DNA of 63,974 bases, counting the filler, from Basidiobolus ranarum (lineage: Eukaryota): NCBI GenBank assembly GCA_040143965.1. It is 54 parts of 54 records of this genome, joined end to end, with 100 filler letters (N's around TTAATTAATTAA, not from the genome) between each part and the next. Parts side by side here need not be neighbours in the genome. Positions count along the whole stretch, not along the records: positions 33,305 to 34,390 come from JASJQH010006502.1; 53 more parts are not named here. The stretch is one strand, 5' to 3'. The notes beneath the pieces were generated by a model. That model had not been told where the DNA came from and did not search any database. It saw nothing but the letters and a program-made list of their open reading frames with translations. How positions within the stretch are numbered: the stretch's first letter is position 1; each line of letters starts with the position of its first letter. Positions 1-63,974 of this stretch are shown piece after piece. The translations under genes were made by a program, and so were the position numbers.

Positions 1-490
1 TGTGAAGATCTGCATTTCCAGAGTCAGATATTTTGGCAAAAAAGCTTATTTTCACCATGGAACCAGGTACACCAGTTGAAAGAGTGCTTGATTTGGAATT
101 TTATCCAACACCTGGCACCTCTCAACAAGCCAAAACACCAGCATATAAAACATACCGCTCTCCAACCACAACTGGTACTTTTCAAAGTGTTGAAATTAGT
201 CACAAAGTTAAAGGCAAGCAAAAGCCACACAAGCACCACAAAGCACTATCAGTAGTGTCACACTACAATGATGTACAAAAGTAGCCAAAGTGCTTGAGGA
301 ATATTTTCAAAAGTATGAAGGGAAAATACAGTGCAAGTATGCAGAAAATGGCCTCACAGGAAGAACATTAAGTTGACATTCTGTCTGGTGTGGACTGTGC
401 AGATATCTGGGAGGCACTTAATACAGAGTGGCACAATATTGCAAGGTATCCACCACATAGCTGGAAGAATGTTGATTGTGTAACATTAAA
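1..490 (+). mobile_element. Degenerate unknown repeat ORF ('family I'), probably the accessory ORF of the CACTA element
   Basis: Homologous to 10723..11460 and 58816..59250 (AKKLNFTME-GTPVERVL...YKTYRSPT). Contains stops and frameshifts and is CpG-depleted. Confidence 0.6.
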
Positions 491-492
491 AC

Positions 493-840
493 TGTTAAAG
501 TATTTGGGAGCCTGTTGGAAGTGGTTTGGAGAATTAGAGGAATTGGTGGTTTTCACTTATTGATTTATTGAGTAGAAAGTTGAGATTTATAGTTGTGTCA
601 AGATGTAAACCAACTAATGTGTAGAATATGTTGGGGAAGGTCCCAGGAGCATGTGTGCAAAGTTTGGGGCTTGTAGAACAAGTTCAAAAAATCTATATAT
701 CTGAGAACTTCTAAGTTGGTAAACATATTCCAAGTAAATTCCAATTGAGAATAATTGATAATATCTTAGTGAATTATAATGTAACTAAGTACTAAGCTAT
801 ATATGACTAAATTGGTGTTTAGGCAATGATAATTTCAACA
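493..840 (-). repeat. LTR family H (TGTTGAAATT...TTTAACA)
   Basis: TG...CA termini on the minus strand. Copies at 26185..26467, 40225..40317, 61713..61865 and 62428..62793. Confidence 0.65.
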
Positions 841-1092
841 ACTAAATAGTTGTATAAACCAATCCTAATAAAGGTCTAAATTTCTGTCTACCTAATGGTT
901 TAGTTAATATATCAGCAATCATGTCTTCAGAAGAACAATAAGTCAAGTCAATAAACTTATTCTCTATATTCTCTCTAACAAAGTGATGCTTAATATCTAT
1001 GTATTTGCTTCTATTATGAAATGTGGGATTTTTAGCTAATTTGATACAACTTTGATTATCTTGTATTATTGTAGTTGGTGAATTTTGAGAAT

Positions 1093-1192
1093 NNNNNNNN
1101 NNNNNNNNNNNNNNNNNNNNNNNNNNNNNNNNNNNNTTAATTAATTAANNNNNNNNNNNNNNNNNNNNNNNNNNNNNNNNNNNNNNNNNNNN
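1093..1192. other. Artificial contig-joining linker N44-TTAATTAATTAA-N44 (first of 53 copies, one about every 1.19 kb)
   Basis: The same 100-nt structure recurs throughout. TTAATTAATTAA gives stops in all six frames. Flanking contig lengths decrease from 1092 to 1081 bp. Confidence 0.98.
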
Positions 1193-1946
1193 TTCTCAAC
1201 TTGTGAATATTCAATATGCAAAGACTTCCCATCAGGCTTGGACTATATTGGAAGAGTGTTATGAAGCAAAGAGTCTTGTTAATAGACATTTTTTCAGACA
1301 AAAATTCTTCAATATAAAGATGGAAAAGTCTGAAAGCATGAGTATTCATATTGCAAATGTAAGATCTTTGGCAAAACAACTGGACAATAATGGTGCAACT
1401 TTACAGGAAGAAGATGTGTTTATGACTCTCCTAAGTAGTCTACCAGAACAGTATTCAAGCTTGGCCACAGCATTGGAATCAAGATCTGACAAGTTGTCTT
1501 TGGTGTTTGTGGTGGCAAGGCTAATGGATCAACACATCAGAAGTAAGAATTTGGAAAAAGAATCTGAGGAACTGGCTCTTTTTGGAGCTGAAAAACATTG
1601 CTTAGGCAAGTACAAAGATTACAAATGAATGAAACCAGGTTTATGCTATGGTTGTAACAAACCAGGGCACCAGTTAAAATATTGTAAATCAAGAAATTAC
1701 AACAAAGATGAGAAGTTGGAACAAGCAAATCAAGTTTCAACCAAAGAGGAAGATTTATTCATTTCTGCACTATCAGTGACTGCTGAACAAGACTGTAGGT
1801 TGTGGTATATTATTTCTGGAGCCTCTCAATATTTCTCTAATCAAAAAAACTGGTTCAAGACACTCAAAACTGACATAAACAAGAAGATATATATGGGAGA
1901 TGACTGGCCACTAAAAGCTCCAGGAGTGGGAGAAATTGGCCCATAT
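1193..1946 (+). mobile_element. Ty1/copia gag-protease fragment, degenerate
   Basis: Gag-type UBN2 region (AWTILEECYE...RQKFFNIKM), zinc knuckle CYGCNKPGHQLKYC, protease WYIISGASQY. Internal stop at 1626..1628. Confidence 0.9.
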
Positions 1947-1949
1947 GAG

Positions 1950-2284
1950 AATGGATGGAGGGAGCTGCATGTTGCTGTAGCTATTATACAGCATTCCAAA
2001 GTTCTTGTATCATTGTTGAGTGACTCTTTAACTGTTGACTAGTTGCTTCCAAACGCTGTATTAATTGCAATATTGCGGCATTATTGCTTGTCATGGCCCA
2101 TATGGCAACTTCATAGTGTTTACTTATGATTACATACAAATCATTATGGTGTTCTGCCTGCAATTCCCTTGTTGTAATAATTCTATCCAAATTTTCTACG
2201 GAGGGTTGTTCAATAGTGGGTAAAGAATCCATTTTGGAAGTTGATGGTCTTGATGGTGTTTTAGTTGAACTTTGCTCAACTATT
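1950..2284 (-). mobile_element. Unknown multicopy ORF 'family A' fragment
   Basis: LPTIEQPSVENLDRIITTRELQAEHHNDLY matches the copies at 3577, 16673, 34600, 41603 and 62922. Confidence 0.75.
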
Positions 2285-2384
2285 NNNNNNNNNNNNNNNN
2301 NNNNNNNNNNNNNNNNNNNNNNNNNNNNTTAATTAATTAANNNNNNNNNNNNNNNNNNNNNNNNNNNNNNNNNNNNNNNNNNNN

Positions 2385-3029
2385 ATGATAGATGCGGTAC
2401 TTGGTAACACTTATGATCTACCTGCAATGGCGTTTGAGTCACTTAACCGAACAATGCACGACACTGTGATTGGTCGTTGAGAGTCAGTTTCATCAATTCC
2501 CACCGGAGCACGATGGAGTAATCCTCATAAATTCGATATAGAAGCTATGTCAGCACCAATTTCATCACTTGCAGGGTCAGCCAAGACAGCGTGTAAGAAG
2601 TTCTGGCCTATCTTGGATGATATATCGATGTATTCATTGCGAGTCACTGATGAGGGTATGCGTGAACCTCATTGGCATCCAACCACAGCCGAGATGGCTT
2701 ACATAGCGAAGGGAAATGCGTGGATGACAGTTATGAACCCAGGAGGAAGTTTGGACACCTATTTGCTCAAGCCTGGAGATGTTTATTTTATTCCTCGTGC
2801 ATACCCACACCATATTGAAAATATTGGTGATCAGGACATCCACTTTCTTATCTTCTTCGACCAGAACACTCCCGGTGACATTGGATTTAAAGCGTCTATT
2901 AGTGGGTATTCACGTGAAACGTTGGCTGCCGCATTTGGCACCAATGTTGTGAATTTACCAGAGCTTCCATTCACTGCCATCGATCCATTGTTGGTTGAGA
3001 GAGTTAATCCTGTTGACCCAATCGAATAG
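2385..3029 (+). pseudogene. Bicupin / oxalate decarboxylase-family protein, C-terminal part, with an in-frame TGA at 2478..2480
   Basis: Cupin motifs GMREPHWHPTTAEM and GDVYFIPRAYPHHIENIG. The same frame continues upstream (AVLGNTYDLPA...PHKFDIEA) through one stop. No introns in this segment. Confidence 0.8.
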
Positions 3030-3576
3030 ACCCGTCCATAATACTACTCATTCATCCTTCTTTTCTTGATTAACTTTTCCATATCAGATACGAATCTACA
3101 TAGTGCATCAATGTCCTGCAATAAATAGTTTGTCAAAATATTAAGCTTGTACCAAGTGATTTTAAGGTTAAATTATTACAAAGCATTGATTAGACTTTCA
3201 CCAGAATTAATATTGTGAATATTGTTCGAACTTTACTGTAAATCTAGCATTAATGGCAGTCTGCGGCTGATATGCTCATCCTATGTTGCATGTTGATTTA
3301 TAATTTCGGTTGTTACCAGAATTAGGATAACAATGAAAATCCGAATTATGCACTAAAAGGTATGATTCTGAGAACACACATTCTCAGAACTTAAATATCC
3401 TATATATATATCAACGTATTAACATATGAATAAATTGAAGTTCTTAAGCTATTTATTTACGATTTATCTTTCGCTTNNNNNNNNNNNNNNNNNNNNNNNN
3501 NNNNNNNNNNNNNNNNNNNNTTAATTAATTAANNNNNNNNNNNNNNNNNNNNNNNNNNNNNNNNNNNNNNNNNNNN

Positions 3577-4570
3577 GAGCAGCATGTTGCTGTAGCTCAA
3601 GTACAGCATTCTGAAGGTCTTGTATCATTGTTGAGTGACTCTCTAACTGTTGACTAGTTGCTTCCAAACACTGCATTAATTGCAATAATGCAGCATTATT
3701 GCTTTTCATGGCCTGTATAGCAACTTCATAGCTTTTACTTATGATTGCATACAAATCATTATGGTGTTTAGCCTGCAATTCCCAAGTTGTAATAATTCTA
3801 TCCAAATATTTTATGGAGGGTTGTTCAATAGTGGGCAAAGTAGCCATTTTGGAAGTTGATGGTCTTGATAGTGTTTTGGCTGAACTTTGCTCAACTATTG
3901 ATTTACTATGCAATTAGGGGTTTACAATCTCTTCACTGGCCCTATTGCTGGAAAGGAACACATCTGGTAAATCAACTAATGCTTCATCATTACTGGAGTT
4001 AGTTTCTAGCATGTTAATGCCTTCTAAATTGGATAGTGGATTCCTAGACTGCTCATCAATCAAGTCCTCTGTTCTTGCTGGTTATTTTCCTTTCATGCCA
4101 GCAGACTTTGACTTGGAAGCTGATTTTGATTTATGTTTGAATGCTTTTAAATGTCATTGAAATTTTCAGTTGGTAAACTTGGTGTTTTGAAATTGCATAG
4201 AAACAGCTAATAATAAACCAAAATTGCCATCCATTACCAGAAATATTGTATAAATCACTTGATGCTTCATTGGTGACACCGTCTCAGAATCAGCGGATGA
4301 TGTTGATGAGTTATACCTAAAATACCACCCTTACATTGGAGGTGTTCTATTTTCTACAATATCTTCTCATGCCGTAACACAAACGTTTAAAGAAACCCTG
4401 CGATTATTGTCACAAATTCTTGTGCTATGAAAGCCGGAGGCTTCATAGAAAGAAAAATCACAAGCATGGTCACTGTACAAAGCCACCAGCTGCACAAAGC
4501 CTGGTACATAACAACAGTAATAAGTGCACTAAATCAACTTAAGTTTTGCCTATTGAGTCAACTGACTGTA
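3577..4570 (-). mobile_element. Family A repeat, truncated by a CACTA end at 4571
   Basis: ORF 3577..3913 and its upstream region match 34600..35470 and 62922..63974. Confidence 0.75.
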
Positions 4571-4667
4571 CCCTAACAGAAATTTGAGGATTGTTATCGT
4601 AGGAAAACCGTCACAATTTTAATCCATTTGGGGTTGACCGTTTACTTACCGTCATAAAAACGTCAAG
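4571..4667 (+). mobile_element. CACTA-type terminus 'B' (TIR CCCTAACAGAAAT)
   Basis: The same sequence ends in ATTTCTGTTAGGG at 46501..46513 and ATCTCTGTTAGGG at 31163..31175, each with a different flank. Confidence 0.7.
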
Positions 4668-4974
4668 NNNNNNNNNNNNNNNNNNNNNNNNNNNNNNNNN
4701 NNNNNNNNNNNTTAATTAATTAANNNNNNNNNNNNNNNNNNNNNNNNNNNNNNNNNNNNNNNNNNNNCAAAATTCTACTTGAATACATACAAATCCAATA
4801 CTTTCAGTCTTTGCATTTGAATAAATGCCTGGATGAGTGGATATTGATGGGGGCCCTGGTAAAATGTGACAGTATCTTGATGTTTTCGAGTATTTTCCAA
4901 GTTAATTCAAACTTGATTCTATCTTGAATGGCGCATTCATATTGAATTTCCCACTATATAGCTGAGTAAGTAGT

Positions 4975-5569
4975 ATTGGAATCTTGTTTAATAGTAAGTG
5001 CATTGTGTCTGATGGGAAGCTCTGGCTCCAGCTGATCCCCTTTAGCAATATAGTCTTAGGCTTACAGCTAGTATCAAGTTCAATGTTAGACTGACCTTTT
5101 GGTCAATTGATATCAGTGATTATATTGAAATCTGGCCCGGTTGTTGATGGTAAAATCATGGGGTTTGGTGTTGTATTTCAACAGTAGTAATGCATATGCC
5201 TGATAGAGTTAACTCCATTGATTTGACAAAAGCTACAGCAAGATAGTGCATTGTGCCTGCTAAAACCTCCAAGTTTACTGATGGCAGGAGTATCACCAAT
5301 ACATATAATAATATTAGCATAAATAAGATAGCTCCCCATCTGAACCATATTAGATAATCATTCAAAATTCCGCAATCAAGGGCTCCAAGAAGCTATCCAT
5401 AAGCACTGGTGATTTAGGTCCAGATACGATGGAAAGTATCAAAATATTATGACTCTTATACAATTCAGAAGGAGTAAGATTTAAGTTAATTAAAATTATT
5501 GACCTTCAAGCCCTTCCAATGTTGTATTTGTTTAGCAATAAACTATCCAGAGCCAATGAAAATGCATGA
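4975..5569 (-). mobile_element. CACTA/EnSpm (Tnp2-type) transposase remnant
   Basis: Minus strand encodes INLNLTPSELYKSHNILILSIVSGPKSPVLMDSFLEPLIAEF. Homologous to 28860..29290 and 43971..44278. Confidence 0.8.
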
Positions 5570-5858
5570 CCCTAATAAAAATAAAATCAATTTGATCCAA
5601 ATTGGATCCAGCCTCCAAAGTAGCCAAACCATCAGAGAACCATCAAATTATTGGTCGCTTGCATTCTGCCAGGGATTTTAATGGTGTGACAGCGGTTTCT
5701 TGAAGGTATTTTGATGGTATTCATACATGTAAAAAATTTTTCCTCAAATTTGGCATGCTTTATTCAATATCTGGCAATTTTTGCAAAAATCTGATTTGTG
5801 AATGGCAAATTACTGAGTTTAATGCTGTAGGAATTTGAATTAATTTATATGCCTTTAT
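5570..5858 (-). mobile_element. CACTA terminus 'C' (TIR CCCTAATAAAAAT) nested in a transposase remnant
   Basis: The same terminus occurs at 11463, 14503, 21609, 44420 and 58815. Confidence 0.75.
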
Positions 5859-6324
5859 NNNNNNNNNNNNNNNNNNNNNNNNNNNNNNNNNNNNNNNNNN
5901 NNTTAATTAATTAANNNNNNNNNNNNNNNNNNNNNNNNNNNNNNNNNNNNNNNNNNNNGTCCCCACCATATCAAGCTTCTGTAATGAACGCCACTAAACT
6001 TTGAACATAATGATGCCTCTTTTGGCTTATTGCTTCTTGTTCATGATGGTTTCAAACAAATCACTTGAAGCGTTACTTCGCTCCATCTCAATTGTTTATT
6101 GGCTGCACACTTGATTAGATTGAACGCGCATCATCAAAATAAGTAACTTTTCCTATGCCTGTACTTAAACAAGCTTGCAGAGAACTAAGGTTTAAATACA
6201 TCAATTTCAGTATAAATGCCATCGAATTAGTCATCCAAAACAATTAATTATTGCTCAGCTTATATGACCTGACCAATTGGATGTGGCTTAGCTTTATATT
6301 TTGTGATTTGTAAAAGGAACATTG

Positions 6325-6417
6325 TCAGCGTACTCTGTTTAAATGTTCTGCAAACTCAGCGTACTCTGTTTAAATGTTATGCTAACTCAGCGTACTCTGT
6401 TTAAATGTTATGCAAAC
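6325..6417 (+). repeat. Tandem repeat, 3 x 31 bp (TCAGCGTACTCTGTTTAAATGTTMTGCWAAC)
   Basis: Read directly from the sequence. Confidence 0.9.
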
Positions 6418-6610
6418 ATTTGTTGATTATATAAACCTATATAGTGTGGCTTGGTAAATCCAGAAAAGCCATTTAAATACGCAATTACAGAGGACCAAAC
6501 TTCGACATGGATATGAATTTGTAACTCGGTAACCTGCTGCATTAGGTATTTAGATCATGTTTCTTGATCATCAACGACAATTGTAACAAGTTTATCTCTT
6601 CGAAAGATTG

Positions 6611-6684
6611 ATTCAGTTATCATACCTTCAACACTGCTGATGGTACCATTCAGTTATCATACCTTCAACACTGCTGATGGTACC
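6611..6684 (+). repeat. Perfect tandem duplication, 2 x 37 bp
   Basis: ATTCAGTTATCATACCTTCAACACTGCTGATGGTACC occurs twice in tandem. Confidence 0.9.
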
Positions 6685-8340
6685 GGTTACATGAGATGAT
6701 ATTGTATCAGTGTCTTAGCTCTAGAACATGGAATTTAGACAGATAATTGATTTCTCTATGCCAACAACAATTTGGCTGTGACCTCATATATGTGGCAAAA
6801 TGGAGGCTACAATATATTGTGAGAGTTAGATGAATAACTGGATTGAATAAACACATGATACTTAGTTCACACCTTGGAATATCCTGTTGCTTGCTAACTC
6901 GTATCTATTGTTTACCTTAATCACTTGCTAACTCTTTATTAACACGTCTTAACTGTAGAACGTAACAATGCCAGTCATGTCGGTTAATATGTTTGCGTTA
7001 ACACCTGAGCAAATATGGCGGGAAGGAATATGCACAATGACCAAAAATANNNNNNNNNNNNNNNNNNNNNNNNNNNNNNNNNNNNNNNNNNNNTTAATTA
7101 ATTAANNNNNNNNNNNNNNNNNNNNNNNNNNNNNNNNNNNNNNNNNNNNCAATCTGACGTTATTTATATAGGACACTTTCATCCCTATTTGTTACAATAA
7201 TCTTGGTTGTAATGATTGACGAATACTTAGAGCTATTATGGAATACTCTGCATCAGAGCGGTTCATATTCTCAATTGGATTGTGCAAGTTATGCAAGTGA
7301 AAATGAAGTAGTTACGAATTTCGATATAATGTTGCATTCTCGGAATACTTCAAGCTTATCAAAACTGATGTTTTTTTAGTGACATTTCTAGCGGACTTTA
7401 AATTTTGTATATCTAGATGAGTTATAAGTATTGATTACTTTCACTGCTTTTGTATTGAAATGAACATGACTACAACAATTGGTTGGAAAGCCCTCACAAA
7501 ATTAAGTATATATCAGAGTTTTCCCAAGATTATCACTTAACTCTATTGAAAGTATCTGAGAGTAATTGACAGTGTTAAGGATAATTTCAAAAAAAAATAG
7601 TAATTGGATCAGTTTAAATAATAATCTTTTAGAAATAATTTGAAGAGCTAAAACATATGAAAAGGTTTTGACTGCCTAAATATCCAAAAAAATATACATA
7701 ATGTACTCAATATGAGAACTTAGGTGCTTAACTCTAATATCTCAACAGACTTATACATTTACCAGCTATTTACTTATACTATTAGTGCAAAAATGAAATA
7801 TCTCTCTTGTATAGTAAGTATTGTTATTACATTTTGCAATACTCAGTCAGTTGCCACAAACAAACAAAACACCAAATTTCTTACAGCTTTTTATCACTCA
7901 ATAAATGGACAATTTGAATTTGATTGTATTGTACTAGATGGATGATACACTTGGAATTCTTTATATTTTAAGAGGCTTTGCCTTGCTATTTAGCAGTATT
8001 TGTACGTTGTGGCAATATGGAGAGTTTTGCACAATAGTTATTTAATATCTTTGCAAGTGTCTATCCCAATAGGTCTCCAGTTGATTGGGCTAAAAGTGTG
8101 AACGCTGAAGTTGTGAAGCATTGATATAGCTGTTGGATAATTAATCTTTATTCAACATCATAGTTAACTTTAGTTATGATACATATATCAGAAACAGAAA
8201 GCAACGTATCTATAGCCCCTATATTCTAAATAGGAATATCNNNNNNNNNNNNNNNNNNNNNNNNNNNNNNNNNNNNNNNNNNNNTTAATTAATTAANNNN
8301 NNNNNNNNNNNNNNNNNNNNNNNNNNNNNNNNNNNNNNNN

Positions 8341-8511
8341 TTGTGGATTGGAGGGAAGCTTTGGGGCACAGGATGATTGAGCGGTTAGGGGAAACTTGAA
8401 TATTCCACAATTTCCGGGCACAATAGCAAAATCCCCTTGACAATATGGGAAAGCATCTTGTGCGTTAGATAGGGATGTAGATAAAATAAAACCAATAACA
8501 AGGTATAACAT
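8341..8511 (-). CDS. Secreted Cys-rich protein, N-terminus (copy 1, runs off the contig)
   Basis: Signal peptide MLYLVIGFILSTSLSNA followed by QDAFPYCQGDFAIVPGNCGIFKFPLTAQSSCAPKLPSNPQ. Confidence 0.75.
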
Positions 8512-9257
8512 TCTATGATATTTGAGTAATTGAAGAAGATATAAAGCTGCTGTCTTTGTTGATTTCTCGTTTGATATTTATAGATTTTTGAACAGTAAAT
8601 TGACGAGTAAATTGAATAGTAAATAATTCCACTTCATCATTGATCTGAGGCCATGTCAAGTACCCCTATGTAACTTAGGCTGTTTTGACGTTTAATTTTA
8701 TCCTCGGAGGTGGCGGTTCTCAGTTCCAACACAGATATCCAAGATTACTGACAGTATGCATCAGTCTAAATCAACAGACATTTTAATCCCATTTTAGTGT
8801 GGAGTTTAACTCTCCATAAACTCGCGCATGTCTGAAAATAGTACTACTAGATCACCCATCTCCTTAAAATGATAGCTTTTCGATAATGATGAAAAACTAC
8901 CGTAATGAACCTACATCTCAATCTTGATCGGGTGTAGTTTATGAGTGACAAGTAAACATCCGAGCAGTATCGGAGTAAAAATACTACCCCTTAAAATATA
9001 TTAGGAAAGAGAAGATCGCATGCAAAGTACCAAGAGTATGCCAGATTCTTCGTTGATAGAAGCCATACCAGCTTACTCGGTGAATTATGAATCCCAGCAG
9101 TAATATAAGCATAGGAATGTTCGAGTACTCAAATGAAAGGAGATATTCTGGTTCGCTATATAATAGCAGGCCGTATCGGCTTTATGAATCACAACATTTT
9201 ATTCGTGAATTTTTATTTACAACTGTCCTTTTTTTGCTTACTAAACTTTAAATTATT

Positions 9258-9431
9258 ATGCTTCCTTTCCACATTACTTCCCTATTTTTCTCCATTTCTT
9301 ATGTTATGGCACAGGATGCATTCCCATATTGTCAAGGGGATTTTGCTATTGTGCCCGGAAATTGTGGAATATTCAAGTTTCCCCTAACCGCTCAATCATC
9401 CTGTGCCCCAAAGCTTCCCTCCAATCCACAA
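9258..9431 (+). CDS. Secreted Cys-rich protein, N-terminus (copy 2, divergent from copy 1)
   Basis: Different signal peptide MLPFHITSLFFSISYVMA followed by an identical mature sequence. Confidence 0.75.
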
Positions 9432-9582
9432 NNNNNNNNNNNNNNNNNNNNNNNNNNNNNNNNNNNNNNNNNNNNTTAATTAATTAANNNNNNNNNNNNN
9501 NNNNNNNNNNNNNNNNNNNNNNNNNNNNNNNCTATGGACATATCTTCTCAAAGATGATTTATTTAAAGGTTCAAGAAATATC

Positions 9583-10017
9583 ATGCCACAAAAATATCAA
9601 GATCGCTTCCCACATCTACCTACTAGAAGAGGCGAAGGTAGTGTTCGAAGTGGGACAATAGCAAACCAAGAGTCCCAAAACCCAGTGGCGCCTAATAGGA
9701 ACCGAACTACCCATGCGTTGGGTACTGTAGAACAACTGGCTGCAAACAGGCAACGAAATGCCCAAAATTCTACTGTTCTACGTAGAAATAGAGCGGAGGC
9801 AACTAACGCGATTCGCCAGCTTCTGCACCTCGGCACAAGCATTCCCCAGTACCAAGTTATACGTATAGCGCTCTGGGAATTGGAGAGAATGCTGGCGTTA
9901 GTGCCAGAAAGCAAACATTTAACACCTGCTCAAGTCAGTGTGTTAATGAATAGAGTACGTGAGTTTTATTCTTTAAATGACTCGGATCAGTCCCAATCAA
10001 ATAACAATGAGTCATAA
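9583..10017 (+). CDS. Hypothetical 144-aa basic protein, possibly a degenerate bHLH-like DNA-binding domain
   Basis: Open ATG-to-stop frame that retains CpGs. The segment RQRNAQNSTVLRRNRAEATNAIRQLL...IPQYQVIRIALWELERM has a basic-helix-loop-helix-like pattern. Confidence 0.45.
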   Translation: MPQKYQDRFPHLPTRRGEGSVRSGTIANQESQNPVAPNRNRTTHALGTVEQLAANRQRNAQNSTVLRRNRAEATNAIRQLLHLGTSIPQYQVIRIALWELERMLALVPESKHLTPAQVSVLMNRVREFYSLNDSDQSQSNNNES

Positions 10018-10079
10018 TGTAAAAGTAAAAAATAAACAAATTATTGACAATCTTTGGGACATGTGCAGAAATAAGCTTC

Positions 10080-10481
10080 AAGTTTAAATCCAAACATTAT
10101 CTCTCATAGTTGCATATAAATGTCCGATAGCAGTCAGAAAAAATAGCCATCCACCTAATATGACTGATAGGCAATCAACTCCTACAATAGCGCAGACATC
10201 CACTGAACCATCTATGGCAGGCCTTCAATCACCACAACCAGAAAACCAAAGAAGAGGTAGAAGAGGAAGGGACCATGGTAGGAGAGGCAGAAGTGATTGG
10301 CAAACATGCTGGCAAAGTATTCCAGAAAGTCAGCTAACTTCGGAACATAGTACAAGTACTAGCATGACAAATGATTGTTTGGCTGAAGCCTACACACATG
10401 TCAAGGAAACATTAACTGAGTATCAAGTTGGAGTATGTCACAAAATTCTTCTAGACATGTGCAGACAAATTTAGTAGCTAC
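10080..10481 (+). mobile_element. Unknown repeat 'family D' with an R/G-rich ORF
   Basis: Near-copy at 20242..20656 (QPENQRRGRRG...HKILLDMCRQI). Confidence 0.7.
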
Positions 10482-10622
10482 TGTTGAAGTTTATTGTCTT
10501 TATCATATTTGTTATCTCTATCTTTATACACCTAACTATTTCATATATCAAATATAAGTTAGTTAACATTACTTAGTCAAATATCACTTAGCTGAAAATT
10601 GGAACATATATTATATATATAT
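10482..10622 (+). repeat. Copia LTR family F, 5' part
   Basis: Begins TGTTGAAG and matches the full LTR at 55002..55379. Confidence 0.8.
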
Positions 10623-10722
10623 NNNNNNNNNNNNNNNNNNNNNNNNNNNNNNNNNNNNNNNNNNNNTTAATTAATTAANNNNNNNNNNNNNNNNNNNNNN
10701 NNNNNNNNNNNNNNNNNNNNNN

Positions 10723-11462
10723 AGAATGTACACAATTACTGACTTGAACAAAAAGAAAAGCAGCTAAAAAAGTACTCAAGGAGCTGGAAGTTGATAAAGC
10801 CAAGGGAATAGCAAAGGAGACAGCAAGCTTAGGCTCTTCTGTCCAACTTACCAAGTTTCTCACAACATTACAAAGATATGTTGTATCACAGTCAGCTATA
10901 TTGTGAAAAAGGCTTAATTTTACCCTGTACCCAGAAGCACCAGTTCAAAGATGGCTAAATTTGTACGTTTATCTAACACCTGGCACCTTTCTATTAGCCA
11001 AAACACTGGTAAGTAAAACTTATAGTTCTCCAACCTGAACTGGTACTATTCAAAGTGTTTAGATTAGCCCCAAACTTGAAGGCAAGCAAAAAGCCACACA
11101 AATATTGTAAAGCACTCTTGGTAGTGACAAACTACAACAACATATAAAAATAGTAAAAGTGCATGAGGAGTATTTTCAAAAGTAGGATGGGAAAAATACA
11201 GTGCAAATATGAAGAGAGTTCTTTCAGAAGAAGAAAGTTCATGTTCATATTCAGTCAGGCTTTGACCATGCAGATATCAGGAAAGAACTTAATATGGAGT
11301 GGCACAATATCACAGCGTATCTGCCAGATGGCCAGAAATATGTTGATTCAGCAACTTTGGTATAAAGGTGGAGTTTGATCAAGATATTGATACAAACTTG
11401 TGTTGGATATAAGCTAAACCTTGAGTATGACAAACTCTATAAAAATATTCAGGAGATTGTAT
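10723..11462 (+). mobile_element. Family I degenerate ORF, followed by CACTA terminus C at 11463
   Basis: Homology to 1..490 and 58963..59250. CCCTAACAAAAAT at 11463..11475. Confidence 0.65.
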
Positions 11463-12632
11463 CCCTAACAAAAATAAAATTGATTTGATGTCGATCTCAT
11501 TCACCCTCCAAAATAGCAAAACCGTCAGAGAACCATCACAATATTGCTGGCTTGCATTCTGCCAGGGATTTTGATGGTGTGTCGGTGTAGTTGTTTTAGA
11601 TGTAAGCAGCAACTATAACTGCAATATCCCAAGGGTTTTGTGAGGTGTCCAAAGGGTGCAATAACCACGGTTGAATAACTCTAGGATGTACTGCAATATG
11701 CATCTGTCTCTTGCCTCTTGGGTCTTTGTGAAAGGGAATCAAGCCTCTAGAAATGTCTAAGGACTGATAAACCACAATGCAATGTCCAGCTTTCTGTTGA
11801 ATAATATGCTGGNNNNNNNNNNNNNNNNNNNNNNNNNNNNNNNNNNNNNNNNNNNNTTAATTAATTAANNNNNNNNNNNNNNNNNNNNNNNNNNNNNNNN
11901 NNNNNNNNNNNNTTACAGTGACAGTTACGGGTACGGGTACGGAAAGGGTACAAGTATGGATATGAATATGGTCACGGTCATGGTCATGGTATCGGAACTC
12001 CGGATATGTATGAATGCGAGATTGTGAGTCGTCGATCTGATGAGTATGATAGTACCTTAGGTTGTATTTAACTGGTAGAGGACTCTGGTGTTGTCTGCAG
12101 CCTTCAATCAATTTTCACAAACTTTTTTTTGGTCAGTCAATTGCATTCAAGTGACTATATTTCACCTCTCACTCATCGTGATTATCGGATAAAAGAAATA
12201 TAGAGTCATCATCAATTTAATTCGAAAGCTGAACCACGTTGTCAACGCTCACTCATTCAATCAACAATAGATATATAACTGCTCCTCATGACCCCATTAA
12301 TTATCAAACCATTACAAGATGTTCAATTGGTTCGTCTCGGATCATGAAATAGAGATCACTGCTAACCCAATATGTCCGTTAGTTGCACCTACTATTAATA
12401 TTTGTTTCCTGATTTGGAGAAAGGTCAATGCACGGCGTTTAATAGATATTTTAAAGTTATATATTGAATTGTGTAATATATATTAGCAATGTATATTGTG
12501 TATTGGTTAAAGGAATTTCAACATTTGCTGCACCGCTTTGCATTACCTAAACTATGGATAAACATGTCGAGATGTACTGATCTCTGACCCAGTAGAACAA
12601 ATATGGCTACAAATTTTATCAATCATAGGCAC

Positions 12633-13001
12633 TCACAAGTTACTGCGAGGCCTGCATTCATTCTCAAAGTATTCTTTTACAACTTTGCGGATGTCTAATG
12701 CACACCCGTACGAAAGAGTATAACCAGAGCCTCCATGACCGTAGTTATGAAATATTTTAGGGTTCTTATCATCTTGACCTACACGTGGCTCATCGCGGAA
12801 TGGTCGAATTCCGACGCGGTAGTAATAATCAGCAAATTCAGCCTTGGCTAAGTCTGGATATAGATTGACACATCCAACCTTCATTTTTTCTAGGTACTGA
12901 TGCTCTTTTTCATTCCACTCAAGTGTTTCTTGACCCATTTGCGCATAACCACCAAGAATAAGAATATCATCGTTTCTTGGTACGATGAACTCGAATCTTC
13001 C
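12633..13001 (-). CDS. D-amino-acid oxidase family FAD oxidoreductase, C-terminal part
   Basis: FIVPRNDDILILGG, VGIRPFR and the signature HNYGHGGSGYTLSYGCA. C-terminal -SNL resembles a PTS1 signal. CpGs are retained. Confidence 0.9.
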   Translation of the reverse strand, partial: GRFEFIVPRNDDILILGGYAQMGQETLEWNEKEHQYLEKMKVGCVNLYPDLAKAEFADYYYRVGIRPFRDEPRVGQDDKNPKIFHNYGHGGSGYTLSYGCALDIRKVVKEYFENECRPRSNL

Positions 13002-13102
13002 TNNNNNNNNNNNNNNNNNNNNNNNNNNNNNNNNNNNNNNNNNNNNTTAATTAATTAANNNNNNNNNNNNNNNNNNNNNNNNNNNNNNNNNNNNNNNNNN
13101 NN

Positions 13103-14192
13103 AGTGGTGAAATTGTGTTGAAGTATATTCTCCACCATTATCAGGATGTACTTTCTTGATTTTAGTTCCAGTTTCAGTCTCCACAAGTGCTTTAAAATGT
13201 CTAAAGACAGAGAGAGCATCTTCTTTTCTTGGCATAAAGTAGTCCCAAGTGTATCTTTTATAATCACCAATAAATGTGATTCAATATCTTTTTTCACCTA
13301 CAGATAGATTTTGCATAGGTTCACACAAATCTGATTGAATTAGATCCAATTTTTTGACAGATTTGATTAAACCAGAGCTCTTGAACAGTTGCCTGGCTTA
13401 TTTTCCATATATACAACCCTCACACATTCCTATTTTAGTTGGGGGGTTAATTTGAATTCCAGAAATTAGGCAATTTTTGATCATTTTGCCCAAATAATCA
13501 AATCCAATATGGCCAAATCTCTTATGCCATAGTTGAATAGTGTCTTGATTGGAATAACTTATAGTTATACATACACCTCTTGGATTATATGTAAGTTTGT
13601 ATATGTTTTGATCCTTTTCTCCCAAAGCTAAATAATTCCCATTTTGATCAGTGATGGTGCATCCTGACTTATCAAAATTGAATTTTAGTGCTGCTGAGGT
13701 GGCCTTGCATACAGATATTGAATTCTTGGCAATATCTAGAACATGTAGTACATTCTGAAAAGTATATAATTTCTCTTCAGAAGATCTAGTTATATTGACT
13801 TGAATTGTTCCCATTGCAATAGCATCCAATGTGCAGGCATCTCCCATGAAAACCTTTCTTATTGGGATTTCTTCATATTCCACAAACCATTGTTTTTCAT
13901 TTGTGAAAGATTGGGAAGCTCCAGAATCAATATACAATGTCTGAGAATCTTTGTTGGTAGTCATAGATAGAGCATATATGAACTAGTGATCTTCTGTTGT
14001 AACCACATTTCCAGATTCAGTATGTTTTTCATCTATTGCAATCCTTTCAAAGCAATCTTGGCTTAAATGGCCAGCTTGTTTACAACAATTGCAGAATGTG
14101 TTACTTTTCTTCTTAAAGTGCTTTTGACCCTTATAGGACGGTTTCCCATAGCCTATTGAAGCATTTTCTTCATTCTTTTGGTCGGATCCTGA
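13103..14192 (-). mobile_element. Ty1/copia pol fragment (zinc knuckle, protease, pre-integrase, integrase)
   Basis: LYIDSGASQSF, LWHKRFGHIG, CEGCIYGK and HPDNGGEYTS. Contains frameshifts. Confidence 0.92.
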
Positions 14193-14292
14193 NNNNNNNN
14201 NNNNNNNNNNNNNNNNNNNNNNNNNNNNNNNNNNNNTTAATTAATTAANNNNNNNNNNNNNNNNNNNNNNNNNNNNNNNNNNNNNNNNNNNN

Positions 14293-14493
14293 AATTTCAA
14301 ACTCATCCAAATTGCCCCAAAAATAGCTCATTATACTCCCACAGATGCTCTGACACAACCCCAGTGTTGGTTTTCTGTATTTCAACTAAAAAGTAAAAAT
14401 GCTTTATTTCTGGACAATAAACAATTATCTCACAATGCTATTCAAAGCTTCACTTTTCTAAAGTTCCTCCAAACAGCCCATATTTTCCCAACA
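14293..14493 (+). repeat. Copia LTR family F, 3' part (ends CCCAACA)
   Basis: Matches 55178..55379. Confidence 0.75.
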
Positions 14494-14502
14494 GATAGAT
14501 CT

Positions 14503-15382
14503 CCCAAACAAAAATAAAATTCATTTTATCTGGATCCAATCTACCCTTCTGGATTGCAAAATCATCAGGGAACCATCATAACATTGGTGGCTTGCATTCT
14601 GCCATGGATTTTGATGGTGAGACAGTAGCCTGATGGTATTTAAATATGGTAAAATTTTGATCCCCATTTTTGGCATGCATTATTTAATTTCCGGTAATTT
14701 TTGCAAAAACTGATTTTTGAATGGCAAATAACTGGGTTTACTGCTGTAGGAACTTGAATTTATATGTATGACTTTATTTAAATGTTTTAGGCTTTATATT
14801 CCGGCCATAATGAAATCAAAAAATACATGAAACATGTTGTGTTTAGTCTTTATATATGCATATACTTGACTGATTGGACATAACTCTACAACATCAATAT
14901 GCTATACCAGTGGACTAACAGTGGAAAAATTGCTAAACATCTGAAATTTTGAATTGCACTGACACTTGGCAAATAGCTGACTATTGTTACCATTCACAAT
15001 GAGAATAAGCTCTTGGAGTTTGGCAAATTTCTGTCAAGAGTTCAGCCAAATTATCCCTACTTGCAGTAAACAAATGTCCTGCCAGAAGTAGATTTGTCAT
15101 TGTTTGAATAGATTACCCCATGGCCAAAACAATGATACCATGTATCTTGATCTATGTTACTAAGAAGTCTGTAACATTTGGCAAATGGTAGATGTTTGTT
15201 ACCATTTGCAATGAGAATAAGCTCTTGGATTTTGGCAAATTTCCATAAAGAATTCAGCCAATATATCCCCAACTAGCAGTCAACAAATGTCCTGCCACAA
15301 GTAGATGTGTCATTGCTTGAATAGATTACCCCATGGCTAAAACAATAATATTGTGTATCTTGATCTATCTCACCAAGAAGTC
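14503..15382 (-). mobile_element. CACTA element right arm with an internal partial duplication
   Basis: TIR CCCAAACAAAAAT at 14503. The GIYWLNSL...QELILI segment is present twice (about 14960..15170 and 15170..15382). Confidence 0.75.
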
Positions 15383-15482
15383 NNNNNNNNNNNNNNNNNN
15401 NNNNNNNNNNNNNNNNNNNNNNNNNNTTAATTAATTAANNNNNNNNNNNNNNNNNNNNNNNNNNNNNNNNNNNNNNNNNNNN

Positions 15483-15748
15483 AACCTTGGGTATGAAGAA
15501 CTCTATAAAAATATTCAGGAGAATATATCAAAGAGACTAGGGATTTTGAAGGTGACAAATTAGCATTCAAGTGGTAATTGTGTAAAATTTGAGGTATGTC
15601 TTTTGCACATATGTTGATACATAGCTCACTGAGATTGTAGCCAATCATGCACAACTATTTTGCAAGATCTTGGAATTTCACTGCTGAAACTGAATAAATT
15701 GATTGAAATCAAGTTTCACTTGACGATTTTATGATGGTAAGTAAATGG
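15483..15748 (+). mobile_element. Family I 3' region continuous with CACTA arm B
   Basis: The start matches 11416..11456 and the remainder matches 30933..31110 and 46339..46445. Confidence 0.65.
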
Positions 15749-16572
15749 TGTAGTGTGGGATAGGGGTGTTAACTTAAATATTCAGTAGTAAAGCTTAATC
15801 CCACTACAAATCTCCAGCAAAGCTGAATTTTTATACTGAAAGCTTAAAAATATAGATAGGAGATGTATTCTTCACTCTATCTTTAAAGGGTAAAGACACA
15901 CTTTAGTATGTCAATAGCCTGAAGACTTTATGAGAAAAGATTATTTCTGTTAATAGAACTATCAAAAATCCTCAATACTACAAGGGTAGATAAAACTCTG
16001 GTGGTTTCTCTAACTTGAAGTCTGAAGAAAATGATAGAGCTCTTTTGAGATTGGGAAAGACTTTGATTAAGAGTTTGATATATTCTGTGACTGTAAAAGT
16101 GAAGATAACTATGAACAAATCTTTACTGCAATCTTCAATAGTCAAGCCTAGTTGAGTTGCAATAGAAATCTTTATTATCATACTATGATACAGGGTAGAA
16201 TATCTAGTTAAGGAAAGGATAAAAATATGCTGCAGTTTTGGATGGTGCTAAGGCTAGAAGCTTTTTCAATAGGGGGAAGGGTTGCATATATAAAGAAACA
16301 GCTTAGAATAAATGCTATGAATTGGTGGCTGAGAATAAATGCTATCAGTGGGTGGCTTAGCATTGAAGTGCCAATATGTTCACCAATATGACTGCTGAAT
16401 ATTTGAAACTTTGAACATATTAGCATCACGTACTGTTGCAGCTCTGTGAAATATTTGAAGAGAATCCGTTGGCTGGTTCAAATGTTATCACTAACTCTGA
16501 GAGCATCTTGAGGTCCTGAATTCCTGTGTTCTGAATATATGCTAGTGTGGCTTTTTGTGTTGGCAATTTTGA
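15749..16572 (-). repeat. Gypsy LTR family E (ends CACACTACA)
   Basis: Reverse complement of 51073..51375. A related copy ends at 43801. Confidence 0.75.
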
Positions 16573-16823
16573 NNNNNNNNNNNNNNNNNNNNNNNNNNNN
16601 NNNNNNNNNNNNNNNNTTAATTAATTAANNNNNNNNNNNNNNNNNNNNNNNNNNNNNNNNNNNNNNNNNNNNCAGATGTGTTCCTTTCCAGCAATAGTGC
16701 AAGTGAAGAGATTGTAATCCCCCAATTACACAGTAAATCAATAGTTGAGTAAAGCACAAACAAAACACTGTCAAGACCATCATCTTCCAAAATGGCTATT
16801 TTGCCCGCTATTGAACAACTCTC

Positions 16824-17762
16824 TGTTGTAGTTTAATATACAATTTCTTTGCAATTTCAAATAAATAAAATAATTGAAGCAAACCTATATTTATTCTTAC
16901 AGAATGTTGGGAATTTCATCATGATAATTATATTTTTGGATAATATCAAGCACAAACCAGATCAATCCATAATATGTAAACTCAATTCAAAATTGTTATT
17001 ATGATTTTCTCATTGTAGCAGCTTAAGCATAAGTTAAGTAAAAACATTCCAAATTATCAGTGTATCAGTACTATCAGTAAATCAGTATTAATCCCAGATC
17101 AGTGCTATCAGTACCATCAGTTATCAATTATCTAGATCCCAATTAATGTTAGTCAGCAGACATATCATGTTGCAGCAGTTAGTGATTGTTGGTCACATGA
17201 TATTTTTATATCATATTCCATGGAATGTTATATGAACAAGTCCCCTCCCTACTGTTAGGTCACATGATCATCTTGACTGTGCCATCCTATAATGTATCAT
17301 CTAATTGCTATGCCACTGCAGGATGTCTTGGCTAAGAATTGTGCCATTGCAGTATGATGTAGCTAGATCCTGATATATTAATTATAAATGAAATCTGTGG
17401 ATGGGTCATTACTTATCTGACCCATCAGTTTAAGTATAAATACAGGAGTATCTCCCTAAAAAAAACTTCAGCCCAGTTTTAATCAATAGAATACTGGCTT
17501 ACTTAACCCCTATATATTTCTTAGCTATTTATGAATTATGACATTGGTAGCCACAACACTGTTTCCTCCGCTGTGAAGAAGTACCTTTGCCTTGTCTGAG
17601 ACACCTCAATGGCAATCTTCTATAGATCAGATCATTATACAGCAGTCCCAACTGTGGCAGCCTTTGAGCCAGCAACAGCAAGGAAATGCTAATGCTAACC
17701 AGAGCCTACTAGGACCAACTATGTCAAGAAGTACAATCAGTATCAAAGTTGAACAGTACCAT
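16824..17762 (+). mobile_element. Putative LTR (TGTTG...GACA, to 17543), PBS TGGTAGC and start of a gag-like ORF
   Basis: Interrupts family A at 16824. TG..CA-bounded segment with a TATAAA motif, followed by TGGTAGCCAC and a Gln-rich ORF from 17592. Confidence 0.45.
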
Positions 17763-17862
17763 NNNNNNNNNNNNNNNNNNNNNNNNNNNNNNNNNNNNNN
17801 NNNNNNTTAATTAATTAANNNNNNNNNNNNNNNNNNNNNNNNNNNNNNNNNNNNNNNNNNNN

Positions 17863-18952
17863 TTGGATTCCCACTGCTTATCAGGAATTGGATGTGGCTG
17901 TAGGAGGCTATAGAGCTGGTCTCTTGGAGTCTTCACTCAAGCACAAGTATCACAGGTGGACACATAAGTCATAACAAATGCAAACATTTTGGGCCACCAT
18001 TACTCCCTGGATGCCAACATATATAATTTGGCAATACAAAAGTGTCTTGCAAGTAGTGAGGCATGTCTTTCCTGCTTGATGTTGAGTCTGGAAGTGTGGT
18101 CTGGAATGTAAAGGCACTATTTATAAAACAAGAGATCATTGATGGTAGAGAAATGTCAATACATGTTCAAGCTTGAGTGGCCTTTGGGTGATTCCTGGGC
18201 TTTCTTCATTGATAATACCATTAGGTTTTTAGATTGAAGTTTGCAGATATCTACATGGAGTGAGCTTTAACTAGCCAGAGAAAGGCCAGTTGCATTAATT
18301 TGAAGTTGGTTGGGCTTCAGTAAGGAAGTATTTTGTTGGCCAAAGGTCTCATCCCCTTTTTTAGGCTGATATTCTGCACTACATAATCAGGCATCAGGTT
18401 TTCCTTGCTGGCTACCTGGACAATATATATTTGCCAAATCAAAACTGGCAATAAATAATGAAGATCTTGCTTCACAGTGGTTGAGAACTTTGGTGGTACT
18501 AAAATACTGAAGATTCTAATGATCACAATAGACTGTGAATGGGTGATTTGCTCCATCCAAGTATTGTTGCCATTGTTCAAATGCAGCAATTATTGCTAAC
18601 AGGAACTTGTCACAGACGTCATAAGTGAATTCTGCTGCAGAGAACTTTCTTGAGTACAAAGCAACCGGGTGCGGTAAGTTTTCATCACTATACTGTGATA
18701 GCACTGCTCCTAGAGCAAAGTCAGATGCAGCTGTTTCAACAATATATGGCTTGCCTAGCTCAAGATAAGCCAGGATTGGTGCTGAGGTAGAAGCATTCTT
18801 TAAAGTTACAAATGCTTGTTGGCAAGATGAGTTCCAGTCAAATAGGAGGTCGTTCTTGGTAAGGTTTGTTAATGGAGCAGATATTTTGGAGTAGTTCTTG
18901 ACAAACCATTGGTCAAAATTGCAAATCCAAGGAAGAATTGGACATCCTTCAC
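17863..18952 (-). mobile_element. Ty3/gypsy RT-RNase H-integrase zinc-domain fragment, degenerate
   Basis: HPVALYSRKFSAAE, LLAIIAAFEQWQQYLDG, TVYCDH. Near-copy of 60532..61612. Confidence 0.9.
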
Positions 18953-19052
18953 NNNNNNNNNNNNNNNNNNNNNNNNNNNNNNNNNNNNNNNNNNNNTTAA
19001 TTAATTAANNNNNNNNNNNNNNNNNNNNNNNNNNNNNNNNNNNNNNNNNNNN

Positions 19053-19258
19053 CCTTACCCAGCTTCAGACAAGTTTATCAATAAGTACCATTTATCCAAG
19101 CAAGAATTCATAGTGGATACCTGCACATCTGTAAAATCATAAGGCACATGCTGCTTTGCACCACCCACACCTTCATTCAACTGTACACACAAAATTTTGG
19201 AAGTGATGGTTTCCTGTACCAAAGTAGGTTGTGAATGAGGAAGAATCTGTTTTGACAT
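19053..19258 (-). mobile_element. Divergent accessory ORF of the Harbinger-like element (N-terminus)
   Basis: MSKQILPHSQPTL... is conserved at 32119..32288 at a similar position upstream of the DDE ORF. Confidence 0.6.
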
Positions 19259-19615
19259 GATACGTCACTACCATATATATCTATGATGTTAGACTTTATT
19301 GTTTTCAATCAGAATTAGGGATCTTTTTATATTATTGGTTAAAATGTCAAAGTTAGTTTCCTATATTGTGAACAAGCATAATGCATTCTGCTTTGAGCCG
19401 TTTTGATATGTATGCTAAATAAATTGATTTGGATCAAACTATGATCAACTGTGCTGATGCAGTTTATTATATAATTTACATGCAATTACATATAATTGAA
19501 ATAATTAGGTTAATAAACACAAACAGAAATTTTATTACACATAATGTAGGGAATTTTACCATGATTATTGAAATTCTTATATAAATAACTTGCTTGCGCC
19601 AGATCAATCAGTATT

Positions 19616-20141
19616 GTGCAAGCTAGATGCAAGAATAATATCATGCTCTCCATTGACTCTAAATGGTCATTCCTTATTAATCCAAAAGTAACTACTGGCT
19701 TTCCTATCACCACCCTAGAAGCTATATTTGAGAAATACTGTCACTCATATACTCCAATACCTGCCAGAAAGCAGCTAGTCAGTTTGTTTCGTTACTACAA
19801 CAACTATTGTCCAATCAGACTTCAGTGCACTATTAATGGTGGAAAAAGTGGGAGAAGCTTCCATACTATGCTTCAAGTAAGTGAGAATATCTAGCTTCAG
19901 TGACAAATGATGTCGAAGGTGCCTGGGACAAAAGATTTAGAGACTCTAATTTCCTTCCATTTCCTGGAGTATTTCCCAATAGAGTTCATATCAGAAGTAT
20001 TCTTGACACGTTTCTAGTCAGAATTAACAGGCCCAAAAGCAACCAAAAGCTATTCTATTCCGGCAAGTACAAAGCCCACTGTGTAAAGTTCCAGGCTTTG
20101 ACAGATTTGGAAGTAAACATCATTTGGTTTAGTGGGCCACA
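19616..20141 (+). mobile_element. PIF/Harbinger/ISL2EU DDE (DDE_Tnp_4-type) transposase remnant
   Basis: SILDTF-VRINRPKSNQKLFYSGKYKAHCVKFQALTDLEVNIIWFSGP. Confidence 0.85.
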
Positions 20142-21430
20142 NNNNNNNNNNNNNNNNNNNNNNNNNNNNNNNNNNNNNNNNNNNNTTAATTAATTAANNN
20201 NNNNNNNNNNNNNNNNNNNNNNNNNNNNNNNNNNNNNNNNNCAAGTGTAAATCCAAACATTAGCTCTCATAGTTGCATATAAATGTCTAATAGCAGTCAG
20301 AAAAAATAGCCATCCACCTAATAAGACTGATGGGCAATCAACTCCTACAACAGTGCTGACATCTACTGAACCATCTACTGCAGGCCTTCAATTGCCACAA
20401 CCAGAAAACCAAAGAAGAGGTAGAAGAAGAGGTTGAAGGGTAGGGGGCCATGGTAGGAGAGGAAGAAGTGATAGGCAAACATGTTTGCAAAGTATTCCAG
20501 AAAGTCAGCTAAGTTCATAACAATGCACAATAACCACTGTGACAAATGATCATTTAGCTGAAGCCTACAAACATGATAAGGAAGCATAAACCAAGTATTG
20601 AGAGGGGATACTTCACAAAGTTCTTCTAGACATGTGTAGACAAATTCAGCAGCTATAGGGATCCCTAACTGAGGCAAGGCAAAGATTTACCAAGCTAGAT
20701 GGCTATAAAGACAGTAGATTTATTCTTTGGGGGGGAAGAAAAGCACCGTATGGTGTGAACATTATTTAGCTTAAATACTATTCCAAACAAAACAACTATC
20801 AACACATTAATCCTTTACAATACTGTGACACTTAGGGTATAGATGTTCTGGTAAGGGTAAGGGAAGGTTGTTGTGCACAAACATACAAAGTTGCTTAAAC
20901 TTACACCCTTTCTATACAACTTGTTGGAATATCAGTTTAGTTTATCATTATTGCTAACTAGTCACCTGACCTTATTCAGTGATTTATCATGTGATCTATC
21001 ATGTGACTAAAAGTCTATTTTCTTATCCCTTCTATCAGATCATACAATCAATCACATGATCATTATTCAATCAGTATTAACCTCTGAGTCATCTGCCTAG
21101 ACACAAGTCAATTTGAGTCACAAGATTCATAACCAGTGATCTTTCACTACCAAGACTTCAGCTGATGCATGACTCACTTATCTATCTATATATCTATCCA
21201 ATCACATTTTCTTTTATTTGAATTAGTCATCTAATATCTTGGTGCTGACTAATTCACTTTGCTATCAAAAAGTATAAATAAAGCTAACTGAACCTTTTGG
21301 TTTAGTGTGTGTCTCAACAAATATAGGATCNNNNNNNNNNNNNNNNNNNNNNNNNNNNNNNNNNNNNNNNNNNNTTAATTAATTAANNNNNNNNNNNNNN
21401 NNNNNNNNNNNNNNNNNNNNNNNNNNNNNN

Positions 21431-21608
21431 TAAACTACCATCATGTCCAAATGGTGGTTTGGCTTTTGGCAGTGATCTGAAAAACCTGAAGTCATGCACT
21501 GTTTGCACACAATTGGGAATTACTGAGTCATGTAATTATTTTCATATTTGGCTTATATACTGTTGATTCCTCATCTGAAAAGTTTTGATGAAATCACCCA
21601 AATATAGA
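21431..21608 (+). mobile_element. CACTA transposase N-terminal remnant
   Basis: Matches 28560..28740 (DLKNLKSCTVCTQL...YILLIPHLK). Confidence 0.7.
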
Positions 21609-22366
21609 CCCTAATAAAAATAAAATTTATTTGATCTGGATTGGATCCACCCTCCAAAATAGCAAAACCATCAGAGAGCTGTCACAATATTGGTGGCTTG
21701 CATTCTGCCAGGGATTTTGCTGGTGTAACAATGATTTCTTGATGGTATTTTGATGGTATTCATATATGTTAAAATATTGATCCTCAACTTTGCTATGAGT
21801 CATTCAATATCCAGCAATCTTTGCAAAAAAAATTTTTGATTGGTAAAATACTGGGTTTACTGCTGTAGGAATTCAAATTAATATGCATGCCTTTATTTAG
21901 ATATTTTAGGCTTTGTATTCCAGCAATAACAAGAATCAAAAAATACAAGAGTCTTGTTGTGTTTAGTCTCTACATATGCAAATACTTGACTGATCAGACA
22001 TAACTCAAAAACATCAATATGCTTTACCAGCAAACTAGTGGTGGAAAAATTGCTAAACATCTGAAATCTGGAATAGCACTGACACTTGGCAAATAGCGGA
22101 ATCATTGTACCATTCACAATGAGAATAAGCTCCTGGATTTTGGTAAATTGCCATAAAGAATTCAGCCAATATATCCCTGGCTCGCAGTCAACAAATGTTC
22201 TGCCACAAATAGATGTGTCATTGCTTGAATAGATTACCCCATGGCTAAAATGATAATAATGTGTATCTCCATCCATCTCACCAAGAAGTATGTCTTGCAG
22301 CTTTCCTAAAAATACCATCAGATTATCACAGAAGCAAATTAATCCAATTATAAAGATACTTACTCT
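21609..22366 (-). mobile_element. CACTA right arm with terminus C; LTR family G begins at 22367
   Basis: TIR at 21609 and ORF 21893..22318. TGTTGAAATTAGG at 22367 is shared with 47676 and 48443. Confidence 0.75.
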
Positions 22367-22619
22367 TGTTGAAATTAGGTAAATAGCAACACATTATTTA
22401 GTAGTTAGTTTATTCATATTCTGATTATTTAGTACTCATTTCTGTCATTCAAAAACGTGTGTTTATTGCTCTAATTGATAGAAATATCAATTGGATCACT
22501 TTTACCAATTTTCACTATTNNNNNNNNNNNNNNNNNNNNNNNNNNNNNNNNNNNNNNNNNNNNTTAATTAATTAANNNNNNNNNNNNNNNNNNNNNNNNN
22601 NNNNNNNNNNNNNNNNNNN

Positions 22620-23708
22620 CACCATACCATTTGTCACTTGTCAGTAGTCTTTAGCAATTCTTTACCACTTCGTAGACTCATTCCCCTTTTAGTGCCCTCC
22701 CAAACCCCACGTTTTGTATGACCATACAGTATGTCACATATCAGCAGTGTATACCTTTTCGTAGACTTTGCTATCAGTGTTTCCCATCGTCTCTAGCACT
22801 TTATAAACTCTTCTTTAAGCCTTTCCCATACTGGGCGTTTGTTATCACCATACCCTTTGTCTTTTGTCAGCAGGCTTTAGCTCTTAGTAGACTTCGCTAT
22901 TGGTGTTTCCCGTACCCGACATTTGCTTGTCAGCAGTCTTTACGCTTCGTAGACATTCTTTAAGTAGTTCCCACGCCCAAAGTTTGTTATCATCATACCC
23001 TTTATCATTTGCCAGTTATCTTTAGCACTTTGTAGACTATCCAGTAAGTGTTTCCCCTACCCTTCGTTTGTTGCGGCACCTTACCATTTGTCGTTTGTCA
23101 GTAGTCTTTAGCACTTCTTACACCCAACCTTAAACATATTCCATGCCCATCATTTATCCATTAAGTGTTTCCTCTACCCTTCGTTTGTTGTCACCTTACT
23201 CTTTTTCATTTTTCACCAGTCTTTAGCACTTTATAAACTCTTCTTTAAGTGTTTCCCATACCTAAGCATTTCCCATACCGGACATTTGTTATCACCATAC
23301 CCTTTGTCTTTTGTCAGCAGGCTTTAGCTCTTAGTAGACTTCGCTATTAAAGTTTCCCGTGCCCGACGTTTGCTATCACATACCTTTCATCCTTTGTCAA
23401 TAGTATTTAGTGCTTTGTAGACTTTTCTTAAAGTGTTGCTCATACCCGTCGTTTGTTAACACCATACCTTTTATCATTTGTGAGCAGTCCTTAAGACTCG
23501 TAAACTGTTTCACAAGTGTTTCCCATACCGCTTGGTTTTTAGCAGCATGCTTTTCTCTTTTATAAATAGGTTTTGCACTTTGTAGCATCTACTTTAAATG
23601 TTTCCCAGCGCTTTGTGGACTCTACTTTAAGTGCTTTCCATACCCATTGTTTCTTAGCACCATACTCTTTGTCACTTATCGGTGGTTTTTAGCATTACAC
23701 ACACTCTT
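22620..23708 (+). repeat. Degenerate satellite/minisatellite array, unit about 80 bp
   Basis: Recurring CATACCYTTTGTCATTTGTCAGCAGTCTTTAGCACTTTGTAGACT...AAGTGTTTCCCATACC motif, about 13 units, filling the whole contig. Confidence 0.85.
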
Positions 23709-23808
23709 NNNNNNNNNNNNNNNNNNNNNNNNNNNNNNNNNNNNNNNNNNNNTTAATTAATTAANNNNNNNNNNNNNNNNNNNNNNNNNNNNNNNNNNNN
23801 NNNNNNNN

Positions 23809-24896
23809 AAAAGAGCAAAACCATCAGAGAACTGTCACAATATTGGTGGCTTGCATTCTACCAGGGATTTTGATGGTGTCACAGCAGTTTCTTGACAGTA
23901 TTTTTATGGTATTCATACATGTCAACACATTGATCCTCAAATTTGGCATGCATTAGTCAATATCTGGGAATTTTTGTAAAAATATAATTTTCAAATGGTA
24001 AATTACTGGGTTTACTGCTGTGGGAATTCAAATTAATATGCAAGCCTTTATTTAGATATTTTAGGCGTTGTATTCCAGCCATAATCAGAATCAAAAAATT
24101 CAAGAATCTTTTTGTGTTCAGTCTCTACATATGCACATACTTGACTGATTAGACATAACTCAACAATATCAATATGCTTTACCAGCAAACTAATGGTGGA
24201 AAAATTGCTGAATATCTGAAATATTGAATAGAACTGACACTTGCAAAGAGCTGCCTCTTGTTACCATTCACAATCAGAATAAGCTCCTGGATTTTGGCAA
24301 ATTTCTGTAAAGAATTCAGCCAATATATCCCTAACTTGCAGTCAACAAATGTCCTGCCACAAGTAGATTAGTCATTGCTGGAAGAGTTTACCCCTAGGCT
24401 AAAACAATGATACAGGGTATCTTGATCTATCTCATCAAGAAGTCTGTCTTGCAGCTGTCCTCAAAATACCATCAGATTATCACACAAGCAAATTAGTCTG
24501 ATTATAGAGGTACTTACTCTGTGTCCATGGATTGGGCTTTGTTGCTGTTATTGTGCTCAAACAATCCAAAAACCCACAAGCACATTGAAAAGAGCCCTTT
24601 GTGGGCAGGTTAATATACTCTGGAGTCTCCTTTACCCAATGCATTATATCCATCACTGATTTTGCTGATACATTGTTTATCAGATTAGCATATGGAAAAA
24701 CTGACGATTTCACACAGAGCATCATTTCACCACAGGTGTGCTCCATTGGGAACTCCCAGAATGTACAGCAAGGGCCTATAATCTCTAAGCATTGTAAAGA
24801 TGTAGCAGGGAATGTATTAAATACTGGCAGAGATTCAGTCTATCTTCTTTAAACCTGTAATAAAGTTTTTCATATCCAATTACAAAATCTTTGCAC
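23809..24896 (-). mobile_element. CACTA/EnSpm transposase C-terminal region plus right arm
   Basis: Minus strand reads EDRLNLCQYLIHSLLHL / IGPCCTFWEFPMEHTCGEM, matching the HxLLH...GP..W.FPMER.CG motif of Tnp2 transposases. It continues into the GIYWLNSL repeat. Confidence 0.85.
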
Positions 24897-24996
24897 NNNN
24901 NNNNNNNNNNNNNNNNNNNNNNNNNNNNNNNNNNNNNNNNTTAATTAATTAANNNNNNNNNNNNNNNNNNNNNNNNNNNNNNNNNNNNNNNNNNNN

Positions 24997-25362
24997 ATGG
25001 GCTGTTTGGAGGAACTTTAGAAAAGTGGAGTTGTGAATAGCTTTGTGAGATAATTGTTTATTGTCCAGAAATAAAGCATTTATACTTTTTGGTGGAAATA
25101 CAGAAAACTAACACTGGGATTGTGTTCAGAACATCTGAGTGAGTAAAATGAGCTATCTTTGGGGCAATTTGGACAAGTTTGAATTTTCCAATATGGAATT
25201 GCTAATTTTCACATTATTCGCATATATATATAATATATGTTCCAATTTTCAGCTAAGTGATATTTGACTAAGTAATGTTAACTAACTTATTTGTGATATA
25301 TGAAATAGTTAGGTGTATCAAGAAAGAGATAATAAATATGATAAAGACATTAAACTTCAACA
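24997..25362 (-). repeat. Copia LTR family F inserted in a copia RT
   Basis: Reverse complement of 55002..55370. Confidence 0.8.
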
Positions 25363-26084
25363 ATTATCACTTTGGTGGCTTTGACAGTCTTGAAGTATAT
25401 GCAGTGATCAGCTTTGCTACAATGGAAAAGATGTTTCATGAAGATCTGATTGATTTTGGTATTCCATGTGCAAGGAGCCTGTTTCACACCATATAGACTT
25501 CTGTGTAGTTTGCATACTTGATGTTCTTTTCCTTTTGCAATATATCCCTCAGGTTTATCCATATATATATCTTCATCGATTCCTCCATTAAGAAATGCTG
25601 TCTTGACATCCATTTGTTCAATCAGCATTCCTTAGTGGGTAGCAATGGCTAGGATTACTCTGATTGAGATAAACTTAGCAATAGGAGAAAATGTTTCATC
25701 ATAGTCAATGCCATGTTTCTGAGCATAACCTTTAACTACTAATCTTGCATTGTACCAATTGATGAATCAATCTGAGTTAAGTTTCAGTTTCAGCACCCAT
25801 ATATTACCAATAGTTTTACTTCCTGTAGGTAAGTCCACAAGGATCCATGTGCTTTTCTTGATTAGGGAGTGGATTTGAGCATCAGTGGCTTTTCTCTATT
25901 CTGTCACTTCATCAGATTTCAGAGCTTGTGTCATATTTTCTGGTTCAGAAGATGCTATATGTGCAGATGTATTCCACCCTTTTTCTGAATTAAAACTGTT
26001 GATTTCATGCTCTGATTTGCAATATCTAAAGTCCTCAGTAGAATACTTTGATGTTTCACTTAGAGGATGTTTCTGATTTCCACC
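25363..26084 (-). mobile_element. Ty1/copia reverse transcriptase remnant
   Basis: [54 protein letters not shown]. Confidence 0.93.
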
Positions 26085-28559
26085 NNNNNNNNNNNNNNNN
26101 NNNNNNNNNNNNNNNNNNNNNNNNNNNNTTAATTAATTAANNNNNNNNNNNNNNNNNNNNNNNNNNNNNNNNNNNNNNNNNNNNAGAATTAGAGAGATTG
26201 GTGGTTTTCACTTATTGATTTATTGAGTATTCAGTTGACATTCATAGTTTTGTCAAGATGTAAACAAACTAACGTGTAGAATGTGTTGAGGAAGGTCCCA
26301 GGAACATGTGTGCAAAGTTTGGGGCTTCTTTGAAGAATCTATATATCTGAGAACTTCTAAGTAAATTCTGATTTAGAATAGTGGATAATATCTTAGTGAA
26401 ATATAAGATAACTAAATACTAAGCTATATATGACTATATAGGTGTTTAGGCAAAGCTAATTTCAACAGCTTATGCTATCCTCAAAACTGAGATGTATCCT
26501 GATCGGCTCTACCATTACCGCATGCCTGAATTTCTCTAAAACTTTGCACCCTATGCATTCGATTCATCAAAGTTTATCACTATTCTCAAGTTTCTTACAA
26601 ATATAACTGATGGAGTGTACTAATTAGTGAAAGCAATACTTGAATTTGGGCCACTTTATTTGCAGTACACCAGTCCGTGAGTACACTACTATTCAAGCAA
26701 GTGTGCTGAAAAACATTGCTCAAGAAGTGTTGCAGTGCTCCCGAACAAGATTTCAACTCATAAGTACACCTAACCAGGCATGATAGGACTACTTGATGCC
26801 TTTAGAAGGGCACAAAATGTTCATCAGTTTAATCCTATCACAAACGGTGTATTTATTTGACCTCAGAAGTAGATCAGTTTAATATGGTGGTATAGGAACA
26901 GATTGTTTCGTTGATTAGTCGATATTTTTCAGCATGCCATCATTTAGCAAGCTCTTGATGGTTTCATTAATAACATTCAATTTTAAATATTTAAAAGATC
27001 AAAAACATCTCCCAAATTGCTTACTTGGTTCTTTCCGGATGAAAAGTTGACTACAGAGATCAACTTTACTGATCATGTTTCATGCTCAAAAGTAGCGTTA
27101 CTTGGCTATCCTCCGATGTATGCTTCGCTGGAGCTGAGCAAAGTGAATACTTGGGTAATGATACCACTCCATTCGAATATATCCTTGAATTCTAAAATTC
27201 TGACGCATCATGCGGCATAGCCAGACACAAAGTACTGAAACTCTTGTATTCGTCGCACTAAACAAGGCTAATNNNNNNNNNNNNNNNNNNNNNNNNNNNN
27301 NNNNNNNNNNNNNNNNTTAATTAATTAANNNNNNNNNNNNNNNNNNNNNNNNNNNNNNNNNNNNNNNNNNNNAGATTATTGGAAAAGCAGAGGACATTCC
27401 AACTTTTTGGAACCGTATCCCACACTAATTAATGGATCCAAAGTGGCACCAACGGATACCATGGTAATTAAACAGCCACTTTGTGTTGGGTAGAATTGAG
27501 TGGAGAGAGACTGAAAGAAAGCGGGGAAGTGCGATTATCTCCAGTCGATTACATCTTTTCATCTACACTCATTTACGAAATACAATTGGCCGCTGACACA
27601 GGCCTTATGCATACGCTGCTTTTGTTGCCACTTTGGATTCTACCGTGATGGGTAATCCTTAGGAATAGCGGCTAGTAAAAATAGTTGATACGAATTAGTT
27701 GGCCCATCCGAGCTACTCTAGTGAGCGCTGCGCTTCCCCACCCCCAATCACTCTAACCATTCCATAGCTTTTCGACAGTTATTAGGATCATTTAACCCTG
27801 ATGATCTTTGGCATGTTTCACTTGGTTTCATCATCTGATCGCCCATTTGTTCATTGCATGCATACGAATGCCTCAACCAATCACTTCGATAGGAGGTACT
27901 TGTGACGTATAGCCTATTGGACCGAGTGTATTGGGTACCAGAGTCGAATGATGCGTGACTCTTGATGAGAAAGCAAGTCCAGCAAGCGCTTGGATCGAGA
28001 CAGAATGCTATGTAGCCAACTCTTTCCAGAAATCTCGGACTGTTTGGCAATGCCCTAGTTAGGTAGAAATCAGCACCCTTAAATGGAATACTCCGACACA
28101 CCTACTCTTCACATTATTGGGTTTCATGGACATCAATTTCGGACAAGGACTGATTTGAACAGAGCACATATTATTGTGTGAGTAAGCGTACCGGAGAAAG
28201 CCACAACTCCATCAATTAAGCAACGAATCTCTCAAGATCATGCATCTTTCAAGATCGTTGTATCCAATGTTGGTCAAGGTTTAAGAGCAATGGGTGAGCG
28301 TCGAGTTTCCTATTCAATAACAACATTGAATCACGCTCCATTAGAATTGCCTCTTTCCCACCGAACATCTCTCCACTGGGATGTTTACAGTAGGATACCA
28401 ATAATCCACCATTGCGGCTAAATATCTTAATGCAGGTAGGAGCACCTCATTGGCAACACNNNNNNNNNNNNNNNNNNNNNNNNNNNNNNNNNNNNNNNNN
28501 NNNTTAATTAATTAANNNNNNNNNNNNNNNNNNNNNNNNNNNNNNNNNNNNNNNNNNNN

Positions 28560-29290
28560 TTAGACTGCCTTCATGTCCAAATGGTTGTTTGGCTTTCACT
28601 GGTGACCTGAAAAACCTGAAGTCATGTACTGTTTGCACACAATTGGCAATCACTGAATCAGGTAAATATTGTTCATATTTGGTTTACATACCCTTGATTC
28701 CCCATCTTAAAGTTTTGATGAAATCACCCAAAGTTAGATCTTTGACCAAATACCAAAGTACTCATCATAAAGCTGATGGTATTACAAATATACTTGATGG
28801 ATATCACTACCAGAATCTGGAAAGTCTAAGGTTTCTTTGAGAACCTGTATGATCATGCATTTGCATTGGCTCTGGATTGTTTCTCAATAAACAAATATAC
28901 TGTTGGAAAGGCTTGCCAGCCAAAAATTTTAATCAACTTTATTCTTCCTCCTTGTAAGTGGTATAAGAGTCATAATGTTTTGATACTATCCATCATATCT
29001 GGACCTTAATCACCAGTGCTTATAGATAGCTTCTTGGAGCCTTAGATTGCAGAATTTGAATGGTTATCTAATGGGGTTCAAATGGGTGAATATTTTATTA
29101 AAGCTAATATCATTGTATGTATTGGTGCCACTCCTGCTATCAGTAAACTTGGAGGTTCCTGTGGGCACAATGCACTATCTTGCTGTAGATTTTGTCAAAT
29201 TGATGGAGTTTACTCTAACAGGCATACGCATTACTACTATCCAAATACAACACTAAACTTCATGATTTTATTGTCAAGAGCCTGGTCAGA
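28560..29290 (+). mobile_element. CACTA/EnSpm Tnp2-type transposase remnant (catalytic core)
   Basis: YIPLIPHLK, DGYHYQNL, IISGP, DSFLEP and IGATPAISKLGGSCGHNALSCCRFC. Contains stops and frameshifts. Confidence 0.88.
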
Positions 29291-29747
29291 TTTCAATAGC
29301 CTTGTTCCATTGGACCAGGTCAGATTGTGCTGCTTGGTCCAGCCTGCTAGCATACCATCTGGCAAAATCTGTCAATTTCCATGGCTAGGTCCTATAACAC
29401 TCAATCAGTCACTATAAGGAGCAATATGGCACTATCCCACCACAATTGGACACAATGGTTTTATTGGAGATATTGTGCCAGCTCATACCAAGTTGACCAA
29501 TTAAGTATTGCCAAATTAAGAATTTGGGCAACTCACAAAGCAAGTTCATCCCCTAGTTTGTAACTCACAAATTACTGAATCTTTAATATTAGTAGCTATA
29601 GCATTCCCATCTTTCAAATTACTTTATCTAATGGATGAGGTAATAGNNNNNNNNNNNNNNNNNNNNNNNNNNNNNNNNNNNNNNNNNNNNTTAATTAATT
29701 AANNNNNNNNNNNNNNNNNNNNNNNNNNNNNNNNNNNNNNNNNNNNT

Positions 29748-29930
29748 ATGCCATCCCAGAAGGAGCATGAAGTAGCCGAGTTGCAAGGACAAAACTATGG
29801 TGAGATTGTGTTGCGTCACACTCAGCCCCAAATAGTAGAGAAGATTGTCGAGAAAATTGTGGAAAAAGAGGTTCCAGCTAAGGTTGAGCTTGTCAAGAAG
29901 AAGTCCTTCCTCAAAAAAATATTCGCCTGA
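29748..29930 (+). CDS. C-terminus of a flavodoxin-like NAD(P)H:quinone oxidoreductase (Pst2/WrbA family) with an extension
   Basis: PSQKEHEVAELQGQNYGEIV fits the PSxxExxxAxxQGxxFxxxV final helix of WrbA/Pst2. It is followed by VEKIVEKIVEKEV and KKKSFLKKIFA*. Confidence 0.65.
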   Translation: MPSQKEHEVAELQGQNYGEIVLRHTQPQIVEKIVEKIVEKEVPAKVELVKKKSFLKKIFA

Positions 29931-30615
29931 ACATTATATTAGCCATATTAGTAGAGAATACATTCTATGTACCATAATATCACCATATCCACTTCGAACG
30001 TATTTAGTTCCTGATTTTAATATTTATAACTGAAAAATGATGTATTTGTTTTGTAATATATCAATAAACAAAAAAATACGTATAATACATATTGAGTCAA
30101 AGACTCCATTTGCCAATGAGCTTAATTAAAGTATACTTTCTTTAAAACAGGTAGGCTCAAGATAGGTACATTTTCTTGTTAAATATTACATCTGTATGTA
30201 TAAGTATTTCTAAATAAATACTTTACAGCTCTCACTTCCCCTCAAATAAGGCTATGTGTAAAGTGCTCTATAACCGTTTGAGAAATTATTTGCTGTAGAC
30301 GCGAAATCATATAAAAAAAAGAGTAATTTAGTGCAACATATGATATGTGTTGTGGTAGTAATGTGTAAACCGCCTGAAATTTATCAGTGTCTGGCATGAG
30401 TGAAACCTAGTACCCGGAATAACACTACATATGTAGAATATTTATCCCATCAATTTTCCGTTGCAAATTGTAATGAAGATAATCTTCGGTTAATTAGAAA
30501 TACACTTTAGTAGATCCCCAATAACTATTTTTAAATAAATACCACCTGTTGACTAAACTTTTTTACCAACAAACTCACATTCTCCACATTTACAGATAAC
30601 ATATCAGAATTTACA

Positions 30616-30832
30616 ATGGCTGCCCAATCCAAGACGAAGATTTTCATCATCCTCTACACTGTCTATGGTCATATCTACGAGTTGGCTAAATCAGTCAAGA
30701 AGGGGATCGAGAAGAGTGGCAATATCGAGGTCACTATCTACCAGGTTCCTGAGACCCTATCAAATGAAATCCTTGCTAAGCTGCACGCCCCCCCCAAGCC
30801 AGATATCCCAGGCATCACACCAGATATGCTGA
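30616..30832 (+). CDS. NAD(P)H:quinone oxidoreductase type IV (Pst2/Ycp4/WrbA family), N-terminus
   Basis: KIFIILYTVYGHIYELAKSVKKGIE...IYQVPETLSNEILAKLHAPPKPDIP. Confidence 0.92.
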
Positions 30833-30932
30833 NNNNNNNNNNNNNNNNNNNNNNNNNNNNNNNNNNNNNNNNNNNNTTAATTAATTAANNNNNNNNNNNN
30901 NNNNNNNNNNNNNNNNNNNNNNNNNNNNNNNN

Positions 30933-31175
30933 GGTAATTGTGTAAAATTTGAGTTATGTTTTTTGCACATGTGTTGATCCATGGTTCTCTGAGATTTGAG
31001 CCAATCATTTGCAACTATTTTGCGAGATCTTGAAATTTCACTCCTGAAACTGAAAAAATTGATTAAAATCAAATCTAACTTGACAATTTTATGATAGTAA
31101 ATAAACAGTCAATCCCAAATGGATTAAAATTGTGACAGTTTTCCTACAATAACAATCCTCAAATCTCTGTTAGGG
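30933..31175 (-). mobile_element. CACTA terminus B
   Basis: Ends in CTGTTAGGG and matches 46339..46513 and 4571..4667. Confidence 0.7.
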
Positions 31176-32018
31176 AGAATGATTGTATCTGGAGAAAATC
31201 AATTGTTGTCATCATCTGAGGTCATTTTGTGTTACATTGTTTCATTTTCATTAAACAAAACATCCCCAGACTTGGTTAACTATGAAATTTTGGTATTATA
31301 GAGCTTGTTGTCCTTAGTTTGGATACAATAACCCAGAAATATGTAACTCTTACTTTTTGGATCAAATTTAGACCAATTTTTGATGATAACTCTCAGGAAA
31401 GCCTTTCTTATTGGGATTCCATCATAATCCATAATCTAATGCTTTTCATCTGTGAAATGTTGGGAGGCTTCAGAATCAATATAGCACATCTGAGAATCCT
31501 TGTTGGTAGTCATAGATAGAGCAGATATGAACAAGTGATCTTGTGTTGTAACCACATTTCCAGATTCAGTATGTTTTTCTTCTTTTGCGATTGTTTCAAA
31601 GCAATCTCTGCTTAAATGGCCAGTTCTCTTACAGTAATAGCAGAATTTGTTCCTTTTCTTCATCAAGTGCTCATGACTTATATAGGAAGGTTTCCCATAG
31701 CCTATTCAAGCATTTTCTTCATTCTTTTGGTTGGATCCCAATTTGTGTAAATCTTCATCCAGAATAGTGATTCAATGTCTTCTCCCAGCTTTATCTTTAA
31801 GTTAAAAAATTGTTTTCTTAGACACATCTTGTTGGCAGCAGAATCTATTTGGTAGGTGTCATCCAAGGCTTTCCATACCTTCTTGGCAGTTTTAGCCCTT
31901 GAACATTGTATTAGCAATTTGTCTTTGCCATTAAGACAAATTGTGCTAGAGGCTCTTTGTTGTTTTTTAACCTGGAATAACACTTCAGTTTCAGATAGTT
32001 TAGCATAGTATCCAAGCT
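31176..32018 (-). mobile_element. Internally deleted Ty1/copia gag-pol remnant
   Basis: KTAKKVWKALDDTY, CYYCKRTGHLSRDC and CYIDSEASQHF, then a jump to post-integrase sequence (GDVLFNE). Confidence 0.85.
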
Positions 32019-32118
32019 NNNNNNNNNNNNNNNNNNNNNNNNNNNNNNNNNNNNNNNNNNNNTTAATTAATTAANNNNNNNNNNNNNNNNNNNNNNNNNN
32101 NNNNNNNNNNNNNNNNNN

Positions 32119-33204
32119 CATATATCCAAGCAAGCATTCATAGTGAATACCAGGGCATCTGTAAAATCATTAGGCATGTACTGCTTTGCATCACCTACAC
32201 CTTCATTTAACTGCACGTGAAAGATTTTGGAAGTGGTGGATTCCTGTTCCAAAGTAGGTTGTGAATCAGGAAGAATCTGTTTTGACATGATTTGTAACTA
32301 TGTTGTATATCTATGATGTTAGACTTTATTGGTTTCAATCAGAATTGGGGATCTTGCTATAGTATTGATCAAAATGTCAAAGTTAATTTCCTATAGAGTG
32401 ATCAAGCATAATGCATGCTGCATTGAGCTGTTTCAATATATATGCAAAACAAATTGATTCAGATCAAACTAAGATTAACTTTGCTGATGCAGTATATTAT
32501 ATAACTTCCATGCAATTACGCATAATTGAAATAATTAGGATAATAAATACAAACTGATGTCTTATTACACAGAGTGTAGGGAATTTGACCACAATAATTG
32601 AAATTCTTACATATATATGGCACACAAGCTGAATCAATCAGTATTGTGCTGGCTCTATACAAGACTAGTATCATGCTCTCCATCTACTTAAAATAATCAC
32701 TCTTCAAAAGCAACTACTGGCTTGCCTATCACAACCCTGGAAGCAATATTTCAGAAATACTGTGGCTCATATACTCCAATACCTACCAGAGAACAGCTAG
32801 TCAATTTGTTTTGTTACCACAAAAACTATTGTCCAATCAGATTTCAGTGCACCATTAAAAATAGTAAAAGTGGGAGAAGCTTCCATGCCAGGCTACACCT
32901 AAGTGAGAATTATCCTGCTTCAGTAATGATTGATGTTCCAGATGCCTGGGACAAAAGATTCAGAAACTCTAATTTCCTTCCACTTCCTGGAGTATTTCCC
33001 AATAAAATTCTTATCAGAAGTATTCTTGACACATTTCCTGTGAGAATTAACAGGCCCAAAAGCAACCAAGAGCTATTCTATTCTGGCAAAAACAAATCTC
33101 ACTGTGTAAAGTTCCAGGCTTTGACAGATTTGGAAGGAAACATCATTTGGTTTAGTGGGCCACATGCAGGGAGACACAATAACAAAGGGCTTTGAGTTGA
33201 GAGG
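32119..33204 (+). mobile_element. Second copy of the Harbinger-like element (divergent ORF plus DDE transposase 32722..33195)
   Basis: SILDTFPVRINRPKSNQELFYSGKNKSHCVKFQALTDLEGNIIWFSGPHAGRHNN. Confidence 0.87.
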
Positions 33205-33514
33205 NNNNNNNNNNNNNNNNNNNNNNNNNNNNNNNNNNNNNNNNNNNNTTAATTAATTAANNNNNNNNNNNNNNNNNNNNNNNNNNNNNNNNNNNNNNNN
33301 NNNNCAGACAACTTTGAGGACTTGCTGCTAGATGTTGACCTTGGTTATTCCAGTACTAATGGTAGTATATCAGAAGTTGAAGAAGAAGACAACGGTTTTG
33401 TTATGGGCTCTTTGTTATTGGCAAACAGTAGTCCACTCATAATACTTACTGTAAAGCAAGCAGCTTTGATTATTGAGGAGCGGAGAGTTCAATCCAATCT
33501 TAGCAACCAGGTGT

Positions 33515-34215
33515 TTAGTCCTTCAGAAACAAAATACCAATACAATTATTGTTATTGGCACAGATGGCTCTTGTAACAGTGCACATAAACTAAGTCAATT
33601 AAGTATTCAAACCATTGGTGTCCCTGGAACAATTGATAACAATATCACGTTCACTGATGTTACAATTGGATTTGATACAGCAGTAAGCATTGTGTTAGAT
33701 GTGATTAATAAATTGCAAGATACAATGTGTTCACACAAATGCTCTTCTGTTGTTGAAGTCATGGGTAGACACTGTGGAGACATTGCTTTGTATGCAGGAT
33801 TAGCAAGTGGTGTGGAAGCCATTCTTGTGCCCAAGGTGCCATATGGTTTATATGCGATTTGTAAATGTATGGAGCATAATATTGCCATAGGCAAACTTCA
33901 TAGCATTTTGGTTGTTGCAGAGGGTGTAGGCAACAGTCATGATATTGCCAAAGAAATTGCGGTACACTATAATATTGATCCACATGTTACAATCTTATGA
34001 CATATCCAGCGTGGTGGTGTACCAACACACAATGATTGTATTTTAGCAAGTTGCCTTGGAGATGATGCAATCTGAAAATTGCTTGAAGGAGAATCAGGCA
34101 TGGCTTGTGGTGTAATCAAAGGGGAACTGGTGACAACAGATATTGAGAAAGTCATCAATACAAAGAGAGAATTTAACATGGACTTATACAATTGGACTTA
34201 CATTTATCACAGTAA
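33515..34215 (+). pseudogene. pfkA: Bacterial-type ATP-dependent 6-phosphofructokinase pseudogene (5'-truncated)
   Basis: VIGTDGS, GVPGTIDNNI, TIGFDTAV, VVEVMGRHCGDIAL, ILVVAEG, VTIL*HIQRGG and a C-terminal LSQ*. Stops at 33998 and 34073 and a 1-nt deletion near the end. Confidence 0.92.
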
Positions 34216-34219
34216 CATC

Positions 34220-34255
34220 AAAAGCTGCCTGAGGAACTTGGGAAGCCTTTTTTTT
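34220..34255 (+). terminator. Decayed bacterial Rho-independent terminator after pfkA
   Basis: AAAAGCTGCCTGAG-GAA-CTTGGGAAGCC-T8, an imperfect hairpin plus T-tract 4 nt after the stop codon. Confidence 0.7.
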
Positions 34256-34599
34256 GTATAGACTGTTTTTACCTGGCATATTGGTTTTCTTACAATTCTA
34301 ACACAGTTGACTGGCAACTGCTGCATGCCCCAGACCTGGTACAAGTGGAAAACACTTGACAAACATATCACTTATAATCCTTCAGTATTTNNNNNNNNNN
34401 NNNNNNNNNNNNNNNNNNNNNNNNNNNNNNNNNNTTAATTAATTAANNNNNNNNNNNNNNNNNNNNNNNNNNNNNNNNNNNNNNNNNNNNCTTTTTGTAT
34501 CAGTTCAAAGCATGGATATGATGACCTGCCCAGCAAGCTCTTTAAGTGAGTCGTCACATATTTTTTCTAATAATCGATATTTCTCAAGTGCTACTACAT

Positions 34600-35473
34600 C
34601 TCTTGTCATGGCCTGTAAAGCAACTTTGTAGTTTTTACTTATGATTGCATACAGATCTTTACAGTGTTCTTCCTGCAATTCCCTTGTTGTGATAATACTA
34701 TCCAAATTTTCTATGGAGGATTGTTCAATAGAGGGCAAAGTAGCCATTTTGGAAGTTGATGGTCTTGATGGTGTTTCAGTTGAACTTTGCTCAGCTATTG
34801 ATTTACTATGTATTTGGGGGATTACAATCTCTTCACTTGCGCTACTGCTGGAAAGGAACATGTCTGGTAAACTGATTAATGCTTCATCATTACTTGAGTT
34901 AGTCTCCAGCATGTTAATGCCTTCCAAAGTTGATAGTGAATTGCTAGACTGCACATCAATAAAGTCCTCAGTTCTTGCTAGTTTTTTTCCTTTTGTGCCA
35001 GCAGGCTTTGGCTTGGAAGCCAATTTTGACTTAGATTTTGAATGCTTTTTGAATAGCATTGAAATTTTCAGATGGTAAGCTTGGTGTAATGAAATTGCTC
35101 AGAAACAGCTTATAATAAACCAAAATTGCCATTCATTACCAGAAATATCTTGTACATCCCCTGATGACTCATCTGTGACACCATCTCAGAATCAGCTGAT
35201 GATATTGATGAGCTATACCTAAAATACCACCCTTACATAGGAGATGTTCTTTTTTCCACAATATCCTTCTCATGCCACATCACACATGTTTGATGCAGCC
35301 CTGCTATTATTGTCACAAATTCTTATGCTATGAAAGCCAGAGTCTTCATAGAAACAATAATCACAAGTATGGGCACTGTACAAAGCCACCAGCTGAACAA
35401 AGCCTGGTGCAAAACAACAGTAATACGTGCACTAAATCAACTTTAGTTTTGCCTATTGAGTCCACTGACTGTA
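34600..35473 (-). mobile_element. Family A repeat copy (ORF start MLFKKHSKSKS at 35059)
   Basis: Homologous to the other family A copies. Confidence 0.75.
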
Positions 35474-35676
35474 GTTTGCCTCAAAGCTTTGGTAACACAG
35501 ACAAAAGTCAAGATACCATGGAGTTACCACAGGTTTATGAACATAATGATGTATGTAAAAATGCAACTTTGGTCAANNNNNNNNNNNNNNNNNNNNNNNN
35601 NNNNNNNNNNNNNNNNNNNNTTAATTAATTAANNNNNNNNNNNNNNNNNNNNNNNNNNNNNNNNNNNNNNNNNNNN

Positions 35677-35787
35677 GTGAAAGCATGGAAGCCTCTCATG
35701 AATGGATTTCACTAAGAGGAGCTCAAACACCTTCCTGCAATTAGGTAGCAAAGAAATAGGCCTGTAGGACTTGGGATCACTATGTTT
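35677..35787 (-). mobile_element. Non-LTR (LINE) reverse transcriptase fragment
   Basis: KHSDPKSYRPISLLPNCRKVFELLL matches the YRPISLL...K LINE RT motif. Confidence 0.85.
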
Positions 35788-35846
35788 CAGTTTGACTTCG
35801 GAGATCGGACGGGATCCGGTATTTTCTGGTATGTATGGCCAATGCT
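35788..35846 (-). rRNA. 5S rRNA 5' half (about nt 1-59), truncated
   Basis: AGCATTGGCCATACATACCAGAAAATACCGGATCCCGTCCGATCTCCGAAGTCAAACTG contains the eukaryotic 5S hallmarks GGCCATAC and GATCCCGTCCGATCT. Confidence 0.85.
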
Positions 35847-36862
35847 CAAGGGTTAGGGTATAGATGTTCTGGTAAGGGTAAGGGAGGGTAAGGATGAAAA
35901 GAGGGGGTCTGGGGGACGCAGTCCTCCCAGTATAAAAAGAAAGCAGGGGGTATGGGGGATGCAATCCCCCATGTACACCCTTCTCACAATATACTCAAGT
36001 CACTAGTATATGGGAAGAGTTGGGCTTGCCCAAATTTTCCAAAGGTCAGATCTCTGACCTTTGACATCCCTGAGGAAGAGACACTGTTTCCAACATTATA
36101 ACACAGCCTATTCTAGCTTTCATAATTTTCATGAATTTAGAAAAATTTCTCAGATATTGAATACTTTTTAATTTTTGTAAATTTGCAAGTCTCTGGGAAA
36201 TCAAAGTGCAGATGTTTTCCTTCAGACTCTGAAAGCTTTTAAGTATTATAATTTTACCATAAGTAAACTGGCTACTTTTTAGCTTAATAATTCATAAATT
36301 ACTTATTGAGAATATCCTTTATATACTATTGAGAGTAATGAGGAAACTTGATTAACATTATGAATCAGTAATATTTGTAAGAACTTTGTGATGTTTACAA
36401 GATTAAATAAAGAAGAAAGTGAATATTAGATATATCATAATTATATTACAAATCTAGAAATATTGAAAGTATTGATAAAAGCTTTCTACTCATGTTTTAC
36501 AAATATTGACATACTACTAGCACTAAGCTCCATAGATGTTTATTTATATACAAAACAACAAAATAGTCCTTAAAATAAACTTTTGGGCTATGTAACCTGC
36601 GCAGCACAAAGGTGCTACAAATTTAAAAAGTTGTATAAAATGCAATGTATTTGTAACTAAGGTATTTCATATAATATAAATAAAAGCAACGCGCACTACA
36701 GAACCCTCTATAATTTCAAAAACCTACTAACTTTTGAGCTGCGTAGTACAGGAAATATGCCTNNNNNNNNNNNNNNNNNNNNNNNNNNNNNNNNNNNNNN
36801 NNNNNNTTAATTAATTAANNNNNNNNNNNNNNNNNNNNNNNNNNNNNNNNNNNNNNNNNNNN

Positions 36863-37947
36863 CAATAAAAACAACTGCACTTCTTGATTCAGGTGCTTCC
36901 TCCTGCTTTATTGACTCTGCCTTTGTGAAATCCCACTCTATCCCAACAATCAAGAAATCTAGTCCAGTCCTTGTAGAAGTAATTGATGGAAGGCTGCTAT
37001 CATCAGGTGCTGTAACACATGAGACAACCTTAATCATACTCATGTCCACTGCTCATCAAGGAGAAATAGCTTTCAAAATCTTTTCTTCACCTCACCACCC
37101 AGTCATCCTTGGTATATCATGGCTCAAGCAGCACAACCCAGTAGTCAATTGGAAGAAGAATATTATCACATTCAAGCAAACTCCACCTCCTAGTCCATAT
37201 TTGCCCACCTGCAAAGTATCCAACTCATCATCAGCCCAACTCCTAAAAACATCCATGAAGCCAATATCCATTGACAGTATTGCTGAAGAGCTGAAACCAA
37301 CAAAACCTATGGTTCATAAGCTCCCACCCAAATACCAAGCCTTTGCTGATGTCTTTGACAAGAAGAAATCTGATATACTCCCAGCTCACTGCCCATATGA
37401 TTGCCCTATAGATCTACAAGAAGGAAAACAACCACCATTTGGGCCTATATATGGGCTGACCCAGCCAGAACTCAAAGTTCTGAAGGAGTACATTGCAGAA
37501 AATCTAGAGAAAGGATTCATCCAACATTCAAAGTCCCCAGCAGGCTCTCCAATCTTGTTTGTTAAGAAAAAGGATGGATCCCTCCATCTCTGTGTTGATT
37601 ATTGAGGCCTAAATAGCATTACAGTCAAAAATTGGTACCCCTTGCCATTAATCAACTCACTCTTGGATCAGCTTGCTTCAGCCAAGGTGTTTACAAAGAT
37701 TGATCTAAGAGGTGCTTACAATCTTGTAAGAATCAAACCAGGAGACCAATGGAAAACTGCCTTTCGAACTTGCTATGGACACTTTGAATACAATGTCATG
37801 CCATTTGGACTTACCAATGCCCCTGCAGTCTTTCAACACATGATGAATGATATCTTCAGAGAGTATCTTGACCAATTTGTGGTAATCTACCTTGACGATA
37901 TCTTGGTCTTCTCAAGCTCTCAAGAAGAACATAATATTCATGTTTCC
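36863..37947 (+). mobile_element. Ty3/gypsy protease-RT fragment
   Basis: [73 protein letters not shown]. Confidence 0.95.
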
Positions 37948-38047
37948 NNNNNNNNNNNNNNNNNNNNNNNNNNNNNNNNNNNNNNNNNNNNTTAATTAAT
38001 TAANNNNNNNNNNNNNNNNNNNNNNNNNNNNNNNNNNNNNNNNNNNN

Positions 38048-39132
38048 CCTTCCTATAGAGGTCAAAAGCACTTTAAGAAGAAAAGTAACATATTCTGTGA
38101 TTACTGTAAAAGAACTGGCCATTTAAGCAAAGATTGCTTTAAAAGAATTGCAAAAGAATAAAAACATACTGAATCTGGAAAGGTGGTTATAACAGAAGAT
38201 CACTTGTTCATATCTGATCTATCTATGACTATAAACAAGGATTCTCAGATGTGGTATATTGATTCTGGAGCCTCCCAATACTTCACAAATGAAAAAGATT
38301 GGTTTGTGGATTATGAAGAAATCCTAAATAGAAAAGTTTTCATGGGAGATGACTGCACATTGGATGCAATTAGAATGGGGACAATTCAAGTCAATTTAAC
38401 TGGAGCTTCTGAAGAGATAGTATATACTTTTAAGGATGTACTACATGTTCCAGATATTGCCAAGAATTTAATATCTGTATGCAAGGCCTCCTCAGAAGGG
38501 CTAAAATTCAATTTTGATAAGTCAGGATGCAGCATCACTGATCAAAATGGGAATTATTTAGCTTTGGGAGAAAAGATCAAAACTTATACAAACTTACATA
38601 TAATCCAAGAGGTTTATGTGTAAATATCAGTTATTCCAATCAAGAAACTATTCAATTATGGCACAAGAGAGTTGGCCCAATTGGATTTGATTATTTGAGC
38701 AAAATGATCAAAAATTGCCTAATTTCTGGAATTCAAATTAACCCCCCCATCCAAAATGGAAATTTGTGAGGGTTGTATATATGGAAAACAAGCCACGCAA
38801 CCATTCAAGAGCTCTGGTTTAATCAAATCTGTCAAAAAATTGGATCTAATTCATTCTGATTTGGGTGGACCTATGCAAAATTTATCTTCAGGTAGAAAAA
38901 AGATATTTAATCACATATATTGATGATTATACAAGATACACTTGGGTCTATTTATGGAAAGAAAAGAAGAAGCTCACTCTAGCTTTAGAGATTTCAAAAC
39001 AATTGTGGAGACTGAAACTGGAACTAAAATCAAGAAAATACATAGTGATAATGGTGGAGAATATACTTCAACACTATTTAAGCACTTTTGCAAAATTCAT
39101 GGAATTAAGCAAGAAACTACTGCTCCGTATTC
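38048..39132 (+). mobile_element. Ty1/copia pol fragment (protease to integrase)
   Basis: WYIDSGASQYF, LIHSDLGGP, YIDDYTRYTWVY, HSDNGGEYTS. Same family as 13103..14192. Confidence 0.93.
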
Positions 39133-39569
39133 NNNNNNNNNNNNNNNNNNNNNNNNNNNNNNNNNNNNNNNNNNNNTTAATTAATTAANNNNNNNNNNNN
39201 NNNNNNNNNNNNNNNNNNNNNNNNNNNNNNNNTCCAATTTTCAGCTAAGTGATATTTGACTAAGTAATGTTAACTAACTTATATGTGATATATGAAATAG
39301 TTAGGTGTATAAAGATAGAGATAACAAATATGATAAAGACAATGAACTTCAACACTTCCATGGAAGGTCTTGGCAGAAATACACTATGTGTGGGATGTCA
39401 TGATTAGTTAGGTTTCATGCAATGTTACAAAGAATATGACTTCCATAGAAGGTAATCTGGATGAACTAACACAAGATTGCCAAGAAGGGATGGCTCAGCA
39501 GATATGATATCATAATCTAATATAGAAGAGTTCTATTTGCTGTGGATTAGTATGCCAAGATCAGAATCA

Positions 39570-40225
39570 TGACAGTATCTCTATAATTTGGACTAATTTG
39601 TTTGTGTGATTATCTAAGGGTATTCCTAGGAAAGCTGCAAGACAGACTTCTTGGTGAGATAGACCAAGATATGCAATACTATTATTTTAGCCATGTGGTA
39701 TTATGTTCAAGCAATGACACATCTACTTGTGGCAGGAAATTTGTTGACTACAAGTTGGGGATATATTGGCTGAATTGTTTACAGAAATTTGCCAAAATCC
39801 ATGAGCTTTTTCTCATTGTGAATGGTAACAAGAGTCACCTATTCACCAAGTGTCAGTGCTATTCAAAATTTCAGATGTTTAGCAATGTTTCCACCATTAG
39901 TTTGCTGGTAAAGCATATTGAAGTTGTTGAGTTATGTCTGATCAGTCATTTGTGTTTATATGTAGAGACTAAACCCAACAAGATTCTTGTATTTTTAGAT
40001 TCCCATTATGGCTGGAATACAAAGCCAAAAATATCTAAATAAAGGCATACATATTATTTCAAATTCTTACAGCAGTAAACCTTGTAATTTTCCATTTGCA
40101 AGTTAGATTTTTGTGAAAATTGCCAGAAATTAAATAGCTCGTGCCAAATATGAGGATCAATATTTTAACATGTATTAATTCCATCAAGATACCATCAAAA
40201 AGGGGCCATCACACTGCTACAGTCT
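39570..40225 (+). mobile_element. CACTA right-arm copy
   Basis: ORF 39602..40042 is homologous to 21893..22318. Confidence 0.75.
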
Positions 40226-40417
40226 TTGGGAGCCTGGTTGCAGTGGTTGGGAGAATTAGAGGACTTGGCGTTTTTCACTTATTTATTTCATGATGAGAAA
40301 GTTGACATTTATAGTTTNNNNNNNNNNNNNNNNNNNNNNNNNNNNNNNNNNNNNNNNNNNNTTAATTAATTAANNNNNNNNNNNNNNNNNNNNNNNNNNN
40401 NNNNNNNNNNNNNNNNN

Positions 40418-41502
40418 AAATTTGTAAAGTGAAAGCGACTAAATCTATCTCTTCAGCTGTGGCAGTATTAACTTGTTCATATATTGGCCTAATATAATGA
40501 AGTTTATAAAAGGTATTTTGCTTAGCTCCAGAAGCTATGTAATGCCCTTTTTGATCCCTGATTGTACAGCCATTTTGATCAAAATTAAAGCAATATCCCT
40601 TGGATGTTGCTTTACTCACTAATAACAAATTTTTTGCGATCCCAGGCACATACAGCACATTTTTCAGTGTCAAACACATGTCCCCAGAGATGCCCCCAAG
40701 ATCCACTTCAATTGCTCCTACTCCCAGAGCTTCTAGTGGCCTGTCATCTCCCATATAAACCTTCTTGTTTATGTTAGTTTTGAGTGTCTTAAACCAGTTT
40801 TTTTGATTAGAGAATTGTTGAGAGGCTCCAAAATCAATATACCATGACCTACAGTCTTGTTCAGAGGTCACCAACAGGGCCAAAATGAATAAAACTTCCT
40901 CTTTGGTTAAAACCTGATTTGCTTGTTCTGACTTCTCATTTTTGTTGTAATTTCTTGATTTGCAATCTTTTATGTGGTGTCCTGGTTTGTTACAACCATA
41001 ACATAAACCTGGTTTCCTTCTTTTGTAAACTTTGTACTTGCCAAAGCTATGTTTTCCAGCGCCAAAAAGAGCCACTTCCTCACATTCTTTTTCCAAATTC
41101 TTACTTCTGAGATGTTGATCCATTAGCCTTGCTACCACAAACTCCAAAGACAACTTGTCAGATCTTGCTTCGTAAGCTGTGACCAAGTTTGAATACTGTT
41201 CTGGTAGACTACTTGAAGGAGTTGTAATGACATCTTCTTCCTGTAAAGTTGCACCACTATTTTCCAGTTGCTTTGCCAAAGATCTCACATTTGCAATAAG
41301 AGTAACCATGCTTTCAGACTTTGCCATCTTTATATTGAAGAATTTTTGTCGGAGAAAGAGTCTATTAGCAAGACTCTTTGATTCATAACACTCTTCCAAT
41401 ATAGTCCAAGCTTGATGGGAAGTCTTTGCATATTGAATATTCACAAGTTGCAAATCCTTCAAACTTTGACAAATGACATTAAAGGCCTTCTTGTCTCTTT
41501 TC
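40418..41502 (-). mobile_element. Ty1/copia gag-protease, open frame over most of the contig
   Basis: Gag region, CYGCNKPGHHIKDC, WYIDFGASQQF, LKNVLYVPGIAKNLL. Confidence 0.93.
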
Positions 41503-41602
41503 NNNNNNNNNNNNNNNNNNNNNNNNNNNNNNNNNNNNNNNNNNNNTTAATTAATTAANNNNNNNNNNNNNNNNNNNNNNNNNNNNNNNNNNNNNNNNNN
41601 NN

Positions 41603-42612
41603 GGTTGTTGTGTAGTCTAATAGTCTGACACATATTCTGCTCTGCTAGATTGTCATGGTGACATTCATATGAATGGTGTGGGATTGATTGAAATCCCATA
41701 TGAGAGTGGATGGAGGGTGCAGCATATTGCTGTAGCTCAAGTACAGCATTCTGAAGGTCTTGTATCATTGGAGAAAGACTCTCTAACTGTTGACTAGTTG
41801 CTTCCAAGCACTGCATTGATTGCATTATTGGGGTGTCATTGCTTGTCATAGCCTGAATAGCAACTTTGTAGTTTTTATTTATGATTGCATACAAATCATT
41901 ATGGTGTTCTGCATTTGATTCTCTTGTTGGAATAATTCCATCCAAATTTTCTATAGAGCATTGATCAATAGTGGGCAAATTAGCCATTTTGGAAGTTGAT
42001 GGTCTAGATGGTGTTTTGTTTGAACTTTGCTCAACTATTGATTTACTATGTAATTGGGGATTACAGTCTCTTCACTTGCAGTATCACTGGAAAGGAACGC
42101 CTCTGGTAAATGGTTTAATGCTTCATCATTACTTGAGTTAGTTTCTAGCGTGTTAATGCCTTCCAAAGTGGAAAGTGGATTTCTAAACTGCTCATCAATG
42201 AAGTCCTCTGTTCTTGCTGGGTTTTTTCCTTTTGAGCCAGCAGCCTTTTGCTTTGAAACTGATTTTGATTTTGAATGCTTTTTGAATGGCATTGACATTT
42301 TCAGATGTTAAACTTGGTGTAGCATAATTACTTAGAAACAGCTTATACTAAAGGAAAATTGCCATCCATTGCTGGAAATATCTTGTAAATCACCAGATGA
42401 ATAATCTCTGATACCATCTCAGACTCAGCAGATCATATTAATGGGCTATATCTACAAAACCACCATTATGTAGGAGGTGTTCTTTTTTCTACAATATTCT
42501 TGTAATACTGTGACACATATGATTAAAGATGCCTTGCTATTATTGTCCAAAAATCTTGAGCTACAAATGTTGAGGCCTCATGGAAAAAAATCATCAGCAC
42601 AGTCACTGTGTA
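41603..42612 (-). mobile_element. Family A repeat copy
   Basis: MPFKKHSKSKS...; frameshifted. Confidence 0.75.
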
Positions 42613-42786
42613 AAAGTTTATAATAAAATTGAACCCGAACGAAGGCCTAAAATGGATACAGAATCAAAACATTGATAAATATATAGNNNNNNNNNNNNNN
42701 NNNNNNNNNNNNNNNNNNNNNNNNNNNNNNTTAATTAATTAANNNNNNNNNNNNNNNNNNNNNNNNNNNNNNNNNNNNNNNNNNNN

Positions 42787-43801
42787 AAAGAGCAAAGCAG
42801 AAGAAACCAAAATTTCAATCATCAACAGCAGCGTCAATACTATTCAAACATGCACAAAACCACAAGATTCAAACTCAGCTAAGCCACAGCTTTCCAATGA
42901 ATCAAGAATCACTCTGATTGGACCATTATTGGGCAAGTTAGAGTCAAGTCTAGAACAAGCAATATCTCTGACCTAAGCATGAAGAAAAACAGCTAAGCCA
43001 CTTTTTTTAAGCAAAATTGTTATTTAGCAGCTTAAATTGGTGATATCTCAGAATCTAGCCAATGAGAAGCACTGAAAATTTGCACATGCATCAATCATCA
43101 TACTCTGCTGATGTGTACCAAATATCTAAGCCACAGCTGATGTAATTGCGATTTTATCACTGATTCTTTATTTTCTAAGCCACCTTTAACTAGTTAACAT
43201 AGTCTATTTGCTGGAAAGTGATTAAGCTTTCATATATATTCCTGATCTTCCTTTTTGGCTCAAGAGAACTTCTTCCCAACAAGTTTCCCAACACTTTCCA
43301 CTTCCACTTTCCCCTTTAACTCTTCCTTTCCTTTAACACAAACATATTCTTCTTGTCAGAACAGAAAGATAATAAAGACTCTTATTGCAACTTTATGATT
43401 GTTTTTGAAACTGTTAAAGTATTGCAATATTGAATCTCTTAGAACTCTTTTTTTCCACACTGAGAATATATTTCTTTTGTCAAAATCCTTCCATATAGTC
43501 TCAAAGAAGTGATTCTTTTCTTCTTTAAGTTCAAAGCATTGACTTAAAGACAGCACAAAGATAGCTAAGATTATCATAAGGATTATTTTCAAAACACTCT
43601 TTTCCCATCCATCCATCCATCTCTTTAGTCTAAAGGCACACTTTAAAGTTGTCTTTAACAGTTTCTTTCAGTGAAGGGTATATCTTCTATTGATATCTTT
43701 AAGCTTCCAGTAAATATAAATTCAGCTTAGCTGAAGATTTGTAGTGGAATATTAGTCTTTTCATTTTAAAGATTGATAACACACCCCCATTCCACACTAC
43801 A
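42787..43801 (+). repeat. LTR E-related sequence inserted into the Harbinger accessory ORF
   Basis: Ends CCACACTACA. 43802..43870 resumes the PNDFTDAQVYTMNSCLDIW sequence seen at 19053 and 32119. Confidence 0.6.
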
Positions 43802-43970
43802 GCACCTAATGATTTTACAGATGCCCAGGTATACACTATGAATTCTTGCTTGGATATATGGGAGTTATTGNNNNNNNNNNNNNNNNNNNNNNNNNNNNNN
43901 NNNNNNNNNNNNNNTTAATTAATTAANNNNNNNNNNNNNNNNNNNNNNNNNNNNNNNNNNNNNNNNNNNN

Positions 43971-45054
43971 TAAGTGTTTAGTGCCTAATGGGAAGCTCTG
44001 GCTCCAGCTGATCCCCTTTAGCAATATAATCTTGGCCTTACTGCTAATACCAAGTTTGATGTTAGACTGATTATTTTGTGAATTGGTATCAGTGATCATG
44101 TTGAAATTTGACTGGGCTGTTGATAGTCAAATTGTCAAGTTTGGTTTTGTATTTGGATAGTAGTAATGTATACGCCTGATAGAGTACACTCCATTCATTT
44201 GACAAAATCCACAGCAAGATAGAGCATTGTGCCCCCAAAACCTCCAAATTTACTGATGGCTGGAGTGTCACCAATTCATGTTTAAGTTTATTGTTTTTAG
44301 CATATTTGTTATCTCTATCTTTATACACCTGACTATTTCATATTTCCCATATAAGTTAGTTAAGATTACTTAGTCAAATGTTACTAAACAGCAAATCAGA
44401 ACATTTATTATATATATATCCCTAATGAAAACAAAATCAATTTGATCCGGATCAGATCCACATTCCAAAATAGCAAAACCGTCAGAAACCATCACAATAT
44501 TGCTGACTTGAATTCTGCCAGGGATTTTGATGGTGTGACGGCAGTTTCTTGATGGTATCTTAATGGTATTCATACATATTAAAATATTGATCCTCAAATT
44601 TGGCATGTGTTATTCAATATCCTGCAATTTTTGCAAAAATATAATTTTTGAATGGCAAATTACTGGGCTTACTGCTATAGGAATTCAAATTAATATGCAT
44701 GCCTTTATTTAGATATTTTAGGCTTTGTATTCCAGCCATCATGAGAATCAAAATATACAAGAATCTCATTGTATTTAGTCTCTACATATGCACATATTTG
44801 CCTGATTAGACATAACTCAACAACATCAATATGCTTTACCAGCAAACTAATGGTGGAAAAATTGATAAACATCTGAAATTTTGAATAGCACTGACACTTG
44901 GCAAATAGCTGACTCTTGTTACTGTTCACAATGAGAATAAGCTCTTGGATTTTGGCAAATTTCCATAAAGAATTCAGCCAATATATCCCCAACTTGCAGT
45001 CAACAAATGTCCTGCCACAAGTAGCTGTGTCAGTGCTTGAATAGAATACCCCAT
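43971..45054 (-). mobile_element. Nested cluster: CACTA transposase (to 44278), LTR F (44279..44419), CACTA terminus C (44420 onward)
   Basis: Each segment matches its family copies elsewhere in the window. Confidence 0.75.
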
Positions 45055-45154
45055 NNNNNNNNNNNNNNNNNNNNNNNNNNNNNNNNNNNNNNNNNNNNTT
45101 AATTAATTAANNNNNNNNNNNNNNNNNNNNNNNNNNNNNNNNNNNNNNNNNNNN

Positions 45155-46238
45155 AAGATATCATCAAGGTAGATTACCACCAATTGGTCAAGAAACTCTC
45201 TGAAGATATCATTCATCATGTGTTGATAGACTGCAGGGGCATTAGTTAGTCCAAATGGTATGACAATGTATTCAAAGTGTTTATAGTGAGTTTGAAAGGC
45301 AGTTTTCAATTGGTCTCCTGGTTTGATTATTACAAGATTGTAAGCACCTCTTAGATCAATCTTTGTAAAGAACTTGGCTGAAGCAAGCTAATCCAGGAGT
45401 GAGTTGATTAATGGCAGGGGTACCAATTTTTGACTGTAATGCTATTTAGGCCTTGATAATCAACACAGAGATGTAGGGATATATTCTTTTTCTTAACGAA
45501 TAAGATTGGAGAGCCTGCTGGGGACTTTGAAAGTTAAATGAATCCTTCCTCCTGATTTTCTGCAGTGTACTCCTTCTAAATGTAGAGTTCTGGCTGGGTC
45601 AGCCCATATATAGGCACAAATGGCGGTTGTTTTCTCTCTTGTTGGTGTCAATATTTCTCTTCAGGGCTAAGCTTTCTGAGGCAAGTTCCATCAATTTGCA
45701 TTACGTCATCAGCTTGAGCTGTATTTTGTGTTTGATGGAAGGGAGGTCTGACAGTAGGTGATGAAGGGGAGAAGAAATGAGCCATATTTCTTTGTTGTTG
45801 TCTTTCAAATGACCAGTTGTCACATTTAACTGCCTGGTGGATAGCATCAGTCATGGTCACTGAGTCAGCCTTAGTGAGTAAAAGATCCTAAATATTTTCT
45901 TGGAGTCCATGTTGGAATTTGTTGATCAGAGCAGATTCTCCCCAATTTAGATAACAGGCAAGAAGGTGGAATTCTGCAGCATGAGTTGATGCATGCTTTG
46001 ACCCTTGTTTAAGTGCATGGATCTTGGTGGCTGAAGTTCTTTCCTTATCTGCATTTCCAAATGTGGCTTCCAGTTCAGCAAGAAAGGCAAGGAACTTTGA
46101 AAGAAGTGGAGATTGACTTTCCATCAAAGGAGCAAACCAAGATAGAGCTGTTCCTGATAATAGTGTTTCTACTAAGTCTACTTTTGTTTGGTCAGAGGGG
46201 TAGCAATGGGGATGTAACTGGATGATGAGCTTTATTTG
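45155..46238 (-). mobile_element. Ty3/gypsy gag joined to RT with the protease deleted
   Basis: Gag LKQG...AAEF...WGESALINKFQHGL and DVMQID. At about 45640 it jumps to the QPPF...IYGLTQPEL RT region, then FGLTNAPA and YLDDI. Confidence 0.85.
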
Positions 46239-46539
46239 NNNNNNNNNNNNNNNNNNNNNNNNNNNNNNNNNNNNNNNNNNNNTTAATTAATTAANNNNNN
46301 NNNNNNNNNNNNNNNNNNNNNNNNNNNNNNNNNNNNNNCCAATCATTTGCAACTATTTTGCAAGATCTTGAAATTTCACTCCTGAAACTGAAAAAATTGA
46401 TCAAAATCAAATCTAACTTGACGTTTTTATGACGGTAAGTAAACGGTCAACCTCAAATGTATTAAAATTGTGATGGTTTTCCTACAATAACAATCCTCAA
46501 ATTTCTGTTAGGGTAAATTTCTAATATTTTCAGCTCCTA

Positions 46540-47422
46540 TGCCAGATTTTCCAGTCTATCTCTTCAGCTGTGGCAGTATTAACTTGTTCATATATTGGCC
46601 TGATATAATGAAGTTTATTTGAGTTGTTTTGCTTAGCTCCAGAAGCTACATAATTCCAGTTTTTTATCCCTGATTGTACAGCCATTTTGTTCAAAATTAA
46701 AGCTATCTCCCTCAGATTTAGCTTTACTCACTGATAACAAATTTTTTGCTATCCTAGGCACATATAGCACATTTTTCAGGGTCAAATACATGTCCCCAGA
46801 GATGCCCCCAAGATCCACTTGAATTTCTCCCACTCCCAAAGCTTCTAGTGGCCTGTCATCTTCCATATGCACCTTCTTGTTTATGTCCATTTTGAGTGTC
46901 TTACACCAGTTTTTTTGATTAAAGAAATGTTAAGAGGCTCCAGAATCAATATACCATAACCCACAGTCAGGTTCAGAGGTCACAGATGGGTCAGAAATAA
47001 ATAAAACTTCCTCTTTGGTTGAAATCTGATTTTCTTGTTCTGTCTTCTCAATTTTGTTGTAATTTCTTGATTTGCAATCTTTTAACGGGTGTCCTGGTTT
47101 GTTACAGCCATAGCATAAACCTGGTTTCCTTCTTTTGTAACCTTTGTACTTGCCAAAGCTATGTTTTCCACCCCCAAAAAGAGCCACTTCCTGAGATTCT
47201 TTTACCAAATTCTTACTTCTGAGGTGTTGACCTATTAGCCTTGCCACCACAAACTCCAAAGATAACTTGTCAGATCTTGCTTCCAAAGCTGTGACCAAGT
47301 TTGCATACTGCTCTTATAGACTACTTAAAAGAGCAATAATGATATTTTGTTCCTGTAAAGTTGCACCAATATATTCCAGTTGTTTTGCCAAAGATCTCAC
47401 AATTGCAATATGAGTAACCATG
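46540..47422 (-). mobile_element. Ty1/copia gag-protease remnant, preceded by CACTA terminus B at 46339..46513
   Basis: CYGCNKPGHPLKDC and WYIDSGAS. Same family as 40418..41502. Confidence 0.9.
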
Positions 47423-47675
47423 NNNNNNNNNNNNNNNNNNNNNNNNNNNNNNNNNNNNNNNNNNNNTTAATTAATTAANNNNNNNNNNNNNNNNNNNNNN
47501 NNNNNNNNNNNNNNNNNNNNNNTTTGGATTTTCCTACATCTTAATTTTATGGCACAGTCCTTGGCCAAGCCATCCTGGGATGGCATAGCCATCAGCTGGT
47601 ATATGTTAGGGGCACAATCAGGGTGATCATGTGAGCTACTAGCCAGGATGGGTTATCAACCAGTAATCTTTTACT

Positions 47676-48442
47676 AGTTGAAATTAGGTAAATAGCAAGT
47701 CACTATTTTCTCAAAATGTCTCCAAATCACCTCAAACTTTCACCCATGCTTAACAGGCATGTTTGTTATGATCTAAGCACGTCCAATAGTCCTATTTCAT
47801 AGTAAACTACAAATAGGACATATTTACTTCAATAAAACTAAAGTGTCTAATCTTGTCCAAAACATTTCCAAGTCCCCTAAACACTTTTATCAGGCTATGA
47901 GCCCCAAGCTAGCTGTTAAAAGAATGTCTACCAGTACTATTACCAATGTTTTTGCTTCCACAGAGAAGTTTGATGGTGAAGACTTTCATATTTGAAGTTC
48001 AAGATGCAAATGGTGCTAGAAGACAAGGACCTTTGGGGATTTGTTACAGGAGAAGAAATAGAGCCAAAGAGTCCACCAAAAGCTATCCTTGCCTTTCACA
48101 AGAAGCAGAGGAAAGCACTCTCTACACTTTGTCTATATCTCAGAGATTCTCAATTGAGGCACATTCAATCAGCCAAAAAACGTCCAAAATGCTTGGGAAA
48201 CACTTGAGGGACTATATGAGACTAAAAGTCTGGCTAATAGGCTATATTGTAGGTGAAAATTATTCTCAATTCAGATAAATACTGATGATTGTATCCTTAA
48301 TCATATAAATTAGATACAAACTATGGCAGATCAGCTCTCATCCATTGGAGCTTCTCTAAATGAAGATGACTTAGTCATGACACTACTTAAGAGCCTGCCA
48401 GACGTGTTTGGGAACCTCATAATTGCCCTAGAATCAAGATCA
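47676..48442 (+). mobile_element. Copia element: LTR G remnant (to 47892), PBS GGCTATGAGCCC and degenerate gag
   Basis: KFKMQMVLEDKDLWGFVTG is a copia gag N-terminus. A second LTR G copy starts at 48443. Confidence 0.8.
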
Positions 48443-49889
48443 TGTTGAAATTAGGTAAATAGCAACTCATTATTTAGGAGTTAGTTTATTCATAATCTGA
48501 TTATTTAGCACTCAATTCTGTTATTCAAAAACGTGTGTTTATTGCTCTAATAGATAGAAATATCAATTAGATCACTTTTACCAATTTTCACTATTTTCTC
48601 AAAACTNNNNNNNNNNNNNNNNNNNNNNNNNNNNNNNNNNNNNNNNNNNNTTAATTAATTAANNNNNNNNNNNNNNNNNNNNNNNNNNNNNNNNNNNNNN
48701 NNNNNNATTATATCAGCCTTCGCAGCCCATTGAACAAGAACAACCTTCTTCGCCAGAAGAGCCGGAAGAGCCCGAATCCTCCGGCTCAAGGTGCGGCAGG
48801 TGTAACTAAAGATGTGATTAGCAACACATTATGTAATTAGTATATATTCATTAATATCACTCATTAAAAAATAAATCATGTAATGTTTAACAACAGTGTT
48901 AACTTCGTCTAAGCAATGATTAGACTGGAAAAGCCATTGTATTAAAGATAAGATTCTTAAAAGATTAATGCTAGTCATCTCCTAATCATCTTATATACGT
49001 ACTAAAATGACACTAGTCTAATCCAAATGCGATAGCATAGGACACCAATCAGATAACGTAATTGAGCATTCAATAAATGCTTCAACGAATAACAATAATG
49101 AAATATTTCTTTTACTTTTTATCGAGATTATTTATATCTACAAAGCCTAATCTACCGTCAGACCGTACAATGCAATCCCATAATCTTAAACATCAAGCAA
49201 ATTCACCGTACATATATATCTAATAACGAGGTTCACGTTGACAATGAAGATAGTCTCTACGTGAAGTTGTGCCATTCCTGTGTGCATATTTCGAGTAATA
49301 TACTTGAATCAACGTAGCACGAGTCATTTTGACAGTCGGTATTGACAATTTTGTTATTAACTTTAATTAGTCATCCGCCTTACTAATTGTATCAGTTTTA
49401 CTTGCTATCAGTTCTTTAATCCGAAAAAGCAGCAATAGCCAGTTTTTGTTTCCTATACCGAAAACCATGAAAATTTGAATGATGCGAGTTTCAACAAGCA
49501 AGAAAGTTTTGGCGTAAAGTATTAAACAAGCCTGATCTTTTTGGTGGGGTTATAGTGGAGAGTTACACCTCGACAAGGAGAAGTTGTTGAATCCAAGTCC
49601 AGCTACAGAATAATCTTTCGCAGTTAAAGCAGTAATTGTTAAACTGAAAAATATAGTGTATTCGATAGGATATAATTATATATCTCAATTGATTTGGAAA
49701 TTGTTTTTTGATATTAAGAGAATTACTAGCTGTCAGAATGTGCAAACCGTCCTCGCCTGGTTGTTGGAATAATCAACCGGCAAGATCATNNNNNNNNNNN
49801 NNNNNNNNNNNNNNNNNNNNNNNNNNNNNNNNNTTAATTAATTAANNNNNNNNNNNNNNNNNNNNNNNNNNNNNNNNNNNNNNNNNNNN

Positions 49890-50470
49890 TATTGCTTCTT
49901 CAACCATTGCAAAAGCTTCATCTCTTTTGACTGGCCATGGCCGTGGTTGCATGGCAGTATGTGTTGGAGCAAGTTGTCTACCTTGAGGTTCATGCTCAAC
50001 AGTTATTGCTTCTTTAACCATGGTGGAACCTTCATCTCTTTTGACTGGTCATGACCATTATTGCATGGCAGTACATGTTGGAGCAAGTTGTGTACCTTGA
50101 GGTTGGTGTTTGGTGTTCCTACCTCTTCAACCATGGTAGAAGCTTCATCTCTTTTGACTGGCCATGGTGGTGGTTGCATGGCAGTATGTGTTGTAGCAAG
50201 TTGTCTACCTTATGGTTTGAGTTGGATGATTATTGCTTCTTCAACCATAGTGGAAGCTTTATCTCTTTGAACTGGCCTTTGCTGTGGTTGCATTGCAGTA
50301 TGTGATGGAGCAAGTCATATACCTTGAAATTTGCAGTTGGCAGTTTCTGCCTCTTCAACCATGGTAGAAGCTTCATCTCTTTTGACTGGCCGCTGTGACC
50401 TCTGTTGCATTGGCAGAACAAGTTGGCACATATTGTCTACCTTGAGGTTTGTGTTTGACTGTTGTGGCTT
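49890..50470 (-). repeat. About 114-bp tandem repeats (5 units) encoding a 38-aa repeat
   Basis: CTTYAACC anchors at 49898, 50012, 50125, 50239 and 50353. Confidence 0.85.
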
Positions 50471-51072
50471 TTTCAAGCTCAGTAAGAGCTTCACTATCTC
50501 TCTCAAACACCCATTGTGTTGATCTTGTGGAGGTATGCATTGTAATGGATTGCTGTCTTAGTAGATTGCTCTCAGGTGTCAGATCTTTGTCCAACAAAGT
50601 GGAAGGTTCAATAATTTTTGTGGTTTGCCTTTGTTGCTGTCACACAGTAGCACCCATTAAACTGGTATGTCTTTCTGGTGGCATTCTCATTGGAGCTGAC
50701 TCTTCTCCAGATGTAAAAGGCTTGCTGGTTGGTTTGGTAGAATCAGGCAAATTGCATGCTATGATGCATGAGAATGCAGGCCATCCACTTTCTGGCTCTT
50801 CATTGACTGCTTGCTCTTCATCAAAAACAGGAGAAAAATCACGGACTCTTCCAAGCTTGCATTGCTGTCAATGCATATTACTAGCTGATGAACCAACTTG
50901 TTGGGCTCTTGCCCTTCTTGGAGGTGTTACCTCAATTCTAGTAGTGAGTTGTGTAGATTCTTCTTGTGCAATNNNNNNNNNNNNNNNNNNNNNNNNNNNN
51001 NNNNNNNNNNNNNNNNTTAATTAATTAANNNNNNNNNNNNNNNNNNNNNNNNNNNNNNNNNNNNNNNNNNNN

Positions 51073-51375
51073 TCTCAAAAGAACTATATCTTTTTCTTCA
51101 GACTTCAAGTTAGAGAAACCACCAGAGTTTTATCTACCCTTGTAGTATTGAGGATTTTTGATAGTTCTATTATCAGAAATAATATTTTCTCATAAAGTCT
51201 TCAAGCTATTGACATACTAAACTGTGTCTTTAACCTTTAAAGAGAGAGTGAAGAATATATCTCCTATCAATATTTTTAAGCTTCCAGTATAAAAAATTCA
51301 GCTTTGCTGGAGATTTGTAGTGGGATTAAGCTTTATTACTGAATATTTAAGTTAACACCCCTATCCCACACTACA
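51073..51375 (+). repeat. LTR family E 3' part, followed by PBS TGGTGGAGGACCTGGG (51380..51395)
   Basis: Ends CTACA with a TGG-starting PBS a few nt downstream and a gag ORF after it. Confidence 0.75.
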
Positions 51376-51457
51376 AGTTTGGTGGAGGACCTGGGTAGCT
51401 TAAAACTTCATTCTTATTCTAAATCTATCAAAAACTTTATATCTCTCTCCCTATTCC

Positions 51458-52030
51458 ATGATGCCTGAACAAGCAATTACTGAAACCATTTCTTGCTTTC
51501 AGCAATTAATGCCCAACAAATTCACTGGTTCTGATGTAGTTCAATACCTGTCAGAATTTAATGAAGTTTGTGATATTCTGGAAATCACTGACAAGAGAAA
51601 AATTCAACTATTTCTCATCATATCAGAGAGCCAAATATCCAAGCAACTAAGAACACTCAACTGCTTCAAGATCAAGTCTCTTGCAACACCATTGTGGACA
51701 GATGCAGAAAAAGCTATCTTAGAAGAATTTCAGCAAGATGAAGACCTACCTACACTCAATGATCTAGAGATTGCTTACAACCCAAGCATTTCTTTAGCTC
51801 ATTATATCAGAAACTATGAAGCAGTAGCCAACAACATTGACAGCAAGATAGGAATACCTAAGCATTATAAAAGAAACTACTTTATCCTCAATTTGCCCAA
51901 GGAAATGAGAGATTCCATCAGCCAGAAACTTACAGCAACTAGTACCTATGAAGAAGTTAAAGATTGGGTCTTGAAGCTCAACACAGGTCACTCTAGGGTT
52001 AGGGGGGATGAAAAGCACCAGATGGTGTAG
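51458..52030 (+). mobile_element. Gypsy-type gag ORF (190 aa; 3' end probably interrupted by another repeat)
   Basis: Lies just after the LTR and PBS. FTGSDVVQYLSEFNEVC...FILNLPKEMR resembles a capsid pattern. Confidence 0.65.
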
Positions 52031-52716
52031 ACTTTATTTAGCTTAAATACTAATCTAAACAAAGTGACAATCAAGACATCAATCTTTTGAGATATTGTGT
52101 CAATACTGAATCATATCCATACTTAACCTGATGACCAATGTAATCAAGCTCAGAGNNNNNNNNNNNNNNNNNNNNNNNNNNNNNNNNNNNNNNNNNNNNT
52201 TAATTAATTAANNNNNNNNNNNNNNNNNNNNNNNNNNNNNNNNNNNNNNNNNNNNTTCTGGGAATCATTAGTGATTTAAAGTTACCATGAATCAGAATCC
52301 TTTTCACAACTGGGCGGCTAGTGTAAAAGCATATAGATATTATTATCTTCGTCTAAATGGCATATATATTAGTGCTGAACTTATTATCAAAAGTAGTATT
52401 GTGAAAGCAAACGAGTCAAGTAGAAAAGAATAACGATTAATCAAATATTGTCTATGGATAATAGTTTGTATAAAGCGGGCAACTCTAACACTTTACTATC
52501 AAACTACTCTCAGATAACTTGGTGAACTAAGCCACGTGAAGATCAACGCTACCGTTTCAAAAATCATTTAACCTAATCCGCATTCATTTGCCAATTCTAA
52601 ATATACCTAATATTCCAAATCATCAAGTCCATTCCAAGGTTAGTTTCACATTTTTAATCCTTTGACCAAGTCTTAGACTCTGAAAATGGTACTCTTAAAG
52701 CCCAAGATAGTACGAG

Positions 52717-53292
52717 ATGCCAACAGTCGAATATCAACGGCTGGGATTAGAGGAGGATCTATTGAACAACTCTTCTACTCTAGATGATTCTTTTACTTTA
52801 GCTACTGAGCGACAAGGTGAATATCGTTTGATGAATTATAAAATTAACTCTAAATATCTGCAACGCTCACTAAGAAAACATTAGCTAACTTAACAATGAA
52901 TTTTCTTATTTGAAAAGACGGAAATAATCAGCGAATTGCATTATCTTTAATTGATCCGTCAAACGATGAGTCGAATTTACCTCACTTTACAGTAAGCCTT
53001 CAGAATCCCACGTGAAAGGTCAAATTTTGGAAGAAACTAAAGCTTCTCATTATAAATTTATAGTTTCGTGCTGTGTTCGTAGGACTTATCATAGGATCAG
53101 CACTTTGCTTTAGTAACATGTATTTTGGATTACAAACGGGATGGATCTCTATGATGTCTTTACAATCATCTCTTCTTGGTTTTGTACTTTTCAGACTATT
53201 TCGAAATTGGCAACAGATTCAATTTGGAGTTGCTGAAAATGTCATCTTACAGACGACTGCTGTCGCTACCGCCACCATGCCTTTAGCTGGAG
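52717..53292 (+). CDS. OPT-family oligopeptide transporter (YSL/Ygl114w-like), first three exons 52717..52816, 52918..52991, 53064..53292
   Basis: GT-AG introns keep the frame: MPTVEYQRL...PHFT|FRAVFVGLIIGSALCFSNMYFGLQTGWISMMSLQSSLLGF...ENVILQTTAVATATMPLAGG. Confidence 0.9.
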
Positions 53293-53438
53293 GTATTTTT
53301 GTCTTGAATTTAGTTTGTTTACTATCTGACACCTAATGNNNNNNNNNNNNNNNNNNNNNNNNNNNNNNNNNNNNNNNNNNNNTTAATTAATTAANNNNNN
53401 NNNNNNNNNNNNNNNNNNNNNNNNNNNNNNNNNNNNNN

Positions 53439-54521
53439 ACCCGGGGCGACGGCCGCGGTCCCCCCCACTCCCCCCCCCGGCCCCCCCCCCCCCCCCCCCC
53501 CCACCTGCGCCTCAATTCCCCTCTCCAACCTGGGGGCGCCTTTTAAGCGCCCTCCAAGCAGGCCCCCCCCATCAATAAACCCCCCCCCACCCTACATAAA
53601 GTGGGGGGGGGGGGGGCCCCCCCGCCGGGGGCCCCCCCCCCCCCCGGGGGGGGGGGGGGGGGGGGGCTTCGGGCAGGGGGGAGAGGGGGGTGGCTCCCCC
53701 GTTTGGCCCTGCCCCGGCCGGGTTTTCCGAAAGGCTCCGTCCTCGCCTTTCAGTATCGTAGCCAACCACTTAAATGCTACGTCTATTTGGATGGGGGGCC
53801 AGTCTGTTTGCCAAATTCCGGGAGGGGCCTCCCGACCCTTTGGGATGAATATTAATTCCGGCTTCGCACTCTGGGGGCCCCTTTTTCTCCTTTATCTGTC
53901 CCCTCCCTCTGAAGGATGGCCCCTCCCTTCCGGTACGGGGGGAAGCACAAGGGGGGGGAAGCCCCCCCCCTTCCAGGAGGGGGGGGGGCTAGGAATAGGG
54001 GGGCGGGGGGCGGGGGAGGCGAGCGAGCGAGCCGGTTACCGACCGACCGCCGAAGGTCGCGAACCCCCCCCCCATACCCCCCCGGAAGGGGGTGGGGAGG
54101 GGATCTCAGGGTCAAACCGGGGCAGTTACCGAACGCCCCCACCCCTCCCCCCCCCCCTCAACCGGCCCCCTACCGGCCCCCCTCCCTCCACCGATCCCTT
54201 TGGGCTCGCCCCCCGGCTTCGCACCCGAAACTCCCCCTCGCTAACCCCCCCCGGGTGGGGGGGGGAGCGGTTAAATTCAGGGTCCCGGCAGGGGGGTGGG
54301 GAGGGGGGAGGTAGCGAAGCCGGGGAATGCACCCCCATCGCATTTGCAAACAGATGCCAGCCCCCCCCCCCCCCCCGGGGGGGGGGGGCCATTATTGAGA
54401 ACCCCCGGCCAAGGGGGGGGGGTGGGAATCTGCCTATGCAACAGATTCGGCCGTCTCCTCTTCAGGTGATCGCGCTCGATAAGTTAAAACAATAGGTCCA
54501 ACCATCGCTAATAATAAGATA
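53439..54521. other. Low-quality G/C homopolymer-rich sequence, probable sequencing artefact
   Basis: Long poly-C and poly-G runs, with composition unlike every other contig. Confidence 0.75.
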
Positions 54522-54621
54522 NNNNNNNNNNNNNNNNNNNNNNNNNNNNNNNNNNNNNNNNNNNNTTAATTAATTAANNNNNNNNNNNNNNNNNNNNNNN
54601 NNNNNNNNNNNNNNNNNNNNN

Positions 54622-55001
54622 GTCTGGGAAGTAGTTGAACCAGATGAAGAAGAAGAAATTTCTGAAGAAGAAAGTACAGATTCTGACACTGAAACAAAGA
54701 AGCCAACACATAAAGAAGCCAGGGCAGCCTTCCAAGAAAAAGACAGATTGGCATATAGGGAAATATGTCTAAGACTGGGATCACTACAACTTATGCTAGT
54801 CAGAGATGCTGACTCTGCCAAGAATGCATGGGAAATCTTAGTGGAACATCATGAGCAATAGGGCTTGCCCATTTGATGATGCTATGTAGAAAATTCCCAA
54901 ACTCTCACATGTCTGAGGATTCAGATATTATGACAAATGTCTATGGTGTCAAGAAACTTGCCCAACAACTGGAATCAGTGAATTATAAAGTACCTGAAAA
55001 G
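54622..55001 (+). mobile_element. Copia gag remnant (distinct family)
   Basis: VWEVVE...KDRLAYREICLRLGSLQLMLVRDADSAKNAWEIL. Confidence 0.75.
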
Positions 55002-55379
55002 TGTTAAATATTATTGCTTTTATCATGTTTATTATCTCTATCTTTATACACCTGACTATTTCATATATCACATATAAGTTAGTCAACATTACTTAGTCAA
55101 ATATCACTTAGCTGAAAATTGGAACATATATTTTATATATATGTGAATAATGTGAGAATAAGCAATTCCTTATTGTAAATTTCAAACTTGTCCAAATTGT
55201 CCCAAACATAGCTCTTTTTACTCCCACAGATGTTCTGAACACAATGCTAGTGTTAGTTTTCAGTAATTTTGTCAAAATGTTCAAATGCTTTATTTCTGCA
55301 TAATAAATAATTATCTCACAAAGCTATTCACAACTCCACTTTTCTAAAGTTCCTCTAAATAGCCCATAGTTTCCTAATA
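55002..55379 (+). repeat. Full 5' LTR family F (about 378 bp)
   Basis: Starts TGTT and is immediately followed by PBS GGTTATGAGTCC and gag. Confidence 0.85.
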
Positions 55380-55411
55380 GGTTATGAGTCCCATGTTCTA
55401 ACCTTCACAGC

Positions 55412-55704
55412 ATGAGAGAAACCACTACCACCACTTTTATTAACTCAAGTGTTGAAAAGCTTTATGAAGAAAATTACAATTACTGGAAGTTCAAGATGCA
55501 AACCATGCTGGAAGACAGCAAGCTTTGGTATGTAGTGTCTGGAGATGAAAACAAACCTTCTGACCCTTCTTTATTGGAAGTTTACAAGAAAAGAGACAAG
55601 AAGGCCTCTAATGTCATTTGTCAAAGTTTGAAGGATTCACAACTTGTGAATATTCAATACGCAAAGACTTCCATCAAGCTTGGACTATCTTGGAAGGGTG
55701 TTAT
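55412..55704 (+). mobile_element. Ty1/copia gag N-terminus
   Basis: EKLYEENYNYWKFKMQTMLEDSKLW...DKKASNVICQSL. Overlaps in sequence with the family at 1193 and 41502. Confidence 0.9.
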
Positions 55705-55804
55705 NNNNNNNNNNNNNNNNNNNNNNNNNNNNNNNNNNNNNNNNNNNNTTAATTAATTAANNNNNNNNNNNNNNNNNNNNNNNNNNNNNNNNNNNNNNNN
55801 NNNN

Positions 55805-56694
55805 TCTTCAACCATGGTAGAAGCTTCATCTCTTTTGACTGGCTGCTGTGACCTCTGTTGCATGGCAGAACGTGTTGGAGCATATCATCTACCTTGAGGT
55901 TTGTGTTTGACTGTTGTGGCTTCTTCAAGCTCAGTAAGAGCTTCACTATCTCTCTCAAACACCCATTGTCTTGGTCTTGTGGGGGTACGTGTAGTAGCAG
56001 ATTGCTGTCTTAGTAGATTGCTCTCAGGTGTCAGATCTTCATCCAACAAAGTGGAAGGTTCAATAATTCTTGCGGTTGGCCTTTGTTGCTGTTGCGTGGT
56101 TGTACGTGTTAAACTGCTCCTTGGAGCTGACTCTTCTCCAGATGTAAAAAGCTCACTGGTTGGTTTGGTTGAATCAGGTAAATTGCATGCTACAATGCGT
56201 GAATATGCGGGCCGTCCTCTTTCTGGTTCTTCATTGACTGCTTGCTCTTCATCAAAAATGGGAGAAACATCACGGACTCTTCCAAGCTGGCATTGCTGTT
56301 GATGTGTACTACTAGCTGATGAACCAACTTGTTGGGCTCTTGCCCTTGTTGGAGGTGTTACCTCAATTCTAGTGGTGAGTTGTGTAGATTCTTCTTGTGA
56401 AATAGATACCTTGTCAGGAGTCTCTTTGATTCGGAGTGATCTAGTATGTCTCTGCAACGGTCTAGACTGCTCCAATTTGCCTTTGGGAATATCTTCTGAT
56501 TCAATAAATTGTCTTGCTTTTCTCTTTACACCTCTGTTGATTACTCTTGCCATAGTGTCCTGAAATGTTGTTTTGAACTCTGCAACCTCCATCAACAGTT
56601 GCTGCAAAGTCTTGTTGAGCAGTGTTAGATATCTATTTAGAATCTCTTTTGTCTCTAAAGTTGAGGCTGCAATGTTCACTTCCAGTCCATACAA
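55805..56694 (-). mobile_element. Unknown multicopy ORF 'family K' (coiled coil, disordered region, 38-aa repeats)
   Basis: 269-aa ORF with a second copy at 49890..50972. Confidence 0.65.
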
Positions 56695-57074
56695 GCAGAA
56701 ATGTGATTGGAATCATGTCTCTGTGGACTCAAAATTAAAATTCCTATTTCTCAATTCACACTTTCTATCCTCATTAGTCTTATTGTATATTTTCTTGCAG
56801 ACTTCTGAAGGCATGAAGATATAGTATTCTCTCCAAAGCAGAGTCAAAAGTTGCTTCCACTTTTGTCTAATGCCCCCTTCCCCAGCNNNNNNNNNNNNNN
56901 NNNNNNNNNNNNNNNNNNNNNNNNNNNNNNTTAATTAATTAANNNNNNNNNNNNNNNNNNNNNNNNNNNNNNNNNNNNNNNNNNNNTATGGATGGATGTT
57001 CCTTCCTTTACTCTCTCTCTCTGATTTCCCTAACCCATGCTCTGATCCTTTTTTTCACTCTACCCCTGGGATAT

Positions 57075-57299
57075 TCATCTATAAATTGCAGGATTATATC
57101 TAAATTTTTGGGGGCCGGTACCAATAATTTTGGCGAAGACACATTGGGTTGGTTTGAGGCCAAGGTACCAATGTTGGAAGGCGTTTAGGTTATCAAACTT
57201 GGAATACATTCGGTTTCCACTGTGTTGAATAATTATTCCATGTCCGTCTATGGGGGGTAATTTTTTAACAAATTTTTTTCCGTAAATGGTTTGGGACAT
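57075..57299 (-). CDS. Possible PrimPol/AEP-like primase N-terminus (low-quality or degenerate)
   Basis: RMYSKF..LNAFQHWYLGLKPTQCVFAKIIGTGPQKFRY resembles the F..WY..L.P..R.F.EII...PQK.rFDiD lead-in to AEP motif I. The DxD itself is not intact. Confidence 0.35.
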   Translation of the reverse strand: MSQTIYGKKFVKKLPPIDGHGIIIQHSGNRMYSKFDNLNAFQHWYLGLKPTQCVFAKIIGTGPQKFRYNPAIYR

Positions 57300-57469
57300 A
57301 TTGGGGGTGTAATGTAGTGGTTTGCATGAGACAAGTATACTTGGTATGAATTTTATTTTTTTGGAATAGATTCAAAAGGTTTGAAGGGACGTATGTTAAA
57401 TAAATGGATATAGTTGGGTTTGGGTGATGATTGTTGAACCGGGGTTAAAATATGGTTGGGTGGGGTTTA

Positions 57470-58068
57470 ATTTGGAACTTAATTCGAATTTAAATTAGAT
57501 ATTGGTTAGAGAAATTTTTAAAAAATAATTCCGAACTTAATTTAAATCTAATTCCGATCTTGGTTTGAAATTTTTTAAAAATAATTCTGAACTTAATTTA
57601 AATCTTAATTTGTATCTTGGTTTGAAAAATTTTAAAAATAATTTCGCAAAATATTATTTTAAAACTTGAATTAGAACTTGAAGAAGATCTTGTTTAGAAT
57701 TTAATTCCGAACTTAATTTAAATCTTAATTTGGATCTTGGTTTGAAACTTTTTAAAAATTATTTCGAACTTAATTTAAATTTAATTCGGATCTTGGTTTG
57801 AAATTTTTTAAAAATAATTCCGAACTTAATTTAAATCTTAATTCGTATTTTGGTTTGAAATTTTTTAAAAATAATTCCGAACTTAATTTAAAACTCAAAT
57901 TAGAACTTGAAGAAGATTTTAATTTAGAATTTAATTCCGAACTTAATTTAAATCTAATTCGGATCTTGGTTTGAAATTTTTTAAAAATAATTCGACAAAA
58001 AATTATTTTCATACTTGAATTAGAACTTGAAGAAGATCTTGTTTAGAATTTAATTCCGAACTTAATTT
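57470..58068. repeat. AT-rich composite tandem array (unit about 57-59 bp, GAACTTAATTTAAATCTTAATTCGGATCTTGGTTTGAAA..., plus higher-order blocks)
   Basis: Repeated units read directly. A TTAGAACTTGAAGAAGAT block recurs three times. Confidence 0.85.
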
Positions 58069-58168
58069 NNNNNNNNNNNNNNNNNNNNNNNNNNNNNNNN
58101 NNNNNNNNNNNNTTAATTAATTAANNNNNNNNNNNNNNNNNNNNNNNNNNNNNNNNNNNNNNNNNNNN

Positions 58169-58815
58169 ATTATTTTAGCCATGGGGTAATTTATTCCAGC
58201 AATGACACATCAACTTGTGGCAGGGCATTTCTTGACTGCAAGTTGGGAATATATTGGCTGAATTCTTTACAGAAAGTTGCCAAAATCCAAGAGCTTATTC
58301 TCCTTGTGAATAGTAACAAGAGTAAGCTATTTGCCAAGTGTCAGTGCTATTCAAAATTTCAGATGTTTAGCAATTTTTCCACCATTAGTTTGCTGGTAAA
58401 GCATATTGATGTTGTTGGGTTATGTCTCATCAGTCAAGTATATGCATATGAAGAGACTAAGCATAACAAGATTCTTGTATTTTTTGATTCTCATCATGGC
58501 TGGAATACAAAGCCTAAAATATTTAAATAAAGGCATGCATATTGAATCAAATTCCTACAGCTGTAAACTCAGTGATTTGCCATTCAAAAATTATATTTTT
58601 GCAAGAATTGCTGGGTATTGAATAGCACATGCCAATTTGAGGATCAATATTTTAACATGTATAAATACCATCAAAATACCATCAAGAAACCACCATCACA
58701 CCATCAAAATCCCTGGCAGAATGCAAGCTACCAATATTGTGACGGTTCTCTGACAGTTTTGCTCTTATGGAGGGTGGATCCTATCCATATCAAATTGATT
58801 TTATTTTTGCTAAGG
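58169..58815 (+). mobile_element. CACTA right arm ending ATTTTTGCTAAGG, inserted upstream of a family I ORF
   Basis: GIYWLNSL ORF and a decayed TIR. Confidence 0.75.
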
Positions 58816-59350
58816 TTGCTCCAATGATGAGTGATTTAACATTTAGAAAACTGTGTGGAATCATGCCCAAAATCACCTGGATTTGAACCAATTGTGGAAA
58901 AGCCAAAAACCAGGCATTACTTGGAAGGTTCTTGACTTATTTCATGTGGCTTATCCTGGTTTTTGCAAGCAAGTGGCAATTGGGCTATTATAGGCCTATT
59001 CATGAAACATCTCAAAAATGTACACAATTATCAACTTGGAAAAGAAAAAAAAGCAGCTAAAGAAGTACTCAAGGAGCAGAAAGTTAGAAAATCCAGGGGA
59101 AAAGCAAAGGAGCCAGTGAGCTTAGGCTCTACACTGCCACTTACCAAATTCTTCACACCATTACAAAGATCTGCAATTCCAGAGTTGGATATAATGGCAA
59201 AAGAGCTTAATTTCACCATGGAACTGGGTATACCAGTTGGAAGAGTGCTANNNNNNNNNNNNNNNNNNNNNNNNNNNNNNNNNNNNNNNNNNNNTTAATT
59301 AATTAANNNNNNNNNNNNNNNNNNNNNNNNNNNNNNNNNNNNNNNNNNNN

Positions 59351-59816
59351 ATACCTCACCAATATAGGTAGGAAGGACAACAGTCCCGAAGCCTGAACCA
59401 ATACCGGTGAATAGACGTCCCACGATCCACATCCCCTTGTTCTTAGATAGGCCAATAAGCAGTGCACCGATGATAAAGAAAATGTTGTTGAAGAGTAATG
59501 AATTACGACGGCCAAATTTGGCCTGAGCCCAACCCGCAGAAAGACCTCCGATGGCACCACCGATGGAGAAGCTGCTTACGGCAAACCCCCACATCCAGTC
59601 GCCCATTGGGAAGCAGCTGGGGAAGCCATTAACCTTCTCATCGGGGTTGTCACAGCCAACGATGGAGGCTTGAATAATATTTGTATCGGAAGTGTTCCAG
59701 CCATTGTTGAATGATACAAGGCAAGCGATGGATACACACAAGACTGTGTAGACGGAAAAGCCGGCTTGGGAAGAGTCAGTTGAACTCTTTACCTCTTTGG
59801 TAGCAAGAACACGCAT
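59351..59816 (-). CDS. MFS sugar porter (GLUT/SLC2-like), N-terminal part
   Basis: SFNNGWNT, WGFAVSSFSIGGAIGG, KFGRRNSL, IVGRLFTGIGSG...PTYIGE. CpGs are retained. Confidence 0.92.
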
Positions 59817-60262
59817 TGTTATTGGAGTTAGTTGTGATAATAAATAAAAGCAGGAGTATTTTGAAGAAAATTAATGTTTAACTTGAAAGTTGATTGAGAA
59901 ACTGACGATGGCTCCAAAGATATATATCACTATTTCATATTTACCAGAATTTGACACACCTGTTATGGTATCTACCATTTGTAGAAAGACACTAAAAGAG
60001 CAAACCATATATATAACTGTATTTAGAGTCTGAACATATTTGGAAATAGATCAACCCAGATGGACTCGGCAGATATTGGAACCTGGATAGACAGAGCCTC
60101 GGATAATCCTATTGTGAAGCCCAATCCTGCTAGCATAAAAAAATAAATAATGTGATGATTTTTGATTAACACCTGACTTGTGTGGGTTAGGGTTAGGCTT
60201 TCAGAATCTTTATTGGGAATATCATATTGTGCTTACTGTTGAAATTATTTAGGGAGAAATAT

Positions 60263-60335
60263 TGGTCTGGCCAGGAATTGAACCTGGGACCTCCTTCACT
60301 CTAGCAAGGTGCTCTAACCTCTGAGCTACCAGTCC
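60263..60335 (-). tRNA. tRNA-like element (pseudo-tRNA or SINE head) with AGA at the anticodon position
   Basis: GGACTGG TA GCTC AGAGGTTA GAGC A CCTTG CTAGAGT GAAGG AGGTC CCAGG TTCAATT CCTGG CCAGACC A folds as a cloverleaf with A and B boxes. It has stem mismatches and a short variable loop. Confidence 0.7.
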
Positions 60336-60531
60336 TTGTATGCTATGCCTCTATTGCTAGGGAACCTTAACCTAGTCTGTCAATGTATGGTACTTTGGCA
60401 TTTCAGCTTTACAAGCAACTGATTGGCCATANNNNNNNNNNNNNNNNNNNNNNNNNNNNNNNNNNNNNNNNNNNNTTAATTAATTAANNNNNNNNNNNNN
60501 NNNNNNNNNNNNNNNNNNNNNNNNNNNNNNN

Positions 60532-61612
60532 GGTCAAAACATAAGTCTTGACAAATGCAAACATTTTGGGACACCAATAATCCCTGGATGCCAACATATA
60601 TGATTTGCAGCACCAAAGTGTCCTGCTAGTGGTGAGTCATGTCTTTGCTGCATGATTTTGAGTCTGGAAGTGTGGTCTGGAATGTAAAATTGCTTCTTAT
60701 ACAACAAGAGAATATTGATGATAGAGAAATGGTGGTACAGCTTGAAGCTTGAGAGATCTTTGGGTGTTTCCAGGGCTTTCTTGATTGATATTATCAATGA
60801 ATCTTCAGATTGAAGTTTACAGATGTTTTCATGGAATGTGCTTGAATTAGGCAGAGAAAGGGCAGTTGTACTAATTTGAAGTTCATGGGGCTTCAGTAAG
60901 GAAGTATTTTGTTGGCCAAAGGCTCATCCCCTTCTTTAGGCTTATATTCTGCTCTACATGATAAGGCATCAGGCTTTCCTTGCTGGCTACCTGGTTGATA
61001 TGTGATCACAAAATCAAAACTGGCAAGAAATTATGACCATTTTTCTTGATGATGGTTGAGAACTTTGGTTGTACTAAAATACTGAAGATTTTTGTGATCA
61101 CAATAAACTGTGATTTTGTGATTTGCTCCATCCAAGTATTGTTGCCATTGTTCAAATGCAGCAATAATTGCTAATAGTTCCTTGTCATAGATGTCATAGT
61201 TGATTTCTGTGGCAGAGAACTTTCTTGAGTAAAAGGCAACAGGGTGTAGTAAGTTGTCATCATCAAACTGTGATAATACTGCTCCTAGAGCAAAGTTGGA
61301 TGCATCAGTTTCAACAATAAATGGCTTGTCTAGCTTGGGATGTGCCAGGATTGGTGCTGAGGTAAAAGCACCCTTTAAAGTTACAAATGCTTGTTGGCAA
61401 GATGGGTTCCAGTCAAATGGGAGTTCTTTCTTTGTAAGGTTTGTTAATGGAGCAGATATTTTGGAGTAGTTCTTGACAAACCATTGGTAAAAGTTTGCAA
61501 ATCCAAGGAAAGATTGGACATCCTTCACATTCTTTGGAATATCCCAAGACAGAACAGATTCAACCTTCTTAGGGTCAATGTTGATGCCTGATGGATTGAT
61601 GTTGTATCAAGG
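60532..61612 (-). mobile_element. Ty3/gypsy RT thumb, RNase H and integrase H2C2 fragment
   Basis: VQSFLGFANFY, VETDASNFALGAVLSQ, NYDIYDKELLAI, HDSPLAGHFG. Confidence 0.95.
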
Positions 61613-62427
61613 NNNNNNNNNNNNNNNNNNNNNNNNNNNNNNNNNNNNNNNNNNNNTTAATTAATTAANNNNNNNNNNNNNNNNNNNNNNNNNNNNNNNN
61701 NNNNNNNNNNNNTGGGACCTTCCTAAACATATTCTACACGTTAGTTTGTTTACATCTTGACAAAACTATAAATGTCAACTTTCTACTCAATAAATCATTA
61801 AGTGAAAACCACCAATTTTTCTAGTTCTCCAAATCACTTCCAACAACTCCCAAAATACTCCAACAGTAATCACTCCATTCTTTTTGAAACAAACCCATCT
61901 CTCTTTTCTCTTCACTTTTGCCAAGTGGTCTATTTGTTACAGAACAGAAAAAGCAAATAAACAGGTGACACTTGAAGTAAGGAATGAATATTTGTCATGT
62001 TGAATAACAAATCAAAATGTGACTAACAAGGAAGGTGTTTAAGTGCTATAATGTGGAACTGTACAAAAACTTGAGGTCCAAATAGCAAATAAAGGTTGGG
62101 AAGAGACATACTGGAAACTAATTATGACTAGATACTATCAAGGGATCAGTAATGTTAACTACTATTAGTTCAACTGAAGTGATGTAGAGTAGGTGAGGTT
62201 GGGGTATATTATTTTCATGCTGGCTTAACACTTACAAAGGTTACAAATGCTAATCTGAAGATAGAGGTACAATATGCCAATATAATAATCAAGTCAACTG
62301 GTAAATATTGAAATTATGAAAAATAATATTAGATTCTTGGTGTATATTTCATTACATTAAGTTGTTGAAATTAGCATAGACGAAACATCTTAGGATTAGT
62401 TTATATGACTATTTAGTTGAGGGAGAG

Positions 62428-62793
62428 TGTTGAAATTAGCATTGCCTAAACACCTATATAGTCATATATAGCTTAGTACTTAGTTATTCCATATTTCACT
62501 AAGGTATCACCTCAATCGGAATTTACTTAGAATAGTGACACCAGCTTAGAAGCTCTCAGATATATAATTTTTTTCAAGCTTGTCCTAGAAGCCCCAAACT
62601 TTGCACACATGTTCCTGGGACCTTCCTTAACACATTCTAGACATTTGTTTATTTACCTCTGGACAAAACTATAAATGTCAACTTTGTTAAAGTATTTGGG
62701 AGCCTGTTGGAAGTGGTTTGGAGAATTAGAGGAATTGGTGGTTTTCACTTGTTGATTTATTGAGTAGAAAGTTGACATTTATAGTTTTGTCAA
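62428..62793 (+). repeat. LTR family H copies, with an inverted fragment from about 62685
   Basis: TGTTGAAATTAGCATTGCC start, then the orientation flips to the 493..600-type sequence. Confidence 0.65.
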
Positions 62794-62921
62794 NNNNNNN
62801 NNNNNNNNNNNNNNNNNNNNNNNNNNNNNNNNNNNNNTTAATTAATTAANNNNNNNNNNNNNNNNNNNNNNNNNNNNNNNNNNNNNNNNNNNNATCATAA
62901 GTAAAGACAATAAACTTCAAC

Positions 62922-63974
62922 ACCTATGAGATTTCTACTTTCTTGTGCCCAAGCAATTTTGGGTTGTTGTGTAGGCTTAATGGTACAGCACATATTCTGC
63001 TCCACTAGATTGTCATGGTGGCATTCATATGTATGGTGTGGGATTGATTGAAATCCTGTATGAGTATGGATGGAGGAAGCAGCATGTTGGTGTAGCTCAA
63101 GAACCGCATTCTGAAGGTCTTTTATCATTGTTGAGTGACTCTCTAACTGCTGACTAGTTGCTTACAAATATTGCATTAATTGCAATATTGCAGCATTATT
63201 GCTTGTCATGGCCTGTATAGAAACTTCATAGTCTTTACTTATGATTGCATTCAAATCATTACGGTGTTCTGCCTGTGATTCCCTTATTGTAATAATTGTA
63301 TCCAAATTCTCTACAGATGGTTGTTCAGTAGTGGGCAAAGTAGTCATTGTGGAAGTTGATGGTCTTGATGGTGTTTTGGTTGAGCTTTACTCAACTATTG
63401 ATTTACTATGTAATTGGGGGATTACAATCTCTTCACTTGCACTATTGCTGGAAAGGAACACATCTGGTAAATTGATTAATGATTTCTCATTACTTGAGTT
63501 AGTTTCTGGCATATTAATGCCTTCCAAAGTGAATAGTTGATTGCAAGACTGCTCATCAATTAGGTCCTCTGTTCTTGCTGGTTTTTTTCCTCTTGTGCCA
63601 GCAGGCTTTGGCTTGGAAGTCCATTTTGACTTTGATTTTGAATGCTTTTTGAATGGCATTGAAATTTTCAAAAGGCATGCTTGGTGTAATGAAATTGCTT
63701 AGAAACAGCTTATAATAAACCAAAATTGCCATCCATTACCGGAAATATCTTGTAAATCTCCTGATGACCCATCTGTGACACTGTCTCAGAAACAGCGGAT
63801 GATATTGATGAGCTATACCTAAAATACCACCCTTATGTAGGAGGTGTTCTTTTTTCCGCAATATCCTTTTCATGCCATAACACAACCATTTAAAGAAGCC
63901 CTGCTATTATTGTTGCTAATTCTTGTAATATGAAAGCCAGAGGCTTCATTGAAAAAATAATCACAAGCACAGTC
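62922..63974 (-). mobile_element. Family A repeat, longest copy, interrupted by LTR F at 62921
   Basis: MPFKKHSKSKS...QQPKIAWAQESRNLIG with two stops. Confidence 0.75.

What the first reader, a model, noticed from the sequence alone, without database searches (positions are those of the whole stretch)
33515..34255. Fossil bacterial pfkA with its intrinsic terminator, mutated by the host's CpG-decay process
Seen: a single-domain prokaryotic-type PFK C-terminal region with no introns, ending ...LSQ* and followed 4 nt later by a hairpin plus T8. Established: fungal PFKs are tandem-duplicated proteins, and eukaryotes do not use intrinsic terminators. From memory the sequence resembles Bacillales/Paenibacillus PfkA (CGxIKGELVxTDIxKVxNTK, LRLSQ end). 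Expected Arg sites read as CpG-transition products: LQDT (LRDT), SHKCSS (SHERSS), DPHVT (RVT), DCILASCLG (DR..SRLG) and a TGA at 34073. The terminator stem CCTGAG/CTTGGG restores to CCCGAG/CTCGGG. Inference: this is DNA-level horizontal transfer of a bacterial chromosome piece that was methylated and eroded like the host's transposons. A contaminant would be intact and CpG-rich.
Basis: partly seen in the sequence, partly recalled or inferred. Interest (0 to 1): 0.85.

Follow-up and report, generated by a model that had tools for sequence, protein, structure and literature searches.

The report
Eroded bacterial pfkA relic in fungus
A dead, mutation-worn piece of a soil bacterium's sugar-metabolism gene, still carrying its bacterial stop signal, sits next to a repeat of a Basidiobolus-like fungus, showing that raw bacterial DNA entered the fungal genome and then decayed there.

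Summary
Window 33521-34215 is the 3' 72% (codons 91-321) of a single-domain bacterial pfkA. It is collinear with Paenibacillaceae PfkA and has no introns. It is broken by two in-frame TGA codons and a 1-nt deletion, and a hairpin plus T8 follows it.

It nests inside the Paenibacillaceae clade on a branch 8 times the median length.

Erosion is CpG-centred. Of 69 places where most relatives have CG, it keeps 2 and reads TG or CA at 48. Of 11 conserved Arg codons, 8 now read Gln, Cys, His or TGA. The host-like repeat contigs in the window show the same CpG loss with TpG and CpA excess.

New here:
- The window is a chain of 54 unlinked contigs of about 1.09 kb, so only 33305-34390 counts as context.
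- The 216 bases upstream are the end of a repeat found in Basidiobolus ranarum, and pfkA codon 91 starts where that repeat unit ends.

Best reading: bacterial chromosomal DNA integrated in a Basidiobolus-like nuclear genome, later cut by or abutting a host repeat, and decayed like host repeats.

Not shown: methylation itself, copy number, read-level linkage, and the origin of 34256-34390.

It is a new member of a known kind. Horizontal transfer into Basidiobolus is published.

The parts
33305..33520 (+). Terminal part of a host (Basidiobolus-type) repeat; open frame from 33307
   Evidence: phmmer against 1.84 billion representatives found 8 hits. Six are B. ranarum hypothetical proteins: E 1.6e-22 to 5.8e-4 and 60-83% identity. 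In tblastn, P0124 residues 25-96 equal window 33307-33522. P0124 residues 97-149 continue into a different window repeat family, so the repeat unit ends at about 33520. No PfkA signal in any frame.
33521..34191 (+). pfkA relic, codons 91-314, one frame, no introns or indels
   Evidence: 64-68% amino-acid and 61-67% nucleotide identity to 30 Paenibacillaceae genes
33998..34000 (+). In-frame TGA at an invariant Gly column (residue 250)
   Evidence: the first base is a G-to-T change at a conserved site
34073..34075 (+). In-frame TGA at a conserved Arg column (residue 275). Relatives have CGC (23 of 30) or CGT (5 of 30)
   Evidence: The C-to-T change at the CpG first base is shown at a conserved site; relatives' third base is C or T where the window has A.
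34190..34192 (+). Site of a 1-nt deletion in codon 314 (frameshift)
   Evidence: Frames compared with relatives' ..LYELAKRLSQ*
34192..34215 (+). Last seven codons (..HLSQ) and TAA stop in the shifted frame
   Evidence: RLSQ* ends all 30 Paenibacillaceae genes plus L034 and L035
34220..34255 (+). Relic intrinsic terminator: A4, stem GCT.CCTGAG / CTTGGG.AGC with loop GAA, then T8
   Evidence: Pattern scan hit at 34228-34242 with a T-rich tail. The fold is -9.9 kcal/mol, z -0.56, so it is weak as it stands. 24 of 30 relatives have a hairpin plus T run within 150 nt after the pfkA stop. Both G.T wobble pairs have their T in a TpG.
34256..34390 (.). Unassigned 135 bases to the contig end; CpG-free
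   Evidence: No match to the other window contigs or to 33 Paenibacillaceae loci. Two reading frames found nothing in 136 Paenibacillaceae genomes. Composition over 34216-34390 (175 bases, which includes the terminator): CpG 0, TpG o/e 1.49, CpA o/e 1.41.

Best explanation
A stretch of chromosomal DNA from a Paenibacillaceae bacterium, holding at least the 3' part of pfkA with its own Rho-independent terminator, became part of the nuclear genome of a Basidiobolus-like fungus. It was never under selection there, or lost it early. It sits in repeat-rich DNA, and pfkA codon 91 starts exactly at the end of a host repeat unit. Most simply, a host mobile element inserted into the bacterial insert and cut the gene. 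The insert then decayed by the process that shaped the host's own repeats: near-complete CpG to TpG/CpA transition, most likely deamination of 5-methylcytosine, on top of a general drift from G:C to A:T. This produced two stop codons and replaced most conserved Arg residues, and a 1-nt deletion added a frameshift. The relic has no function today. Shown: bacterial affinity, pseudogene state, CpG-centred spectrum, host-like composition, and junction with a Basidiobolus repeat on one contig. Inferred: methylation as the cause, the order of events (insert first, repeat later), single copy, and nuclear location.
For: (1) Identity.
- PF00365, E 3.4e-58.
- The best solved structures are 319-residue single-domain bacterial-type PFK chains.
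- The best named database hits are almost all Paenibacillus.
- The family-wide and phylum-wide searches favour Paenibacillaceae, as does the tree.

(2) Dead gene.
- Two TGA codons and one frameshift.
- 66 of 392 sites conserved in at least 90% of 30 relatives are changed. The most for any relative in leave-one-out is 21 of 376.
- 27 of 130 invariant residues are changed, including GGDGS to GTDGS and TIDND to TIDNN.

(3) Spectrum.
- G>A 23 and C>T 15 of the 66 changes.
- The 69 consensus CG places now read CG 2, TG 28, CA 20, TA 3. The 56 control GC places read GC 18, GT 14, AC 9. Fisher p is 9e-6 for retention and 0.002 for single transitions.
- Of 11 Arg columns, 3 read Gln, 3 Cys, 1 His, 1 TGA and 1 Leu, and 2 are kept.

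(4) Same signature as the host.
- 33 of 53 other contigs have CpG o/e below 0.2 (median 0.07), with TpG 1.39 and CpA 1.40.
- The pfk segment has 0.17, 1.61 and 1.93.
- In two host repeat families, 76 column pairs show both TG and CA, against 21-24 for control dinucleotides.

(5) Junction.
- Upstream 33307-33522 matches B. ranarum proteins.
- The B. ranarum copy P0124 switches to another repeat family at the same point.

(6) Bacterial 3' architecture is kept: hairpin plus T8, as in 24 of 30 relatives.

(7) Context. Tabima et al. 2020 (PMC7466969, passages read) report 2-5% of Basidiobolus gene models as bacterial transfer candidates, with Firmicutes among the three commonest sources.
Against: - Host linkage rests on one 1086-bp contig of a fragmented assembly. 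No reads could be laid and no genome is held, so an assembly chimera at 33520/33521 is not excluded.
- The downstream 135 bases are unassigned, so only one junction is seen.
- At strictly conserved sites the CpG excess is modest: 24 of 94 against 14 of 108 transitions, p 0.03. Many changes are non-CpG.
- The hairpin as it stands is no more stable than shuffles, z -0.56.
- The host is named only through 60-83% identity of a repeat to B. ranarum proteins. A copia query found nothing and the Atlas said only 'eukaryote'.
- 5mC in this fungus was not shown by any search or by any passage read.
Confidence: 0.78

Rival explanations
1. Decayed remnant of a once-working fungal xenolog. A Paenibacillaceae pfkA was acquired and used by the fungus for a time, or a working copy still exists elsewhere in the genome, and this contig is a later pseudogenised copy rather than DNA that was dead on arrival.
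For: Functional bacterial-derived genes are reported in Basidiobolus (PMC7466969, passages). The relic is collinear over 224 codons with no indels and has only one small deletion near the end, so the decay is by point mutation only.
Against: No fungal-labelled or closer (above 68%) PfkA appears among the 120 best of 7942 near-length hits or among the 73 shorter hits. The only closer row is the window's own product. No intron was gained. The bacterial terminator is still attached. The gene is cut at codon 91. Changes hit codon positions 1 and 2 freely: 58 of 380 conserved sites.
Confidence: 0.12
2. Pseudogene of an A+T-rich, genome-reduced bacterial associate related to Paenibacillaceae, joined to a fungal repeat by mis-assembly.
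For: Decaying symbiont genomes hold pseudogenes and drift to A+T. The contig is short, and no reads could be checked.
Against: CpG is depleted specifically (o/e 0.17) with TpG 1.63 and CpA 1.92, while GpC stays at 1.27. This is the signature of the host-like repeat contigs, not plain A+T drift. The repeat homology ends within 2 nt of where PfkA homology begins, which a random chimera would rarely give. No near-identical sequence turned up in the genome-contig scan, which holds one genome for each of 185,579 bacterial and archaeal species, or in the metagenome scan.
Confidence: 0.05
3. Ordinary bacterial contamination of the assembly.
For: Contamination of early-diverging fungal assemblies is common (Ciach et al. 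preprint 10.1101/2021.12.02.471044, passages). The window holds composition outliers such as 53439-54521, GC 0.69.
Against: Two stops, a frameshift and loss of invariant residues. GC is 0.375 against 0.44-0.61 and there are 4 CpG against 39-97 in relatives. A host repeat lies on the same contig.
Confidence: 0.02

Closest known systems
Paenibacillaceae ATP-dependent 6-phosphofructokinase PfkA (about 321 aa, PF00365, ends RLSQ)
   Same: Collinear over residues 91-321. Highest identity 64-68%. Same C-terminal motif, and a hairpin plus T-run terminator right after the stop, as in 24 of 30 relatives. Nests in that clade.
   Different: Lacks residues 1-90. Has two stops and a frameshift, and 27 of 130 invariant residues are changed. 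GC is 0.375 and CpG o/e 0.17. It lies on a contig with a fungal repeat. It is a relic, not a working member.
Bacteria-to-Basidiobolus horizontal gene transfer candidates (Tabima et al. 2020, PMC7466969; passages read)
   Same: Same recipient genus as far as the flank shows, and the same donor phylum class: Firmicutes rank among the top three sources.
   Different: Those are intact gene models with host-like GC (about 0.49). They were screened as proteins and required fungal neighbour genes. This one is non-coding debris in a 0.35-0.38 GC repeat setting that a protein-based screen would discard. The words pseudogene, Paenibacillus and phosphofructokinase occur 0 times in that text. Its supplementary tables were not readable here.
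Nuclear inserts of bacterial DNA that decay neutrally in animals, such as Wolbachia-derived inserts in insects and nematodes (recalled, not from a call)
   Same: DNA-level transfer of a chromosome piece with non-coding flanks, followed by pseudogenisation under the host's mutation pattern.
   Different: The donor here is a free-living soil or gut Bacillota rather than a germline endosymbiont, and the recipient is a fungus. Only 0.74 kb is seen.
Fungal/eukaryotic PFK (tandem-duplicated, about 750-990 aa)
   Same: Shares the PFK fold family. Weaker matches to human and yeast chains.
   Different: TIGR02478 (eukaryotic type) scores 126.5 bits against a cut-off of 708.4, versus 240.9 for the bacterial PRK03202 model. 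There is no second domain and no intron.

Membership tests
PFK family (Pfam PF00365) | Significant match to the PFK domain profile | tested here: met
   197.6 bits against a cut-off of 30.9, profile positions 85-274 of 277
Bacterial single-domain ATP-PFK (PfkA; NCBIfam PRK03202 / TIGR02482) | Whole-protein score above the curated cut-off; intact reading frame and catalytic motifs | tested here: not met
   240.9 bits against a cut-off of 253, and 220.9 against 371.35. Residues 1-90 are missing, there are two TGA codons and a frameshift, and GGDGS and TIDND are altered. It is derived from this family but is not a working member.
Paenibacillaceae PfkA clade | Nests in the clade; RLSQ C-terminus; highest identity to clade members | tested here: met
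   Clade of 33 rows with SH-aLRT 100 includes the window row. RLSQ is present in 32 of 32 clade rows and 0 of 26 others, and the window has HLSQ. Identity is 60-68% to the full-length family matches against at most 59% outside the family. The position inside the clade is unresolved because of the long branch.
Eukaryotic tandem PFK (TIGR02478) | Duplicated PFK domains; score above cut-off | tested here: not met
   126.5 bits against 708.4. One domain only, followed by a stop and a terminator.
Rho-independent (intrinsic) terminator | G+C-rich hairpin directly followed by a T run, downstream of a stop codon | tested here: inconclusive
   The pattern is present: 6 pairs, of which 2 are G.T, plus 3 outer pairs and T8. 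The energy is -9.9 kcal/mol, z -0.56 against shuffles. The position matches terminators in 24 of 30 relatives. Activity cannot be tested here.
Inter-kingdom DNA insert (bacterial relic in a eukaryotic nuclear genome) | Physical linkage to host sequence | tested here: inconclusive
   A host repeat and the relic share one 1086-bp contig, and the junction lies at the repeat's end. Reads and the whole genome were not available.
Inter-kingdom DNA insert (bacterial relic in a eukaryotic nuclear genome) | Carries the host's mutational signature rather than the donor's composition | tested here: met
   CpG o/e 0.17 with TpG and CpA excess, as in 33 of 53 other contigs.
Classical RIP (Neurospora-type, CpA to TpA in duplicated DNA), as the eroding process | Depletion of CpA and TpG with a gain of TpA | tested here: not met
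   CpA o/e 1.92 and TpG o/e 1.63 are enriched, not depleted. No second copy was seen.
5mC-deamination decay of methylated repeats | Cytosine methylation present at the locus or in the host's repeats | not testable with these tools
   Only the sequence footprint is seen. The passages read do not state 5mC levels for Basidiobolus.

The most novel reading that the evidence does not exclude
Basidiobolus-like fungi take up raw bacterial chromosomal DNA continually and indiscriminately. Most of it lands in silenced, repeat-rich DNA and rots there. This relic would be one visible member of a large hidden class of such fossils. The host's CpG-decay footprint would both authenticate them against contamination and date them. 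That would give the first neutral estimate of the rate of bacterial DNA influx into a fungal genome, the denominator behind the disputed counts of functional transfers.
Probability: 0.3. Interest if true: 0.75.

Novelty: new member of a known kind. Interest (0 to 1): 0.5.

Why it matters
Counts of bacterial genes in Basidiobolus are disputed. Tabima et al. reported 811 candidates. [quoted passage not shown]

A relic that is bacterial by descent but carries the fungus's own mutation footprint, and that abuts a fungal repeat, cannot be a contaminant of living bacteria. So it is clean evidence that DNA-level transfer happens in this lineage, non-coding bacterial signals included.

It also shows that protein-based transfer screens miss the failed transfers. 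A scan for CpG-eroded bacterial fragments could measure raw uptake and its timing.

Tried and rejected
- Own-genome search: no genome is held.
- PfkA residues 1-90 in 33305-33520: none in six frames with all filters off. A weak E=4 match in frame +2 shares a 12-mer with the true start and was judged chance.
- Flanks against the other 53 window contigs and 33 Paenibacillaceae loci by blastn and tblastx: nothing below E 0.01.
- Downstream 34256-34390 in two frames against 136 Paenibacillaceae genomes: 0 of 136 each. The tool notes that an empty answer shows nothing.
- Naming the host through a copia gag-pol query: 2662 candidates, none significant. Protein Atlas on a sugar-transporter fragment: eukaryote only.
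- Other eroded copies: the genome-contig scan returned only two intact Paenibacillus loci, and the metagenome scan had 102 pattern hits, none related. The shorter-protein search gave 73 hits. The four checked by sequence (P0134, P0137, P0138, P0141) are ordinary bacterial fragments with the conserved Arg residues intact.
- Consensus-based spectrum of host repeats: uninformative, because the consensus itself has almost no CpG left, 26 site-copies. It was replaced by the TG/CA mixed-column count.
- P0122 (851 aa, 14 repeats, 32% identity) as a relative of the flank: rejected as score inflation by an internal repeat.
- Earlier scan notes: four look-ups, all empty.
- Rfam on the whole window: one tRNA at 60263-60335 and nothing in the contig.

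Full report
**What the window is.** The 63,974 bases are not one stretch of chromosome. They are 54 contigs of 1092 down to 1081 bases, sorted by length and joined by 100-base linkers of N with a central TTAATTAATTAA. The finding lies on the contig 33305-34390 (1086 bases), and only that contig is valid physical context.

Most other contigs are A+T-rich (GC about 0.35) and almost free of CpG. Of the other 53, 33 have CpG o/e below 0.2 (median 0.07), with TpG 1.39 and CpA 1.40. They carry copia gag/pol, a retroviral-type aspartyl protease and a PIF/Harbinger DDE transposase, and many are 80-90% identical copies of one another.

- 33521-34191 reads in one frame as residues 91-314 of a 321-residue bacterial PfkA. 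There is not a single gap against Paenibacillus proteins (66-68% identity) or against a profile of 30 Paenibacillaceae PfkA (E 3.7e-110, positions 91-316).
- Pfam PF00365 scores 197.6 bits. The best solved structures are 319-residue single-domain bacterial-type chains. The eukaryotic tandem-PFK model scores only 126.5 bits against a cut-off of 708.4.
- The frame holds two TGA codons, at 33998 and 34073.
- One base is missing from codon 314 (34190-34191). In the shifted frame the last seven codons end ..HLSQ, with TAA at 34213-34215.
- Four bases later come A4, a stem GCT.CCTGAG / CTTGGG.AGC with loop GAA, and T8 at 34248-34255.

**Where it comes from.**
- Among 5.8 billion proteins, the named rows of the 120 best hits are almost all Paenibacillus, plus Cohnella and Marinicrinis, at 62-67% identity. 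The only closer row is the contig's own product.
- All 136 genomes of the Paenibacillaceae sample match. The full-length matches lie at 60-68% identity, and two cut-off matches were left out of that range.
- In an even sample of 151 genomes of the phylum, the next two reach 58-59% and the rest are at 50% or below.
- In a tree of 59 rows the window sequence lies inside the Paenibacillaceae-type clade (33 rows, SH-aLRT 100). Its end branch is 0.51 against a median of 0.063, and its place within the clade is unresolved (quick method, LG+G4).
- The C-terminal RLSQ is shared by all 32 rows of that clade and by none of the 26 others.
- By a crude criterion of my own, 24 of 30 relatives have a hairpin directly followed by a T run within 150 nt after the pfkA stop. 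The terminator is therefore part of the donor's architecture.

**It is a dead gene, worn in a particular way.**
- At the 392 sites conserved in at least 90% of 30 relatives, the window differs at 66. No relative differs at more than 21 of 376 in leave-one-out.
- 27 of 130 invariant residues are changed, including the GGDGS and TIDND motifs. That these motifs are catalytic is recalled.
- Of the 66 changes, 23 are G>A and 15 are C>T.
- Where at least half of the relatives have CG (69 places), the window has CG at 2, TG at 28, CA at 20 and TA at 3. Where they have GC (56 places), it keeps GC at 18 and has GT at 14 and AC at 9. Fisher p is 9e-6 for retention.
- Of 11 conserved Arg columns, 3 read Gln, 3 Cys, 1 His, 1 TGA and 1 Leu, and 2 are kept.
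- The segment has 4 CpG (o/e 0.17), TpG 1.63, CpA 1.92 and GC 0.375. Relatives have 39-97 CpG, o/e of at least 1.19 and GC 0.44-0.61.
- The CpG bias is weaker in one test. At strictly conserved sites, transitions hit 24 of 94 CpG-context G/C sites and 14 of 108 non-CpG sites (p 0.03). A clear non-CpG drift from G:C to A:T also exists.
- CpA and TpG are enriched, not depleted, so Neurospora-type RIP is not the process.

**The host shows the same footprint.** Besides the composition of 33 of 53 contigs, alignments of two repeat families contain 76 column pairs in which some copies read TG and others CA. The three control dinucleotides give 21-24. CpG has therefore decayed independently in repeat copies of this genome.

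**The junction and the host.**
- No frame of 33305-33520 matches PfkA residues 1-90.
- The open frame 33307-33519 instead finds 8 proteins among 1.84 billion representatives. Six are short hypothetical proteins of Basidiobolus ranarum, at 60-83% identity and E down to 1.6e-22. The other two were set aside as a repeat-inflated match and a weak one.
- One of the six, P0124, matches the contig with residues 25-96 (33307-33522). Its residues 97-149 match a different repeat family on other contigs of this window.
- Two others, both marked partial, end within a few residues of that point.
- So about 33520 is the natural end of a host repeat unit, and pfkA codon 91 starts at 33521.
- The neighbouring contig in the window, 34491-35576, ends 5 codons before the point at which this contig begins in the same repeat family. 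This is seen through P0123, P0125, P0127 and P0128, which bridge both. It fits a short-read assembler breaking at repeat edges around a unique insert.
- The simplest history is that a host element inserted into an already resident bacterial insert. Integration of bacterial DNA next to an element end is the alternative.
- The downstream 135 bases match nothing tried.

**Literature.**
- Tabima et al. 2020 (PMC7466969, passages read) report 2-5% of Basidiobolus gene models as bacterial transfer candidates, with Firmicutes among the top three sources. The words Paenibacillus, pseudogene and phosphofructokinase do not occur in the text.
- Ciach et al. [quoted passage not shown] The same three words are absent there too.
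- A search for pseudogenised bacteria-to-fungus transfers with CpG decay listed no such case among its 12 best of 172 papers. Only the listing was seen.
- Supplementary tables could not be read.

**Verdict.** Still open are read-level linkage, copy number, direct evidence of methylation, the missing 5' half and the identity of the last 135 bases. It is a new member of a known kind, a bacterial DNA relic in a eukaryotic genome, in a fungus already noted for bacterial gene uptake. Its value is as contamination-proof evidence and as a template for counting failed transfers.

Noticed in passing
whole window; linkers e.g. 33205-33304 and 34391-34490: The window is 54 contigs (1092 to 1081 bases, sorted by length) joined by 100-base N runs with a central TTAATTAATTAA six-frame stop. 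Any inference from adjacency across linkers is invalid.
   Followed up: yes
53439-54521: One contig has GC 0.69 and CpG o/e 0.50, with long Pro/Gly-rich open frames on the + strand. It is a composition outlier of unknown origin, either a contaminant or a simple-sequence region.
   Followed up: no
2385-3476; 11913-13002; 48707-49789; 52256-53338; 56987-58068: Five contigs keep CpG o/e of 0.8-1.1, unlike the repeat contigs. Two carry ordinary genes: Cupin_1 (E 4.6e-21) and the DAO FAD oxidoreductase family (E 8.6e-12). They are presumably unmethylated host genes, organelle DNA or contaminants. 56987-58068 has GC 0.28 and an internal repeat.
   Followed up: partly
3577-4667, 34491-35576, 41603-42686, 62894-63974 (family B); 14293-15382, 21431-22519, 23809-24896, 39233-40317, 43971-45054, 58169-59250 (family A): Two abundant host repeat families at 80-90% identity. 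B. ranarum protein models P0123-P0128 are stitched from pieces of these repeats, so those gene models are probably repeat-derived mis-annotations.
   Followed up: partly
32119-33204 and 19053-20141: Two copies (84.6% identical) of a PIF/Harbinger-type DDE transposase relic (DDE_Tnp_4, E 2.5e-9). In 32692-33195 an Asn sits where I recall the family's final Asp.
   Followed up: partly
60263-60335 (-): The single Rfam hit in the window is a tRNA (55.9 bits).
   Followed up: no
protein P0051: A Paenibacillus-type PfkA (65% identity to the relic, seen on 30 contigs) is labelled 'Chlamydia abortus diphosphate--fructose-6-phosphate 1-phosphotransferase' by its source. It is probably a contaminated or mislabelled record.
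   Followed up: no

What the first reader, a model, noticed from the sequence alone, without database searches (positions are those of the whole stretch)
35677..35975. 5S rRNA 5' half fused directly to a LINE reverse-transcriptase fragment: candidate 5S-targeting LINE or fungal SINE3
Seen: on the minus strand, about 59 nt of 5S rRNA stops inside the box A region (…GAAGTCAAACTG) and continues without a spacer into the LINE RT motif KHSDPKSYRPISLL, in the same orientation. The 5S part keeps four CpGs, while the RT part has none. Established: 5S-headed SINE3 elements are known mainly from animals, and some non-LTR elements insert site-specifically in structural RNA genes. Inference: a 5'-truncated LINE insertion in a 5S gene, a template-switch chimera, or a Pol III-headed nonautonomous element. 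Any of these would be little described in early-diverging fungi.
Basis: partly seen in the sequence, partly recalled or inferred. Interest (0 to 1): 0.75.

Follow-up and report, generated by a model that had tools for sequence, protein, structure and literature searches.

The report
5S fragment caught in retroelement stack
A single piece of 5S ribosomal RNA was copied into the DNA of an early-diverging fungus between two jumping-gene fragments, which makes it a one-off passenger and not a new 5S-homing element, but the stack of telomere-tailed elements around it may be one way this fungus patches broken chromosome ends.

Summary
The fusion is real but has three parts, not two. On a 1,086-bp contig (G000:C6504) lie the natural 3' end of a non-coding repeat (RepA, 102 ends in the genome, telomere-repeat tail), then 2 nt, 5S rRNA nt 1-59, and a 5'-truncated LINE. 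The junction was found once; no other LINE copy examined has a 5S head or a 5S flank, and the piece lacks most of the Pol III promoter, so a 5S-targeting LINE and a SINE3 are not supported. RepA and the LINE form polar head-to-tail stacks (45 of 45 recognised next pieces same-sense). Best reading: a reverse transcriptase jumped from LINE RNA to a 5S fragment and ran to its 5' end; RepA was added next. One site is telomere-capped on one contig and RepA-extended on its homologue, but RepA also inserts internally. The host is Basidiobolus ranarum by a protein match. This scan noted the stacks earlier on other DNA of this genome (e1-7323045); the 5S capture and the capped/extended pair are added here. 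No reads were available.

The parts
35849..36762 (-). 3' 914 nt of RepA, a non-coding repeat of at least ~2.3 kb (125-bp tandem array further 5'), cut by the contig end at 36762
   Evidence: 43 matches to its last 255 nt (154 candidates, 40 scored); 102 copies of the terminal 21-mer, 0 in the reversed control; tandem array 7.2 x 125 bp; longest frame 42-72 aa in two RepA-only stretches
35912..35970 (-). Two G/C-rich hairpins of the RepA 3' module
   Evidence: Last 134 nt fold at -35.5 kcal/mol, z -3.28, 0 of 200 shuffles as good; coordinates
35849..35858 (-). Telomere-repeat tail CCCTAACCCT, the natural 3' terminus of RepA
   Evidence: Copies end sharply here with 0-12 nt of the repeat; the same hexamer forms tracts of up to 18 units at contig ends
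35847..35848 (-). 2-nt spacer TG: non-templated addition, or the -2/-1 flank of a 5S gene after CpG decay
   Evidence: C8344 has CG at -2/-1; the two readings cannot be told apart
35788..35846 (-). 5S rRNA nt 1-59, starting at the model's +1 and stopping before the end of box A; one CpG-to-TpG change
   Evidence: promoter box positions recalled, not from a call
35677..35787 (-). 5'-truncated LINE ('LINE-B'), 111 nt just upstream of the RVT_1 domain, cut by the contig end
   Evidence: 110 of 111 identical to L002 and L003; L002 has RVT_1, E 1.1e-24; family 3' end about 1.45 kb downstream (inferred)

Best explanation
A one-off retro-chimera inside a polar stack of retroelement 3' ends. A LINE reverse transcriptase copied LINE-B RNA from its 3' end to the KHSDPK codons, switched to a 3'-truncated 5S rRNA, and copied it to its 5' end. 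The free DNA end then received RepA, a non-coding partner RNA whose telomere-repeat tail pairs with 1-4 nt at the exposed end, either by a second jump in the same reaction or as a later addition. The piece has no usable promoter and did not spread. Shown: three-part anatomy, single copy in the assembly, same sense, RepA natural 3' end, 5S +1 start, polar stacking, telomere-repeat tails. Inferred: the RNA route, the order of events, and the enzyme (LINE-B or its APE-bearing sister family).
For: Both outer borders are natural RNA ends: 5S starts at +1 and RepA stops at its fixed 3' end. After RepA ends, 23 of 89 flanks begin with a recognised library piece, and after LINE-type ends 22 of 87; all 45 are same-sense, 0 opposite, and they start at many different truncation points. 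Pieces are rarely flanked by unique DNA on the 5' side (10 of 141 boundaries) but often on the 3' side (77 of 211). RepA junctions show overlaps of about 1-4 nt with the tail, judged by eye on 23 junctions. No exact word spans the 5S|LINE join. Precedent: 5S/L1 chimeras in mammals, where same-sense chimeras are ascribed to template switching or RNA ligation (10.1101/2025.02.02.635956, passages); a tripartite LINE chimera in Magnaporthe (PMC2104539, abstract).
Against: One event only. No other rRNA or snRNA capture was found in 60 other RepA-end loci (80,022 bases; one weak antisense U1 hit below threshold and one tRNA-like repeat). The 11 nt of 5S before the join match the displaced LINE sequence at 7 of 11 in register (about 0.7% of random pairs, a post hoc test), and the -1 G matches the C8344 flank; both also fit DNA-level annealing. 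No LINE-B copy reaching the endonuclease was found among 51 scored matches. Opposite-sense neighbours do exist away from the tested junctions (L011, L019, L167). The inner end of the insertion is not assembled, and reads were not available.
Confidence: 0.62

Rival explanations
1. DNA-level capture: during repair of a break in the stack, a 5S gene fragment or loose 5S cDNA was patched in by strand annealing or end joining.
For: 7 of 11 in-register similarity at the 5S|LINE join; -3..-1 reads TTG against TCG on C8344. C8344 holds another rearranged 5S piece beside a septin gene.
Against: The three bases at the join itself mismatch the LINE. Similarity stops within 3 nt of +1, and the sense matches all 45 tested neighbours.
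Confidence: 0.17
2. RNA ligation: a 5S 5' fragment was ligated to a broken LINE RNA and the fused RNA was reverse-transcribed once, as proposed for U6/L1.
For: Blunt same-sense join without exact microhomology; the route is named for U6/L1 chimeras (passages).
Against: It does not account for the many element-to-element joins with tail overlaps in the same stacks; no RNA data.
Confidence: 0.1
3. Library or assembly chimera on a short contig.
For: 1,086-bp contig, joins 111 and 170 nt from its end, no read check; the rDNA array appears to be missing from the assembly, so 5S reads had no home.
Against: It needs two chance joins 59 nt apart that hit RepA's natural end and 5S +1. The longest exact words shared are 8-9 nt and lie away from the joins. 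The 5S piece has a private CpG-to-TpG change and the LINE piece a private substitution.
Confidence: 0.07
4. 5S-targeting LINE (Mutsu-like) inserted at nt 59/60 of a 5S gene.
For: Same-sense 5S 5' half directly upstream of a truncated LINE; 5S arrays may be unassembled.
Against: 87 LINE-type 3' flanks share no target and none is 5S-like. The upstream flank is RepA, not a 5S spacer. Only 2 convincing 5S-like places were found in the genome.
Confidence: 0.02
5. SINE3-like non-autonomous element with a 5S head and a LINE tail.
For: 5S +1 start followed by LINE 3' sequence is SINE-like anatomy.
Against: Single copy. The head ends at nt 59, without IE or box C, the motifs kept by 5S-derived elements (PMC10886601, passages; positions recalled).
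Confidence: 0.02

Closest known systems
ncRNA/LINE retro-chimeras: mammalian 5S/L1 and U6/L1; Magnaporthe WEIRD-MgSINE-MGL tripartite chimera
   Same: Short cellular RNA fused 5' of a truncated LINE, single copy, not self-propagating; three-part form known in a fungus.
   Different: Mammalian 5S pieces are mostly antisense and cut near nt 46 or 90; here it is sense and cut at 59. The outer neighbour is a telomere-tailed repeat; target-site duplication cannot be tested.
Fungal telomeric retrotransposons MoTeR1/2, Cnl1, FoTeR (CRE clade)
   Same: Arrays with 5'-truncated copies, a second related element (MoTeR2), truncation healed by de novo telomere (PMC7367193 passages).
   Different: Those carry a REL endonuclease. 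This family is APE-RT with no C-terminal nuclease domain detected, nearest to human L1 ORF2p among solved structures (E 3.5e-21 against 1.5e-6 for R2), and it also inserts internally.
APE-type telomere-associated LINEs: Drosophila HeT-A/TART/TAHRE, Bombyx TRAS/SART, Chlorella Zepp
   Same: Polar head-to-tail stacks of mixed families with the 5' end outward (orientation recalled; element list in PMC10088271 passages).
   Different: TTAGGG tracts persist here; tails are 0-2 units, not long tracts; hundreds of 3' junctions with unique DNA; a terminal position is indicated for only two or three contigs.
Mutsu (zebrafish 5S-specific LINE) and SINE3/AfuSINE3
   Same: 5S sequence next to LINE sequence.
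   Different: Mutsu is multi-copy and inserts ~20 nt into 5S genes (PMC5340908 passages); SINE3 keeps box A, IE and box C. Neither feature is met.

Membership tests
5S-targeting LINE (Mutsu-like) | Many copies inserted at one position in 5S genes; 3' flank is the rest of 5S | tested here: not met
   87 3' flanks, 4 shared pairs, none 5S-like; 2 5S places. Caveat: the rDNA array appears unassembled.
5S-targeting LINE (Mutsu-like) | Upstream flank is 5S gene spacer | tested here: not met
   Upstream is the RepA 3' end.
SINE3 | Multi-copy family with a shared 5S head | tested here: not met
   Junction in 1 of 298 loci; 13 other LINE matches lack the head.
SINE3 | Box A, IE and box C retained | tested here: not met
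   Head ends at nt 59; box coordinates recalled.
ncRNA/LINE retro-chimera | Cellular RNA copy fused directly to a 5'-truncated LINE, unique event | tested here: met
ncRNA/LINE retro-chimera | Whole unit flanked by a target-site duplication, with the LINE 3' tail | not testable with these tools
   The contig ends 111 nt into the LINE.
MoTeR/Cnl1/FoTeR | CRE-clade RT with REL endonuclease | tested here: not met
   Relatives at 59-64% identity to LINE-B over the RT region have an N-terminal APE domain and no other Pfam domain.
MoTeR/Cnl1/FoTeR | Confined to chromosome ends | tested here: not met
   On C155 RepA lies between two flanks that read as one helicase-C frame.
Telomere-associated LINE arrays (HeT-A/TART, TRAS/SART) | Head-to-tail, same-sense stacks of 5'-truncated copies | tested here: met
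   45 of 45 same-sense.
Telomere-associated LINE arrays (HeT-A/TART, TRAS/SART) | Stacks lie at chromosome termini, 5' end outward | tested here: inconclusive
   2 of 8 contigs with four or more telomere units join a terminal tract to a truncated element in this polarity; one capped/extended pair; short contigs cannot prove a chromosome end.
Named LINE clade (L1, RTE, CR1/L2) | RT phylogeny with named references | not tested
   No named reference set was at hand; nearest named hits are about 35% identical or less. Only CRE/R2-type anatomy is excluded.

The most novel reading that the evidence does not exclude
Basidiobolus, reported to have 60 to many hundreds of small chromosomes, heals and extends chromosome ends with several APE-type LINE families and non-coding partner RNAs that end in a telomerase-like CCCUAACCCU tail. 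They prime on free DNA ends, alternate with telomerase, and occasionally copy bystander RNAs such as 5S onto the growing end. This would be a hybrid telomerase/LINE end-maintenance system built from a retroelement type not among the fungal telomeric elements in the papers read here.
Probability: 0.25. Interest if true: 0.8.

Novelty: new variant of a known kind. Interest (0 to 1): 0.45.

Why it matters
The 5S fusion alone is a new case of a known accident and would matter little. It matters as a footprint: it suggests that the stacks are written by a template-jumping reverse transcriptase that accepts RNAs other than its own. If the stacks mark healed chromosome ends, this fungus would be a testable case of LINEs and telomerase sharing ends, which bears on how retroelements take over telomere maintenance and on the unexplained many-small-chromosome karyotype of Basidiobolus.

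Tried and rejected
Read support could not be examined. Looking for more captured structural RNAs in 60 of the 102 RepA-end sites found none. Contig-end polarity (57 of 60 with the 5' side nearer the end) was rejected as evidence for terminal position, because assemblies break inside repeats. The search for the reciprocal half of a uricase copy cut by RepA was inconclusive: many paralogues, and the candidate half starts at a contig end. A search for more capped/extended pairs among 181 sites found only C13172/C10413. The metagenome scan gave only distant relatives (23-38% identity; best 80 of 196 kept), none with 5S and one with a telomere-like word. The third RF00001 hit (C10171, E 0.9) and the 2-mismatch pattern hit (C10737; not 5S-like) were dropped as chance. 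The 106-aa frame through the fusion crosses three unrelated parts and was rejected as a gene. The Clostridiales-2 hit (E 0.076) is the RepA hairpin. The lone LSU rRNA fragment (C1626) is not joined to a RepA or LINE end. Two papers could not be opened; no supplements were read.

Full report
Setting. The window is a chain of 54 unrelated contigs of about 1.09 kb joined by N spacers. The finding lies on one 1,086-bp contig, G000:C6504, window 35677-36762. A P450 from another contig of this genome matches a protein named for Basidiobolus ranarum at 100%. That species is reported to have a haploid genome of about 350 Mb and 60 to many hundreds of small chromosomes (PMC3281927, passages); the assembly holds 65 Mb in 13,754 contigs, so much repeat DNA is missing.

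Observation. On the minus strand, 35846-35788 is 5S nt 1-59 (RF00001, E 1.9e-4). It differs from the only other 5S-like copy found, on C8344, by one CpG-to-TpG change. It joins 35787-35677, a LINE segment 110 of 111 identical to two other copies, which carry native LINE sequence where the 5S sits. The CpG contrast is real, but it reflects a CpG-free LINE family (0 in 1,057 nt of L002).

A third part. The remaining 914 nt are the 3' end of a repeat I call RepA. Its terminal 21-mer occurs 102 times, and 0 times read backwards. Copies stop sharply after it with 0-12 nt of telomere repeat. RepA extends at least about 2.3 kb, has a 125-bp tandem array, no long frame in the stretches examined and a structured 3' module (z -3.28). 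The LINE family (LINE-B; 397 candidates for its 3' end, 40 scored) also ends in a hairpin plus the telomere repeat. The same hexamer forms tracts of up to 18 units at contig ends.

Is 5S a target or a head? No. The junction is in 1 of 298 loci held, the CpG-tolerant 5S core matches exactly at 2 places, and the family search gives 2 credible hits among 47 scored candidates. Among 87 LINE-type 3' flanks only 4 pairs share sequence and none is 5S-like. Mutsu, the known 5S-specific LINE, is multi-copy at a fixed site (PMC5340908, passages). 5S-derived elements keep box A, IE and box C (PMC10886601, passages); this piece stops inside box A (positions recalled). One caveat: the rDNA array appears absent from the assembly (one LSU fragment and one sub-threshold SSU hit, under a stricter filter), so insertions inside 5S arrays could be hidden.

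The stacks. I took 90 RepA ends and 89 LINE-type ends from the loci held; the latter include sister families that share the terminal motif. Against a library of 9 sense-defined sequences, 23 of 89 and 22 of 87 usable flanks begin with a recognised piece; all 45 are same-sense and start at varied truncation points. The other 131 flanks were not recognised. Boundaries seen inside loci have unique-looking DNA at 10 of 141 5' sides and 77 of 211 3' sides; the loci were mostly chosen by 3' ends and the boundaries are not independent, so the p-value is not to be taken at face value. RepA joins often overlap the tail by about 1-4 nt (by eye). The 5S piece thus sits where any other truncated piece sits.

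Mechanism. Both outer borders are RNA ends, the sense is uniform, and the 5S|LINE join has no exact overlap. The simplest route is reverse transcription of LINE-B, a jump to a 5S fragment, run-off at +1, two extra bases, then RepA. Same-sense ncRNA/L1 chimeras are ascribed to template switching or RNA ligation, while mammalian 5S/L1 pieces are mostly antisense (10.1101/2025.02.02.635956, passages). Double jumps are reported in Magnaporthe (PMC2104539, abstract). Template jumping by a non-LTR RT is the subject of PMC8857657 (search listing only). Against this: 7 of 11 in-register matches before the join (0.7% of random pairs, post hoc) and a flank match at -1 leave DNA-level capture open, and 60 other RepA-end loci show no second structural-RNA capture.

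The enzyme. Five unnamed relatives at 59-64% identity over the RT region and a sister family in this genome are single-frame proteins; four relatives and the sister were scanned and show APE plus RT and no other domain. The nearest solved structure is L1 ORF2p. No LINE-B copy reaching the APE region was found among 51 scored matches. The clade is not named. The REL-bearing CRE clade of MoTeR, Cnl1 and FoTeR (PMC7367193 passages; PMC12857005 abstract and one section) is excluded by anatomy.

Chromosome ends? Eight contigs carry four or more telomere units. In two, a terminal tract is joined to a truncated LINE-B or RepA with the 5' end outward; in one, another repeat's 3' end sits on the outer side of the tract; four join unique DNA near a contig end; one is internal. 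C13172 and C10413 share the same LINE-B copy and inner flank (97% over 249 nt). One is cut 42 nt shorter and capped by 12 telomere units; the other carries RepA and further pieces. That is what a dynamic end would look like, though a long tail of an unassembled element cannot be excluded. Against a purely terminal role: on C155 RepA separates two flanks that read as one helicase-C frame (Pfam model 47-109 on one side; the other side judged by eye), and opposite-sense neighbours exist. Where C6504 itself lies is unknown.

Artefact. Reads could not be checked. A mis-join is unlikely: the longest shared words are 8-9 nt and lie away from the joins, two joins hit natural RNA ends, and both captured pieces have private changes.

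Novelty. Five full-text searches listed no paper whose title or abstract start describes 5S/LINE chimeras or telomere-tailed LINE stacks in Basidiobolus or other early-diverging fungi; the library lacks most subscription papers, and I read listings, not all texts. 5S-related SINEs are already predicted in Aspergillus (PMC5063351, abstract). Known telomere-associated retroelements are listed in PMC10088271 (passages). This scan noted the stacks earlier and saw no evidence for end healing (e1-7323045); the capped/extended pair and the captured 5S are new to it. Interest 0.45.

Noticed in passing
L018:5780-5863 (G000:C8344), minus strand: The only other 5S-like sequence found has nt 1-70, lacks the third domain, and ends in a diverged helix-I-like strand; it lies opposite a septin gene, 38 nt from the contig end.
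   Followed up: partly
window 60263-60335, minus strand: The tRNA-like hit is part of a multi-copy repeat (also L167, L192, L104, L013, L047) that here is followed by a CCTAACCCTAACCC stub and a sugar-transporter-like coding stretch (the gene label is by eye).
   Followed up: partly
L091 (C13172) and L154/L297 (C10413): The same LINE-B site is telomere-capped on one contig and extended by RepA on the other.
   Followed up: yes
L042:158-673 (C3565): A uricase copy is cut mid-gene by two telomere units and RepA; the genome holds many uricase copies (45 domain matches).
   Followed up: partly
L090, L092, L094, L076: Telomere tracts join unique-looking DNA directly near contig ends, with no subtelomeric repeat recognised.
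   Followed up: no
L097:1046-1200 (C8532), L150, L095: At least three further families (a distant APE-LINE and two uncharacterised repeats) end in the same telomere-type tail and stack with RepA and LINE-B.
   Followed up: partly
L277:1494-2340 (C1626): An isolated LSU rRNA fragment (model 24-802), the only LSU locus found; it is not joined to a stack.
   Followed up: partly
window 20731-20868 and 52003-52155: Two other contigs in this window carry LINE-B 3' ends, one preceded by a RepA tip in the same sense.
   Followed up: no
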